DNA of 64,000 nt, taken from NCBI GenBank assembly GCA_000002445.1, contig CH464491.1:2368001-2432000 (forward strand), in the 5' to 3' direction. Under the pieces are notes generated by a model. That model saw nothing but the letters and a program-made list of their open reading frames with translations, was not told the DNA's origin and made no database searches. Shown in pieces: positions 1 to 64,000 of the stretch; position 1 is the stretch's first letter, and each line of letters opens with the position of its first letter. Made by a program: the position numbers and the translations under genes. This stretch comes from Trypanosoma brucei (lineage: Eukaryota).

Positions 1-737
1 ATACCCTCTTCTAACATGTGTCAGCTTTATTGTTCATGCGCATCTTCTTAACCGTTCCCAGTGGATTGGTTTCTTTTCCGAAAACCTTTCTCATCGCTTC
101 ACTGACGTTTGATACTATGCACATCATCTCTTTCGCACACATACATGAATTTCGTTCCGTGGGTACCCAGTGTTCAGCTAAACACGTAATCGTTCCTCTT
201 ACCGTCACTGTGGTATCCGTTTATTTTTGGTGTTTGGAGCCCTCTCTTGCATTTTGTTGTGTGTGGGTGGCGGGTGGGATTTCTATCGCTTTTTCCCTTT
301 GTTGTTTATTTCCCCTGAGGCTGCTTTCTCGCAAAGATATAACGTGAGGGGGGTTTGCCATCGAGTAATAAAAATAAAAGGTAGAAAAGCCGGCAAAGAG
401 AAAAAGGCGAAAGGTAGGACACGGCTACCAGTTCATCCAAGGCTAAGTTTTCCGGGTTTCGGTTTGTTCTGATACTAAATTGGGTTGACGGCTTCGATAA
501 ATTCCGTATCTAGAAGTCGGTGGAAAAAAAAAAAAGGAATAATTATCACCTGGCGAGTGAGTGATTTTTACTTGCTTTGTGGGACAAAGCAAAGAAAAAG
601 GTGGAACTAATACTTGTGGAGTAATTAGAAGTGTTAGTTGAGTGAGCCACAACGATTTAGACGGGTACGTGTGCCAAGGGAAAGGGATAATAGAAGGACT
701 GAGGGTAAAGCAATAAGAGGAAGAAAGAAGTGTTGTT

Positions 738-1589
738 TTGCTGTTGTTGTTTTTTTTTTTTACAATGGCGAAAGGAAGCGATTATGATGCCGTAGCGTAC
801 GAGCCAATGCCGAGGGAAGGGTTCGATGCTGGCGATGAGGGACCTTTGGTCGGTAACCATGATCAGGGATTTCTGTTCGATGACCAGGCGGATGGCGCCC
901 ACAGCACTCAGCTTACCTATATTGCGCCATCAGTCAAGAAGCCGGTATATGCACTGGGTATCACACTACTTTTTCTTCTGGTTGCTGTGGTTTTAACCGT
1001 CATTCTGCAACCCACGTTTCTCTACGGCGAAACCTGCGTTACACCCTTTGGTACCATTATTGGTGTGCACAATGGCGTTTTCGCGTATAGCAACTGCCGA
1101 AGGGATCACATCTCCACCAAAAAAAATAGCATCAAAGGTGAAGGCTCCATGGAGACTGGCATGGAATGGCAGTGCTTTGAGTACGTGAAACGCTATTGGA
1201 TCATGCGTGGAGTTCCTCAGTCTGTTATTTTACCCACTGCAAGAAAGTCCAGTGAACTTTGGTCGTTCACACAAGCAACCTTTAAAAACGGCTCAAAGGT
1301 GCAACTGGAACGGCACGACAATGGGGGGCCCCAACCACTAGTTGGTGACCTTTTGGTATATCGCGAGCAACCCGCCCTGTTGCCGGTTGGTCATGTCGCC
1401 GTTATTGTGCGCGTGGGGAAGACACATGTTTGGGTGGCCGAACAGAACTGGTTTAACAAACAATGGCACCCGCCGTTCCACAACTTTTCACGCACCATCA
1501 AGATGCATCACAATGCAGAAAGCCAAACCTACGAGTTGGAGGACATGGCGGGTACAACTATCAAGGGCTGGATGCGGTACAAGACGTAG
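738..1589 (+). CDS. Membrane-anchored CHAP-domain (glutathionylspermidine/trypanothione amidase-like) protein
   Basis: 283-aa ORF. N-terminal hydrophobic helix (ALGITLLFLLVAVVLTVIL). Motif QCFEYVKRYW resembles the catalytic-Cys region (QCVEFV) of CHAP amidases. A downstream GDLLVY...GHVAVIV block matches the conserved His region. Family call from motif memory only. Confidence 0.5.
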   Translation: MLLLFFFFTMAKGSDYDAVAYEPMPREGFDAGDEGPLVGNHDQGFLFDDQADGAHSTQLTYIAPSVKKPVYALGITLLFLLVAVVLTVILQPTFLYGETCVTPFGTIIGVHNGVFAYSNCRRDHISTKKNSIKGEGSMETGMEWQCFEYVKRYWIMRGVPQSVILPTARKSSELWSFTQATFKNGSKVQLERHDNGGPQPLVGDLLVYREQPALLPVGHVAVIVRVGKTHVWVAEQNWFNKQWHPPFHNFSRTIKMHHNAESQTYELEDMAGTTIKGWMRYKT

Positions 1590-2661
1590 TAGGGTAGTTA
1601 CGGGGCGTTGAAAGTGGCGCCGCGGTAGCGACATTCTCAGATAGGGCATATTTTGTGCTTTTTCCCTCCTGGTTGGACTCCTTTTATTTCCTTCTTGTTC
1701 TCCCTTACACAGCGGCAGAAATGAAGGATGTTGGAAGCAAGAATAAGTTGGAAGGGGAAAGTATGCACCCCATCTCCAACCAGCTGTATCAACTTTGCTT
1801 GAACAACCGTTCAGCTCGGCGCGAAGACGCGCTGGTGCTTCACGGTTAACTTGTCCCTTTTGTCTTCTTCGGAGGGGGGAAGGGACCCTTTTCAGTAGTG
1901 AATCCGAACAAACAACCCCGACGGGAGTAAATCCTTCTTTTTTACACCACTCCTTGCGCGTTTCCTTCTCATCTCGGTTTCGGTTGCGATCTTTTTGTCT
2001 CCTATACTGTGCGTTAAGAGTGTTTGTGGACTATTGGACCATATAGTGGGTTTGCGTCTTCCCCTCTTGCCCCATTCATGCGCATTCACGCTCTTGAATA
2101 CTTTATGGAAGCAGGAAAGGGAAAAGGTGAAATTATGACGGAACAGCGAGTGCCTGCCTGCGGGTGCACGCGCGTGGCGCCACCTCCACCACTGGATTGA
2201 GCCGCGACTTCCATCGATGGATTGCGCTACAGAGTTGATGGAAATGGAGCCATGCAGAGTACTGTAGCGTTGTGTGCCGCACCAAAATTGTGGAGCATGT
2301 CTTTGCTGCTCTACAACCTAAGTCTTGCGGAGCTTACTAGGCCCTTCCATCCATTGGCGTGTGCGTGTTGTGCTACAGTGCGTGTGGGATTGAGACAAGG
2401 TGTGCCGAATGATATGTTTTGCTTCCATTCTTTTGCTGTGCAATCGAGGAGTCATTCATGGCTGCGGACATTAACATCTGATGGTGATGGCGCTGCGATT
2501 ATTTCGGTTCCCCACATTTCGCTGATTTAATGTAAATAGTCGGCAAAGTGCACCCATCCAAATTTCTTTCACTCCAGTACCACTCTTTTTTTGTCGGTTC
2601 TTGTGCCGTTTGGTAGCATTCTTTTTTTAAAAAAAAGAGAGAAGGAAAGTGAGGGCAAGGG

Positions 2662-3711
2662 ATGACCTTACTCTCCCATGTAGTGGTTCTTTGTTCCCTC
2701 CTCTTCGTGCTGTCTGGTTGCGGGAGGGGGGTGCCTTTTTGTTACACGTATGAGCTAGACCGCAAGGTGAAACCGGTAGAAACTTGGACCGGACAAATGC
2801 TAACAATGGCGCAGCAAGCGCACGAGAGGGTGAAGGGAATGCGTCACTCAATTTCTTCCGTCGCCGCGGCTGTACACAAATACGCATGGATCGTCAAGAA
2901 CACAACAGAAGGGGATGCAATTTACGTAGACACCGCGACTCGACAACTGTCCAGAGCCTCGGATGCCCACGACCGGGTTGCAAACCTACAGAAGACAATA
3001 CAGGATCATCACAAAGAGGTGACGTACCTTTCTCGCAAGGCAATGGAAAGCTGTGACGAATGGGTTGTCACGCTGCACCGTCTCCGGAAGACGAGGGAAG
3101 AGAAGGACCGGACAGAACTGATGAAGAAACTTCAAACCCACGAGGCTGTAGCCAAAGAGAACATTGGCATCGCCAAGAAGGTGGCGTTACAGACAAAGCC
3201 ATTCGCGGAGCAGGTTGCGAGGAACGTCTCGACAGCGGAGAGTGCGCTCAGGTTCGCGCTAAATGTCTGGAAGAAGTTCACCTCCGTTCTTGGAGAGACA
3301 ATTGAGAAAAAGAAGGCTGAGGCCGAACGTAGAGCTCGCGAGGCAGCCGAACAAACGAACAGATCTGACAATGCCACTGATGAACCACAAGAGCAGACAG
3401 CAGATGCGGCAAACCGAACGGCCACCCTACCCGAAAAGGAGGGTTCGGCAGAGCAGAACGATGAGGAGGTGGAAGACGTGCAACAGATTCCAAAGATTGT
3501 TGACAGTTTGGATTTCAGGGACAATTTCAGTGAGGAGCGACCCACCACACAAGTGAGCACACCATCGTGGAGTGAGCAAGGGGATGAAACTGCGACGGAT
3601 ACCACACTTAAGACGAGGGCCCAATATTCCGAACTGGCTACACGGGGGTGCAGAGGGCTGTTCCATTTATCGGCTATTCTGTTCACCTATGCTCGCATTA
3701 CCGCTCCTTAA
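2662..3711 (+). CDS. Hypothetical secreted/coiled-coil protein (signal-peptide-like N-terminus, K/E/R-rich)
   Basis: 349-aa ORF in the same orientation as the upstream gene. Hydrophobic N-terminus MTLLSHVVVLCSLLFVLSGCG followed by charged heptad-like sequence. No recognisable catalytic motif. Confidence 0.4.
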   Translation: MTLLSHVVVLCSLLFVLSGCGRGVPFCYTYELDRKVKPVETWTGQMLTMAQQAHERVKGMRHSISSVAAAVHKYAWIVKNTTEGDAIYVDTATRQLSRASDAHDRVANLQKTIQDHHKEVTYLSRKAMESCDEWVVTLHRLRKTREEKDRTELMKKLQTHEAVAKENIGIAKKVALQTKPFAEQVARNVSTAESALRFALNVWKKFTSVLGETIEKKKAEAERRAREAAEQTNRSDNATDEPQEQTADAANRTATLPEKEGSAEQNDEEVEDVQQIPKIVDSLDFRDNFSEERPTTQVSTPSWSEQGDETATDTTLKTRAQYSELATRGCRGLFHLSAILFTYARITAP

Positions 3712-5773
3712 ATAGGGATCTCCTCCAATCTATCGAACGGCTGCGTCCTTTTTCCAGAAGAGTTGTATCTGTTGATTTGCCCGTGGTGGAGATGGCAAGG
3801 GTGAGTTATATATGTAACTAGCATGTGGGGTTGTACTATCCAAAGCCCATGTAGGTAGTCAATAAATGTGTACAGTTGGTTGTCGAGGTGGGGGTGTTGC
3901 GTGCGTTGGTGAGGAGGGTGTGCTTTTTGTATGCATACAACGTATGCTTACCTCCCATCCACCACAACCACAACCTCCAACCAGTCAGAATGCTCGTTTT
4001 GTTCTTCGCTTTTCACCGTATTCGGTACTGTTGCTTCTACCCAAATTTGAACACTTTGCTTTAAGTATTATCTTTTTTCTTTGTTTGCTCCGCCACGACA
4101 AGTCAACGACTGTGCCGCGACGGCGCCTTAGTGGCGGCCCCTCCGTCGTTGCCCTTTTGCTCTGTAGAAGATATGTCGCTTTCTGCTTATTTGCTGAAAA
4201 GCAAATACGGGCGCCATTCAGCTGATCCGGCGTCACGTACTGTGTGGACGGTCACTGCTAGGTTTCCAGTCTGTTTATTTCCCTCCTTTTTTTGAGCTTA
4301 GTTGGGCACTAGTTTTCTTCCCTATGCCTGAAAATAAAAATCGTGGCGTGCCTTCGCTGGGCCACCGCGGTTTGTGGCGAGACGGGGAGAAGCCCGCGCC
4401 AAACGCAACGGGTTTCAGGAGTACATATGTCGGGGCCCACTTTAATTGTAGGTTTACGCGCCCCGCTACTAAAACATGGTGGTTAGGAAATTTTAGTAAG
4501 ATGATATACCGCTGCGGGCACCAACTTACCCGCCATTGCGGTGTCAAGGTCCAGCGCCGCCCATATCGGTGGACAACAAAACGCCAGCACCTTCGACATG
4601 TCGAGCTGGTTTCGGAGGTGCATTTACAATCACCCGACGGTGCCCCAATGAGGTGCGATGGTCACTTGAGGGGAAGGAAGAAGCGTTAGTTCGCAATTCG
4701 GCATAGCGGGGCAAACCGTATGTTTAGCCTAGTGTGCAGCGAAAAGAAAGGCGTGCGCGAATTTACAATAAACTGCTTCTCGCCGGATTTGCCTTCCGGT
4801 GCACTGCCAAGGTGCTGATCCAGAGGCGACAGGATGCAAGAGCAAAAAAAGGGGAAGGATCATACAAACATACGTAGATGCACACACGTACGCTTATGCA
4901 TTTGTTGTTTGTGAATGTGGCACCGAAGAGGGAACGAATCCCAGGGGGGGGGGAGGTTTTGATCGAGTTCTGTGGGGGTGAACTGCGTTAGTAAAGAGTG
5001 TGGGAAAAAACTCCCCCGCGGCAGATGCTTCCACCGCCTCCGGGACAGCCGGGACCCCCCCCCCCTTCCTTTGACAGCGAGCTAGTGATCCGCAAAAGCG
5101 AACAACAACACCCCGCTAGGATATTCGGGATCTGGCGGGGATTGAACCCCCAGGCCGCTTCGTCTCACGGGACCGTGCCGCCGGTAGTGTCTTTAGGGGC
5201 GCCAACGGGCGGAAGCGAATGTGGATGATTCGGCTGCGGTTCTACCCTTCGCATTCGTGCCATCATGCGCAATAGTATCTACGCCACCGACGCTGCAAGA
5301 ACGCGGAGGTGTTACGAGCGGTTTGTGTATGTTGCAGAGGGGGAGAAGGAGAAAGGAAAGTATCCTTTTTTGTTTCCACTGCGGTCGCACGTGTAAGGGA
5401 TTTCGTGAGGCCAAACAGCATTCACTTCAACCTCTCACACTATCACCTTCTTTCCCTCTTTAGCTTCCATATTTTGGAGAGCTGTACAACACCTCTGCAG
5501 CGATTTTTGACACATCCTGCAAAAATCTATTTCTACCACAAACTTCGTCCGGATTGAAAAAACACCAAGAGCACTCGCCTCGAGGGCGATCCCTCATGTG
5601 GCTATAGTTTTCTCCTGGGACTTTCACTTCCAATCTTAACTCATGTTGTCGTCTGCTTTGGTGTAGCTTTCGCACCTCCAAGCTTCGCGTGCACACACAC
5701 CATGGTAGATTCACCGAGCGCAGACTCCGCGGCCATAGCAACTCAACGGTACACGGAACTTCTCTGAACCGCT

Positions 5774-5800
5774 TATAGCCTATATATATACATATATATA
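5774..5800. repeat. (TA)n / TATATACA-like simple repeat
   Basis: tatatatatacatatatatatatatac, read directly. Confidence 0.85.
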
Positions 5801-7384
5801 TATATACATTTTTTTTGCATTAAAGTTCCCAATAGTTCCCCAAACGACCTTCCAACGCCCGCCCAGCCACTCACTCGATCACGCGTGTGTAAATTTTGAC
5901 CCTCGATTCGGTTTCCTCTCATGCCCCCTTTTGGTTGTCGCAATTCACGTATTTTCGTCACGCCGCAATCCATATATACAAACTGTCCCTTGTGGCCCGT
6001 GATCCCCATTCCGCAAATACCGAGAGTGGCTCATGGCTTTCCAACGTTACACGCTCCCCTTTTCCGCAAAAGCATGAGGACCCGTAGACGACACCACCTC
6101 GTAAAGCGACTGCAGCCTGCCGCCGGGCTCGGGTACCCTCGTCCCGGTTGCGCGGGGTTTGGTTGTTTTCGCTTTCAAACCTTCCTGGAGCAAGGGCAAA
6201 TGGGGAGCTTGGTTCAGCCTCTTTTTCGCAGCGTCGACTGTCAGCCGCGGCCCTTTCAACGCCGATTTAGCTATTGCGTGTTTTCCACCGCCTCGACCGT
6301 ATGGCCTGTTCACGCTGGCTCTCCACACCATGGCAGCTCTGTTCCCACTTCTAACTCGATCTTAACTAATACAAAACCGCTACTTTCCTCAACGACAATC
6401 GCTAATGGAGTGCTGGGGTCTCGTGCGCCAAAGCTTATCGGGGAAGGAGGCTAACCCCCACCCGTGATCACGACGCGCAGCCACCTACGCCGCCAAAAGT
6501 CGCAACGCTGTCAAATGCCTTCGCTTGGCCCTCGAAAATGAGGAATTGTGGATTGAAGTTACTGCTGCCGCAGATGCTTGGGGCGGCCGAAGCCGCCATC
6601 GGCGTTGCGCGCGGTCGCCGTTTGCACGATAGCATATGCATACGATGTACATGAACTGCAACCCGCTTCGGATGTTTTACACCCGCGGCGGCGTCGCGAA
6701 ATGGCAACGCCTAAGTATGGGGTCCCCCTGGACACTTGTGTGATCCGCCGCACCCCTTACCGAAACTGGTAAGAGGAAGGGAAGCTAGCTATTGCGAATG
6801 GGCCGCAGCGGCAGCGAGCAGCCGACCTCAGAACCAAAGGAAGTGCGCTTTAGACGGATAATCGGTGCTGTTTCTTACCGAAAGGGTGAACGGATGCGCG
6901 GTGGAGGAAGGGGGAAACTGCCAAAGAGGGCTTGTGCCACCGCAAAAACGAGTGCGTACGCGACGGGAATGGTAGACAGAGATTACGAAAGCGGGGGCAT
7001 GCCCGGCGATTGTCAAATGAGAGCGAAACACCGAGTAGCGGTGAACGGGGGCCCGTCAGCACTGACTTGTTTGCAGCCGTGACCGGTTGCCAAAATTGAG
7101 CGTTACGCAGAACATTTTTTTTTTGGAATTTTCTTCGTGCCTTCGTGGGAGTTTCCCCCAACTGGCGCGGCCATCAGCCATCACCGTAGAGCCCTGAGAT
7201 GCTATCGGTCTGGCGACTGTGGCAGAGTCTCCCTTTTTTATTCAGCCTAACACACCCTCTATAATTTTTGTTGTAGCTCCGCAGTTGAACGGAATACAGC
7301 AGATGGGGCGAGAAGCCCCCACCCCAGACTCTCCAAAAGATGTCAATTAGCAATCCTTTTGTTTTGATTTTTGTTATTCGTTTA

Positions 7385-9565
7385 TTATTCTCTCATCCTT
7401 TTTCTGTTTCTGTTGCTTGTTGACTGCATACCCCCTCTGTCTCTGAGGGTGTCTGGACTATTCCTGCGTCCGGTGCTTTTCCTGCTAGCTCCACACCCGG
7501 CAATAAGGGGGGAAGTTGCAGAAGGGAGAGTGGGTTGTATGACTGTTACCTTAGGTGAGGACTTCACCTGCGGCCGGCTCCGTTCAACCGCAATGAGAAA
7601 TTGCGCCAGCCTTTTGGAGAAGCATATATCCTGCACACACTCACCTTCTACCGCAAACCTGACACGTAACTCCTCCAAACCGGGACAGCTCATCAAGTGC
7701 AACGACGTTTCTTCGCAGTCGCCGCGTTGGCTGGTAACAGCGCGCTCTACCTTCATACCGTGCATCTTCTTTTGATGTAGGGTGAGGCCAGTTTTGCTAG
7801 CACACTGCCTTCCGCATGTCGGGCACACCAACATGGATGTGTTTGTATGCGGGGAATCAGTGGCACACAATTTTGTGCTTTTGCTGCATTTAAGCTCGAC
7901 TCCCTCACCTTTGTGGAAAGCCTTACAGTGTCGGATGAGGGAGTCCCTGCAACTGAGCACTTTTTGGCACACACCACACTGCACCTCACCTTTCCCCGGG
8001 ACGTCAACGTTTCCCTCACGGGCACGCTTACGAGGGAATTGCACCACCACCACGGTACCGTCCTCCGTCACTATGCTTTTATGTTTGAATTTCTTGTGTA
8101 GTGACAGGGAAGAACGTGTACCGAAGCTCGCCTCGCGCAGGTCACATTGAAACGGCAGCTTCCGTGTATCCTTAGGGGCTGGCACTGCTGGGGCTCTACC
8201 ATCTCCTTGCAATGAGTCTTCGTTCTCTCGCCCCCTTTTCACGCGGCAACTACCGCTGCCTATGCCATGTATTGTTCTAAGGTGGTGTAATAGTCGGCCT
8301 GGCACTGCGAATTTGGAGGCACAGATGGTACAATGAAGAACCTGTGGTCTCATTGGGACTCGTGTGCTCGATGGTAAAGGAACGATCGCCACCACTGGAG
8401 GGGGCTCCGGGGGGATGTCCACTGCAGGTGTTGCATCGCCGTATTTGATCCTCCGGAGGGCATCAGCTCGCACAAAGCCGTGTTTGTTTACCATGTGCGT
8501 TACAGCACTCGAGCGGCATTGGTATGTGGCATCACATTCCGTACATTTGGTCGGTTCGAAGGTTCTCTGAAGAGTGCGTGTCGCAACAGGTGTGGTTGTT
8601 TGTGTTTGTATTGTTGGCCCTATTGCTGCATGTTGCGGGTTGCACCATCGGAACTGTGGAGGCACACTCGGGTTGATTTTTCGCAACATCCATCCATAGT
8701 ATCTTGAAGACCCAACACGAAAGCGTGCCAGTGCCGTTTCTTCTTTCCTCGTCAGTTCTTCTTTATGTTTTGTTGGAAAGTGGTTGCCCGTGATACCAAA
8801 CCTATGAGTGTTCTCATGGACTTCTTCCGANNNNNNNNNNNNNNNNNNNNNNNNNNNNNNNNNNNNNNNNNNNNNNNNNNNNNNNNNNNNNNNNNNNNNN
8901 NNNNNNNNNNNNNNNNNNNNNNNNNNNNNNAACATGATTGGGCCAAGGACAGTTCCTTGTGGCACTCCTCGCTCAAATGTTCTGCTTCTGGAGAGCTTCT
9001 CCTTGAATCTCACTCTGCCAGTTCGGTTACTCAGAAATGATACGCACCACTTCACAATGTGGGGTGATACCTTCATTCTGTGCATTTCCCTCGCAATTTT
9101 GTCGTGGTCTACTGTATCAAATGCCTTCTCGTAGTCAACGAATACAGCACCCGTACGATATTGGTGCGTGGGACGGCAGAGGGCAGCGCGGACGTGCAGG
9201 AGTTGTTCGAGCGTTGAGCATCCGGGGCGAAAGCCTGATTGCTGCGGCGTCAGCTGGGACTCAACAGTGTCTCTAAGTCTCGCGGCAATTATGCGCTCCA
9301 TGACTTTGCAGAGACAGCTCGTGAGCGTCACAGGCCTGTAAGAATCGAGGTCCTCCGCCTTTTTTCCGGCCTTCAGGATGGGGATGATAACACCAGTCTT
9401 CCATGCAGGCGGCACGACTCCCGTTCGTAGGCTCTCATTGAATAGCCTCAGCACAACATTCAGCGCTGTTCTGCCGAGATGTTGCAGTGCCTCGTTGTAT
9501 AAGCAATCAGGTCCGGCTGCGGATCCACTCGGTAGCAGTTTGATCGATCTCCGTAGTTCAGCCAT
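7385..9565 (-). CDS. ingi ORF, reverse-transcriptase region and C-terminal C2H2 zinc-finger region (interrupted by N gap)
   Basis: 726-aa ORF including X residues. RT motifs are present (GFRPGCST, VFVDYEKAFDTVDHD, GVPQGTVLGP). After the gap come Cys/His-rich C2H2-like segments (CTECDATYQCRSSAVTHMVNKHG, CTICASKF...HHLRTIHG, CGVCQKV...HCKAFH). The ORF is contiguous only because Ns translate as X. Confidence 0.8.
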   Translation of the reverse strand: MAELRRSIKLLPSGSAAGPDCLYNEALQHLGRTALNVVLRLFNESLRTGVVPPAWKTGVIIPILKAGKKAEDLDSYRPVTLTSCLCKVMERIIAARLRDTVESQLTPQQSGFRPGCSTLEQLLHVRAALCRPTHQYRTGAVFVDYEKAFDTVDHDKIAREMHRMKVSPHIVKWCVSFLSNRTGRVRFKEKLSRSRTFERGVPQGTVLGPIMXXXXXXXXXXXXXXXXXXXXXXXXXXXXXXXXXXSEEVHENTHRFGITGNHFPTKHKEELTRKEETALARFRVGSSRYYGWMLRKINPSVPPQFRWCNPQHAAIGPTIQTQTTTPVATRTLQRTFEPTKCTECDATYQCRSSAVTHMVNKHGFVRADALRRIKYGDATPAVDIPPEPPPVVAIVPLPSSTRVPMRPQVLHCTICASKFAVPGRLLHHLRTIHGIGSGSCRVKRGRENEDSLQGDGRAPAVPAPKDTRKLPFQCDLREASFGTRSSLSLHKKFKHKSIVTEDGTVVVVQFPRKRAREGNVDVPGKGEVQCGVCQKVLSCRDSLIRHCKAFHKGEGVELKCSKSTKLCATDSPHTNTSMLVCPTCGRQCASKTGLTLHQKKMHGMKVERAVTSQRGDCEETSLHLMSCPGLEELRVRFAVEGECVQDICFSKRLAQFLIAVERSRPQVKSSPKVTVIQPTLPSATSPLIAGCGASRKSTGRRNSPDTLRDRGGMQSTSNRNRKRMRE
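8831..8930. other. Assembly/scaffold gap (100 N) inside the ingi element
   Basis: Run of 100 n characters. The flanking ORF lacks the distal RT and RNase H portion, consistent with ~1.2-1.3 kb of missing sequence. Confidence 0.95.
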
Positions 9566-9643
9566 CGTGATGGGACTGAACTCACTCGCTATCGTCTTTA
9601 TGGGTGCCGGTGGGTGTGAGTCGGGGTGCCTTCTTGCGCGGGA

Positions 9644-10828
9644 CTAGTACAGTTTAATGAACCTCTCAGCTTGACGGTAGTCCGTGATGGCCGCGTTATC
9701 AACAAGTACAGCCTGTGTGGTTAGTGGTCGTGGCGCATATACCTTCTTGACAATGTGCCAACTGCAGCGGTCTGACACCGCAAGTCTGGAGCATAGCGTG
9801 CTCCATCTCTTCTTTGTGGTATGGTCCAGGATCTGCTTACGCGTGGCTACCAACTTTTCCCTTCGGTGGGAGGGTCCGCATCCAGCGATCTCTTCATCGA
9901 GTTTCGCGAGCTCAGGTGTCCAATGTGGTGGCGTTGCTCTGCAGCCACGGGGGACGGAGACCTTCGTCGCAATGCGGATGGCGGAGCTCAATTTCTGTTC
10001 CATGGTGTTGACGTTCTTCTCTCTAACAATTTTCCTGCAGAGCTCGTCAACCTTGAGACGGAAATTCCTCCAGTCAGCTTTTAGCCATGCGTACATGGGC
10101 TTTCGAAGCCGCGGGCAACTCAGTGCATCTGTGCCGTCTCCAACGATAACGTCGAAAAATATGTGATGGTGATCGCTATCGGGAGAATACAGCGATGTCC
10201 ACGTGTACACTGTGCAATTCCTTGACAGTGTCACATCAGGGGTGGACTCCCCGTGGTGGCGCGCGTACCTGGTGCACTCACCAGTGTTGCAGACCAGAAA
10301 CTGGTTGTCAATGCACCACTGTGTGAGGGTTTCACCCTTGGTATTTGGTGGGCTCGCGCGATCCCATGCCAACGCGTGTGCGTTAGCGTCTGCACCGATG
10401 AGCTGGGCACCGTCAGTCATCAGAAGCGTATCTAGGTCAGTTGCCGTGAAGGTGTGTTTTGGTGGGATGTATGCCGACGTGACAGTCAGCGCTGTTCCAC
10501 GTGCAAGGTGAATTGTTGCATGCACTTGTTCAATGCGACCAACAACGGTCATACCGGTCTCGACTGGCAGGTCCTCCCTCACTAGTATTGATACACCACC
10601 TCCTTTGCAGTTACGAGCTATTCCGTGATGTTGGTAGCCAGCAACGCTAAAGCAAGCCGCCTCTCCAGGCGTCATCCTTGTCTCGCTCAACAGACAAAAG
10701 GCGATCCGCTCATCAACAAGGGTTTTGTGGAGTGCTAATCTCTTTCCTTGAGATAGCCCGGCGCAGTTCCACTGCATCCCGCGCAACGACGGGCCGGGAT
10801 TCTCTTCCACATCACCGGACAGCAGCAT
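9644..10828 (-). CDS. ingi ORF, N-terminal part: 2A-like peptide followed by apurinic/apyrimidinic-type endonuclease domain
   Basis: 394-aa ORF beginning MLLSGDVEENPGP, the 2A-like motif known at the N-terminus of trypanosome L1Tc/ingi. Endonuclease-like residues follow (LSETRMT..., SPDSDHHHI). Directly continues upstream of the RT ORF on the same strand. Confidence 0.8.
   Translation of the reverse strand: MLLSGDVEENPGPSLRGMQWNCAGLSQGKRLALHKTLVDERIAFCLLSETRMTPGEAACFSVAGYQHHGIARNCKGGGVSILVREDLPVETGMTVVGRIEQVHATIHLARGTALTVTSAYIPPKHTFTATDLDTLLMTDGAQLIGADANAHALAWDRASPPNTKGETLTQWCIDNQFLVCNTGECTRYARHHGESTPDVTLSRNCTVYTWTSLYSPDSDHHHIFFDVIVGDGTDALSCPRLRKPMYAWLKADWRNFRLKVDELCRKIVREKNVNTMEQKLSSAIRIATKVSVPRGCRATPPHWTPELAKLDEEIAGCGPSHRREKLVATRKQILDHTTKKRWSTLCSRLAVSDRCSWHIVKKVYAPRPLTTQAVLVDNAAITDYRQAERFIKLY
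10790..10813 (-). other. 2A-like self-processing peptide motif DVEENPGP at the N-terminus of the ingi polyprotein
   Basis: Residues 6-13 of the 9644..10828 minus-strand ORF read D-V-E-E-N-P-G-P, matching the D(V/I)ExNPGP 2A consensus. Confidence 0.7.
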
Positions 10829-12321
10829 CTTAGTGCGGGTGATACTGCTGATGGCACGCTAGCCACGTGCCCAGGGACCGACAAATGAAAAACGGTGTCA
10901 CAGCAAGACGCTGCTGATCCCTGTGCTGTATGATGCCGTAGCCGGAGCACAGCAGTGTTCCCCATGAAAGGAACGCTGCTGGCTCTTGGCTTCCCCCGAT
11001 GATACGGGGTACTGGACCCTGACACCACGTTGATGTGGCCGGCATCGCCAGGGTTCAAAACATTTTTTCCCAACCTAATGAAGGCTAGTCTTTTCGCTAG
11101 GCTCCTGCGTTGATTTGCCTTACTTTCACGGACTCTCTGTTCCGGCACCCATTGTTGTGGCAGCATGTCGCCCCTATTAGGGATTGTATTTGATGTCAAC
11201 GGGCGAACAACAGATGTAATGCCCTCGTTGGAGTCTTCAAGTGCCGTCCACTCCACCTTTCCCCTATTTACGGGGCTTAATTGCGCGTTCCTTTCAGTAA
11301 TTTGGGCCAACCAGCCCCCTTTTCTGAGGAAGTAAAAGGTTGTGGAGTTTTGAAGTACATTATCCTTTTCATATCGCGCCCCACTGCTACATTGGAGGTG
11401 ATCCAACTGTGGTAGCTGTTACGGTTCCGCACCACATTCTGAACGATCACCTCACAACGCCAGAAATAGGTAACGTTTGTGTGAAACAGCCTGTCTCCCA
11501 GTGTTGTGTGTCACATTAGGTCTTCACTGCCGGTGACCATTAAACTCTTCTCCAGTTGCCAAATTTAATATCAGCTTCTCTCACTCTCTTCCTTTGGGGC
11601 GCGCGAGTTCCGGCAGCAGGGCGACAATTCGAATCCGCTCAAAATAGCCGTGGACCTTTATTTCTCCCAGTAACTCCGACCTTCCCGTGCTCACGTTAGA
11701 GTTGTCGGGGAAAGGGAAATATGTCACAGCATGCTGTTCACTACTTTCAGGCACCATTGCAACAGTGACGCTTCCCAAATCTGTGTTTGTTCTCAGACTC
11801 GTAGCTACACCACTCCAAAACGAACGTGTGTTGACGCCCTGGTGCTTTTCTCTCTAAAATGGGCAAGCCCCGTGTGTTTGCAACCATAGGAGGTGAATGG
11901 CGCGGTTCCCATAATCTTTGCGATCACCTCCTGCGTGACGGAAAGGTCCAGCGCGCCCTCGCAGAGCATTGCCGGGAGGGTCACACGTTTCCGCCTGAGA
12001 GGTGTCCCTCCGTTTCGTTAAGCTCCGATGATGGGAGCGGGAACTGGGTTCTGCTTGGTATCCCCGCTGAGGGACAAGATAACCCCGTCAACAGAGCATA
12101 AAAGTGTGCACTTTCGCCGGCATTAGGCAGTGCTTAAAGTGGGCACCTTCCCGTGGTGCTCGACTGTTGCCGCACCTAGTTGCTCTGGTTGGCTGATGTC
12201 AGGTGCCACCGCTGTGCCAATGCTCGAAGGGGGGCCTTGTTCCTTACCTTGGAGGCCGACAGCCCCTGATACCACGATGGGACGACCGGTGTTCCCACGG
12301 TTGGTGTTGATGTTCTGCGTA

Positions 12322-12564
12322 CCCTAGCAATGCCGGCCACATCAACGTGGTGTCAGAGTCCGGTACCCCGTATCATCGGGGGAAGCCAAGAGCCAGCAGC
12401 GTTCCTTTCATGGGGAACACTGCTGTGCTCCGGCTACGGCATCAAAAAGCACAGGGATCAGCAGCGTCTTGCTGTGACACCGTTTTTCATTTGTCGGTCC
12501 CTGGGCACGTGGCAGCGTGCCATCAGCAGTATCACCCGCACTAAGATGCTGCTGTCCGGTGATG
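12322..12564 (+). mobile_element. Inverted 5'-terminal fragment of ingi/RIME (first ~240 bp only)
   Basis: CCCTAGCAATGCCGGCCACATCAACGTGGTGTCAGAGTCC... is ~93% identical to the 5' end of the minus-strand element (ORF-track pair MPATSTWCQGPVPRIIGG.../MPATSTWCQSPVPRIIGG...). Similarity stops right after ATGCTGCTGTCCGGTGATG. No RIME 3' half or poly(A) follows. Confidence 0.8.
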
Positions 12565-14526
12565 ATGTTTCGAATGATGTATTTTTAGGGTGTCGAGGGG
12601 GAATGCTGCCAAATCATCCGTCACTGAAGGGCGAAACTGGATTTGACCGAGGGTGAGTCCACCGCCTGCTCGTCATCTATCATTGCTCAGGCAAGAAGTG
12701 AGTGCACGGTGACGAAAAAATGATAGACACAAGTTGTTTGTAGATACGTATACGTAGCATTCTACAAAGAATCCAACAATTCCACCAACGAATGTTGCCA
12801 TCACTGAATACTGTCCGTTTAAGCCCATTTTCAACGCGGTTACAATAAAGAGTCCCTCGGAGAGGCTTTTGTTGTACTAGAGAAAGGGGGGAGAACGAAA
12901 TTTAATTCGTGTAGTTGCAGCAGTGGCGGAGGTTGGTAAGGGTTTCTCGTCTCGATTTTGAACCGCTGCTGCCGTAAGTAGGGATTTCCTGACTAGCGGC
13001 AATCAGGATAGTCATTCCGGTCTTCTGGTGGAAAAACTTTATTAAGGATTATGGCGCTTTTTGCTCTTCAGGGTGCCGTCTGCTCTAAGAGCCACAAGGA
13101 AGAGGGAGAAAACGCGTGGCGGAGGAAGAGGCACGGGGTTTACGAGGCTTTGGGGAGACTTCGACCCCTAGTGAGCGGCAACGCGGTACACCCTTGGCCC
13201 TCCCCGTCCTACGTCCATCACCCACAGTGACCCGGCTCCTAGGGCGTGTCACCGCTGCCTGATAGCTCGAGTAGTGGCTGCTAAACGCTTGCGGTGCCGG
13301 GAAGTGCGGTCTTTGATGTGACGCCTGCCGGAGGCAGGGCTTTTTACACAGCTTGCCTAACGAAGGTCGTGATTTGGTGGTCGCTGTAAATCGTCGATTG
13401 ACGTGGTCGTTTTGTGGCAATTCAGTCTGCCGGGGGCGGTTGGTGCTACCGCCGCAGATGTAGGAGGTGCCCTACCTGGTGCTCTCGGTAGTGCCTTCGC
13501 TTCTCCTCAGTCGTTTTTTTTTGGACTGTGGTCCGACGGAGGAGAGATATGGGGCTCGTATGTGCCAAACCAAGGGTGGGGATTGGATCCAAACCGACTG
13601 CCAGCGCTTCACTCACGGGGAGTTGGTTGGGCTCTCCGGGGTGGTCCCGCACCACCCACATGGGAAATGAGACGAGGGAGATATGACAGCAACTTGCTCA
13701 CCTGGCGTTCACGGCGCGGTGCCCGCTGCGATCTACGTTCTTTTATTTTTTGTTGGGGAGGAGTTCAGTGTCTCGTTCCTTTCCTCAGCTGCTATGGCAA
13801 AAATTGTGGTTCGTGTGTGGAGTACCAAGGGTGCCGCAAACAACAAGCAACTGCGCTCCCGTAGCAACTGTCCGTGATTTTTGTCTTCCATCAGGGGATG
13901 TTGTGGAGTTCTCTAATACCGCGTTGTTCTGGCACAGCTTACCCGCTTGTCTTTGGCTATGTCCGGCACCACCGAGTTTCTGCTGCTTCCACTCATATCT
14001 AATACTAGTTTTGTATATTTGTTATAGAGAGGGGGGGGGCGCCGTGATGTTAAGGCATGGCATCTGCCCTCGGTTTTACGGGCCTTCATCCAAAATTTGC
14101 GCCGTTATTTCATCTGCTTTCTGAGCTAACCCGACCTAAGTGTCATTTCTATGTCTTATGAAGGTGGGTAAGCCGCGTATACACTAAACTTCTGTGGTCT
14201 GTGGAGCGCCACGTTCGTGGCGTTATATGATAAAGGCGTGGTTAAAGAATCTAAAGTTGTCAGTGCATCCCGTTGTTGGTCTGTTCTGTGCAAGTCGTGG
14301 TGAATACGATTAATTTCTGTCTGTGAAGGGTTCATTATATTTGTGCCGCTTTGATGGTTACTTTATCCTTTATGGTATTTGCATTCTGATGATAAACCCT
14401 ATTTTGTTGTTGGGAGGAATCATTAGCTTTGTGTAACGCTAAATCTGTTAGCATATAAACGATTTTTCGTTGTCTGCGGCAGATAAGGCCTCACACAAAG
14501 AAAGTGTGCAAGGTTAGTGAAATTCA

Positions 14527-15573
14527 ATGGCCTTTTCTGCACTAGCCGCTGTTTTTTTCACCGGTTTCTGTGTTCTGTTCGCCACTATATTAGCTTTTTC
14601 TCCGCGACAGACCCATGATAGGAAGAAGGTGCTGGCGCGGTTGAGAGCTAAATTCCCCTACTCTGTCAGTAAGATCGCTCACAGAGGGGGGAGTATATTG
14701 GGACCGGAAAATACTTTGTATGCTTTCCACAGGGCAGTGAAGGAGGGCGCGGCGGACATGCTGGAGTTAGATGTTCGCGAAACCATGGACTATCGTATTG
14801 TGGTTTGCCATGACGAGTGGCTGGAAAGACTTTGTGGGAGTGCGTACAAGCACGTGACTGTAAAAGACATCACGGTTGGCGACGATCCCAACACCAATCT
14901 CCCCCAACTGCAAAGGAATATACCTCTCCATTTTGTGTCTAGTGAGAAAACCATGTACTGTGCCACAGATTCCGTACCAGTGGACGGCACCACTCGCTTG
15001 TGCTTGCTGGAAGAAGTATTCGAAGCATTTCCTACTATCCCAATTCACATTGATATTAAATATGCGAGTTCAGATTTCACTGATCGGATATTCGATTTGA
15101 TTAAGAAATATGGACGCGAACCGGTTACATTCGTTGGCAGTAGCAACTGGAGGAATGAAATATATATTACAAGGCATATGAAAAGACTTTCTTCACAGAA
15201 GGACAAGTGTAAATTTCACACCTTCGCCGGTCCCATAGACTACGTGCTTGTGCACGTTGCTCACTATATTGGCGTGCTGCCGCTGATCCCCTTGAACTTT
15301 GATATTTTTTCTGTTCCCTTATTTACGAAACGAAAGAAACAAGAAATTCCATTTTTCTTGCGGCCGATAGCACAGCTTTTAAATTCCCCGTCCCTGTGGA
15401 TGCACTTGCAGCAGCGGGGTATTCTTGTTGTCGGTTGGGTGCTAAACGACGTCGATGAGTTCGAGGAGGCTTCTAGATGGCCAATAAATGGTGTAATGAC
15501 CGATGATCCAATATCATTCAACGGTTTCCTAATATCACACGACGTTTCTAATACGATGAATTTGCTGAACTGA
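14527..15573 (+). CDS. Glycerophosphodiester phosphodiesterase (GDPD/GP-PDE family) with N-terminal membrane anchor
   Basis: 348 aa. HRGG...GPENTLYAFHRAVKEGAADMLELDVRETMDYRIVVCHDEWL matches the GP-PDE catalytic signature (HR(G)x, E-N-T, E-x-D-V, HD). Hydrophobic N-terminus. Confidence 0.8.
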   Translation: MAFSALAAVFFTGFCVLFATILAFSPRQTHDRKKVLARLRAKFPYSVSKIAHRGGSILGPENTLYAFHRAVKEGAADMLELDVRETMDYRIVVCHDEWLERLCGSAYKHVTVKDITVGDDPNTNLPQLQRNIPLHFVSSEKTMYCATDSVPVDGTTRLCLLEEVFEAFPTIPIHIDIKYASSDFTDRIFDLIKKYGREPVTFVGSSNWRNEIYITRHMKRLSSQKDKCKFHTFAGPIDYVLVHVAHYIGVLPLIPLNFDIFSVPLFTKRKKQEIPFFLRPIAQLLNSPSLWMHLQQRGILVVGWVLNDVDEFEEASRWPINGVMTDDPISFNGFLISHDVSNTMNLLN

Positions 15574-15802
15574 AATAATGCGGAAGATGCTGTCTTTCCC
15601 TCCACCACTTAACGTGTCGTTCTGTGGGAGCACGGTTTTTTACAATTATGCCGTCTTGGAACATCATTAATTGAAGGGAAAGTACTTTCCCCTCCCGTTT
15701 TAACTTGGGAAACTATATATCTTCGTTAACAGTCAGTCTTTATATATTATTTTTCACTGAATATACTATACCACCGATTCACATTTTTTTTCCATAAAGA
15801 AG

Positions 15803-16270
15803 GTGTGTTACAACCGTCGTTGGATCTTTTGGAGGGTGTCAGCTAGGGTCATGCGGGCACTATACCAGTTCGTTGCGGGTGCCCTTTTTTCCGCCTCTTT
15901 GTTTGTCTTTGCAGACGGACTGATAGTGGCGACGCAAAATGCTCTTCCGTATAATTTTTTGATGTGGCTGCCATCGTTGTTGATGTTTTGCGGGATGTTC
16001 GTTCTTTGCTATGTCGATGCCGGAGCAATTAGCAATCGATATGATCTAATGGGTGATGGCGATTCATCACGTGACCGTGTCTTCTTCTTTGCGTCGGTCC
16101 TGTTTATGGTTAGCGGATTTGCCGTTTCTCTTTGGAAGGCAATTGATCCCTACACCAATGCTGGTGTTCCGTGGCCCGGTGCCTCTCTCGTTATTCAAAG
16201 CGCATTACTTATTGCTTCCTTTGCGCTGTTGTTTTGGCAGAAAACACAAGATAGCAATTCATTCTTGTGA
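15803..16270 (+). CDS. Small four-helix membrane protein, TMEM50/DUF872-like
   Basis: 155-aa ORF; the likely start is the internal Met at 15851 (MRALYQFVAG...). Four hydrophobic segments. The pattern YQFVAGALFSASLFVFADGLIVA ... PGASLVIQSALLIASFALLFWQKTQD resembles TMEM50A/B. Weak, from memory. Confidence 0.45.
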   Translation: MCYNRRWIFWRVSARVMRALYQFVAGALFSASLFVFADGLIVATQNALPYNFLMWLPSLLMFCGMFVLCYVDAGAISNRYDLMGDGDSSRDRVFFFASVLFMVSGFAVSLWKAIDPYTNAGVPWPGASLVIQSALLIASFALLFWQKTQDSNSFL

Positions 16271-16503
16271 GTGAATTTCGAAGCAATACTTGTCGTCATA
16301 TTTGTTTCAATTTCCCCCATCCACCTCATTTTCCTTGTGTTTTGTGTCAGCGCGACTTGCGGGCATGCCGTGTGGCTCGTTTTGCGGACGTTAGGACACC
16401 TTTGTCTTATGTTATGCGTTGACTGTTGCGGTCTTGACTATTATTTTATTGCTGTTTTTTTATGTGTAATATGGATTACAAGCAACGCCATAGTTACTAG
16501 CGG

Positions 16504-18402
16504 ATGTCTGGACCGGTTTCCCAGCTCAGTAATGAGCGTTTGAGGGAGTTACGTGCTGCCGTCCATTCGTTTCTTCAGGATTCTAGCGTCTACTCCAGTA
16601 TTCGTGACATTATAGATACCTATGTCACTGAAAATCCCGAGGGTTCGGTGACAGCATCATCTTCGGCTGACGTGATGAAAATTATACGTGAAAGAGGTCT
16701 AGTGCAGGAACTACTGAACAAGCTGCAGGATGAGAAGCGTGCGGACGCCAAGAACACAATAACTCCTTGTCATTTATGGAAGCTTCTTCCTGGTGAATAT
16801 TATTTGCATGTCCGGCTTGCAGGGGGTAAGGCATTTGTGGACAACCTTGACATAGCTCCCAGTGTAGCCCAAGACTATCATATGTACGTGGCCTTGCAAT
16901 TTGGACCCCATCGCTATCGATCCGTTTCTCAAGATGTTTCTGTGGATCCGCCCTTTCGTGATGAGTTTCTGATTCATCTTGACTACAAAGCATTTGGTAC
17001 ATCAGCCCTCGACTTGATTGAAATTTCCACCCCTTTCAATTTGGCTGTCATACGGGAGGACCGTTTTTTATCAACAGCGACAATGGTTGGTGAGAACGTT
17101 GTTGACTGGAGGAAAGTTTTACGAACTGGCTATCTTGGGTTAACCGTAGAATTGTGTGGTGAAAATCCAGGAATCCCCGCGGGTATTATAGAACTACAAA
17201 TAGAAATACTTCCCAATAAAGCGCCTCGTTTTACCGATGAAGAAATTGTCAGGAGAATTGAGTTGCAAAGGTCAGGAATAACATCAGCCGATCGCGAATT
17301 TCTTCTTTACGCACGACGTTGGTGGAAAGAATTCCAAGACATTCGACCGGGTCACAAACAGAGGAGAGTGAAAGTGTTTGCTTCTACTCCAAGTGGGAGA
17401 ATGGTTCCCACGGCCCACTTCGTCTCCGTTATTCGCTCCGAAAGGGGGATTGAAACCCCTTTCGACGCAGCAAGGTTTGTTTCGCTGTTTGCAGTGACAA
17501 CAGAAGAGCATCTTACTCAGGAAGTCCTTAGTGGTTCTGGGGGTAACAGCTCTGGGGCGACGTGGGTTTCCTTGCTTACTTTCCTCTCCCAGAGGCGTGG
17601 TGATGTCTGCAATCATTCTACACTCCTTTGTTCGCTTCTGTTGGGGTTCGGTCTCGACGCGTACTGTGCCGTGGGAAGCGATAGAAAGGGGAAGACGACA
17701 ATGTTTGTCGTGACGCGCAGGAGGGTTGTGGCCGGCACCTTTGAAGTCACTCTGTGGGAGCCCACCTCCGGGAGTCGCTTTTTACTAACAGAGCCTCACC
17801 CGTTTGAAACCATCGGCTGTATGTTTACTCACCGATCGTTTTATGCAAACATTCAGCAGTCCGATTTTGTAGTAACTACTTCATTCGATGTCGACAACGA
17901 GGAACTGTGGAAGCCCATGAATCCTCTGAAACTTCGCATGGTTCCCAAGTCACCCAACCCATCGCTCTTATGGGTTTCTCGTGATGTCAAAAAGCTAGAA
18001 AATGAGCTACAGGGATCACTCGTGCGGGAAATAACGAATTACCGTGATGCACGCGGAATCGTTTCGAACATCGATGAGCGACTTTCGTACGTTCTTTCCC
18101 AGGCTCTTTGTGCCTACGAAAACCACCGAAGGAGGGGCACACCAGAGGATTTGTCACTCTTCGAGTCTTGCGTGAAGGGAACCATTGGTGATGGCAAAAC
18201 CTTCAGAGGCGTTCCAGTTAACGTTACGCATTTGAACTCTCACAAGATACTTGCTGCATTCGGGGAGAGTACCTCGGGAAGAGAGATATTAGAGTTGAGT
18301 GCAGATGGCCTAACGCTTGGTATCCAAGTTAAGGTTTTCCCCTTCCCTGAAGAGGTGCTCTCAGTTTGGGTAATGCTGGCGGCAGCCTACAGGTCTCCAT
18401 GA
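16504..18402 (+). CDS. Conserved hypothetical protein; possible C2-like N-terminal region plus degenerate transglutaminase-like region (CEP76-like architecture)
   Basis: 632-aa ORF, well embedded in the + strand gene train. The N-terminal beta-rich segment (YYLHVRLAGGKAFVDNLDIAPSVAQDYHMYVALQFGPHRYRS) resembles a C2 fold. The middle (QRRGDVCNHSTLLCSLLLGFGLDAYCAVGSD) resembles a transglutaminase-like core. Domain assignment is tentative. Confidence 0.55.
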   Translation: MSGPVSQLSNERLRELRAAVHSFLQDSSVYSSIRDIIDTYVTENPEGSVTASSSADVMKIIRERGLVQELLNKLQDEKRADAKNTITPCHLWKLLPGEYYLHVRLAGGKAFVDNLDIAPSVAQDYHMYVALQFGPHRYRSVSQDVSVDPPFRDEFLIHLDYKAFGTSALDLIEISTPFNLAVIREDRFLSTATMVGENVVDWRKVLRTGYLGLTVELCGENPGIPAGIIELQIEILPNKAPRFTDEEIVRRIELQRSGITSADREFLLYARRWWKEFQDIRPGHKQRRVKVFASTPSGRMVPTAHFVSVIRSERGIETPFDAARFVSLFAVTTEEHLTQEVLSGSGGNSSGATWVSLLTFLSQRRGDVCNHSTLLCSLLLGFGLDAYCAVGSDRKGKTTMFVVTRRRVVAGTFEVTLWEPTSGSRFLLTEPHPFETIGCMFTHRSFYANIQQSDFVVTTSFDVDNEELWKPMNPLKLRMVPKSPNPSLLWVSRDVKKLENELQGSLVREITNYRDARGIVSNIDERLSYVLSQALCAYENHRRRGTPEDLSLFESCVKGTIGDGKTFRGVPVNVTHLNSHKILAAFGESTSGREILELSADGLTLGIQVKVFPFPEEVLSVWVMLAAAYRSP

Positions 18403-18680
18403 GCCCCAAAGGTAATCCCTAGTAGGATTTTGTGAGTGCTTTCCACTAAACGGTGATGGATGGATTCCCTTTGACTGACTTAGACCCACTGCACACCACG
18501 TTCAACCGTGTGCCTGAGGATGTGTTGGGGGTGGATTGCGCCAGTTACCAGTGGTTCCATTGTTGCTCATTCATTTAGTGAATCGTCTTGATTCATCAGA
18601 TGTATCGTTTTTAGCCCTGTTTATACACTTTATTTTTAACTTTCTTTTAGTTTTCTCTAGCTAGCATACGGCACATAAGC

Positions 18681-20321
18681 ATGAGGGCCCTGCGTTGTGT
18701 TAGGAGGGGTGTTTATCGCCAGTCAGTACGACTCTGTTATTTTATGTCGCTGGAGTGTTCACTACGTCCAATCACAGGTGCCTCCGCACGATTACTGTGC
18801 CGATTTACTGCTCCGACTTGGCCCAGAAAAAATGAGGTGGAGGAAGGGGATGTGGGGACGACAGAGTCCACTTCGCAAGATGTGCGGTCAATATTTCGTA
18901 GTAACATCGAAACACACTCCGAAGTATCGCTCGAATCCTCAGCAAGTCCAGCTTTGCCACCCAAAACTGCGGCGTTGGATGTGTCTGTTCTCGACAGTAA
19001 GGGTAACGCGGTCCCAGTGAATCCTGTTAAGCTCTTTTCTGATCTCGACAATCTACCTGATTGGCTGTCGAAGGGACTCCAGTCGTCCGGATTTTCATGT
19101 ACCACCCCCATTCAAAGCTATACTATTCCAGTCCTTGACGAGGGTCACGATATGATCGGCCTGGCTCCTACAGGTTCGGGGAAAACTGTAGCCTTCGCCG
19201 TTCCCGCCCTAAAAAAGTTTCAGTGGAGTCCGAACGGTTCACCAAGGATAGTGGTTCTCGCACCAACAAGGGAGCTAGTTCAACAAACTGCGAAAGTGTT
19301 CCATCAGTTGAGTTCGGGGAAAGTTCGTGTGTGCGAAGCGTACGGTGGTGCCCCACGTGAAGCGCAGGCCCGTCGGTTGCACAATGGTTGCGATGTTCTC
19401 GTGGCGTGCCCAGGTCGGTTGAAGGACTTCTTGCAGAACGGCGACGTGATCTTTGATGAAGTGTCGTTTTTGGTCTTCGATGAGGCTGATCGTCTACTGG
19501 ACATGGGGTTCAAGGTCCAATTAGACGACATTCTGGGTTACTTTTCGAGCCACCGCCCTGCTCAAACGATGATGTGGTCCGCTACCTGGCCCCCAGTTGT
19601 GGAGCAACTGGCCCAAGAGTATCTCTCACAGAATCGCTACGTAATCCGGTCTGGAACTGCCGGAACGGGACTTCAGGTCAACGAGAATATTAAGCAGCAC
19701 ATTTTCTTTGCTGATGCCCCCGAAGAGCGCGTGAAAACACTTGTTTCTCTCATTAAGGAGGGGAAAATTGACGAGAATACCGCTAAGATGATGATATTTG
19801 TCGAGCGTCAAACTGACACAGAGAATGCAGCCTACGCGCTGGCCCGTATGTTGGGGATTCATAGCAGATGCATTGGAGTGGTGCACGGCGGGATGCAACA
19901 GCGGCAGAGGGATCATATAATGGGCATATTCAAGGAAGGACGGATTCGGATACTTGTAGCCACTGACGTGGCCTCTCGTGGACTTGACTTCCCGGATGTA
20001 ACTTGCGTTGTTAACCTCATAGCCCCCAAGAACATTGACAGCTACTGCCACCGCATTGGTCGGACCGGAAGGGCTGGTCGCACCGGTGAGTCCTTTACCT
20101 TTATTGGGCGTTCGGATGGATCTCTGGCGAAGGACTTGATAAATTACCTGGAAAAATGTGGTATGGACGTCCCTCAGCGGTTAGTGGAGTTTGCTGAAGA
20201 GCACGCCCAAGGGGAGGAGATAAAGCGTATGAAACGACCGTGGCGCGGTAGGCAGCAGCGTGAGGGGAGGAGCCAGTCGCGGGGTGGTCGTGAGCCGGCA
20301 CCTCGTGACAGTGGTTGGTAG
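18681..20321 (+). CDS. DEAD-box ATP-dependent RNA helicase
   Basis: 546 aa. Q-motif (TPIQSYTIP), motif I APTGSGKT, Ia PTRELV, DEAD box (VFDEADRLLDMGF), SAT (SATWPP), motif V (ATDVASRGLDFP), motif VI (HRIGRTGRAGRTG). Arg-rich, acidic-free N-terminus (MRALRCVRRGVYRQSVRL) could be a mitochondrial presequence. Confidence 0.9.
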   Translation: MRALRCVRRGVYRQSVRLCYFMSLECSLRPITGASARLLCRFTAPTWPRKNEVEEGDVGTTESTSQDVRSIFRSNIETHSEVSLESSASPALPPKTAALDVSVLDSKGNAVPVNPVKLFSDLDNLPDWLSKGLQSSGFSCTTPIQSYTIPVLDEGHDMIGLAPTGSGKTVAFAVPALKKFQWSPNGSPRIVVLAPTRELVQQTAKVFHQLSSGKVRVCEAYGGAPREAQARRLHNGCDVLVACPGRLKDFLQNGDVIFDEVSFLVFDEADRLLDMGFKVQLDDILGYFSSHRPAQTMMWSATWPPVVEQLAQEYLSQNRYVIRSGTAGTGLQVNENIKQHIFFADAPEERVKTLVSLIKEGKIDENTAKMMIFVERQTDTENAAYALARMLGIHSRCIGVVHGGMQQRQRDHIMGIFKEGRIRILVATDVASRGLDFPDVTCVVNLIAPKNIDSYCHRIGRTGRAGRTGESFTFIGRSDGSLAKDLINYLEKCGMDVPQRLVEFAEEHAQGEEIKRMKRPWRGRQQREGRSQSRGGREPAPRDSGW

Positions 20322-20774
20322 TTGCTGCGCAGTTTTGTTGCTGTCAGGACTTGTGGTGACTGACATGTTTCTGTCATTTCTACTTTAGCACATTAGTTTC
20401 ACATAGTGATCCTGGCATATGATGGACCTTCTTTCCTCGTCACTGGTGCGTGAACCCCTTTTCGGTGTGAGCGTACCTTTTGTTCGTTTTTTCACGTGTG
20501 TTATTTCCTAGAGCTTCACATCTGGTGATAGGCTCACGTGGCGTTGTAGTTAAATTCTTTAAGAAACCTGCGAGAGGTATTTCTAAAATAGTACAACACG
20601 ATGGAAAAATGTTGAAATAAATCTTAAATGAAACGGCACGTTCAAATAAGGAGAAAGGAACTATCAATGACATGTTTATTCGTTAAGCACTAACTTGTCA
20701 CCGCTTTGTCCACAATGTTTTTCCATCCGAACCAATTTACCACGCGAGGAACTTAGTCAATAAATTTCTAGGCA

Positions 20775-21932
20775 TTGGGGTTTGATTGTGTCATGGCGAG
20801 GATAATTGACGTATCCGAGCTGGATTACGCAGCGCACTCCCTTACTCGTGGAGGACTAGTGGCACTTCCCACCGAGACAGTGTACGGCCTGGGTGGCAAT
20901 GCGCTCGACGAAAGGGCCGTCCAACAGATCTTTGAGGTTAAGGGGAGACCCTCCACTGACCCATTGATTTGCCATGTTCCCGATATCCAGAGAGCGGTGG
21001 GACTGTGGGATTCTAATGCTGACCCTGCAGCCCTGGAGGTAGCTAAGTGGATAGGGGATGCAATCTGGCCTGGGCCTTTGACTATCGTGTTTAGGGCGAA
21101 TTCTGTGCTACCTCCCTCGGTAACAGGGAATTCAGGGTATGTGGGCGTGCGGATACCAAATCACCCCATCGCGCTCCAGCTTCTGCAACTTGTTAACTTC
21201 CCCGTGGCTGCACCAAGCGCCAATACTTTTGGTCATGTTAGTCCTACTACAGCGGAGCATGTCCTTCGCGATTTGGGGGAAAGGTGTCCTTCGCTACTGG
21301 TCATTGACGGGGGGCACTCTAACATTGGTATCGAATCAACAGTATTGAAAGTGGCCAGTGCTACAAAGGTTGAAATTTTACGCCGTGGGAAGGTCTCGCT
21401 TGCGGATTTACAACAAGTAATATGGAAAAAGTTTGCGTGCCACATCACCGTTAGGGACACCCGGTCATGCCCAGGTACCGTCGATATGGCGATGGACGGA
21501 CCCGGTCAACTGTTGACCCACTATTCTCCCAGCGTTTTATCGGGTATGTTAACACCTAAGAGTACGAATTGCGAAGTGCATCAGAATGAACTGGACAAGG
21601 CTGTTGTAGAACTTCCCTCCACTCCCCCCTTGACAGGGGGAGTTCCGCTAAATCAAACCGTGATAATTGACTTTGGGGGGCTTTTGCAACGTTTTCAGAG
21701 GGTTTGCTTGGCATATCGTGATCTCAGCGCTGAGGGTGAGGTACAGCAGGCTTGCTTTGCTGTCTTTGAGGCGTTGCGGTGGAGTGAGACGGTTTCAGGG
21801 GCGGGTGTGGTTTTGTTTCCACTAATATCGGAGTGGCCGTGCAAAACGGGTGATGAAGAACTTTTAGCGGCCGTGGAGGATCGCCTCTTCAGGGCTGCCT
21901 CCGGTAAGATAGCTAACATTCGCTTCGGATGA
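20775..21932 (+). CDS. L-threonylcarbamoyladenylate synthase, Sua5/YrdC family (tRNA t6A biosynthesis), with Sua5-type C-terminal domain
   Basis: 385 aa. YrdC signature PTETVYGLGGNAL...IFEVKGRPSTDPLICHV, VGVRIPNHP. Length is consistent with Sua5 (YrdC domain plus C-terminal extension). Confidence 0.85.
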   Translation: MGFDCVMARIIDVSELDYAAHSLTRGGLVALPTETVYGLGGNALDERAVQQIFEVKGRPSTDPLICHVPDIQRAVGLWDSNADPAALEVAKWIGDAIWPGPLTIVFRANSVLPPSVTGNSGYVGVRIPNHPIALQLLQLVNFPVAAPSANTFGHVSPTTAEHVLRDLGERCPSLLVIDGGHSNIGIESTVLKVASATKVEILRRGKVSLADLQQVIWKKFACHITVRDTRSCPGTVDMAMDGPGQLLTHYSPSVLSGMLTPKSTNCEVHQNELDKAVVELPSTPPLTGGVPLNQTVIIDFGGLLQRFQRVCLAYRDLSAEGEVQQACFAVFEALRWSETVSGAGVVLFPLISEWPCKTGDEELLAAVEDRLFRAASGKIANIRFG

Positions 21933-22274
21933 ACAGTGCCATCATCAAATGACTGCTCTTTTCACTGCACTGTGAGACTTCGGGGGAAAATAGTGGTATT
22001 TTTTTTTTGAGCCAAAAGGAAAGGGGGGAAAGCATTAGGGCACTGCGTCTGATAGCTTTGAAGAAAAAGCAACTATAATTGTGGCAAGTAGGCATGGACG
22101 CTTGGTATAAAGATAAAACAAGTATCCTGTTTCTCCCCAAAGTCTTGCTCGTCATTTGTTAACATTCGTTTAAAAGTTCCCTTTTTTATATCTTTTCACC
22201 TCTCTTAAGCGTTTGTTGGGTCGGTGTCACTTGGTTGAAGGGAGAATAAAGACGCTCGTGACTTCCACCTCGCA

Positions 22275-22679
22275 ATGAGTTTTCACCCTCGGGATGCTTT
22301 CATCCTCCACCAAGAATACATACAACGTCTCAACGAAGGAGACGAAGTCGACACATCCGCCGAACAAAAAGTTGAACTGAACCTTCAGAGGCATGCGGAT
22401 TCCGAGTCTGCAGCGACTGTCACATTTTCTCACGAGGATCATACGCTAGGAAATCCTTTGCGTCACGTGATTATGGAAGACCCGAGTGTGACGAGTGCCG
22501 GGTACGCCATTCCGCATCCACTAGAAGCAAAAATGCAACTTCATGTTCAGTCAAGTGAGTATGCCGTCGAAACGGTAGCCAAGGGTCTGGAGCGTTTGGC
22601 CGCTATTTGCGACGAGACGTTGAAAAGTTTCAACGCTTGCGTGGAGGCCATTTCCGCAGAGGACCCTGAGGGGCACTAG
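22275..22679 (+). CDS. DNA-directed RNA polymerase small subunit, Rpb11/AC19 (RBP11-like dimerisation) family
   Basis: 134 aa. HEDHTLGNPLRHVIMEDPSVTSAGYAIPHPLE matches the Rpb11/AC19 motif (EDHTLGN.LR..L...P.V.FAGY.IPHP). Closer to the AC19/RPAC2 pattern, but the Rpb11 versus AC19 assignment is uncertain. Confidence 0.7.
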   Translation: MSFHPRDAFILHQEYIQRLNEGDEVDTSAEQKVELNLQRHADSESAATVTFSHEDHTLGNPLRHVIMEDPSVTSAGYAIPHPLEAKMQLHVQSSEYAVETVAKGLERLAAICDETLKSFNACVEAISAEDPEGH

Positions 22680-23134
22680 ACCGATGTAGCGGTGTTGCTG
22701 CTCTGTGCTGAGGGTGATGCTTCCACCCAAGGTGTTTTCACTTTTAGCGGTAGCAGTGCTGGTGTCCGCATCATCGAAAAATATTTCCGGATTATGTCGG
22801 TGGGCTTTGTTTTTCATGCATCCGGTTATATAATATTTGGATACGCACTCGGTGTAGAAGCCCCAGTTGTGGTTTTCAAATAAATAAAGGAGTTTTGAAT
22901 TCAATATCAAGATATGTTCGCTACCGCAATGTGAGCTGGATCCTTTGAATAATCTAAAACCCCCCAGAGAAGCGGCAAACTGCACGATGCTCTACCGCCT
23001 TTTAGTGTTGAGTCGAGAAACTCGTGTGTAACCCAACAAACCTCAATTTCCTCTTCCCCATTTTTGTTCAATCTCCTTACACGTCTGCGTGATGCATCAA
23101 CGTAGCTGCCAGCGTTTTTGCGCTACTCCATATT

Positions 23135-23773
23135 TTGAGAGCGAGTCCGGCTGGTGAAAAGATGAGTGTAACCCTTTCAGAGCCTAAGTCATCTGTCATT
23201 GTCAACGGACGTCGTCGCATAACATCAAAGTTTGTCGATGGCGGTGAGATGATTGAGGAATATGACGTCATTACTGATGACCTTCTACTTCGCAAGTACC
23301 GCTCAAGGACCACACTTGGAGGGTTTAGCGCTTGGGAAGTTGAGGTGGGAAATGAAGCCTCAACGCGTAACTTGGACAAAGAATTAGTTGTGGAGACAAG
23401 TGGCAGCCCAGAAGTGGTAAAACAGGATGCGTTGGAGTTTTATGTGTTCCGCATACGCAATCTTCCATACGCAAAGGAGGTGTTTAGTGTTGCCGTAGAG
23501 CATAGCAAACCAACCGATATGGGGGAAATTGTGGTGCGTACGAGCAACAAAAAATACTTCAAGAGGCTCTCCATACCTGATATGAACCGACGTAACCTTA
23601 AGTTGGATCCTGCTCAACTCTCCTTTGATGTACAGCACAACACGCTGATTATTCGGTACAAGAAGCCCCTAGTGGTTCTTGCCGCAGAAAGTGCGGCAAA
23701 GAAGGAACGAGCCTCGCTCCCAGCGAAACGCATCGATGATGCCGACTCTAGGACCAGTTGCAATCAGCAATAG
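23135..23773 (+). CDS. DPCD: DPCD (deleted in primary ciliary dyskinesia) protein homologue
   Basis: The likely start is the Met at 23162 ([11 protein letters not shown]...). Collinear similarity to remembered human DPCD: [20 protein letters not shown] vs [39 protein letters not shown] vs [39 protein letters not shown] vs [29 protein letters not shown] vs LIISYQKP. Also ~200 aa like DPCD. Confidence 0.8.
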   Translation: [212 protein letters not shown]

Positions 23774-24226
23774 GGGTGAACCAGCAGCCGATTCCGGGGT
23801 GTCGTACATGGCACTTTTCAAACTGTTGTGCGTTTGCTTCGGTGTGCGGTTGCGCATGTCTTAGATTCGCGGCTGGTCACGGAACTCCTACTTTTCCCCT
23901 CTTTGCATTCGGCATCACCAACTGGACATCCCGGAGAGTTCCTCCCTCTGCGAGGCCGGGATTTATTTTTAACATACGACGTTGTAGCGTCACCTGCCTT
24001 TGCCTTTGCATTTCTGTGCTATCTTATTCTTATGTGGGATTCGCTGCTCAGGAGGGATCTACGCCACTAGGTCATAGACAGTAAGGCGTGAGGAGCCGTA
24101 GGTAACTAGGAAACGCAGAAGTGGCAAGGTAGCATAGCGACGTTAGTTGGTAGTAGGTAAAAATTCGTTCGCATTAGTTGGGGGCGTTACGTTTGGGATA
24201 CAAGTGTGGTTTAATAACAAGGCAGA

Positions 24227-24748
24227 ATGATTCGCAAGACTCCACCACGCCTTGTACGCGACCCGGTGCCGACTGACACCAAAGCTTTTTACTCGTGGTT
24301 TAGCGGTCAGGCGTATCGGCAGGAACGTGTTATTCCCGGTGGGTACCCCGCCGTCCGCGTGTATCCGGTATATGGTAAGAGATGGTTTACGGGTCGTACT
24401 GTAATGGCGATGATTGCTGGGTTTTCGCTTTTCGGTGCTTGGCATCGACCCGAGAAGGAGCGTTACAACATGGAAATGATGATTGAGTGGTCTGAGAGGC
24501 AAGCGGCCCACCTTCCATATCAAAAAGCCGAGGTGAACCTACGCTGCCTTATTACTAGCTACAAGCGGCATCGCTACGAACAGGAAAACCTCATCGATAA
24601 AGGTTTCGTAGGTCTAACATCGGAATTCCGCAAGTTCTTCTACCACGACGATGTGTGGCGCCCCCCACTGCACGATGTTCTCATGCACCCGTACGCAAAG
24701 TATGGCGGACCGTTGTTCAGCTACAATTGGACCATAGGATACTTTTGA
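24227..24748 (+). CDS. Small conserved hypothetical protein with one predicted transmembrane helix
   Basis: 173-aa ORF in the gene train. One hydrophobic segment (TVMAMIAGFSLFGAW). Basic, Trp/Tyr-rich. No confident family assignment. Confidence 0.45.
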   Translation: MIRKTPPRLVRDPVPTDTKAFYSWFSGQAYRQERVIPGGYPAVRVYPVYGKRWFTGRTVMAMIAGFSLFGAWHRPEKERYNMEMMIEWSERQAAHLPYQKAEVNLRCLITSYKRHRYEQENLIDKGFVGLTSEFRKFFYHDDVWRPPLHDVLMHPYAKYGGPLFSYNWTIGYF

Positions 24749-25470
24749 GGTGGAATGCGGGGGGGGCCACCGGTTTGCATTTAATGAGCGTAGGTTATGC
24801 TTCTTCTTCGTTGATTCGATAGATTTTTCGTTATCTGGCGAGTGCGACGCCCGTGGGCGGTTTCTTCTTTTCTTTATTTTTTCGTCTTTCGCCGCGGTCG
24901 TCGCAGCATCGTGAGGGGAAGGCCGCAGAGGTTTGTGGAGGGTAGTGCAGGGCCCCCTCCTTTTTTTTCGAGTGTTACGCAATAAGCACACATAACCGCT
25001 GGGGGATGTAACGTTTTCACATAGGTGACCATATTCCTTTGAAGCGGGGGCTCTGTAGCAGGGGGCCGTGTTTTATGTCGTTCGTTTTGTGGGAGTATTG
25101 AACGAACGAACTGGAGAAGCGCATGGGTACACTACTGTATTCGGTTGTGCTGCGCCGCTTCTGGGAATTATCACTTACCTTCCTCGTTATGGTGAGAAGT
25201 GTAAGAAGTACATTTTGTGTCGCGATGCTGTTCCCACCACTCTCCTTGAGGCGCATTCCCTTTCCTTACCTTTGTTGTGTGAACAGCGTATCCACGCGTA
25301 CTTGTGCGTGTTTTAGGCGCGTGTTATTGCACGTATTTCATTTTTCAAAGGATTTTCACAACGCTGCTTTGCCGTGGGCAAAGGTGTCTGTTAAATCAAC
25401 CACAAAACTAGTGGGTGAGGTGGTGGCGCGGGAACTGCCGCTTTTTCACTTACTTTGATTCGTATCGTCG

Positions 25471-27147
25471 ATGGATGAGGACATGTGTGTTGCCGCTGCG
25501 GCCTTCCGTGGCACAGAAGAGTACGCAGCCGTTTTTGACCTTGAAGTATGGAAGGCTCAACAGCAAGCGCGCTTACGTAGCGAAATTAATGAGGAAAAGG
25601 CGCGACTCCAAAAGGCAGTCGCGGAAGAAGTGCGAAAAAAAGAAGCACAACGCATAAGCGAGTTGGATGCCCTACAACAGGAGCTTCAGCAGTTGGCTCG
25701 TCGCCTACAGGTGCGTGAGGAAGCGCTTCATAGGCGAATTTCGCAGTTTGAAGTTCGCGAGGCTGCATTTGAGGACCGCCGTGTGAAAGTTGCAGAACAG
25801 CACGAGCAGCACCTTCTTTCGTTAGAAACTCGAACTAGGCGGCAACGCGAGGAAGCGGCTACGCAGGTCGATGTGCTCAAGGCTCAGCTAGCGGAGCGCG
25901 ACCGATCAGTTGCTCTACTGGAAGAACGACTTTCTGCAGCAGAAAGTGAGTACGACAAGCTGCAGCGATATGTGTCCAGGGTATCGACTAGTGATGAGGA
26001 CACAACACGCACCGACGCTCTTGAGGAGCAGCTGTGCGCTGCCAACTCAGCGATGGCCAAACTTCAACTGCGGTTGAAGGAGCGTGATTCAGAGCTAGCG
26101 TTGGCATCCAGAGAACGTGATCAACTGAAGCGTACGTGTGAAGTGTACAAGGACCAACTGTATCAGCTTACCAAGCGTTACAACCACTTACAAGAACAGT
26201 GCTGTCGTCGGGAACGGATGAGATTGGATGAAGAACGAAGGCGTATTGATGATTCGAAGCGACGGTATGGGATTGTAGAGCCGCGGATGGGTATGGAGAC
26301 ACGAAGTCCGCGCTGCTACGATTTGCTTGGTACTTTAGTTGCCGGTGGAACATCAACGAGGCGGCCAGGTGATGCACTTGCGCATGATGATTGTACGTTA
26401 TTACTGCATGAATTAAAGAGCGACGTGGAGAAAGGAATGCAGAAATTTGGGCGTAGGGGAAAAGGTGTCACGCAAACAAAGAGGCGGCAGGACTTGGTGT
26501 TCGCGGAGGTCGTGGTCCGTCAAGATGAGGAAGAGCCTTTACATGTTGAAGGCGGTAGTGATAGAGTTTGCCCAGTCGCGCATGGGGGACCCGCGGTTCC
26601 TGATACGGAGCTAGACACAGGATACGCTGATGACTTCGCTAATACAACGATTTCCTCTTTGTCGCACCGTGAAGGTGAGAACCACGGAGTGGCCGTGTCA
26701 ACCTTTCCGGGGATGCCTATTGAGGAGGGCTTGGGACAGACGGATGTGGGCGACATTTCATCAACTTATTGCTACGCTGACATCGAGTCGTGGGGGTCTG
26801 GTGACGAAGAAACGCGCTGCAGACCAATTGAAAGGAAACTGAGAGGCGATGCCGCGGCTGACTTACCGCCGCTTGCGCCCGCACCTGCAATCAGTGACAG
26901 TTTCACCGACAGGTCTGCCGCACAACATGTGTCCCCGCCGAGGGAACCCATGGAAGGTCCGGGAGCGACCTCAATGGTGTCCACACGGGACTCGACGAGG
27001 GGAGAAATGATAGCATTCGTTGAAAAGCTACAAGAAAACAGGCGAAAACTACTCGACTCGGGTGTGTACAGGGAAGACGATAGTATTGTGAAGGAAATGA
27101 GTGATAAGATTGCTCTTTATGAAAATTTCCTGTCACAGAATTTTTAA
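25471..27147 (+). CDS. Coiled-coil protein (hypothetical)
   Basis: 558 aa. First ~280 aa are strongly heptad-like and rich in Q/E/R/L (RLQKAVAEEVRKKEAQRISELDALQQELQQLARRLQ). C-terminal half is acidic and Ser-rich. Confidence 0.55.
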   Translation: MDEDMCVAAAAFRGTEEYAAVFDLEVWKAQQQARLRSEINEEKARLQKAVAEEVRKKEAQRISELDALQQELQQLARRLQVREEALHRRISQFEVREAAFEDRRVKVAEQHEQHLLSLETRTRRQREEAATQVDVLKAQLAERDRSVALLEERLSAAESEYDKLQRYVSRVSTSDEDTTRTDALEEQLCAANSAMAKLQLRLKERDSELALASRERDQLKRTCEVYKDQLYQLTKRYNHLQEQCCRRERMRLDEERRRIDDSKRRYGIVEPRMGMETRSPRCYDLLGTLVAGGTSTRRPGDALAHDDCTLLLHELKSDVEKGMQKFGRRGKGVTQTKRRQDLVFAEVVVRQDEEEPLHVEGGSDRVCPVAHGGPAVPDTELDTGYADDFANTTISSLSHREGENHGVAVSTFPGMPIEEGLGQTDVGDISSTYCYADIESWGSGDEETRCRPIERKLRGDAAADLPPLAPAPAISDSFTDRSAAQHVSPPREPMEGPGATSMVSTRDSTRGEMIAFVEKLQENRRKLLDSGVYREDDSIVKEMSDKIALYENFLSQNF

Positions 27148-27514
27148 GATGCTCATACTCTTTTGCTTATTAGCTACCCTACTGTCCGTGGTGACTTGGT
27201 GCCATGGCAGCTCCCCTACCTTCCCATCTTCGCGAGTTTGTTGCAGGGAAACGGCGATCCAACTATAGATCATATTCTACCATACACACATCCGTGAGTG
27301 CGGATACGCGACGCACACGCCTTTTTGGCGTATATGTTTTTTCCCCTCCCTTTGGCAATGCTGCTTTGTGGAATGTTAGGAGACATTGAGATGGTGTTTC
27401 CACGCTGTCACCTTGATTTTCCTATATTATCCTGTTGTTTGGGTTAGTGCGGCGCTGATACTTCCATATTTTTCTCCGCAGGCATCACTTTTTGTTCCCC
27501 CATCTTAGCCTCCA

Positions 27515-28951
27515 ATGGATTTCCGCCTCCCCCTCTGCAGCGTCCTTAATTCAGAAGTGGGCCGTCGACACAAGATTCCGCACCGCACGCTTTCATTACC
27601 CAAAACTAGTCTTTTTGTTCGGTACCTTGATTCTGACGACACGCGGCTGCCTGTGCACTCGTTGTTAAATATTGTGCCGCAGCCCGCTGAAGATTATGAA
27701 ACATACACTGGTGAGGACGATTGGGAAAAGAAAGTAGATGATGCTGCAGGAGTAGTGGGGGACTGTGGTGGTATAGACGGTAATCCACCCCGTTTTGACG
27801 AGATGGTGCAGTGGGTTATCGATGCCTTAAAAGATATCGAAGGATGTGGAGGTGCCGCTTCGGACGGTGTTGTGCTCTGCGGGAGATGGGTAGTAGCAGA
27901 CGACTGCAGTTGGGTGGTGCCTTCCCGAACCCCAATACTTCACTCTCCGCGCGATGTTTTCCTCGCGATGCGCAATTCACCAAAATTTTTGCGTGATGTC
28001 CACCATCAGATACTGAGTGGGGACACGTCCTCGGCGGGAATGGGATCGACGGTAGAGTTGACACTAGCAAAAGCCGTTGGTAAAAATCCGGCAAATGACT
28101 TTCGTGTGTTTGTTCCTTATCGACTTGTCAGGGCGGAGGACACATTCCGTGTCACAATATGGGAGGGGCGTGTTTTTGCTGGCGTTTGCCAACGTTCGAC
28201 TGACGTGTGCTTCCCATCGTTAATGTCGTGGGATTTGAGAACGCATTCTGAGAACTATGATCACGTATTGCGCCATATTGAAGGAGCGAGGCTACTTGAA
28301 CGAAGCATTGAGGCTGATCCCTACCTGCGCACATTCCTTTTGCGAAAAGTGGAGGCCAATGAGGTCGAGGGTGCAGCCAGCCCTTGTTCGGTTCTCCTGC
28401 TATCCGTGGATGTGGTGTTTGAGGGTGTGTCGCTTCCCCTTTACATCGTCAGCGCCAAGGTGCGATGTTTTAAGCACGACAGGCTTCGGGACCCGCTCTG
28501 TGTTTCACCATTTATTAAGGAGGAGGACAACAACGGTTCTGAGGAAGGGGTAAACGCCGTTGGAGGTGGGGTTGATGGTGACAGGAGCGATGGCATTGAC
28601 ACGAAAGAAATGCTCGACGATTCCGTTATTTTCTTTCGACTTTTTCGCGATGTCAATAATTGGAATTTTCACGTGACGCTTTGCCTCCACCCTGACGGAG
28701 GCGAAGTTTCCGGTGACGTTGACAAAGGCGTCAATATTGTGCCCTCCCCTCAGCGAGATCGGCGCTTCTTCGTTATTGCCTCCGAGCGGAGCGACTTGGT
28801 ATTGACTAAGGAGCCGATATTGAAGCGGGGGATGCCGCTGGAGTTCCTGAGGCCGGAGCTGTTAGGAGACATTGGTGAGGGACTCCCGCAGGTATGGAAA
28901 GACCGGCTACTCCGTTGTCTATCTCTCGTACAGCGGTCACAGGAGCTTTAA
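27515..28951 (+). CDS. Hypothetical protein
   Basis: 478-aa uninterrupted ORF, co-oriented and spaced like its neighbours. No recognisable motifs. Confidence 0.5.
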   Translation: MDFRLPLCSVLNSEVGRRHKIPHRTLSLPKTSLFVRYLDSDDTRLPVHSLLNIVPQPAEDYETYTGEDDWEKKVDDAAGVVGDCGGIDGNPPRFDEMVQWVIDALKDIEGCGGAASDGVVLCGRWVVADDCSWVVPSRTPILHSPRDVFLAMRNSPKFLRDVHHQILSGDTSSAGMGSTVELTLAKAVGKNPANDFRVFVPYRLVRAEDTFRVTIWEGRVFAGVCQRSTDVCFPSLMSWDLRTHSENYDHVLRHIEGARLLERSIEADPYLRTFLLRKVEANEVEGAASPCSVLLLSVDVVFEGVSLPLYIVSAKVRCFKHDRLRDPLCVSPFIKEEDNNGSEEGVNAVGGGVDGDRSDGIDTKEMLDDSVIFFRLFRDVNNWNFHVTLCLHPDGGEVSGDVDKGVNIVPSPQRDRRFFVIASERSDLVLTKEPILKRGMPLEFLRPELLGDIGEGLPQVWKDRLLRCLSLVQRSQEL

Positions 28952-29408
28952 GTGACAAATTGCACTGTAGTGCCTTCATGGTGGAAGTGGGCGTAGCATC
29001 CAGGTCCTTTGGCTATATGTTGCGCTGTGCTACGTTTTGTCGGGTGGTGCACTTTTAAGTAAGGCCTTCTGGCACTAATTTTATCTGTTGCTCTGCGCAA
29101 CGTCTTTCTTTTCCGATTGCCTGCTTTTCTCGTGCTACTTACCACGATTTTCGCCATTACCTCTTTTTTCTTTGCTATTTTTTTTACTTTTTACAGGACG
29201 TAGCATGGTTGTGGGCTTCCGCATTTAAATTACATCTGTTGGTCGCCTTCCCTCCGTCTCTACTGTTACCGGAAGAGGGCCTTCTGCGGGTGTTGTAACT
29301 GGAACTCCGACGTCATAGGACCTAACTTTGGGATAGCGTTGCGCTGAGGAGTTGAGGCCACTCACGAACTAGACGGGAAGTTCTAAATAAGCCGATCCAC
29401 TTTATTTA

Positions 29409-31136
29409 TTGAGCAAGAGAAGACTTACGAGGGGAGAAGGTACTATACGTTTAAACCTATCCCTTGACGGAATGTCTACGGGAAAGATAATTGGTGATCA
29501 CAGATACTTGATTGAGGGCCTTATTGCAAAGGGAACCTTTAGTAATGTACATCGCTGCGTGGACTTGACAACAGACAAGGTCTACGCGGTAAAGGTTATA
29601 AGTAAATCGGTAATTGAATCGCAGAACATGAGTGTGACCGTGGTTAGAGAGGTGAGTGCTATGGAGGCTGCACCTCCTTCGCCATATTTGGTGAGGCTCG
29701 TTGACAAACTTGTTTCGTCTCGTAACTATTATCTTGTTATGAATGTGGTGGAGGGTTGCACACTTCTAGACGTCATTGAAAAAAAATATCGACCCAGACC
29801 GCCACTGCGGTGGGTACGATCTATATTTCGACAGTTGCTAAATGGCCTCTACACACTTCATGGGGCAAATGTAGTACATCGTGACATTAAGCCGGAAAAC
29901 TTGCTGCTGAATAGGAGTTACACCCGACTTGTTATATCGGATTTCGGTTTTGCCTGCTGTGCCCCACCCGGCCGATCGCTTCACCATTCGTGCGGCACGA
30001 TGAATTACTGTGCCCCTGAGTTATTAGTACCCAAACCGGCTTACGATGGCCGAAAGGTTGACGTGTGGGCTGCGGGGGTCACACTGTATGTTATGATCTT
30101 CGGCGTTCACCCTTTTCAGGCTCGTAAAGAAGGTTGTGCGGATAGCCTTGCTGAGGTAATCACCTCCGGTGCGTACACTCTTCCGCACAGTCTTCAACCT
30201 GAACTCGAGCACCTTCTTTCAGTTATGCTCGAGCCAGACCCTGCGTTGCGATGGTCTGTCAGGAAGCTGCTGAGACATGTATGGGTGCTGGGCGGTATGG
30301 TGGGCGGAGTCACGGGCCGATCATCGTTGAGGCTCACCACACCCACCCCTGGATCCACAGGAGTAGCGAATCGAGATGCAAACACGCCGGAAGACTATGT
30401 CGTGCGTTCTCGGTTCGCCCGGGCACTGCGTGCGGATGATACTGATCCTTCAGCGAGGCAGTTTCGCTCTTGCCCCGATTTGCGCCGCGAAATGAATAAT
30501 TTCCTTGATGCCTGCGATAGTGATGGGGAGGACGCCGAGTGGGATGGTGATTTTAGCAATGGCAACAGCACTCACGATGGTTACACTAAGTTTAGTAGTT
30601 TGAACGTTAGTTTAACCGATATTGAAAGGGGGAGGCAACCTTCGGACCTAGACGGCTTCTCTGAGTCTACTGCTTTCGCAACCAATGGGAGCTACAGCTC
30701 CTTGTTTTCGGCAGACCAACTGTTATTGGACCCAGACGAAACTCCAGATACACCTAAAGGTGATTTTCTGCTTACGGTGAGGGTCATCGTCAACTTTGCA
30801 CTTTTTTGTACCACCCTGGTAATTGTGGCTGCACTTCGGTTTTTGTTTGACGTCCCTGTAAGAGACCTGCCTTTGCCTCCATTTGTCATTAGTATAATGG
30901 AGTATCTGCTGGTGCCACCGCATGAAAGGCTTGCTCAGAGTTTTGAGGTGCGTCGCATGCGTCACCGCTTTCCCTGTGCTGCGCTGAGGCGGCTGGTGGC
31001 CTCTGCGGAGCGCGCCATTCAGCGATCAAGTTGGTGTCGCCGGATTATGCCGGTTCGTGGAGTTGACGAAGGGACGGATGTGCCGCTTGGGACTGGAAGA
31101 CGTGGCATTGTGCTCCGTTGGCTGGAGAAGAACTAG
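29409..31136 (+). CDS. Serine/threonine protein kinase (CAMK/AMPK-like catalytic domain) with long C-terminal extension containing a hydrophobic segment
   Basis: 575-aa ORF; the probable start is Met 29472 (MSTGKIIGDHRYL...). Kinase subdomains GTFSNV...AVK, HRDIKPENLLL, DFGFA, CGTMNYCAPE, DVWAAGV. Hydrophobic stretch FALFCTTLVIVAALRFLF lies after the catalytic domain. Confidence 0.9.
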   Translation: MSKRRLTRGEGTIRLNLSLDGMSTGKIIGDHRYLIEGLIAKGTFSNVHRCVDLTTDKVYAVKVISKSVIESQNMSVTVVREVSAMEAAPPSPYLVRLVDKLVSSRNYYLVMNVVEGCTLLDVIEKKYRPRPPLRWVRSIFRQLLNGLYTLHGANVVHRDIKPENLLLNRSYTRLVISDFGFACCAPPGRSLHHSCGTMNYCAPELLVPKPAYDGRKVDVWAAGVTLYVMIFGVHPFQARKEGCADSLAEVITSGAYTLPHSLQPELEHLLSVMLEPDPALRWSVRKLLRHVWVLGGMVGGVTGRSSLRLTTPTPGSTGVANRDANTPEDYVVRSRFARALRADDTDPSARQFRSCPDLRREMNNFLDACDSDGEDAEWDGDFSNGNSTHDGYTKFSSLNVSLTDIERGRQPSDLDGFSESTAFATNGSYSSLFSADQLLLDPDETPDTPKGDFLLTVRVIVNFALFCTTLVIVAALRFLFDVPVRDLPLPPFVISIMEYLLVPPHERLAQSFEVRRMRHRFPCAALRRLVASAERAIQRSSWCRRIMPVRGVDEGTDVPLGTGRRGIVLRWLEKN

Positions 31137-32411
31137 CCGGATTCCAGGTTTCCACTATACGCTTTTTTATCTTATTTGTTCTTGGGCATCGTCCAAAGGT
31201 ATAACGTCCTGGGTCTTCGCCATTTAGCCTTTTCCTTCTGATATATTTGCTATTTTGGCAATTGGAAGCCAAAACTCATTGTGTTCTGACTTGACCACAC
31301 CTTAGCCCTACGGTGAACCTGCAAAACGCAATGCAGTCTGCACGTTCGGGGTGCTTGTATGTGAATATATATCTTTCCGCTCACCGACAGCGCTTTGGGT
31401 CTGCGTGAATAATTGTGGTTCTGCACAGATGCGCTCACTCGATACGTCACTACCCTATGCATTGCCTTTTCCAGTTTCCCCCGTGCTGAAACGCTATAAT
31501 GTTTTTCCAGTTTTGTTTTTGAAAGCTTCGTGTTCCGCCCATGAATCATATATAACGCTGGCTGAGTACAGTTCTACGCGGTGGGAACGGACTCTCCTGG
31601 ATGAGGGTGACTGTGTCATTTTGAGGTGTGAGCCATGTTACGGGGTGCGTAATTAGGTGAAGAATCCGAATCAACGGGCTCCACGGTTCTTCAAAAATTT
31701 CCAGCATGCCGTGCAGCAAAGGTTATGCCTATCACTGACGGGTGCGGTGAGACGGTCTTCAGTGCCTACGGGCAGGTTGGGAAAGAGCCGCTCGTTCTGC
31801 CGGAGCAACCAGGTTCCTGGTGCGCTGTACGGCATATCTCTTTGGCTGAGGTATTGTGGTTCGTGGGAAAGGGAGAATGTCCTGTTGTGTTCTCGTACGC
31901 GGTAGCTGTTGTCGTCAATGTGGCTCCGCGAAACGCCATCTAAGGTTCGAAACTCCGGGTGCTGATTAGCAGGCAGATAGCGAAATGATGTGGGTGGGTG
32001 GGTTGGGGAGGACTGCGGCAAGGGCTGTTTGATAAAAATGATGATGCAATTAAGGTTATCAGACCACTGAGGTGGCCCACGAAGGAGTAAATCTTTTGTG
32101 TGCGCCCCCTCTGCGGGTGGCTCGTGCGGAGATTATGGTGCAAGCCTACTGTATAGCAGTGGTTTCTTCCCTCTTCCCTAATGGTGTTGCCATCTTTTCT
32201 ATTTTCCAGCAGACACTTATCCTCTACCAGCCTTGCCCTTGCCTTTTTCACCTTGATATCCTATTTTTCACATCGCAAAGCCATCCTTAACAGCATCCTA
32301 AAACCGGTCCCTTTGAAGGACGCAGCATCTCACAACACCGCCTTCCACGAATTAGGCGGCAGCAAGTGAAGCAGCGGCTGTTAACAAGAGTAGCATAGAG
32401 AAAGCACATAA

Positions 32412-34553
32412 ATGCATTCGAAAGCATCCTCTGTTTACATCGAGGCGTGCAAACGCGACCACGCAGAGTGTGCATTGGAGTTTGTGTACGCCTTGGATAA
32501 CAATGAGTCAGAGGTGTGTCTTTCCAACCGAACCGTGCACCTTAATGATATCGATGTGAAATGTATTGCCGAAACACTGCAGACCACTCGACACACCGTC
32601 CGCGCCCTGATCATGGAGGGAAACGCCTTCGGGTTGAATGGACTTCAGGCATTGCTTGAGGCAATAGAGGTGAACCCTGGAATTGTGCGCGAGCTGAGGC
32701 TCGGGCGGAACAAGTTGAAGGACCAAGCAGCTGTTGTTATTGGGCATGTACTCTCTCGAAGTGGTTGTGGACTACGAGTACTTGACTTGTCTGAGAACGA
32801 AATCACTAAACTGGGTGTTATACCTATAGCAGCCGCTCTAAGCAATGGCTTATGTGATATTGTAGAACTTTCCTTCCACAATAATAAGATCGAAGCTGAT
32901 GCCGCGACGTACCTTGGACAGGCTATCCGTCAGGCTGGGAAACTGAAACACCTTCATCTTGGTTACAACACCATACGCGACGAGGGTGCTGTACAGCTTG
33001 CCAAGTGCATTCCGGTTACCGTCAGTTTATCAACCCTGGATCTTACCGCAAACCGTATTGGCGCAAGCGGTGGCAGGGAACTGGCCAGAGCTTTGATGAC
33101 AACCACATGCAATATACAGCGGTTGAACCTTCGCCACAATTTATTTGATAGCGAAACAATCGAGATGTACGGTGAGGTGATTGCAAGGAATACTTCCCTC
33201 ATTCAACTCTTCTTGGGTTTTATGAACCCTGCCCCAGAGTCAGCCGCGGTGGTGCTTTCCTCGCTCAGGAAGAACCGCACGATGCTGCTGTTGGATATAT
33301 ACGGCTGGAAGCTTCCACCTGATGAGGCGTGGACCATCATTAACAGTATACAGAAATCCAACACTATCCTTATGGCCCTAGTGACTGATGCCTGTCAGAG
33401 TATAGCAAAACAGATAGACCAAGGAAATGAGGAGAGAGACTATCAAGGCCAATATCCTATATATGTCGGCCCAGACGACCGCGACGCATACATGGCCACA
33501 AAGAGTCTACGTCGTGCCTCCCGCGCGCAATCGAGACGCCAATCACGGAGCAATTCCCGCATAGCGAGTTCACGAAATGCGACTCCCTCTGCTCTCACCA
33601 CTCCCGTCAACCGAAGGCAGCACGAGCGTACCTCTTCTCGGAAGAACTCTGAGAACCAGTCACGGCAATCAGCAAGTAATTCTCAAATCGGTCGAGAACC
33701 TAACTCTCAGAGAGACCAAAGCTATGTGGTCCCTCCCCATACGACGTCCACCGACAGGTCCCAGGAGAAGCATCGCGACATTCAAAGACGCTCGAGTAGA
33801 GGACTGGATCCCAGTGCCTCATACGATGCGCGAGTTAATCAGGGGACCAACGATGCTTCCCCAATGTCCGTATTTGAACTCGCACAATCAAATAAGGCCC
33901 TTGAGAGCCTTGTTGATGAGCTGCGACGGGAAATTGCGAGGCAAAAGGAGAACTATCGTGCCCTGGAAGCCCGCGTGACCGCATTGGAGATGCAGGGTCG
34001 GTGCCCCACCGTGCCTCAGCACCGTACCTCAGGGGTCCCCTCTCGGGAGGAAACCGTTGATCTCCGTCGATTGGGGAGGCCGCCGAGCACCACGAACGAT
34101 GATGCCTCACACCCAGCGAAGTCAATTATGAGTACTCCCTGCAACAGTGAGCGGGCGTATGATTTGCCTTCCCCTGGCGACCTTCGGCGAACAAACACGC
34201 AGTCGGATTTTGCACCCCCCAACCGATCAGCCTCTGCGGTGGAGTTATATTCCTTGAGGAGGAGGCGAAGCAATGCGCTAATAACTACCGGCCACGACCT
34301 TAACCAAAGTCGAACGAGCGAGGTGGAATCTCGCGGGGCGCCTGCCGAGTACCCACAGTTGAATTCACTTCGTGGTGATCCGTCATTCCCCCCAGCTGAA
34401 CCGGTACAACTTCCAATGGAAAACAAACCACTCGAAGTGGTGCTGCAAACATCCGCGAAACCACGCGAAGAGACTACAGTCTACTTGGGGCCCGGACCGT
34501 GCAAAGATAAGGACCCACCGCGCCGTAAAGGTTCCGTCCAATCCATATATTGA
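32412..34553 (+). CDS. Leucine-rich-repeat protein (ribonuclease-inhibitor-like LRRs) with long S/R/P-rich low-complexity C-terminal half
   Basis: 713 aa. The N-terminal ~330 aa hold repeated 28-29-residue LxxLxLxxNxIxxxGaxxLaxaL units (LRVLDLSENEITKLGVIPIAAAL; LKHLHLGYNTIRDEGAVQLAKCI; LSTLDLTANRIGASGGRELARAL). The C-terminus is rich in S, R, P, T. Confidence 0.75.
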   Translation: MHSKASSVYIEACKRDHAECALEFVYALDNNESEVCLSNRTVHLNDIDVKCIAETLQTTRHTVRALIMEGNAFGLNGLQALLEAIEVNPGIVRELRLGRNKLKDQAAVVIGHVLSRSGCGLRVLDLSENEITKLGVIPIAAALSNGLCDIVELSFHNNKIEADAATYLGQAIRQAGKLKHLHLGYNTIRDEGAVQLAKCIPVTVSLSTLDLTANRIGASGGRELARALMTTTCNIQRLNLRHNLFDSETIEMYGEVIARNTSLIQLFLGFMNPAPESAAVVLSSLRKNRTMLLLDIYGWKLPPDEAWTIINSIQKSNTILMALVTDACQSIAKQIDQGNEERDYQGQYPIYVGPDDRDAYMATKSLRRASRAQSRRQSRSNSRIASSRNATPSALTTPVNRRQHERTSSRKNSENQSRQSASNSQIGREPNSQRDQSYVVPPHTTSTDRSQEKHRDIQRRSSRGLDPSASYDARVNQGTNDASPMSVFELAQSNKALESLVDELRREIARQKENYRALEARVTALEMQGRCPTVPQHRTSGVPSREETVDLRRLGRPPSTTNDDASHPAKSIMSTPCNSERAYDLPSPGDLRRTNTQSDFAPPNRSASAVELYSLRRRRSNALITTGHDLNQSRTSEVESRGAPAEYPQLNSLRGDPSFPPAEPVQLPMENKPLEVVLQTSAKPREETTVYLGPGPCKDKDPPRRKGSVQSIY

Positions 34554-35175
34554 TAGAGGATGCAAAATATATTTAAGTTGACACGTGAAGGGGAAAACTT
34601 ATTATAAAGGTTTTGCAAACCAAAGAGTGAACTTGATAGAATAGGCGTGATGGATTAGAGGGGATCGACGGATAAAAATCTGTGGGCACGACGAAGGAAA
34701 TGCTGAAACGGTGAGGGAGATTGGTGTGTAGGGTTAGACCTACCGTATAACCATCAGAAGTGGCAACAGAGGGCGGTGGAGCGTCAGAAAGGATCTGAGG
34801 ACTTGATTATTCGACGTCGTTTCGTAGACGGCGTGTCCCGTTGCATTACGAGGTGGGACCCAGTGTGGACAACGCACGTACTCGTATGTAAGGAGGATAA
34901 CATGCAATTGTTATTTCATTTGCGTTCTGCAAGGAGTAAGTTCCTCCCCACCACCACCCTGCGGTGCGATGCCTCACTTCACATAGTACTATGTGGAGTA
35001 GTCTGCTGTGCTTGTAGTAGTTCGACGTATTTTGTGCCAACTACTCTACTGCTTTTTTTTTTGACCATTTTCGGTAGTTGCGACTTGTTCTGTTTGTGTC
35101 TGACCCTTTCGATGCTTCAAAAAAAAAAAAACGGAACACATACGGTAAAAGTGTAATTAATTCACTTCCCTCATC

Positions 35176-38100
35176 TTGAATACTTGGAATGCCGCGGGGG
35201 AACTGTCGGTAATACTTAGAGTGATTCATCGTTTTTTTTTTCGTTTTCACCACCTCTACACTGTTTTCCCGGATTTCAATTTATCTTCTTTCCTCGTAAC
35301 CAGGGATAGTGACGCGGGGATGTCCGCATTTGAGTTTCTTCGGGGGAAGCTCGGCGGCAAGGTACCCGTGCGTTTGGATTGTGTACCACCTTGGACCCAG
35401 TGCTCGTCAGGGGGAAAAGTGGAAGAGGCAGATTGGCAGTCGGCACTCGATGCACTTTCCGCTGGGCAGTTGTTTCTACTCAGAGGCATTATGTCAGAAT
35501 GGCGGTCCGGTAACCTTGTTCAAGTGAATCGCTATCTTCAGGGTTGCACCGCTTACTTCGACCCCAGTAAGCCGCATCTATTGGCGTACTTCGTCGGCCT
35601 CGGTGGTATTGACTTATTCGTGACGTTATTGTGCGATGTTAATGTGCCGAATGGGGCTACTGATAGTTCTCCCCAAGCGCCCTTTAGAGCGGACTCACAA
35701 GACACGACTCCCTTCCACCTTGTCGGTGCTATCGATTTAATGTTACGTGTTCTAACGGAGCTAATGGTATGCCACAACGAACTTGGTTGGTATTATTACG
35801 ACCGATACCCCGGACTGTTTTTCCGACTACTCGAGCTTGCTAACGTGCCAGAGTTGAGATTGGTGTCTTTGATGATGCTGGAGCACCTCCTTCTTTGCGT
35901 AGGACCCGTGCTAGAGATATCAAAGGTTCCGGCGTTGCAGAAACTCATTCGTGTCGGTGACGATGTGGTGCTGGCTGTTATATGCCGCGTTGTTTCTCTT
36001 TTGATTGTGCCTGGTGTAGTGCTTGATCAGAGGGAGTCCGTTCCACACCGCCTTCTCTTTCCCGAAACCTTGCTTCCACTTCAACGCATCCAACGTGTCA
36101 TCGATAGCAACGTTTTGTGGCTCATTGGTGAGAAGGGACTCGTACAGCGCCTGGTGGCGTTGTGTGAAGTGACGGAGCCGAACAGCTTTCGCATGGCCCT
36201 TGGCAGCGAAAATCTTTCAAACTCACTTGCCGGTTACTCATTCCCTGTTTTGCTCCCGAATGAAGCTAGAGCAGCAACCCCGATTACCACCCGAGGGTTG
36301 GACGTAAACGGTTTAACCGAATACGGTCTCGGTGATCCCAATGTTCTTCAGCCTTTTGTAGCAGATGGTAATGGCGTTGACCGCGGGGAGGGTGGCCGTG
36401 TTCGTGATTATGCCAGCAGCGTGGGCGCTAACCCTGTTAGTCCAACGGCAACCTTGCCGGTTGAAGTGGTGGATACACTTCGGGCCTTCCTGCAGCCCTC
36501 ATTGGGTGTTTCGGCGGCGTTGTATCAAGATGATGATGGTGCGTCTGAAATTTCTGTTGAGACGACCGGCTCAGGTATAGATTTTAGTTGGTTTGTTGGT
36601 TGTGTGGATGCTAAGCAAAGATGGAGACTCCGCGATCTGACGCTGTGTGAGGAACTAGACGACAACCGTGTGCTTCTTTGTGGATTTGGACCACCCTCTG
36701 ATAAAAAGGCGAAAGAGAGTTTTGAGGAGAAAAACCGTGCCTTCTGGAACTTCCTTTCTCCAGTAATGCGGGTTCCCCTTACATTACACAACAGGTATGC
36801 AATTGTTGGTGCGCAAAGTGAGGTCATTTTTGTACTGAATGTCATGCTATCCACCTTCTTCGTCGGAGATGTGTGGCGGACGATGAAGGAATGCAAGTGG
36901 ATTGAGGTAGCGAGTAAATTCTACGATAGGGCATTCCAACCTCGCGGTGACAGTCAAGTTTTGTCTCCGTATCTTGAGCAGTGGCAGCACATGCAAGAAC
37001 TGCGGCTTCTCCCTCGCTTTTTAATACCTGAAAATGGCGCTGGGGAAGCCAGAAGAGCACCGAAGCAGCGCACTATTAAGCGCGGCTACGCTGCGGAGAA
37101 ATACCACAGGAACGAGGACGGTGTGGACGACAACAGTAACAGCAGTGACAGTGAGGCTGATAGTGACGATGAACGCGAAGAGGGACATCTGTTATCTGCC
37201 ATGCGACCGGGAGAGGACAAGGAGGCGTATAGGCGACCTAACAGTGGCCACATGAACGCGGATAGTGAAGAAGGAATAGACGAAAAAACTCATCATCACG
37301 AGGCGGAAACAATACGAAAATTGGAGTTGTTGCGCGGTGTGTTGGAATTCTTGAACACCCAGGACCGTTTTGAGTGCTCCATGCTTCAGCAAGGTGACAT
37401 TTTGAGTCAGGCCGCTCCATTGGCGCTTAAGGTAGCTAAGATGCTAGCAAATCGCAGTGAGGACAGCTGTGTTGAGACGACAGCTTGCCACGCACTGGAG
37501 GGTTATCTTAGGTGTTTTTCCTTTGGTTGTGTGAGTAGGAGCTCTCCAAATGAACCACAAACAGCTATTGGTGATATTCTCATGAGATCTATATTAGAGC
37601 ACCGTGTGTACAACGCTACATTCGTGCCTGGGCTCAGTGATTCTCTCACTCCCTCGAAGCGGATCGAAAGTGTATTCTCTTTGCTTGGAGAACTCGTTCG
37701 ATATCACTATGATAACCTTATGCTTCTTCAAGAGTATGTAATAGGGAACGTGGAATTATCCCACCTCAACGATCCCGCAGTCACGGTTTCATCTCATTCC
37801 CGTCAGCTACATGTTGGGTCAGGGCAAGTAGAGCAACTCATTCGTCTTCCTCCACTTGACAGAGAGGAGCATGAACCTTTCGTTCGAGTGCTCCTGCGTC
37901 GCCTGCGTGGCTACGGGTGCGACACCAACCTGTTTATGCGCAGCCTCCTGCTTTCGTTGACTCCAGGGCTGCGGTCTAAGATAAATTACATGTGGAAACC
38001 GGTCACTGAAGCCACGGTGGATGCGGGCGAGTCGCTCAGCTCCTCCTCTCGTATTGGAGACATCGTAACCGGCTACGCGCACCGGTTCAGTTACATCACC

Positions 38101-39057
38101 GCGTGTTCAAGGAGGTTCGTTGTAGTTATCAGCGAGATGCAACGAATGGAAAAGGCACTGGGAAAAGCGGCCGATGCGCCTACTTCGACTCCCGATCCAA
38201 CACGAGCGTTGGAGAATGCACGTTCCTCCTCTTTTGGACATATCGCTCACTTGACACTATGGGATATGTTGCAACTGTTATTGCGGAGCCCGCACCGCTT
38301 TTCACTGGAGGAAAGACCGTTTCCCGTGTTTTTTGACGACACCGACCGGGCAATTGTAATGGGTGAGATTGACTTGCCGCTGGTGGGCCCGCCTCCGCAT
38401 CTTGTTCAGCCTCTTTTCGAGAAGAGAGATCACTATAAGTCACTTTCGGAGCTCGAGAAAACTCTGCTCCGGGAGCCGCATGAGCTAGTATATGGCATGT
38501 TGGGGCCACTGAACGCGGAGAGAATCCACGGTACTGGGCGTCTTTGTGTGGTTACAACTTGCATTTTAGTTTTTGCTCGCGTTGCCTGTTTAGGTGGCGC
38601 TGGTGCCGTCCGCGGTGTGCTGGAAAAGCTAAAGCCGCTGGCGCGGGTAGGCTATGAGAAGTGGAAAAAGGAACGAGAAGCCCTTGGTCGAGGTGTGAAA
38701 AAAAGGAGGCGTGGCGACAGGTGGGGCCCGGGAAGGTGCTTTAATGATGATCGTGCTGCTTCTGATGGTCAGTGCCACTGTAAGGCAGAGGATGGCCGCC
38801 TCCGATGCTCTGCATTTCTACTACACGGCCACTGTAAGCCACTTGGCGCTGTTGAGTTGTACTACAGGTGCTATGGTGGGTGCTTTTTCCGAAACATGTT
38901 CCGACTTCTTTGCTTCTGGGTGGGGCACTACGGGGCATGCCAGCGCTACGTGGAGACGCTATTTTACTGCACCGAAGTGCCATTCGCCGAGTTGAAGAGT
39001 GTAATGTTGTATCTGTTCCGGCTGTTGCCTGATTACTTTCTTCCGGACATGGCGTGA
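35176..39057 (+). CDS. Large conserved hypothetical protein (~1290 aa) with internal acidic/Ser-rich insert
   Basis: Uninterrupted 3.9-kb ORF in the gene train; plausible start Met 35323 (MSAFEFLRGK...). Acidic cluster NSNSSDSEADSDDEREEGH near aa 640-670. Cys/His/Trp-rich C-terminus. No family recognised. Confidence 0.65.
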   Translation: MNTWNAAGELSVILRVIHRFFFRFHHLYTVFPDFNLSSFLVTRDSDAGMSAFEFLRGKLGGKVPVRLDCVPPWTQCSSGGKVEEADWQSALDALSAGQLFLLRGIMSEWRSGNLVQVNRYLQGCTAYFDPSKPHLLAYFVGLGGIDLFVTLLCDVNVPNGATDSSPQAPFRADSQDTTPFHLVGAIDLMLRVLTELMVCHNELGWYYYDRYPGLFFRLLELANVPELRLVSLMMLEHLLLCVGPVLEISKVPALQKLIRVGDDVVLAVICRVVSLLIVPGVVLDQRESVPHRLLFPETLLPLQRIQRVIDSNVLWLIGEKGLVQRLVALCEVTEPNSFRMALGSENLSNSLAGYSFPVLLPNEARAATPITTRGLDVNGLTEYGLGDPNVLQPFVADGNGVDRGEGGRVRDYASSVGANPVSPTATLPVEVVDTLRAFLQPSLGVSAALYQDDDGASEISVETTGSGIDFSWFVGCVDAKQRWRLRDLTLCEELDDNRVLLCGFGPPSDKKAKESFEEKNRAFWNFLSPVMRVPLTLHNRYAIVGAQSEVIFVLNVMLSTFFVGDVWRTMKECKWIEVASKFYDRAFQPRGDSQVLSPYLEQWQHMQELRLLPRFLIPENGAGEARRAPKQRTIKRGYAAEKYHRNEDGVDDNSNSSDSEADSDDEREEGHLLSAMRPGEDKEAYRRPNSGHMNADSEEGIDEKTHHHEAETIRKLELLRGVLEFLNTQDRFECSMLQQGDILSQAAPLALKVAKMLANRSEDSCVETTACHALEGYLRCFSFGCVSRSSPNEPQTAIGDILMRSILEHRVYNATFVPGLSDSLTPSKRIESVFSLLGELVRYHYDNLMLLQEYVIGNVELSHLNDPAVTVSSHSRQLHVGSGQVEQLIRLPPLDREEHEPFVRVLLRRLRGYGCDTNLFMRSLLLSLTPGLRSKINYMWKPVTEATVDAGESLSSSSRIGDIVTGYAHRFSYITACSRRFVVVISEMQRMEKALGKAADAPTSTPDPTRALENARSSSFGHIAHLTLWDMLQLLLRSPHRFSLEERPFPVFFDDTDRAIVMGEIDLPLVGPPPHLVQPLFEKRDHYKSLSELEKTLLREPHELVYGMLGPLNAERIHGTGRLCVVTTCILVFARVACLGGAGAVRGVLEKLKPLARVGYEKWKKEREALGRGVKKRRRGDRWGPGRCFNDDRAASDGQCHCKAEDGRLRCSAFLLHGHCKPLGAVELYYRCYGGCFFRNMFRLLCFWVGHYGACQRYVETLFYCTEVPFAELKSVMLYLFRLLPDYFLPDMA

Positions 39058-40553
39058 CGAAGGTGAAGTTTGGCTGCTCTATGCGCGCTATCTATGTCTA
39101 TATCTATATATTGCATACACCCGTGCACTGCTAGTTTTCCTGGTGGTTGAGTTACATCAGTACACAAGGACGGAGGGAAAAGGCTGGCTATTCGGCTTGT
39201 AAGATGCAATCCGGAAAAGGGTGTCCGTTTCGGGTAGCGTCCGTGTGGAGTTTTAAGGTGAGGTTGCCTGTAGCAGGTTGTTGGGAACTCGCGCTGGCGA
39301 AAAGTAGGGTATCTGTAACATAAATAAGGGAACGAAAGCAAGCCATAGAGGGGAAAAACATGTCAACGGGCGTGCGAGATTAATTAGCATGGGCTCGGTG
39401 GTAGCAGGTAATGGTATTAAACCGGAAATGTGAGACTGGACACAGTGGACCTCAAGAAATATATACATGCGTGTGTGTGTGTTTGTATTTCCCACGAAAA
39501 GGTGGAGCAAAGTGTCCGTGAGTTCCTCCTTTTTTGTTCCGTTTGTTGTTTACTGATTTCTCGCATTCAACATGCCCCACCCCTCCCCACTCCAAAAAAA
39601 AAAAGTGGTCGACTTAACGTGAACGACGGCTGAGTGCGGTTTAAGCGGTGATTGAGCGTGAGGGAAGGACATGCGCACATGTGTGGGAGAATTACCTTTG
39701 TTGTTATAGAGTCACCATTGCTCCCTTCGTATGATATGAGTGCCTGTGCAAACTCTTCCACGTAGCTGATTCGCGACCGAAACACGAATCAAATAAAGTT
39801 ACGAAGGGTGTATTCCTGCGACAGTCTGAGGGGGATTATTACTTTCCACACTTACTCACATTCATTCATTTATTTGCTTTGCTTTCCTTTCCGTGTTCGT
39901 TCTTTTCCTTATATCTTCTGGTTGGTTTTGAAAATTGTAGGTTGACAGGCTGAAACACGAGGGAACGTATACGTGTGTGTGTTTGTGTGTTGGGGAAGCG
40001 GGTTGTGACCGCAGGATTTGCGTGATTGTCGAGAAAACGAAGTGAGATTGTCATTTTTCCGTTTCCTCTGCTCACTTACCCTTTTTTCCACTACGTAACG
40101 GTGGACCATTTTGAGGTAAGGGGTTGTCTACCAACCCACAAGCAAGCGGATATTTATTTGTACACGTGTATATACATATACGTGGATCCTCTTGAGAAAC
40201 TCGCCGTGTACCCGACAAAGCGCCTGCAATCGAAGAGTTTGTGAGGTTCATGCGATGGGGAGGGCACGCCATTCCTCTTTTGCGCCTTTTCAACCTTCAC
40301 CGAAGTCACCACCACCATTTACTATGTAGCGTATGTGGCTGAGAACACTGCCAACATTTGGTAATGATTCTCCAATTGTATCCCTTGTTTTGTACATACA
40401 GTTGTGTTTGCTGCATTTTATCGCTTACAGGCTGTTTAGCAATACATATATTGCTTTCCCTTTTGTTTGTGGGTGCATGCACTGGGCGGTGAAAGGCTGA
40501 ACAGGGTTTAAAATACATTCAGGCAAGCAAGAAATTTCCTTTTACAATCAACA

Positions 40554-41021
40554 ATGACGCGCAAGGTGGCTATCGGTGCTGACCACATCGGCTTCCCCAT
40601 TCACGAAAGCATTGTGCGGTACGTGCGGGAAGCAGGTGAGGAATTTGAACCTGTCTACATTGGCCCGCACAGTTTGGAGAGAGTTGACTACCCCGATTAC
40701 GCCCTCAATGTGGCACGGATGGTCGCCCGTGGCGAGGCGGACGTCGGTATTCTTGTTTGCGGCAGCGGAATTGGTATGTCGATCGCGGCAAATAAAGTCC
40801 CAGGAATTCGTGCTGCGCTTTGTTTCGACCACTATACGGCGGTCATGGCAAGACAGCACAACGATGCAAATGTCGTGTGCCTCGGGGAGCGCACGACGGG
40901 GCCGGCTGTGCTCAGGGAAATTATCATGACGTTCCTGCAGACACCATACAGCGGGGAGGACCGTCACACGCAGCGGCTGGAGAAGATTAAGGCTGCCGAA
41001 TCTAACACGAATGGTTGTTAG
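40554..41021 (+). CDS. rpiB: Ribose-5-phosphate isomerase B (RpiB/LacAB family)
   Basis: 155 aa. MTRKVAIGADHIGF...GILVCGSGIGMSIAANKVPGIRAALC...HNDANVVCLGERT matches the RpiB fold and active-site regions, including the Cys in GILVCGSG and the His in DHYTA. Type-B RPI is the form known in trypanosomatids. Confidence 0.9.
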   Translation: MTRKVAIGADHIGFPIHESIVRYVREAGEEFEPVYIGPHSLERVDYPDYALNVARMVARGEADVGILVCGSGIGMSIAANKVPGIRAALCFDHYTAVMARQHNDANVVCLGERTTGPAVLREIIMTFLQTPYSGEDRHTQRLEKIKAAESNTNGC

Positions 41022-41576
41022 GCCATATTTGGTAAATGATAATCCGAAAACGTTCAGCATACGCTAAATAAGCGAGAGAAAGGGTTGACAGATTAATATG
41101 AAAGTGAAACCAGAATCGACGTCAGAAGCGTAATTGACAACAAAGACGTAGCTGCAGGGGAATATGTAAACGAAGTTGGAGGCTGAAGGGAAAGATGCGA
41201 AGGTGAGGAGGGAGAAATATACTCGTATTAGAAGTTGAGGAGGAAGAGCGTTGTGGAAGAGGATGTTGTGAGAAGGCAAGCATAAACACTACTGGCACAC
41301 CAAACTGGTTGACATATGCTTTTTGCCCTTTTTTTCGAGTCAAACATATGTTGAGGGGATTCCTCCTGGTGGCGGACCCGCCGCTGCCCCGTGCCGGTTT
41401 CCCACGACGGTAAGCCCGCCTCACGTTCCCATCCTTTACCTCTTCCTAACTTTCTTGTGCTGGTGTGGACTCTCTCTAATCAGAAGAAAAAATCTTTGCA
41501 GTAAAGTCCACCATTGTCTTTCCCTTAGTACCTAGTACCAGCCGCGTGGTTGATTAACTTTTTGTAAAGGCAATTA

Positions 41577-44228
41577 TTGGCGGTAGCCTCCTTAGTAGGG
41601 TGGGCGTATCAGACCATACGAGATCCACACACACACACACACAGAGAGAGAGAGACAGGGGGTGGTTGCCTTTTCGAAAAAGGGTCTGAGTTGCAAGGTT
41701 TTTTCTCCTTATATTATTTTACTTCACTTTTCATTTCACTCTCTTTCTGCCTAATGAGGATTCCACAGGGAGCAATGAAAGGGTTCCGGTGTGCTCCAAA
41801 TGTACGGTTGGTGGTAGCGCCATCGTGTAGTGCGATTGTTTCGGCACTTCGGTGCCTCACACAGTCTCCCCATCTTTGGTGTTCTCGCTGTTCAACTGGG
41901 CTTAAGGGTGACAAGAGCAAATTCCCAGATGCATCTACAGCACTGATACGAAACATCGGGATAGTTGCACACATCGATGCCGGAAAGACAACAACCACTG
42001 AACGTATGCTTTTTTACGCCGGAGCTGTGAAACGTGTGGGTGATGTGGATAGTGGTACCACCACAATGGATTTTATGAAAGAGGAGATGGACCGTGGAAT
42101 AACCATTCAGTCAGCGGCTGTGTCTTTTCAGTGGCGTGGTCACAGCATCCATCTTATTGACACCCCTGGTCATGTGGACTTTACAGTGGAAGTGGAGCGA
42201 GCCATGCGTGTTGTGGATGGTGTGGTTGCTCTTTTCGATGCGTCCGCTGGTGTTCAGGCCCAGAGTTATACGGTTCTTCGGCAGAGTAAGAAGTTTGGTG
42301 TACCTGTCATAGCTTTCTTGAACAAGATGGACAAGTACAACGCTGATTTTACAAAGTGCGTCAACTCGATTCGAAAAAAGTTGGAAATGGAACCTCTGTT
42401 ACTTCAGCTTCCGCTGAGTCGGGAGGATGGAAGCTTTGACGGGGTAGTTGATGTTGTGGAGCTGAAGAGCTATCGGTTTAGTGGTGACCACGGCTCAAAC
42501 GTCATCGTCGGTGATCTACGAGCGCATCGGAGCGAACCACCTCACGTTGTTGAAGCGGCCCGCGACGCCCGGCACGCCCTCCTCTCCACGTTAACCAGCG
42601 TAGACGACTCACTCGCAGACGCGGTTATCGCAGCGCTTGACGAAACTGGCGGTGACGAACAAAGAGCGGAGGACGCCATACCATGTGATGTACTGCGTGC
42701 GGCCATACGGAGGCAGACACTCCGGCAGAACAACTCACCCCGTCCGGTAATCCCCGTGCTATGTGGTGCATCGCGGCGTGACCAGGGGGTGCAGCCGGTT
42801 CTTGATGCTATCACATATTACTTACCTTCTCCGCAAGATCGTGTGCTCTACGGCTACACGAAGGATGGGGAATTGGTGCAACTGCCACCGGCAACAACCG
42901 CACCGTACGCTCCGTTCTTCGCACTCGCGTTCAAAGTTATCCACACAATGGGGCCCAAAGGTCAGCGGCAACCTTTAGTTTTTTTTCGTGTTTACAGTGG
43001 CCGAATAACAGCGCGAACGACACTTGTGAATAACAGCTCCAACAGTCACGAGAATATCGAAAAGCTTTATGTCATGCACGCAGATCATCAGGTTGAGGTT
43101 CCTCATCTCGCCGCCGGGCACATTGGTGCTGCTTTCATGCGGAACACCAAAACCGGGGCAACACTCTATCGTGAACCGCAACACGCTCAATCTGTAGTTG
43201 CAGGCTGTGGTAAGGAGGTTTTTACGCTTGAAGGTATTGATGCCCCATCACCAGTTATCTCCTTTTCTATTGAGGCCGCATCCAAGCACCAAATTTCCCT
43301 CCTGGAGGAGACACTGCAAGAGCTTAGCTTCGAGGACCCGAGTTTGCGGGTCAGCAGGAACAATTTCGGGCAAATAGTTATCAGTGGTATGGGTGAACTT
43401 CACCTGGAAATTGTTATGTCCAGATTGGAGCATTCGTACGGCCTGAAGTGCCGTCTGCTCCGTGCTATTATCGAATATCGGGAGGTAGTGCGCGAGCCGG
43501 TTGAGCTCAAGAATGTTATTGTAACAAATAACGAAGTTCCATACATTGAGTGCTCACTTAGGTTGCAGCCACTATTAGATGATGAGGGTGTCTGTGGCCC
43601 CAGTGAAGTGTGCTCATTCATTGTGGACGAAGCATTTGCAGGAAGTTTTTTATCATCCTCCGCGAACGAGGGGGGCGGTGACCGACGCCGCCGCATGGAT
43701 GACTGTCGGCGCAATGCTGTGGAAGAGCTGCGACTGATAACTGAGGTATTTAACAAAGCCTTGAGTGAATGCTTCCTCCTGGGGCCACTTGCCGGCCTCC
43801 CGCTTCACGGCGTCCGAGTGGTGTTGACGGGGTTCAGGAGGGTGGCTGCAACACAACTAACAGATCGGCCGCTTGCACAGGCCGCGCGTTCACTTTTACT
43901 TCAGCTCCTTCAGGCGGCACCGAAGACGACTTTGGCTGCGCTTGAACCTATGATGGAGGTGGAGGTGCACCTATCTGAACCCACGTACATTGGCGAGGTA
44001 GTGAGCTCCTTGAATGAGCGCAAGGCGGTTACCGTGGATATCCAGGAGGACGGAAAATCGGTAAGTGCAATCTTACCAATGCGGAACATCGTTCGTTATA
44101 CGATGGAACTGCGGAAGGCTGTGAAGGGACACGCCAACCTTTACGTCCGTTTGCATCATTACCGTACTATTGAGGACAAGGCTGTCCTTTCGAGGATCAT
44201 GAAGAACTTAGGTATATACGACAGTTAA
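41577..44228 (+). CDS. Elongation factor G-family translational GTPase, probably mitochondrial (EF-G2/RRF2mt-like)
   Basis: G1 AHIDAGKTT, G2 region RGITIQS, G3 DTPGHVDF, G4 NKMD. EF-G domain II-V-like sequence extends to ~880 aa. The first ~55 codons of the ORF cross a (CA)n(GA)n microsatellite. The real start is more likely Met 41754 or 41775 (MKGFRCAPNVRLVVAPS..., presequence-like). Confidence 0.8.
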   Translation: MAVASLVGWAYQTIRDPHTHTHRERETGGGCLFEKGSELQGFFSLYYFTSLFISLSFCLMRIPQGAMKGFRCAPNVRLVVAPSCSAIVSALRCLTQSPHLWCSRCSTGLKGDKSKFPDASTALIRNIGIVAHIDAGKTTTTERMLFYAGAVKRVGDVDSGTTTMDFMKEEMDRGITIQSAAVSFQWRGHSIHLIDTPGHVDFTVEVERAMRVVDGVVALFDASAGVQAQSYTVLRQSKKFGVPVIAFLNKMDKYNADFTKCVNSIRKKLEMEPLLLQLPLSREDGSFDGVVDVVELKSYRFSGDHGSNVIVGDLRAHRSEPPHVVEAARDARHALLSTLTSVDDSLADAVIAALDETGGDEQRAEDAIPCDVLRAAIRRQTLRQNNSPRPVIPVLCGASRRDQGVQPVLDAITYYLPSPQDRVLYGYTKDGELVQLPPATTAPYAPFFALAFKVIHTMGPKGQRQPLVFFRVYSGRITARTTLVNNSSNSHENIEKLYVMHADHQVEVPHLAAGHIGAAFMRNTKTGATLYREPQHAQSVVAGCGKEVFTLEGIDAPSPVISFSIEAASKHQISLLEETLQELSFEDPSLRVSRNNFGQIVISGMGELHLEIVMSRLEHSYGLKCRLLRAIIEYREVVREPVELKNVIVTNNEVPYIECSLRLQPLLDDEGVCGPSEVCSFIVDEAFAGSFLSSSANEGGGDRRRRMDDCRRNAVEELRLITEVFNKALSECFLLGPLAGLPLHGVRVVLTGFRRVAATQLTDRPLAQAARSLLLQLLQAAPKTTLAALEPMMEVEVHLSEPTYIGEVVSSLNERKAVTVDIQEDGKSVSAILPMRNIVRYTMELRKAVKGHANLYVRLHHYRTIEDKAVLSRIMKNLGIYDS
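41626..41656. repeat. (CA)n(GA)n dinucleotide microsatellite
   Basis: cacacacacacacacagagagagagagaca, read directly from the sequence. Confidence 0.9.
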
Positions 44229-45366
44229 CAACCATTGATCTAAGTGTTGAGTTATGGGGTTAGCATGCGCATATGGCGGCCTCTTTTTTTTTTTTTGTAA
44301 AGAAAGAAAAAACTGCTGCAGGTAGCGATCGGGGGGCGCTGTAACAACAAAAAAATGTTTGTTAGGCGAAAATAAGGTGCAACATGGCTATTTTTTATTT
44401 TTATCGCTTTGGGAGCGTGGGCATGAGCCACACCACCTTCTCTACGGGATGGCATTGCCGATACAACTTTTGCTGTCTTTGTGTCAAAGTGAATGATTCG
44501 GTTATTCCAGTTTGTCCGCTGTTTTATGATACAGTTGTGGTTGTGAAGTCGGCACTTTTGACAGGGAGGATGCTTTAAAAAGCCCCGGGGGTCATCAGCT
44601 CCCATGAGAATTGCAGTGTGTTGACCCGTCGAATCTCTCATCAGCGTTTTCGTCATTCCCTCAAGTTGAGGTCACGACTCAAGAGTAGTATTGTGTCTAT
44701 TTGTGTAAATTACGATCCATACATGTATGTGCGTAACGGAGGTTTTTACGTTTGATTTTGTTTGAGCTTCCAGTAGTTGTGGGAGTTAAAACCAGCTGGT
44801 TCCCTTAGCTTTGTGCCGTAAGGTTTGCTGGTCTTGCGTCACACTTTATTTTCCACACGCTTTCGTGCCGCTGTTAAGCAGAGATGCCCCACTGTCTCCC
44901 CGCACGGTGTCCTATTCCCCGTTAATGTGTGTTGAACGATCCCCCCGAAAGCCGTTAAATCGGCTTCGGATTACTTATGCCCCTTCGGACAGCTCACTCT
45001 TACCTCCTTTCTTTTTGCCTTTGCTTTGCCGTACTGCATTCCCTGTCCCGTAACGGACTGTCTCTTATCTCCGGTGCGTGGAAGGGGTGAGGGGAATCAG
45101 ATTACAGTTAGTTGCAGTAAGCACGTAGCGTAAGTGCGCAGAGGCCACGTGTTACCGTCAATTGAGCTCAGGATCATTTTTTATCGACGCGAACTTCACC
45201 TAGGATAATCTTGGGCAGGCACTTTTTGTTTCACTTGCTGGACAAAGAAGAATTGTTAAAGAGGAGCTGGCACAGCGACAAAGCAGGAAGAAAGTGAAGG
45301 GAGTCGCTAAATCGCGTCACCTAAGAGACAGAAAGCGGCTCTGCATATACGTGAGCTTGGCGAGGT

Positions 45367-46551
45367 GTGGGTAAAATGCTTGGAGCGAACCTTGGGATTA
45401 ACTTTCACACTGATGACGATCATGGTGATCATGGTGATCACGAGGGCCATGAGGGGCACGACATGGGGGGTTGCGCTCCAGCCGCAGGGTCGTACTCGAT
45501 GGGGCTTCACATTGCAGCCATTTTTATTCTCCTGATCGCGTCATTCCTTGGGACAGTTCTTCCCATTGCCGGGAACTATGTGCCACGATTCAAGCTGCCG
45601 CCGTTTCTTATTGTTGTTTCGAAGTGTATTTCCACAGGTGTTGTTATGTCAGTTGCCGTGTTAACACTGCTCAATCACAGCTTACACAGCTTCATGGAGA
45701 AGTGTATCCCACACGGGCTGAGTATGGAAGTGTACAGCGCTTTCGGCTTGCTGTTTATGCTGATCTCGGCTTTACTGATGCATTCATTCGACTCTGCCAT
45801 GGACCTCCTTCTTGAGGGTTGGGCGGTTCGTAAGGAAGAGGAGAAATTAGCCGACGGCGCACCGCAAGTGGCTGATAGTGTGCCGACGGCGGCGGCTCTT
45901 CCACCAACTCAATGCGGAATGAAGCGTTGCACGGCTCAACCAGGAGTATCATGTGAAACTAACGGCTGCTGCCAATCATCTCCGGGACCTGCGTACGGTG
46001 CTACCGGGTGCTGTGGAAGCCGTGGTGAAGCCGCTGCGCTGCTTACCGGTGCGCGGCGTGTTATGGCCCTAGCCTTAATGGAATTCGGTTTGGTGGTGCA
46101 CAGTATTTTTCTCGGTCTTTCCGTAGGTATTGCATCCGACTCGCGCACCAAAGTGCTGCTTGTGGCTCTTTCCTTCCATCAATTTTTTGAAGGCCTGGCT
46201 TTAGGGGCGCGGTTGGCGGAGGCGTCGCTGAAAGCCAAGTTGGAGTTATTTTTGGCCATCCTCTTTTCCATTTCTGTTCCTGTTGGTACGGCTATCGGTG
46301 CCGTTACCATGAGGGATGGCGGCAAAAGCATTACCGGCTCCAGTTACGTCACTATGAGCGCCATTGTCAATGCCATTGGTGCTGGTATTCTGCTTTACAT
46401 CGGTTTTGTCCTGCTTCTCGTTGATTTCCCAACGGATCTGCGCATATACGCGGGTGTCGGGACGCCGAATCGCTTTGTGAGACGCATTGCAATGTTTGTG
46501 GCCCTTTGGGTTGGCTTCGGTGTGATGGCGCTGCTGTCCAAGTGGCACTAG
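45367..46551 (+). CDS. ZIP-family (Zrt/Irt-like) divalent metal transporter, diverged paralogue with Cys-rich cytosolic loop
   Basis: 394 aa. Eight-TM ZIP layout with signature HSIFLGLSVG (TM4) and HQFFEGLALGARL (TM5). N-terminal His/Asp tract (HTDDDHGDHGDHEGHEGHD). The TM3-TM4 loop has CGMKRCTAQPGVSCETNGCCQSSPGPAYGATGCCGS. About 55-60% identical to the downstream array copies. Confidence 0.85.
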   Translation: MGKMLGANLGINFHTDDDHGDHGDHEGHEGHDMGGCAPAAGSYSMGLHIAAIFILLIASFLGTVLPIAGNYVPRFKLPPFLIVVSKCISTGVVMSVAVLTLLNHSLHSFMEKCIPHGLSMEVYSAFGLLFMLISALLMHSFDSAMDLLLEGWAVRKEEEKLADGAPQVADSVPTAAALPPTQCGMKRCTAQPGVSCETNGCCQSSPGPAYGATGCCGSRGEAAALLTGARRVMALALMEFGLVVHSIFLGLSVGIASDSRTKVLLVALSFHQFFEGLALGARLAEASLKAKLELFLAILFSISVPVGTAIGAVTMRDGGKSITGSSYVTMSAIVNAIGAGILLYIGFVLLLVDFPTDLRIYAGVGTPNRFVRRIAMFVALWVGFGVMALLSKWH

Positions 46552-48337
46552 GTAACGTAACTTTTTATTTACATTAATTTTTTTTCTTCACTCCCCCTAA
46601 CTTTGAGGAGTTGAATATGTTCGCACGTGGGTTAACACGTAACAAATAGTATCGCACGGAAAATGAACTCTTTACCGCGTGAGAGGCGTGTCGTGCTGAA
46701 GCGGACGCATCAGAGAAGAGGAGTAAATAAGCGAGGGATTGAGGGATGTTATGCTCACACGCTGTGTTCTGAGAGGTGGGGGAGAAGGTACTGAATTGGC
46801 ACTAAAATAGCGACGATGCGAAACAAGTAAGAAAATGAATAAGCAAAAGTTTTATGGGCAACGATTTTGAGAAAAAAAAATCAATTGCACAAATAGGCGG
46901 TAACCTCTTTATAGCTCTATCTTTTGAAACCCTATTCGCTAGTTTAGCGTTGCGGGGAAGCCGTCGTACTGATCCTAATCTCCTCACTTCCCTTCCTTCC
47001 CCTTCTATTTGTTTTTATTTACAAAATGATGGAAAGCGGGATGATTTGTTGTTCCTGGTGTGTATTCCTTTTTATTACTTATAATGATATGTTCATCATT
47101 GCTGTTATTAATTCGTTTTTGGTGTCTTATGCTATTTTTACATTTAGGGACTCTCATTTTATTTTTATTTTTTTCGAAGGTGTGTGAGTAACAACACATA
47201 CACAACTCGAGGGACTGAAGCATATCGGCGGGTATTGTATCAAGAAAAATTTTAAATTATTAACAAGCACAACACATCAGTGATGGGTCAAATGCAACGA
47301 AATCAGCGTGAAGGGTGAAATAAATAAATGAATCAAGACCTGAAGAAAACGAAATAGAAAGAGAACAGAAAAGGCAACGAATAAAATGGTGGAATGGAGA
47401 GTGAAAGTAACTTTTACAGAAAGGGAGAAGGGGAAAAGAAGAGATTAATAAAATAGGAAAATGTCGGAGGGAATCGAAGTGGCAGCACCTGAAAGAGACA
47501 GTTTAATATTAGCAGGGAAATCATTACTCATCCAATTCGCAACTCATATTCACGTGGTGAAGTGAGGCCGCGGCTTTGTTGCTATTTCTCTTACTCTTTG
47601 TGTACGTGTGTGTTTATTTTCTACGGCGTCGTTACCGGGGTTAATATCCAAAAGAAGGACTTAGTTTAACGTCATTCTAACAGATAAGTGTAATATTTGG
47701 GAGGAGACATTCTCGTATGTATTTTTGTTTTCCCCCCTTTTTGGCGTTATTTGGTGTCCGCTTGTTGGAGATTTATGTTCCTCATACATTTTTTTTTTTC
47801 AAAAAAAGCCTCAACTTGATAAATGCTCGTCCACGTGTGCCCTCCTTTGCCTTGCCTTATTTTTAACATATCTTTTTCAGTTATTCTTTGAGGTAATCTT
47901 CACAAAGTGGCACAGCAACAAAAAAAGATATATATGTATATATATCTAGCAACTGCATGATAATATTTGACATTGAAAGGTTTCAACCATCCTCAAGAGT
48001 ATATCTTCATACTTTTCCTTCACCCTTAATAAAAATCTCTCACATCCCGCTCCCCCCCGTTCCAAGGAAGAAAAAATTACACAAACACAGACACATTTCT
48101 TCACACAGCACCTACAGTCAAATAATAACAGAGCGGGGAGCTTCTAAGCAAAAGGTCCGACCAAGAAACAACCACAAAAAAAAAGGATTAAGAAATCGAA
48201 AAAATTGAAAAACATATAACTATACGACCAATTTAAAAAAAATAATAATAATTAAATTATGTAATAATAATAAAAATATATAACAACGATTCAGAAATAA
48301 AGAAAAAATATATAAAAAGCAACCAAAAACCAGGCGG

Positions 48338-48525
48338 TCGCCAGTGCTGTGTGTGGTGGGATGCTGCTGTACCTTGCTTTCTGCCTCATGTTGAGTGACT
48401 TCCCATCGGATATGCAGAAACATGCTGGGAAGGATAAGGTAAGGCGTTTCTTCAGATGCTTTGGGATGTTTGCGGCTCTTTGGCTTGGCGCTGCGTTGAT
48501 GGCCGTGTTAGGAAAATGGGTCTAA
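48338..48525 (+). pseudogene. Truncated 3' fragment (~62 codons) of a ZIP transporter gene marking the start of the tandem array
   Basis: caggcggtcgccagtgctgtgtgtggtgggatgctgctgtacc...tgggtctaa is identical to the 3' end of the copy at 49613..50797. It is fused upstream to unrelated AT-rich sequence and followed by the same 1087-bp intergenic unit. Confidence 0.8.
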
Positions 48526-49440
48526 GCACCCACTGTTCATGTGTGTGCCAATGGATTGCCCACTTCATTTTCTGTTTTCCTCGTACTCTTTTTCCAGCCC
48601 CCTTTTTCAGTTGTAATGATGCTCCCGCACGTGTGTTGCGTGGTCCGGTGAGCCATTGTGCCCTACCTGTTGCATGCGTTAGAGTTGTTCTTGAGGTGTG
48701 CTTGTGCATGTACATACATATATGTATATGTATATATACGTGTGTGTGTTTCTTGAGCTAGCGCCGAGTTGGGAGTGAGAGGAGTTGTGCTCTTCGTGTG
48801 TGCGTAGGTTTGAGCGTATGCGGACTGAGTGTCGGATGTTTAGCGGTGCGAAGCATAAGCAATTGCTCACGTGTTTGTATGCGTGTGTGTTGCGTACATG
48901 TTTCCAAACATCTACCCTGCCTTCAGGAGGGACCTGCACGAGTACATACATGAGCATATGTGCTGTGTTTACGCTTGTCCTTGATTTAGTTACAATATAC
49001 AACTGCGTACATCTACATTTTACTACTTTATGTTCGTTTGTTCATTTATTAGTATTTTTAAATAGCAATGCCCACCATCCTCGTAGTTACTCTACCGTGC
49101 TGGTGCGGGGGACGAAGCTGCAGACGCGTGGTGTACGAATATATGCATGCGTATGGATGTGTGTGCATGTGTTTCTGTGTGCGTCAATGCGCGTTTGAGT
49201 GTCTGCCTGCGCGTATATTTAAATAGTGATTTAGCGGATATCTGACTGTAGAGGGTACGACGGACGGGCTTATTTTCCACATGAGACTATTTCTTCCCCT
49301 GCTTTCTTTCTGTGCTGGTGCTGGTGCTGGTGTGTGTCTGTGTGTGCGCAGTTGTGGATGGGATGGTGGCAAATGTATCGCATTGCTGCTGTTCCCATCC
49401 CTTAGTGCCCCATTGTTTCTGCACGCTCTCGCTAAGCATT

Positions 49441-49520
49441 CCTTCTTACCCTTTTTGCCCATTGATTCTTTTTCTATGTTTGCCGTCCCTTTTTCACCTT
49501 TTTCTTTTTGGTGTGTGTAG
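49441..49520 (+). promoter_or_regulatory. Polypyrimidine tract plus downstream AG: candidate spliced-leader trans-splicing acceptor region for ZIP copy 1 (repeated before each array copy)
   Basis: ccttcttaccctttttgcccattgattctttttctatgtttgccgtccctttttcacctttttctttttgg then gtgtgtgtAG, ~95 nt upstream of the ATG. The same block recurs at 51713-51792, 53776-53860 and 55813-55897. Function inferred from kinetoplastid mRNA-processing rules, not shown by the sequence. Confidence 0.4.
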
Positions 49521-49612
49521 ATACCATAAAGTGACAGTCAGGTTTCGGTTGGTGCTGCCTTAGCTAATCTCAGCAAAAACACACTTCCTCTTTTTGTGAT
49601 ACAGTCAGAGCG

Positions 49613-50797
49613 ATGGCTAACGTTAATAACGAGACCACCGAATGTGGTGCATTGCTTTCGAATATCACTTCCCTACAGACGACGCTAACGTCTATGGGAT
49701 GCCAAGTGCCCGCCTTGCATCATCACACGCATGACCACGGCCACCATCACCATCATCATCATCATGACGATCACACCCACGGAGCGGACGACCACGAAGG
49801 TCACGGGCACAGTCACGGCGGGTGCGAAAGTGGTCATGGCACGTATTCCATTGGACTGCATGTTGTGGCGATCTTTGTTGTGTTGATTGCGTCGTTTCTG
49901 GGCACGCTGATACCGATAATCGGAAAGTACGTGCCGGCACTGCGGCTTCCTCCGTTTGTGTTTGTCCTTGGCAAGTGCATTGCAGCTGGAGTGCTACTGT
50001 CAGTGTCGACTATCCACATGATTAATGAAGCTGTAGCGCAGCTACAGGAAGATTGTGTTCCGGAGTCGTTTCGCGAATCATATGAGGCATATGCATTTCT
50101 GTTTGCTGTGGCTGGAGCGTTGCTGTTGCACATGGTGGACGTCATTGTTGACGCACGTGTGACAAACAAGAGCGATTCCAGCACCAACAAACCTGAGGGT
50201 CAACCCGATGCCGAAGAAGCTCAAGCGGCCCCGGCTGCTCTTGATGCGTACGATGGTCATCACTGCCACTACGCTGTCGGCATGCCACAGTCGAGGACCA
50301 GACGCCTCGTCTCTGCAATGTTTATGGAGTTTGCGGTAACTGTGCACAGTGTGTTCATTGGGCTGGCAGTCGGTATCGCAAGGGATGCGGAGACTAAAAC
50401 TTTACTTGTGGCTCTGGCATTTCATCAGATGTTGGAGGGCCTTGCTCTGGGCGCGCGTCTGGTGGATGCAGAGTTGAGCTTGAAGCTTGAAATGCTGTTT
50501 GCACTACTCTTCTCTGTCTCTGCGCCCCTGGGCACCGCAATTGCCGTTGGCACGATTGCGATTTGGAATGTGTCGATGGTAGGAACCGCGTTCGTGATTA
50601 CACAGGCGGTCGCCAGTGCTGTGTGTGGTGGGATGCTGCTGTACCTTGCTTTCTGCCTCATGTTGAGTGACTTCCCATCGGATATGCAGAAACATGCTGG
50701 GAAGGATAAGGTAAGGCGTTTCTTCAGATGCTTTGGGATGTTTGCGGCTCTTTGGCTTGGCGCTGCGTTGATGGCCGTGTTAGGAAAATGGGTCTAA
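49613..50797 (+). CDS. ZIP-family metal transporter, array copy 1 (type A, long His tract)
   Basis: 394 aa. N-terminal HHHTHDHGHHHHHHHHDDHTHGADDHEGHGHSHGG. TM4 HSVFIGLAVG, TM5 HQMLEGLALGARL. TM3-TM4 loop with DGHHCHY. Confidence 0.9.
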   Translation: MANVNNETTECGALLSNITSLQTTLTSMGCQVPALHHHTHDHGHHHHHHHHDDHTHGADDHEGHGHSHGGCESGHGTYSIGLHVVAIFVVLIASFLGTLIPIIGKYVPALRLPPFVFVLGKCIAAGVLLSVSTIHMINEAVAQLQEDCVPESFRESYEAYAFLFAVAGALLLHMVDVIVDARVTNKSDSSTNKPEGQPDAEEAQAAPAALDAYDGHHCHYAVGMPQSRTRRLVSAMFMEFAVTVHSVFIGLAVGIARDAETKTLLVALAFHQMLEGLALGARLVDAELSLKLEMLFALLFSVSAPLGTAIAVGTIAIWNVSMVGTAFVITQAVASAVCGGMLLYLAFCLMLSDFPSDMQKHAGKDKVRRFFRCFGMFAALWLGAALMAVLGKWV

Positions 50798-51884
50798 GCA
50801 CCCACTGTTCATGTGTGTGCCAATGGATTGCCCACTTCATTTTCTGTTTTCCTCGTACTCTTTTTCCAGCCCCCTTTTTCAGTTGTAATGATGCTCCCGC
50901 ACGTGTGTTGCGTGGTCCGGTGAGCCATTGTGCCCTACCTGTTGCATGCGTTAGAGTTGTTCTTGAGGTGTGCTTGTGCATGTACATACATATATGTATA
51001 TGTATATATACGTGTGTGTGTTTCTTGAGCTAGCGCCGAGTTGGGAGTGAGAGGAGTTGTGCTCTTCGTGTGTGCGTAGGTTTGAGCGTATGCGGACTGA
51101 GTGTCGGATGTTTAGCGGTGCGAAGCATAAGCAATTGCTCACGTGTTTGTATGCGTGTGTGTTGCGTACATGTTTCCAAACATCTACCCTGCCTTCAGGA
51201 GGGACCTGCACGAGTACATACATGAGCATATGTGCTGTGTTTACGCTTGTCCTTGATTTAGTTACAATATACAACTGCGTACATCTACATTTTACTACTT
51301 TATGTTCGTTTGTTCATTTATTAGTATTTTTAAATAGCAATGCCCACCATCCTCGTAGTTACTCTACCGTGCTGGTGCGGGGGACGAAGCTGCAGACGCG
51401 TGGTGTACGAATATATGCATGCGTATGGATGTGTGTGCATGTGTTTCTGTGTGCGTCAATGCGCGTTTGAGTGTCTGCCTGCGCGTATATTTAAATAGTG
51501 ATTTAGCGGATATCTGACTGTAGAGGGTACGACGGACGGGCTTATTTTCCACATGAGACTATTTCTTCCCCTGCTTTCTTTCTGTGCTGGTGCTGGTGCT
51601 GGTGTGTGTCTGTGTGTGCGCAGTTGTGGATGGGATGGTGGCAAATGTATCGCATTGCTGCTGTTCCCATCCCTTAGTGCCCCATTGTTTCTGCACGCTC
51701 TCGCTAAGCATTCCTTCTTACCCTTTTTGCCCATTGATTCTTTTTCTATGTTTGTCGTCCCTTTTTCACCTTTTTCTTTTTGGTGTGTGTAGATACCATA
51801 AAGTGACAGTCAGGTTTCGGTTGGTGCTGCCTTAGCTAATCTCAGCAAAAACACACTTCCTCTTTTTGTGATACAGTCAGAGCG

Positions 51885-53069
51885 ATGGCTAACGTTAATA
51901 ACGAGACCACCGAATGTGGTGCATTGCTTTCGAATATCACTTCCCTACAGACGACGCTAACGTCTATGGGATGCCAAGTGCCCGCCTTGCATCATCACAC
52001 GCATGACCACGGCCACCATCACCATCATCATCATCATGACGATCACACCCACGGAGCGGACGACCACGAAGGTCACGGGCACAGTCACGGCGGGTGTGAA
52101 AGTGGTCATGGCACGTATTCCATTGGACTGCATGTTGTGGCGATCTTTGTTGTGTTGATTGCGTCGTTTCTGGGCACGCTGATACCGATAATCGGAAAGT
52201 ACGTGCCGGCACTGCGGCTTCCTCCGTTTGTGTTTGTCCTTGGCAAGTGCATTGCAGCTGGAGTGCTACTGTCAGTGTCGACTATCCACATGATTAATGA
52301 AGCTGTAGCGCAGCTACAGGAAGATTGTGTTCCGGAGTCGTTTCGCGAATCATATGAGGCATATGCATTTCTGTTTGCTGTGGCTGGAGCGTTGCTGTTG
52401 CACATGGTGGACGTCATTGTTGACGCACGTGTGACAAACAAGAGCGATTCCAGCACCAACAAACCTGAGGGTCAACCCGATGCCGAAGAAGCTCAAGCGG
52501 CCCCGGCCGCTCTTGATGCGTACGATGGTCATCACTGCCACTACGCTGTCGGCATGCCACAGTCGAGGACCAGACGCCTCGTCTCTGCAATGTTTATGGA
52601 GTTTGCGGTAACTGTGCACAGTGTGTTCATTGGGCTGGCAGTCGGTATCGCAAGGGATGCGGAGACCAAAACTTTACTTGTGGCTCTGGTTTTTCATCAG
52701 ATGTTGGAGGGCCTTGCTCTGGGCGCGCGTCTGGTGGATGCAGAGTTGAGCTTGAAGCTTGAAATGCTGTTTGCACTACTCTTCTCTGTCTCTGCGCCCC
52801 TGGGCACCGCAATTGCCGTTGGCACGATTGCGATTTGGAATGTGTCGATGGTAGGAACCGCGTTCGTGATTACACAGGCGGTCACCAGTGCTGTGTGTGG
52901 TGGGATGCTGCTGTACCTTGCTTTCTGCCTCATGTTGAGTGACTTCCCATCGGATATGCAGAAACATGCTGGGAAGGATAAGGTAAGGCGTTTCTTCAGA
53001 TGCTTTGGGATGTTTGCGGCTCTTTGGTTTGGCGCTGCGTTAATGGCCTTTATCGGAAAGTGGATCTAA
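51885..53069 (+). CDS. ZIP-family metal transporter, array copy 2 (type A 5' part, type-B-like 3' end)
   Basis: 394 aa, >98% identical to copy 1. C-terminus reads WFGAALMAFIGKWI like copies 3/4, not WLGAALMAVLGKWV as in copy 1. Confidence 0.9.
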   Translation: MANVNNETTECGALLSNITSLQTTLTSMGCQVPALHHHTHDHGHHHHHHHHDDHTHGADDHEGHGHSHGGCESGHGTYSIGLHVVAIFVVLIASFLGTLIPIIGKYVPALRLPPFVFVLGKCIAAGVLLSVSTIHMINEAVAQLQEDCVPESFRESYEAYAFLFAVAGALLLHMVDVIVDARVTNKSDSSTNKPEGQPDAEEAQAAPAALDAYDGHHCHYAVGMPQSRTRRLVSAMFMEFAVTVHSVFIGLAVGIARDAETKTLLVALVFHQMLEGLALGARLVDAELSLKLEMLFALLFSVSAPLGTAIAVGTIAIWNVSMVGTAFVITQAVTSAVCGGMLLYLAFCLMLSDFPSDMQKHAGKDKVRRFFRCFGMFAALWFGAALMAFIGKWI

Positions 53070-53954
53070 GCACCCACTGTTCATGTGTGTGCCAATGGAT
53101 TGCCCACTTCATTTTCTGTTTTCCTCGTACTCTTTTTCCAGCCCCCTTTTTCAGTTGTAATGATGCTCCCGCACGTGTGTTGCGTGGTCCGGTGAGCCAT
53201 TGTGCCCTACCTGTTGCATGCGTTAGAGTTGTTCTTGAGGTGTGCTTGTGCATGTACATACATATATGTATATGTATATATACGTGTGTGTGCTTAGTAC
53301 ATGTTTCCAAACATCTACCCTGCCTTCAGGAGGGACCCGCACGAGTACATACATGAGCAAATGTGCTCCGTTTTTTTGTTTTATAACATACAACTGTACT
53401 ACAAAGTTCAACTCAGTATACCTAAATTTCAGTGTTTTTTTTATTGTCAACGTTTTTTTCTCGTTTTAGCAATGCCCACCATCCTCGTTGTTACTCTACC
53501 GTGCTGGTGCGGGGGACGAAGCTGCAGACGCGTGGTGTACGAATATATGCATGCGTATGGATGTGTGTGCATGTGTTTCTGTGTGCGTCAATGCGCGTTT
53601 GAGTGTCTGCCTGCGCGTATATTTAAATAGTGATTTAGCGGATATCTGACTGTAGAGGGTACGACGGACGGGCTTATTTTTTACATCATATTTGTAGTCG
53701 TTTTTGTCGTTTTTCAATTATTTTTTGTTTTTTAAAAATATTCTTACAACATTTGTGTCTATGTACGCTCTCGCTAAGCATTCCTTCTTACCCTTTTTGC
53801 CCATTGATTCTTTTTCTATGTTTGCCGTCCCTTTTTCACCTTTTTCTTTTTGGTGTGTGTAGATACCATAAAGTGACAGTCAGGTTTCGGTTGGTGCTGC
53901 CTTAGCTAATCTCAGCAAAAACACACTTCCTCTTTTTGTGATACAGTCAGAGCG

Positions 53955-55106
53955 ATGGCTAACGTTAATAACGAGACCACCGAATGTGGTGCATTGCTTT
54001 CGAATATCACTTCCCTACAGACGACGCTAACGTCTATGGGATGCCAAGTGCCCGTCTTGCATCATCATCATCGTGACAATCACACCCACGGAGTGGTCGA
54101 CGATGGAATTGATGGAGACACTCACGGCGGGTGTGAAAGTGGTCATGGCACGTATTCCATTGGACTGCATGTTGTGGCGATCTTTGTTGTGTTGATTGCG
54201 TCGTTTCTGGGCACGCTGATACCGATAATCGGAAAGTACGTGCCGGCACTGCGGCTTCCTCCGTTTGCGCTTGTCCTTGGCAAGTGCATTGCAGCTGGAG
54301 TGCTACTGTCAGTGTCGACTATCCACATGATTAATGAATCTATTTTACAGCTACAGGAAGATTGTGTTCCGGAGTCGTTTCGCGAATCATATGAGGCATA
54401 TGCATTTCTGTTTGCTGTGGCTGGAGCGTTGTTAATGCAGATGGTGGACGTAATTGTGGATAAATATGTGACAAATAAGAGCGATTCCAGCACCAACAAA
54501 CCTGAGGGTCAACCCGATGCCGAAGAAGCTCAAGCGGCCCCGGCTGCTCTTGATGCGTACGATGGTCATCACTGCCACTACGCTGTCGGCATGCCACAGT
54601 CGAGGACTAAACGTCTCGTCGCTGCAATGTTTATGGAGTTTGCGGTAACTGTGCACAGTGTGTTTGTCGGGCTGGCAGTCGGTATCGCAAGGGATGCGGA
54701 GACCAAAACTTTACTTGTGGCTCTGGTTTTTCATCAGATGTTGGAGGGCCTTGCTCTGGGTGCGCGTCTGGTGGATGCAGAGTTGAGCTTGAAGCTTGAA
54801 ATGCTGTTTGCACTACTCTTCTCTGTCTCTGCGCCCCTGGGCACCGCAATTGCCGTTGGCACGATTGCGATTTGGAATGTGTCGATGGTAGGAACCGCGT
54901 TCGTGATTACACAGGCGGTCACCAGTGCTGTGTGTGGTGGGATGCTGCTGTACCTTGCTTTCTGCCTCATGTTGAGTGACTTCCCATCGGATATGCAGAA
55001 ACATGCTGGGAAGGATAAGGTAAGGCGTTTCTTCAGATGCTTTGGGATGTTTGCGGCTCTTTGGTTTGGCGCTGCGTTAATGGCCTTTATCGGAAAGTGG
55101 ATCTAA
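53955..55106 (+). CDS. ZIP-family metal transporter, array copy 3 (type B, short His tract)
   Basis: 383 aa. N-terminal HHHHRDNHTHGVVDDGIDGDTHGG replaces the long His tract. The rest is collinear with copies 1/2. Confidence 0.9.
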   Translation: MANVNNETTECGALLSNITSLQTTLTSMGCQVPVLHHHHRDNHTHGVVDDGIDGDTHGGCESGHGTYSIGLHVVAIFVVLIASFLGTLIPIIGKYVPALRLPPFALVLGKCIAAGVLLSVSTIHMINESILQLQEDCVPESFRESYEAYAFLFAVAGALLMQMVDVIVDKYVTNKSDSSTNKPEGQPDAEEAQAAPAALDAYDGHHCHYAVGMPQSRTKRLVAAMFMEFAVTVHSVFVGLAVGIARDAETKTLLVALVFHQMLEGLALGARLVDAELSLKLEMLFALLFSVSAPLGTAIAVGTIAIWNVSMVGTAFVITQAVTSAVCGGMLLYLAFCLMLSDFPSDMQKHAGKDKVRRFFRCFGMFAALWFGAALMAFIGKWI

Positions 55107-55991
55107 GCACCCACTGTTCATGTGTGTGCCAATGGATTGCCCACTTCATTTTCTGTTTTCCTCGTACTCTTTTTCCAGCCCCCTTTTTCAGTTGTAATGA
55201 TGCTCCCGCACGTGTGTTGCGTGGTCCGGTGAGCCATTGTGCCCTACCTGTTGCATGCGTTAGAGTTGTTCTTGAGGTGTGCTTGTGCATGTACATACAT
55301 ATATGTATATGTATATATACGTGTGTGTGCTTAGTACATGTTTCCAAACATCTACCCTGCCTTCAGGAGGGACCTGCACGAGTACATACATGAGCAAATG
55401 TGCTCCGTTTTTTTGTTTTATAACATACAACTGTACTACAAAGTTCAACTCAGTATACCTAAATTTCAGTGTTTTTTTTATTGTCAACGTTTTTTTCTCG
55501 TTTTAGTAATGCCCACCATCCTCGTTGTTACTCTACCGTGCTGGTGCGGGGGACGAAGCTGCAGACGCGTGGTGTACGAATATATGCATGCGTATGGATG
55601 TGTGTGCATGTGTTTCTGTGTGCGTCAATGCGCGTTTGAGTGTCTGCCTGCGCGTATATTTAAATAGTGATTTAGCGGATATCTGACTGTAGAGGGTACG
55701 ACGGACGGGCTTATTTTTTACATCATATTTGTAGTCGTTTTTGTCGTTTTTCAATTATTTTTTGTTTTTTAAAAATATTCTTACAACATTTGTGTCTATG
55801 TACGCTCTCGCTAAGCATTCCTTCTTACCCTTTTTGCCCATTGATTCTTTTTCTATGTTTGCCGTCCCTTTTTCACCTTTTTCTTTTTGGTGTGTGTAGA
55901 TACCATAAAGTGACAGTCAGGTTTCGGTTGGTGCTGCCTTAGCTAATCTCAGCAAAAACACACTTCCTCTTTTTGTGATACAGTCAGAGCG

Positions 55992-57155
55992 ATGGCTAAC
56001 GTTAATAACGAGACCACCGAATGTGGTGCATTGCTTTCGAATATCACTTCCCTACAGACGACGCTAACGTCTATGGGATGCCAAGTGCCCGCCTTGCATC
56101 ATCATCATCGTGACAATCACACCCACGGAGTGGTCGACGATGGAATTGATGGAGACACTCACGGCGGGTGTGAAAGTGGTCATGGCACGTATTCCATTGG
56201 ACTGCATGTTGTGGCGATCTTTGTTGTGTTGATTGCGTCGTTTCTGGGCACGCTGATACCGATAATCGGAAAGTACGTGCCGGCACTGCGGCTTCCTCCG
56301 TTTGCGCTTGTCCTTGGCAAGTGCATTGCAGCTGGAGTGCTACTGTCAGTGTCGACGATCCACATGATTAATGAATCTATTTTACAGCTACAGGAAGATT
56401 GTGTTCCGGAGTCGTTTCGCGAATCATATGAGGCATATGCATTTCTGTTTGCTGTGGCTGGAGCGTTGCTGTTGCACATGGTGGACGTCCTTTCTGGTTT
56501 TTGTGTTCGTCGGGATGAAATGGTTTATAGTGATACTTCGGCAGTTGTTCCGCATGAGGTTATCGATGCCGAAGAAGCTCAAGCGGCCCCGGCTGCTCTT
56601 GATGCGTACGATGGTCATCACTGCCACTACGCTGTCGGCATGCCACAGTCGAGGACTAAACGTCTTTTTTCTGCAATGTTTATGGAGTTTGCGGTAACTG
56701 TGCACAGTGTGTTTGTCGGGCTGGCAGTCGGTATCGCAAGGGATGCGGAGACCAAAACTTTACTTGTGGCTCTGGTTTTTCATCAGATGTTGGAGGGCCT
56801 TGCTCTGGGCGCGCGTCTGGTGGATGCAGAGTTGAGCTTGAAGCTTGAAATGCTGTTTGCACTACTCTTCTCTGTCTCTGCGCCCCTGGGCACCGCAATT
56901 GCCGTTGGCACGATTGCGATTTGGAATGTGTCGATGGTAGGAACCGCGTTCGTGATTACACAGGCGGTCACCAGTGCTGTGTGTGGTGGGATGCTGCTGT
57001 ACCTTGCTTTCTGCCTCATGTTGAGTGACTTCCCATCGGATATGCAGAAACATGCTGGGAAGGATAAGGTAAGACGTTTCTTCAGATGCTTTGGGATGTT
57101 TGCGGCTCTTTGGCTTGGCGCTGCGTTAATGGCCTTTATTGGAAAATGGATCTAA
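55992..57155 (+). CDS. ZIP-family metal transporter, array copy 4 (type B with replaced TM3-TM4 loop segment)
   Basis: 387 aa. As copy 3, but loop segment VIVDKYVTNKSDSSTNKPEGQPD is replaced by LSGFCVRRDEMVYSDTSAVVPHEVID (77 nt vs 65 nt, in frame). Confidence 0.9.
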   Translation: MANVNNETTECGALLSNITSLQTTLTSMGCQVPALHHHHRDNHTHGVVDDGIDGDTHGGCESGHGTYSIGLHVVAIFVVLIASFLGTLIPIIGKYVPALRLPPFALVLGKCIAAGVLLSVSTIHMINESILQLQEDCVPESFRESYEAYAFLFAVAGALLLHMVDVLSGFCVRRDEMVYSDTSAVVPHEVIDAEEAQAAPAALDAYDGHHCHYAVGMPQSRTKRLFSAMFMEFAVTVHSVFVGLAVGIARDAETKTLLVALVFHQMLEGLALGARLVDAELSLKLEMLFALLFSVSAPLGTAIAVGTIAIWNVSMVGTAFVITQAVTSAVCGGMLLYLAFCLMLSDFPSDMQKHAGKDKVRRFFRCFGMFAALWLGAALMAFIGKWI

Positions 57156-57297
57156 ATCTAAATTGTTTTGTGAATTTGTGTATATTTTAAATTCCTGTTT
57201 TTTTCTTTGTCTTTTTCTTTGTCTTTTTCTATGTTGCTTTTTTTTTTTGTTTTTCTTTTTTGTTTTTTTTTTAATGTTAGGTTTTTTATTGTCCACT

Positions 57298-57639
57298 ATG
57301 TCCCGTGTCCCTATTAGCGAAGAACAGGCACAACAGTTGCTGATGAAGCAACAAGCGCAGGAGGAAAAGCAGGAAGCAATGAGAGAACAGAAAGAAAGTA
57401 TTTTGCGCGCCGTTGTGTCTGCTGAAGGAAGGGAACGCCTGACCCGACTGAGTCAGGTGAAAGCTGATCGTGCAACAGCTGTGGAATCTTATATCATACA
57501 AGCTGTTCGCCAAGGCAAGCTACAACCGCCCGTTTCTGATGAAATGGTGCGGGAAATTCTTGAACAAATGTCTTCTCAGTCAGCGGAATCCAAGAGCAAT
57601 ATTGTGTTTGCCCGGAAACGCATGGATGACGATTGGTGA
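57298..57639 (+). CDS. PDCD5: PDCD5/TFAR19-family protein (programmed cell death protein 5 homologue)
   Basis: Start at Met 57298 inside a longer low-complexity ORF. ILRAVVSAEGRERLTRLSQVKADRATAVESYIIQAVRQGKLQPPVSDEMVREILEQMS matches remembered PDCD5 ([50 protein letters not shown]). About 113 aa. Confidence 0.75.
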   Translation: MSRVPISEEQAQQLLMKQQAQEEKQEAMREQKESILRAVVSAEGRERLTRLSQVKADRATAVESYIIQAVRQGKLQPPVSDEMVREILEQMSSQSAESKSNIVFARKRMDDDW

Positions 57640-58454
57640 TTGGTTGTTTGGTCGTTTGGTTGGTGGCGTACATTTCTGTTTTATTAGGATTTTAATTTTG
57701 TAGTCTTTCTTAAGGTTTGTGTCCCCTATGTCTGGGTTTCATTTTTTTTTTTTACCCGACGAACTGTGCTGATGTCTCATGCTTTTGGGAATTCTTTTAG
57801 GTAATTATTCTGCTGATTTATTAGATAATGTTCCACGTCGTTGTTTCCCTCGTCCCTTACCACTTCTATTCTCTGCATCCCTCCATTGTGTTTCGTGGTT
57901 ATTCACTTATTTGCGTGTTAAGGTGGTAGTAGTTTTTTTTTCGGTTTGTTTTGTGGTTCAGGGTGTTGCCTGCATCCGTGCACTGGTGTGATGTGATTCG
58001 CGTGTGGTTGTGGGCTTGTGGATTGAAGGTGTGACAGAGTGGTGTTTTGCGTCCCGCTGCTTTTTATGTGTCTGCGTTGGACCATGCAGCTCTTTTATTT
58101 CTTGTGGTGGGGGCTGATGTCGGAAGGAAGCTGCCGTTTCTCGTTTCGAACCGGGCTTTGAGAGAGGCCGGGGCGCTGGTGTGGAATGAAGTGTTCTGGT
58201 GTTCTTTGGGACCTGCAAGATACCAAGAGGAGTGCGGCTGTGTTAATTCGCACTTAATTATTACTGTTTCTTAAGCTAGTTTTGTACAGGGTCACTTGCT
58301 GTTGCGTTTAAACGGTATTTGAACTCTCCTTTTCTGATCGTACATATTCATGGGAAGGGGAGGGGCGCTGAGAGAATCGTATTTGAGGTAATAGAAAGTG
58401 GTGAAGTGAAGGAAGCAGGAAAATACAGCGGAAAAACAGAGAGAGCGCTTAATA

Positions 58455-59648
58455 ATGCCTAAGCGCCACCGTCAGCCTGACGCTAGTTTTCTCACACCTC
58501 CGTCACATGCTTACTTGGAGCAAGTCATTGAGGACTACGGTGACTGCCACGAGGATTCGGACAGCTGTGCTAGTAACGAGTTCTTCAGCCGCAGGATGGG
58601 GGACGATGGAAACCATTCTTCTTCGGTAGCTAGCCTTACTGACTGTGATGCCACGTCATCTGACGCGAGCAGCGTCGATGACGATGAAGCGGATAGCGGC
58701 GATGTGACGGTTGTGGATGTTGACTTTGGCGTATTCGATATCAGGGAGCAGGATGTGAATGCCATCATGCACCTCATGGATCAGTTTTGTCCCGATAGGA
58801 TGAATGAGGTAGACCGAGAGGACTTAGGCACTGCGTTTCTGAAGAGCCCTTTCACATGCATTGTGAAGATCAGCAATGATTATGTCTGCAACGATGACAT
58901 CGCCAGCAGTGGGGGTGAGGAAGAGGGGGGAGTAGAGGAGGACGTCTATGGTGTGGCCAGTGTTCTCGACCTTGCTCACGATTCTCGGTTAGGTTCCCTG
59001 CTGAATCTGTTGAAAACTGATGTCTGGCGCACGGTATCCCCAGGGGTTCTCCCAACGGAACTCCTCACAACGCTTGAAGAAAAAACAGGCCGAGCGAAAT
59101 GTGTTTTTCTCGTTGGTGAGTACATTCGCAACGTCCCGCTGGAGTTAACCTCCCATATTCTGACTGACCTCGCAAAACGCTTTGAGGAAACCTTCGGAAG
59201 AAGGGTAGAAGAGAATCTTAAGTCGAAGCAGGGGAAAGACGTAATTCATGCGACGTTCCCCTGTATTTTTGCTGTCCTTTCCAAGATTCAACGGGCGACC
59301 GACAGTCCTAGTGCTGATACAGGTGCCGAGGCATCAGCCGCAGACCGTAAAGAAGGCAGAGATAAATCGTTACCTCAAAAGAGGAAGAAACGAACAGTGA
59401 CTCAACAACATGAGGAGTTGGACATGAAGCGATATGTTTTTTGGCGTGAAGAGGATTCTGTGCTCTACGAGTTCAGGGAGAAACATGTTGCGGTTGTGGC
59501 GTACCGTTGTCGTCCACAATACGACATGCAACCGGAGAACGACATTCCCATATCCATACTCTACGCCATTACATACAAGGGGTTGCAGGAAGCAATAGCT
59601 GAGATAAAGAAACGTGAAACTGCGCGGGCCAGTGTGCTGCATTACTGA
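58455..59648 (+). CDS. BCCIP/Bcp1-like protein (tentative)
   Basis: 397 aa. Acidic N-terminus, then collinear resemblance to remembered BCCIP: DVDFGVFDIREQDVNAIMHLMDQF vs NIEFEAYSLSDNDYDGIKKLLQQLF; VYGVASVLDL vs VFGFISLLNL; VGEYIRNVPLELTSHILTDLAKRF vs SERFINVPPQIALPMYQQLQKEL. Moderate, memory-based. Confidence 0.5.
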   Translation: MPKRHRQPDASFLTPPSHAYLEQVIEDYGDCHEDSDSCASNEFFSRRMGDDGNHSSSVASLTDCDATSSDASSVDDDEADSGDVTVVDVDFGVFDIREQDVNAIMHLMDQFCPDRMNEVDREDLGTAFLKSPFTCIVKISNDYVCNDDIASSGGEEEGGVEEDVYGVASVLDLAHDSRLGSLLNLLKTDVWRTVSPGVLPTELLTTLEEKTGRAKCVFLVGEYIRNVPLELTSHILTDLAKRFEETFGRRVEENLKSKQGKDVIHATFPCIFAVLSKIQRATDSPSADTGAEASAADRKEGRDKSLPQKRKKRTVTQQHEELDMKRYVFWREEDSVLYEFREKHVAVVAYRCRPQYDMQPENDIPISILYAITYKGLQEAIAEIKKRETARASVLHY

Positions 59649-60229
59649 GTTGACGTTGTCAAGGAATTGGGGCTCCTCCTCGATGGTTGAGCGGCCTTTG
59701 CGTTTCCCATCCACTTATGTACGTGGGCGTGTGCCCGTCTGCTTCAACTAACGTCCCTTTTTTAAAAAAATAGAATAGTGACGCGGCTTCAATATTCATA
59801 CCGGAATATTGTGATTGACGAAGCGGCCTTTGGATGTGCGAATGGCTTTCGCTGGGCGCTTGCGATTTGTATATTCCCCCCTCAGTCACTAACTCTCACA
59901 GTCAGGCGTGAATAAACAACAGGAGATTTGCCGCCCATGCGAGCAACTAAGTGGGGAAAGAAGGGAGTTTGGATGCTTAACATTGATCGTGAAGAGCATA
60001 AAAACGAGAACCAAGAAATATTACTGTTATATATATTTTTTCATCCCACTGCCTAGTTTGTCCACCTTCATTTATTTCTCATGTAACTGCGTGCACATGC
60101 ATGCGACTATACTTTTAGTGGCCGCGCCTTGGTGAGAGTTGCAGAACAAGACTGGAGAAGGCAAGTGCTGCAGGCCATCTTTCCAGCATCAGCCCGCTTG
60201 TTGCCTGTGCGTCGAAAAATTGTTTTCCG

Positions 60230-61375
60230 ATGGCATCGGCAGTGGTGGGATTAACCGGTGATGACCTTGTTCAGCGTATACTTATGTCCAAAGGGGAGGC
60301 AGCGATCCTATTCGGCAACAATGCTCTGCTTGAAGAAGGGGCGCTGAAAAAGGCGTATAAGCTCATGGCATTGCGCACCCATCCCGACAAGAATCCTCAT
60401 CCTAGTGCACATGAAGCCTTTCAGTTAGTGCAACAGGCGTTTGAAACGGCACTCAGGCCCCTGCAGTCCAAACCAGATCCACGGGAATCAAAACCAGCCC
60501 CAACATCAGCGAGACCGGCAACTGCAGCAAGGACAGCAAAGCCGCCATCGTCGGCTGGGGGTCCCCCGCCACCACCTTCATGGTGGAAACCCCCAGTGCC
60601 ATCACCGACGACTCCCACAAGCAGCAGTCATTCAGCGAACGATAGTCGAGCTCAACACCGCCGTCCGACAGAGAGTGGTGAACACCGTTCGTTTCGGGAT
60701 GATTTCGCGGAGGTACCGCTACCCCCGGACATCTTCAACAAGTTTGACGGCGACACTTCTCATCCACTGTCACCACCACCATCAGTGGCGAAGCGGGCCA
60801 AACCACTTCCCACTTTTGATGTATCAGGTAGCGACGACGATGGCGTTGAGGCGGAGAAACAAGGGACCTCGCGAGTAAGATCGCATTTTGCTGGGCAGCG
60901 GCAAACACCTGGTTCACACAAACCCGGTGCCAACGGCGGGAAACAGCGGTCAGTTCCTTGTAGTTTAAAGGAGCTTTTCGGGATGTTTGATATATCAGAT
61001 GATGATAATGATGATTTGATTAGTATACCGATTTCCTCTCCTACTGCTGGCGCGTCCCGTCACCCTTCGACGACGCAACCCGCACAAATGCGTGGAAAGC
61101 AATCCACGTTCGGTAGAAGACAAAATGCTTTTACTGCCGACACTCCTAGCAGGGGGCAGAAAAATGTGTCGTGTCCATTTTGCTCAGCGGGGGAGTTCCC
61201 GGCACATGTTGTATCAACTGTGGTGTGTTCTTCTTGCAGTGCTCGCTTTGTGCCCGCTGGTGTAAGGGAAATGAGTACCAGCTCCAAAGGAGTAAGATCC
61301 GGTGCGAAAGCATACCGTGGTGATCTGTGTGCGTGTGGGAAAGCAAGTAAGGGGTCATGTTTTCTTTGTGAGTGA
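60230..61375 (+). CDS. DnaJ (J-domain) protein with Pro/Ser-rich linker and Cys-rich C-terminus
   Basis: J-domain LKKAYKLMALRTHPDKNPHPSAHEAFQLVQQAFE with HPD motif at residues ~30-95. Proline-rich region follows. C-terminal CPFCSAGEF...CSSCSARF...CACGKASKGSCFLC suggests a zinc-binding module. Confidence 0.8.
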   Translation: MASAVVGLTGDDLVQRILMSKGEAAILFGNNALLEEGALKKAYKLMALRTHPDKNPHPSAHEAFQLVQQAFETALRPLQSKPDPRESKPAPTSARPATAARTAKPPSSAGGPPPPPSWWKPPVPSPTTPTSSSHSANDSRAQHRRPTESGEHRSFRDDFAEVPLPPDIFNKFDGDTSHPLSPPPSVAKRAKPLPTFDVSGSDDDGVEAEKQGTSRVRSHFAGQRQTPGSHKPGANGGKQRSVPCSLKELFGMFDISDDDNDDLISIPISSPTAGASRHPSTTQPAQMRGKQSTFGRRQNAFTADTPSRGQKNVSCPFCSAGEFPAHVVSTVVCSSCSARFVPAGVREMSTSSKGVRSGAKAYRGDLCACGKASKGSCFLCE

Positions 61376-61685
61376 GATTTCCCTGCAAAAAAATGTGTTT
61401 GACTTTTTGCTCTTATGGAACAGGTTGCGACACCACTTTTGCTACGTACCTGGTGCCGATTGAGGCTGTAACGCCGGGTATTTACGCCGTTTGGGGCTTT
61501 TTGTTGAAACCTCTATGTCACATGCTGCCTTTTACTGCTTGGTCGATTCTATCTTTGTTGCGGATCCAAACAGTGCTCTTTGTTTTGTTCCCACAATCTT
61601 TCTTTCGCAACAGATATTGTGGTGCATTGGTGGCGATACAAAAAAGTATTGAAAAATATAAATAAAAAAAAATATATTAACATTA

Positions 61686-63137
61686 TTGGCATCAGAGGGA
61701 ATTCGCTTCTCTGCACTGGGTGAAGGAATGACGGGGTTCCGTCTCCCGGTAGTTGGGCACCAGTACTGTGTCCTTTGTCCGGTGTGTAGCAACACTGTTT
61801 CGTTTAGTTGTCAGAGTGCCAATATTTACGGTGTGAAATGTTATTTGTGCCATACACACATTAATCTGCAGAACCCCTCGGAGCCACTAACCCCAGATGA
61901 CCCCGGTGTCCTTCCCAAGCACAGTTTTGATGATAGCGTTAGCAGCAGGGGAGTGCGTTATTCTATGGAGGTGAGGGAATCAAGTGGTGGCTCGGCAAGC
62001 GCCCAAGTCGCCATGCTGATAAGCAAAATGACCAAGGAGCAAAGACATATCATGTCAAAAGGTCCGTACAGCGAAGTACAAGAGGTCTTCTCGGCTCGCC
62101 GTATCCAAGCGATATCAGATAAAATATGGTTTCTGCACCCTCTGGTTTACTGTGTTGAATATCTTTTCTTTGGTGATAAACCGGTAGCGGAGGTAGGCAA
62201 TGTCCGTCTTTTTCGTCGCGAGTTTCCCGTTGTGGGCCATTTTTACATACCTGTGGTTAAAACTTCCACCTCTTCTGCCGTTCCACTCACCATTATTATC
62301 GTGTTTACAGGCGTCCTCACATACATTACACACGTTGTGGGCGAACCGCACTTGTGGCACAATATGAAGCTTATCTTTATGCTGTTTTTGCCCCTTTGTG
62401 GATCACTGTGGGCAACAGTGTACAGCGACCCTGGGTACGCGCGACCAACCTTCCCGTCCGTTCCCTCCCTAGCAGCTGATGGTCCATCGCCGTGGGAAGT
62501 GGAGGGCGGGGTGCAGCAGGAGCGTGAGAGTTCCTGGGAAGATGTAAATGGACAAAGCGTGGAACGGCGTTGGTGCAGTGCCTGCGGGATTCATCGCCCA
62601 CTTCGTGCAGCGCATTGCTATTTCTGCGGAATGTGCGTTAATGAGCAGGATCACCATTGTGGTGTTATTGGCGTGTGTGTTGGCCGTCGAAACATCGGTA
62701 TGTTCCTTTTGTTTGTCCTTATTTGCATCGCCGCTATGGTACTTACGGTCACAACTGCGGCGCTGGTGCTTCGCAGTTGTGTCTCGCAAAACATGGGTGG
62801 GATGGATGCCGCTGCCGCCGATAGTAAGGGTAGGGGATGCAAAGCGATGACACCTCTTCTCTATGCACTTTTAGTTACAACACTGGTTGTGGCTGTTTTC
62901 CTTCTTCTTGGGACACTGCCTTTGTTTGTTTCTGTGATAGCTGGTGTTTTAACAGCAACAACAACAAGGGAGCGTCTGAAACACATATACCCTAGTGGCC
63001 GGAGTCCGTTTGACAGGGGTATTCTGCGCAACGCGTGGGACTTCATAACACGAGGAAAGCCCGCCTCTATTATTGATGACAGGTTCGTTTCTCAGTGCCT
63101 AATGCAAGCGGAGAAGGCAGATGATTTCATACTGTAA
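61686..63137 (+). CDS. DHHC-type protein S-palmitoyltransferase
   Basis: CSACGIHRPLRAAHCYFCGMCVNEQDHHCGVIGVCVGRRN is the DHHC cysteine-rich domain, flanked by hydrophobic helices. 483-aa ORF; the true start may be an internal Met. Confidence 0.85.
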   Translation: MASEGIRFSALGEGMTGFRLPVVGHQYCVLCPVCSNTVSFSCQSANIYGVKCYLCHTHINLQNPSEPLTPDDPGVLPKHSFDDSVSSRGVRYSMEVRESSGGSASAQVAMLISKMTKEQRHIMSKGPYSEVQEVFSARRIQAISDKIWFLHPLVYCVEYLFFGDKPVAEVGNVRLFRREFPVVGHFYIPVVKTSTSSAVPLTIIIVFTGVLTYITHVVGEPHLWHNMKLIFMLFLPLCGSLWATVYSDPGYARPTFPSVPSLAADGPSPWEVEGGVQQERESSWEDVNGQSVERRWCSACGIHRPLRAAHCYFCGMCVNEQDHHCGVIGVCVGRRNIGMFLLFVLICIAAMVLTVTTAALVLRSCVSQNMGGMDAAAADSKGRGCKAMTPLLYALLVTTLVVAVFLLLGTLPLFVSVIAGVLTATTTRERLKHIYPSGRSPFDRGILRNAWDFITRGKPASIIDDRFVSQCLMQAEKADDFIL

Positions 63138-64000
63138 GGGTGGGCAATGTGCACCGTTGTCGAGGTATGGCACCCTCGAACTTCAACGCGGTTATTTGGT
63201 GTTGCCTCAGTCAATACTTCATTGGGTTCCCTTTACACAAATGGGGCGCCGCCCTATGGACCTCAGTTGTTGAAGGTTACCTCGTTGAAGTGAGTCTCAG
63301 GGAAATACACGCGGAGAGAACTGCAACGGCATGTCAGAAATCTCGGGGTCAAAAAGGGGAACCTCTCAAATGTTCGCTGCACACTGCGGCTGCCATGACA
63401 CACAGTGATATATACGACGATCATCATCCTTTATTTGGGTAACGGCAAAAAAACTTACCGTGTTTTGTGGAGAGATCACAAGGTTTACCCCGATGCCCTG
63501 GTGCGGACACACGATGAGGCAAAGGGCAGTGCGGCATATATATGTTACCCTTACTTCCCTCCCCTAACCACCTATGTTTTTCCATTTAAAGGAAATCTGC
63601 TTCTTGGATTGTGGCTCGTGTGACACACGTGATTTTTCCCTTCACCCCGCTTTCCTTCACCCGTTCCCACTTTCTAATCCTTCCTATGCATTCCACAACG
63701 AACGCACATGTACGCATACTTGGGTTTAAGGGGAAGCACGTAGCTGCCGTCCCTCTAACTGCTCAGTTACTGTTTCTGTGTTAGGGTGCTTGACAAGTAA
63801 ATTATACGGTTGTATTTATTTATACGCAAGCATCTGTAGAGATCACAGGGGCTATTTTTAGTAGTTTTTTTAATTTCTGCCCTTGGATTGCGACACATTA
63901 GCGCTACCCTTACGATATTAACATAGCTAAGGAGAGGGCCCGTAGTTGAAATGGGAGCCGACGACGAGCAGCAGAGGAACAAAAGCCATAAGGCCCGTGT

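What the first reader, a model, noticed from the sequence alone, without database searches (positions are those of the whole stretch)
56488..56564. In-frame segmental replacement in the TM3-TM4 cytosolic loop of ZIP copy 4
Across ~1.1 kb copy 4 is nearly identical to copy 3. The exception is a 65-nt block (54441-54505, VIVDKYVTNKSDSSTNKPEGQPD), which is swapped for an unrelated 77-nt block (LSGFCVRRDEMVYSDTSAVVPHEVID). The reading frame is preserved and identity resumes at DAEEAQAAPA. This sharp patch looks like a micro gene conversion or template switch from an unidentified donor. The TM3-TM4 loop is the classic variable/regulatory loop of ZIP proteins.
Basis: seen in the sequence. Interest (0 to 1): 0.55.

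Follow-up and report, generated by a model that had tools for sequence, protein, structure and literature searches.

The report
Last-copy loop variant, trypanosome zinc transporter
The last gene of the Trypanosoma brucei ZIP3 zinc-transporter array really does carry a sharply bounded, in-frame alternative stretch at the start of its main cytosolic loop. It is a stable feature of that one gene in three subspecies, best read as an unhomogenised island in a gene-conversion mosaic rather than a recent patch or an assembly error, and it is of modest interest.

Summary
The window is T. brucei TREU927 chromosome 11, and the array is TbZIP3 (Tb927.11.9000-9030) preceded by ZIP3a. Copy 4 (55992-57155) differs from copy 3 at 68 alignment columns, 53 of them inside 56488-56564. 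Identity is 31% inside the block and 98.7% outside. The block is 12 nt longer and in frame.

It is not an assembly chimera. The same block sits in the terminal copy, and only there, in T. equiperdum (100%) and T. b. gambiense (98.7%).

No donor exists in the 64 kb window on either strand. The block peptide weakly resembles the same post-TM3 segment of the neighbouring paralogue ZIP3a (z about 5.7, protein level only).

The whole array is a patchwork of small variant islands. These islands flip between orthologous copies in the three subspecies, but this block and a second private patch (56666-56669) never move.

Copy 4 also ends the repeat exactly at its stop codon. It therefore lacks the ZIP3 3'UTR and has no ZNK1 GU-repeat motifs downstream, against 9, 5 and 5 for copies 1-3.

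My best reading is an old paralogue-specific segment that escaped homogenisation. It marks a terminal ZIP3 isoform that probably escapes zinc-dependent control. Any functional effect is inferred, not shown.

The parts
56490..56563 (+). Block B: the copy-4-specific segment (74 nt, LSGFCVRRDEMVYSDTSAVVPHEVI, residues 167-191), covering the cytosolic extension of TM3 and the first part of the TM3-TM4 loop
   Evidence: Alignments; boundaries and counts; found only in terminal copies of three genomes; residues 167-182 predicted helical and 183-217 with pLDDT below 50
56666..56669 (+). Second patch private to the terminal copy (CTTTTTTCT against CTCGTC[G/T]CT; RLFS against RLVA/RLVS), at the loop/TM4 junction about 100 nt downstream of block B
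   Evidence: The only other columns where terminal copies of the three genomes share no state with any other copy
55992..57155 (+). Copy 4, the terminal ZIP3 gene (387 aa; EAN79856.1 / XP_828968.1; Tb927.11.9030 by its order in the array)
   Evidence: Exact sequence look-up; Pfam Zip at 154 bits; gene naming from PMC13569496
53955..55106 (+). Copy 3 (383 aa; EAN79855.1). It carries block A' at 54453-54514 plus its own small patch from about 54432
51885..53069 (+). Copy 2 (394 aa; EAN79854.1), with block A at 52416-52477
49613..50797 (+). Copy 1 (394 aa; EAN79853.1), with block A at 50144-50205 (IVDARVTNKSDSSTNKPEGQP)
45376..46551 (+). ZIP3a, the diverged paralogue upstream of the array (Tb927.11.8990). 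Its segment 45808-45882 (LLEGWAVRKEEEKLADGAPQVADSV) is the only sequence found with significant similarity to the block B peptide
   Evidence: naming from PMC13569496
57156..57297 (+). Unique downstream flank of copy 4. Repeat homology stops at the stop codon. A T-rich tract follows, and the next gene (PDCD5-like, PF01984) starts at 57298. There are no GU-repeat motifs
   Evidence: gene call in the T. equiperdum locus

Best explanation
Block B is a real, heritable feature of the last gene of the TbZIP3 tandem array. The array evolves by frequent short gene-conversion tracts, which keep the copies about 99% alike but leave small islands of older divergence. Block B is the largest and most diverged of these islands. 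It is a paralogue-specific version of the segment that continues helix TM3 into the cytosol and opens the TM3-TM4 loop. Conversion has not overwritten it, either because a 74-nt stretch with no homology stops heteroduplex formation at its edges, or because selection keeps it, or both. Its effect (inferred) is to give the terminal isoform a juxtamembrane helix four residues longer. That helix is more hydrophobic and has no lysine, whereas the array version is hydrophilic and rich in Lys, Ser and Thr. The same gene ends the repeat at its stop codon, so it lacks the ZIP3 3'UTR that carries the ZNK1 GU-repeat elements. The likely result is a ZIP3 isoform expressed largely independently of zinc-triggered mRNA decay and possibly regulated differently as a protein. 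Shown here: the sequence facts, conservation in three subspecies, the mosaic pattern, the absence of motifs and the predicted helix. Inferred: the age and direction of the event, and every functional consequence.
For: The block is sharp and in frame. It is 100% identical in T. equiperdum and 98.7% identical in T. b. gambiense, and is found only in the terminal copy of each array, including the T. equiperdum locus with at least 6 copies. Seventeen variant islands were tabulated. Many flip state between orthologous copies of the three subspecies (for example alignment columns 152-157, 756-759 and 818-819 in the terminal copy), while block B and the 708-712 patch stay fixed there. The neighbouring copy-3 patch contains several codon changes that leave the amino acid unchanged (read from the alignment), which suggests old haplotypes rather than new mutation. 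The block peptide aligns without gaps to the segment just after TM3 of ZIP3a (z about 5.7; 0/2000 and 2/3000 shuffles). Third-position identity there is random at 7/25, as expected for ancient divergence. Repeat homology ends at stop codon 57155. GU-repeat hits downstream are 9, 5, 5 and 0 for copies 1-4. PMC13569496 reports that the Lister 427 array ends in two 'diverged paralogs', ZIP3b-c, whose 3'UTRs lack or have fewer GU motifs and which respond less than 2-fold to ZNK1 loss. AlphaFold models put the first 16 residues of block B and the first 12 of block A in the TM3 helix, with the remainder disordered. Block A has 2 Lys, 5 Ser/Thr and GRAVY -1.24. Block B has 0 Lys and GRAVY +0.23. Jackson 2007 (PMC1855330) lists this array (Tb113, cation transporter) as one of 'mixed dynamics'.
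Against: The ZIP3a similarity is short (25 aa, 7 identities). It is seen only at protein level and is significant only at about 0.01-0.02 after correcting for 24 comparisons. It is absent against T. vivax ZIP3a, so it could reflect shared constraint on an amphipathic helix. Neither block is clearly closer to ZIP3 of T. vivax, T. cruzi or T. theileri, so which version is ancestral is unresolved. The syntenic T. vivax array has four near-identical copies and no terminal variant, so the variant is not old enough, or not retained widely enough, to be seen there. The three T. brucei-group genomes are very close relatives, so persistence across them is weak evidence for selection. In the T. b. gambiense assembly the terminal copy carries two 1-nt deletions in TM4. 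No expression or protein data specific to copy 4 were found.
Confidence: 0.55

Rival explanations
1. A short ectopic gene conversion or replication template switch copied about 74 nt from a donor outside the array into copy 4. The donor could be another ZIP paralogue, such as a ZIP3a-like gene or Tb927.5.4140, or unrelated DNA.
For: The boundaries are sharp and the flanks are identical. There is no residual nucleotide similarity to block A. There is weak protein similarity to T. brucei ZIP3a but not to T. vivax ZIP3a, which would fit a donor of ZIP3a type within the T. brucei lineage. The array demonstrably undergoes short conversions.
Against: There is no donor on either strand of the 64 kb window, which includes ZIP3a itself. 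The best matches are 12-13 nt, at chance level. In-register nucleotide identity to ZIP3a is only 32/75, with random third positions, and local alignment finds nothing. So ZIP3a as it now stands is not a recent donor. A second private patch 100 nt away and a private downstream flank suggest a distinct gene lineage rather than a single insertion event.
Confidence: 0.25
2. The block arose in place. The ordinary block A sequence was scrambled in copy 4 by indels, compensated frameshifts or very fast positive selection on the loop.
For: The start of the loop is the most variable coding stretch of the array. Three haplotypes (A, A', B) occur within about 100 nt. Loops of ZIP proteins evolve fast, and they cannot be aligned between trypanosome species. 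Part of the block is predicted to be disordered.
Against: The nucleotide sequences of blocks A and B are no more alike than shuffles in any register or strand, so a frameshift pair cannot explain it. None of the other five reading frames of block B gives an open translation resembling block A's peptide (read by eye). About 50 substitutions in 74 nt, synonymous sites included, alongside flanks with about 1% divergence cannot come from point mutation alone.
Confidence: 0.1
3. The block is an assembly or sequencing artefact: a chimeric join in a collapsed repeat array.
For: The TREU927 array is probably collapsed. It has 5 genes against 16 reported in the Lister 427 assembly (PMC13569496) and at least 6 copies in the T. 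equiperdum locus.
Against: The identical block sits at the same place in the T. equiperdum assembly (GCA_003543875.1), and the T. b. gambiense DAL972 assembly has it with one substitution. The reading frame is kept, and the gene is an annotated protein in all three.
Confidence: 0.02

Closest known systems
TbZIP3 array and its flanking paralogues ZIP3a-c (Tb927.11.8990-9030; Tb427_110096500-110098000), described in PMC13569496 (Nucleic Acids Res 2026)
   Same: It is the same locus: the four window proteins match the TREU927 entries exactly. The paper reports that the Lister 427 array ends in two diverged paralogues whose 3'UTRs lack or have fewer GU-repeat motifs and respond weakly to ZNK1. In the window, copies 3 and 4 are the shorter 383 and 387 aa types, and copy 4 has no GU motif.
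   Different: In the text I read, the paper treats Tb927.11.9000-9030 together as ZIP3 and does not describe the loop block. That copy 4 corresponds to ZIP3c is my inference, because I could not obtain the 427 sequences.
Concerted evolution with 'mixed dynamics' in T. brucei tandem gene arrays (Jackson 2007, PMC1855330; array Tb113, cation transporter)
   Same: The array is homogenised by gene conversion, has atypical copies at its edges, and shows remodelled intergenic sequence next to the divergent copy. Here the terminal copy has private patches and a private downstream flank.
   Different: Jackson singles out the divergent 5' copy (ZIP3a). The 3'-terminal copy with a single sharply bounded loop island inside an otherwise homogenised coding sequence is not mentioned in the passages I read.
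Regulatory TM3-TM4 loops of ZIP transporters (Arabidopsis IRT1, yeast Zrt1, mammalian ZIP4), from my own knowledge and not tested here
   Same: The position in the protein is the same: the variable cytosolic loop after TM3, which carries a His cluster. In those proteins, loop lysines and phosphorylatable residues mediate metal-triggered ubiquitination and endocytosis. Block A carries 2 Lys and 5 Ser/Thr, and block B has no Lys.
   Different: There is no evidence that trypanosome ZIP3 is regulated in this way. The His cluster (DGHHCHY) lies outside the block and is identical in all copies. The known zinc control of TbZIP3 acts at the mRNA level.

Membership tests
ZIP (Zrt/Irt-like protein) metal transporters, Pfam PF02535 | Pfam Zip model matched above the gathering score over the whole domain | tested here: met
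   Copy 4 scores 154.2 bits (cut-off 35.1), profile positions 2-322 of 323. Copies 1 and 3 and ZIP3a also match.
ZIP (Zrt/Irt-like protein) metal transporters, Pfam PF02535 | Eight transmembrane helices with a long variable cytosolic loop between TM3 and TM4 | tested here: met
   The AlphaFold model has eight long helices (69-95, 103-133, 149-182, 221-248, 251-278, 283-311, 318-355, 362-386) and a low-confidence loop at 183-217. The copy 1 model has the same layout. Which side of the membrane the loop faces is assumed from the family.
ZIP (Zrt/Irt-like protein) metal transporters, Pfam PF02535 | Conserved metal-site residues in TM4 and TM5 (H..S and HQ..EG motifs) | tested here: met
   H238, S239, H264, Q265, E268 and G269 are invariant in a 35-sequence alignment, and they are identical in all four copies.
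TbZIP3 array of T. brucei chromosome 11 | Sequence identity to the annotated TREU927 genes and a syntenic position | tested here: met
   Exact protein matches to EAN79853-79856. The flanking BCCIP, DnaJ and DHHC genes are shared with T. equiperdum and T. b. gambiense, and BCCIP and DnaJ also follow the T. vivax array.
ZNK1-controlled ZIP3 transcripts (PMC13569496) | Several GUGUGUG(U/C) motifs in the 3'UTR | tested here: not met
   There are 0 hits in 57156-58454 downstream of copy 4, against 9, 5 and 5 downstream of copies 1-3. Homology to the ZIP3 3'UTR stops at the stop codon. The actual response of this transcript to zinc was not testable.
Gene-conversion tract from an identifiable donor | A donor sequence highly similar to the tract exists elsewhere | tested here: not met
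   There is none in the 64 kb window on either strand, and none in 21 kb of the T. equiperdum or T. b. gambiense loci apart from the orthologous block. A genome-wide search was not possible with these tools. The peptide search failed its own positive control.
Gene-conversion mosaic / concerted evolution in a tandem array | Copies nearly identical apart from discrete islands whose states are reshuffled among copies and among related genomes | tested here: met
   The haplotype table of 17 islands across 11 copies shows a/b states recombined differently in the three subspecies.
Ubiquitin- or phosphorylation-regulated ZIP loops (IRT1 / Zrt1 / ZIP4 type) | Loop lysines or Ser/Thr residues required for metal-induced turnover | not testable with these tools
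   Only composition is known: block A has 2 Lys and 5 Ser/Thr, block B has 0 Lys and 4 Ser/Thr. No experimental data were found.

The most novel reading that the evidence does not exclude
Block B, together with the loss of the ZNK1-responsive 3'UTR, defines a functionally distinct 'constitutive' ZIP3 isoform. This would be a zinc importer that escapes both zinc-triggered mRNA decay and a lysine- or phosphorylation-dependent protein turnover signal carried by the ordinary loop. Selection would hold the block against the array's otherwise pervasive homogenisation.
Probability: 0.2. Interest if true: 0.45.

Novelty: new member of a known kind. Interest (0 to 1): 0.25.

Why it matters
The 74-nt block is a unique tag inside an otherwise nearly identical gene array. 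It allows copy-specific read mapping, PCR or editing of the terminal ZIP3 gene, which is otherwise hard in this locus. If the terminal isoform really is exempt from ZNK1 control and has a different loop, it would add a second layer to the newly described zinc homeostasis circuit of trypanosomes: a basal importer alongside an inducible one. As an evolutionary observation it is an ordinary example of incomplete concerted evolution at the edge of a trypanosome tandem array.

Tried and rejected
1. I looked for a donor in the window with blastn-short (word 7, both strands) and tblastn of the peptide. Only chance matches of 13 nt or less turned up.

2. I tested whether block B is an inversion or frameshift of block A. 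Reverse-complement and local or global nucleotide alignments were no better than shuffles, and the six-frame translations show no relation.

A 40-aa peptide then returned 'no candidate', even though P0001 and P0070 contain it exactly.

4. I tried to polarise the change with outgroups. Neither block scores significantly against the loops of T. vivax, T. cruzi, T. theileri, T. grayi, T. rangeli or T. melophagium; the only nominal hits were block A against T. cruzi ZIP3 and T. melophagium (p = 0.04 and 0.02, uncorrected for 24 comparisons). No T. congolense protein was returned by either full-length search.

5. I asked whether T. vivax shows the same terminal variant. It does not: its four copies are nearly identical.

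6. No solved structure is related by sequence.

7. The supplementary files of PMC13569496, which could map ZIP3b and ZIP3c to 927 genes, are not held.

8. PMC6105827 concerns other zinc transporters (ZnT type) and is irrelevant here.

Full report
**What the region is.** The window's four long repeated ORFs (49613-50797, 51885-53069, 53955-55106 and 55992-57155) match exactly the Trypanosoma brucei brucei TREU927 proteins EAN79853 to EAN79856, all annotated 'cation transporter, putative'. Each matches Pfam Zip (PF02535) far above threshold. A recent paper (PMC13569496) names this chromosome 11 cluster TbZIP3 (Tb927.11.9000-9030). It calls the diverged upstream paralogue ZIP3a (Tb927.11.8990; here 45376-46551). 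The paper shows that ZIP3 mRNA is destroyed in zinc-replete cells by the nuclease ZNK1, acting through GU-repeat motifs in the ZIP3 3'UTR. It also states that the better assembled Lister 427 array has 16 genes and ends in two 'diverged paralogs', ZIP3b and ZIP3c, whose 3'UTRs lack or have fewer GU motifs. Jackson 2007 (PMC1855330) lists the same array (Tb113) among T. brucei tandem arrays evolving by gene conversion with 'mixed dynamics'.

**Checking the observation.** Alignment of the copies confirms the finding.
- Copy 4 departs from copies 1-2 at 56490 and rejoins them after 56563. That is 74 nt against 62 nt in the other copies, so +12 nt and in frame.
- The array version IVDARVTNKSDSSTNKPEGQP (IVDKYV... 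in copy 3) is replaced by LSGFCVRRDEMVYSDTSAVVPHEVI.
Identity is 31% inside and 98.7% outside.
- At nucleotide level the two versions are no more alike than shuffled sequence, in either orientation. The block is therefore not an inversion, and not a frameshifted reading of the same DNA.
Immediately upstream of the block, copy 4 matches copies 1-2. Copy 3 has its own small dense patch there.

**Not an artefact.** I fetched the homologous loci of T. equiperdum (L001) and T. b. gambiense DAL972 (L002) through exact protein look-ups. Block B is 100% identical in T. equiperdum and 98.7% identical in T. b. gambiense. In each genome it occurs once, in the last copy of the array next to the same single-copy genes. 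The T. equiperdum locus shows at least six copies, and five of them carry the ordinary block.

**Search for a donor.** Nothing in the 64 kb window, on either strand, matches the block beyond 12-13 nt, which is chance level. No tool here could search a T. brucei genome at DNA level. A 40-aa peptide search of the large protein database failed to recover even the proteins known to contain the peptide, so it is uninformative. The one positive result is at protein level. The block peptide aligns without gaps to the segment just after TM3 of the neighbouring paralogue ZIP3a:

    block B:  VLSGFCVRRDEMVYSDTSAVVPHEV
    ZIP3a:    LLEGWAVRKEEEKLADGAPQVADSV

The Smith-Waterman score is 33-34, against 17 +/- 3 for shuffles, and 0/2000 and 2/3000 shuffles reach it. 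After correction for 24 comparisons this is about 0.01-0.02. In that register nucleotide identity is 32/75, with third positions at the random level of 7/25. An unguided nucleotide alignment finds nothing. The resemblance is absent against T. vivax ZIP3a and the other trypanosome homologues. I read this as a sign of old common ancestry or of shared constraint on the helix that continues TM3. It is not a trace of recent copying.

**The array is a mosaic.** I tabulated 17 variant islands across 11 copies from the three genomes.
- Most islands have two states, and these are combined differently in orthologous copies of the three subspecies. For example, the terminal copy has state b at alignment columns 756-759 and 818-819 in TREU927 and T. 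b. gambiense, but state a in T. equiperdum. Short conversion tracts have therefore moved between copies since these very close relatives separated.
- Only two islands are private to the terminal copy and fixed in all three genomes: block B and a 4-nt patch at 56666-56669 (RLFS against RLVS/RLVA) at the loop/TM4 junction. The 102 nt between them are identical in every copy.
- Several islands include codon changes that do not alter the amino acid (read from the alignment). This fits old haplotypes being shuffled rather than new mutations.
- The simplest account is that the terminal gene is a distinct, older paralogue that has been largely homogenised. A stretch with no residual homology is hard for conversion to cross, so it remains as an island.
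- The reverse account is an old ectopic conversion into this copy. It remains possible, and I give it about a quarter of the probability.
- The syntenic T. vivax locus has ZIP3a followed by four almost identical ZIP3 genes and no terminal variant. The variant is therefore either specific to the T. brucei lineage or was lost in T. vivax.

**Context that gives the block possible meaning.** Repeat homology ends exactly at the stop codon of copy 4 (57155). What follows is a T-rich tract, and the next gene starts at 57298. Copy 4 therefore has none of the ZIP3 3'UTR. The ZNK1 motif GTGTGTG[TC] occurs 9, 5, 5 and 0 times downstream of copies 1 to 4. This matches the paper's description of ZIP3b and ZIP3c at the end of the 427 array. 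The equation of copy 4 with ZIP3c is my inference.

AlphaFold models of copies 4 and 1 (mean pLDDT 76 and 78) compare as follows:

| Model | TM3 helix | Block residues in the helix | Loop with pLDDT below 50 |
|---|---|---|---|
| Copy 4 (block B) | 149-182 | first 16 | 183-217 |
| Copy 1 (block A) | 157-189 | first 12 | 190-224 |

The four extra codons therefore lengthen a predicted cytosolic extension of TM3, at moderate confidence. Composition changes sharply: block A has 2 Lys, 5 Ser/Thr and GRAVY -1.24, while block B has no Lys, one Cys, one Tyr, one His and GRAVY +0.23. The His cluster DGHHCHY lies outside the block and is unchanged.

**Most likely mechanism.** I commit to the following, with the last steps inferred. 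The terminal gene encodes a working ZIP3 isoform with a different juxtamembrane segment. Its transcript escapes ZNK1-mediated decay because it lacks the GU-repeat 3'UTR. From knowledge of IRT1, Zrt1 and ZIP4, where loop lysines and phosphosites drive metal-induced turnover, losing the Lys/Ser-rich stretch could also change protein-level regulation. None of this was tested. In the T. b. gambiense assembly the terminal copy carries two single-base deletions in TM4. If these are real, the isoform is dispensable in that subspecies.

**Verdict.** The feature is an instance of a known phenomenon, incomplete concerted evolution at the edge of a trypanosome tandem array, in an annotated gene of a locus that has been studied. 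Its practical value is as a unique tag for the terminal ZIP3 gene and as a lead for isoform-specific regulation. I score interest at 0.25.

Noticed in passing
window 54432-54470 (copy 3): Copy 3 has its own dense micro-patch at the end of TM3 and start of the loop (LLMQMVDVIVDKYV against LLLHMVDVIVDARV). There are about 10 substitutions in about 40 nt, several of them synonymous. The third T. b. gambiense copy shares the patch, but the 383-aa T. equiperdum copies do not. Three haplotypes therefore exist at the same short stretch.
   Followed up: partly
window 46552-48525: Between ZIP3a and copy 1 lies about 1.8 kb of A/T-rich, non-coding-looking sequence. It ends abruptly at 48331 in a 195-nt fragment identical to the 3' end of copy 1's coding sequence (48331-48525), followed by a full ZIP3 3' flank. 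The T. b. gambiense locus has the same fragment (L002 1957-2151). It may be a truncated first copy or the upstream boundary of the array.
   Followed up: partly
window 50798-58454: Hits to the ZNK1 GU-repeat motif GTGTGTG[TC] decline along the array: 9 downstream of copy 1, 5 after copy 2, 5 after copy 3 and 0 after copy 4. The intergenic unit after copies 2 and 3 is about 200 nt shorter (885 against 1087 nt).
   Followed up: partly
L002 about 10730 and 10775 (T. b. gambiense DAL972 terminal ZIP3 copy): There are two single-base deletions 46 nt apart inside TM4, giving a frameshifted gene 1162 nt long. NCBI labels the product 'LOW QUALITY PROTEIN'. This is either sequencing error or pseudogenisation of the block-B copy in this subspecies.
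   Followed up: partly
window 49718-49810 against 54060-54120 / 56097-56157: The N-terminal His-rich stretch differs between the 394-aa copies 1-2 and the shorter copies 3-4. There is a 33-nt indel plus a cluster of substitutions (HHHTHDHGHHHHHHHHDDHTHGADDHEGHGHSH against HHHHRDNHTHGVVDDGIDGDTH). This is another island of old divergence, in a likely extracellular metal-binding region.
   Followed up: no
L001 (T. equiperdum) 1-11164 against window 48331-57155: The T. equiperdum locus holds at least six ZIP3 copies in 11 kb, two of which were not called as genes. TREU927 has four. With the 16 genes reported for Lister 427, this suggests the reference array is collapsed or that copy number varies.
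   Followed up: partly
L003 7658-16415 (T. vivax): The syntenic T. vivax locus has ZIP3a followed by four ZIP3 genes. They differ only by a few SNPs and one 6-nt GA-repeat indel, so homogenisation is far more complete than in T. brucei.
   Followed up: yes
window 8831-8930: A run of 100 N, which is an assembly gap in the reference chromosome and unrelated to the array.
   Followed up: no
tool behaviour: The word-indexed protein search returned 'no candidate' for a 40-aa query that is an exact substring of proteins it had returned earlier (P0001, P0070). Negative results from that tool for short queries should not be trusted.
   Followed up: no
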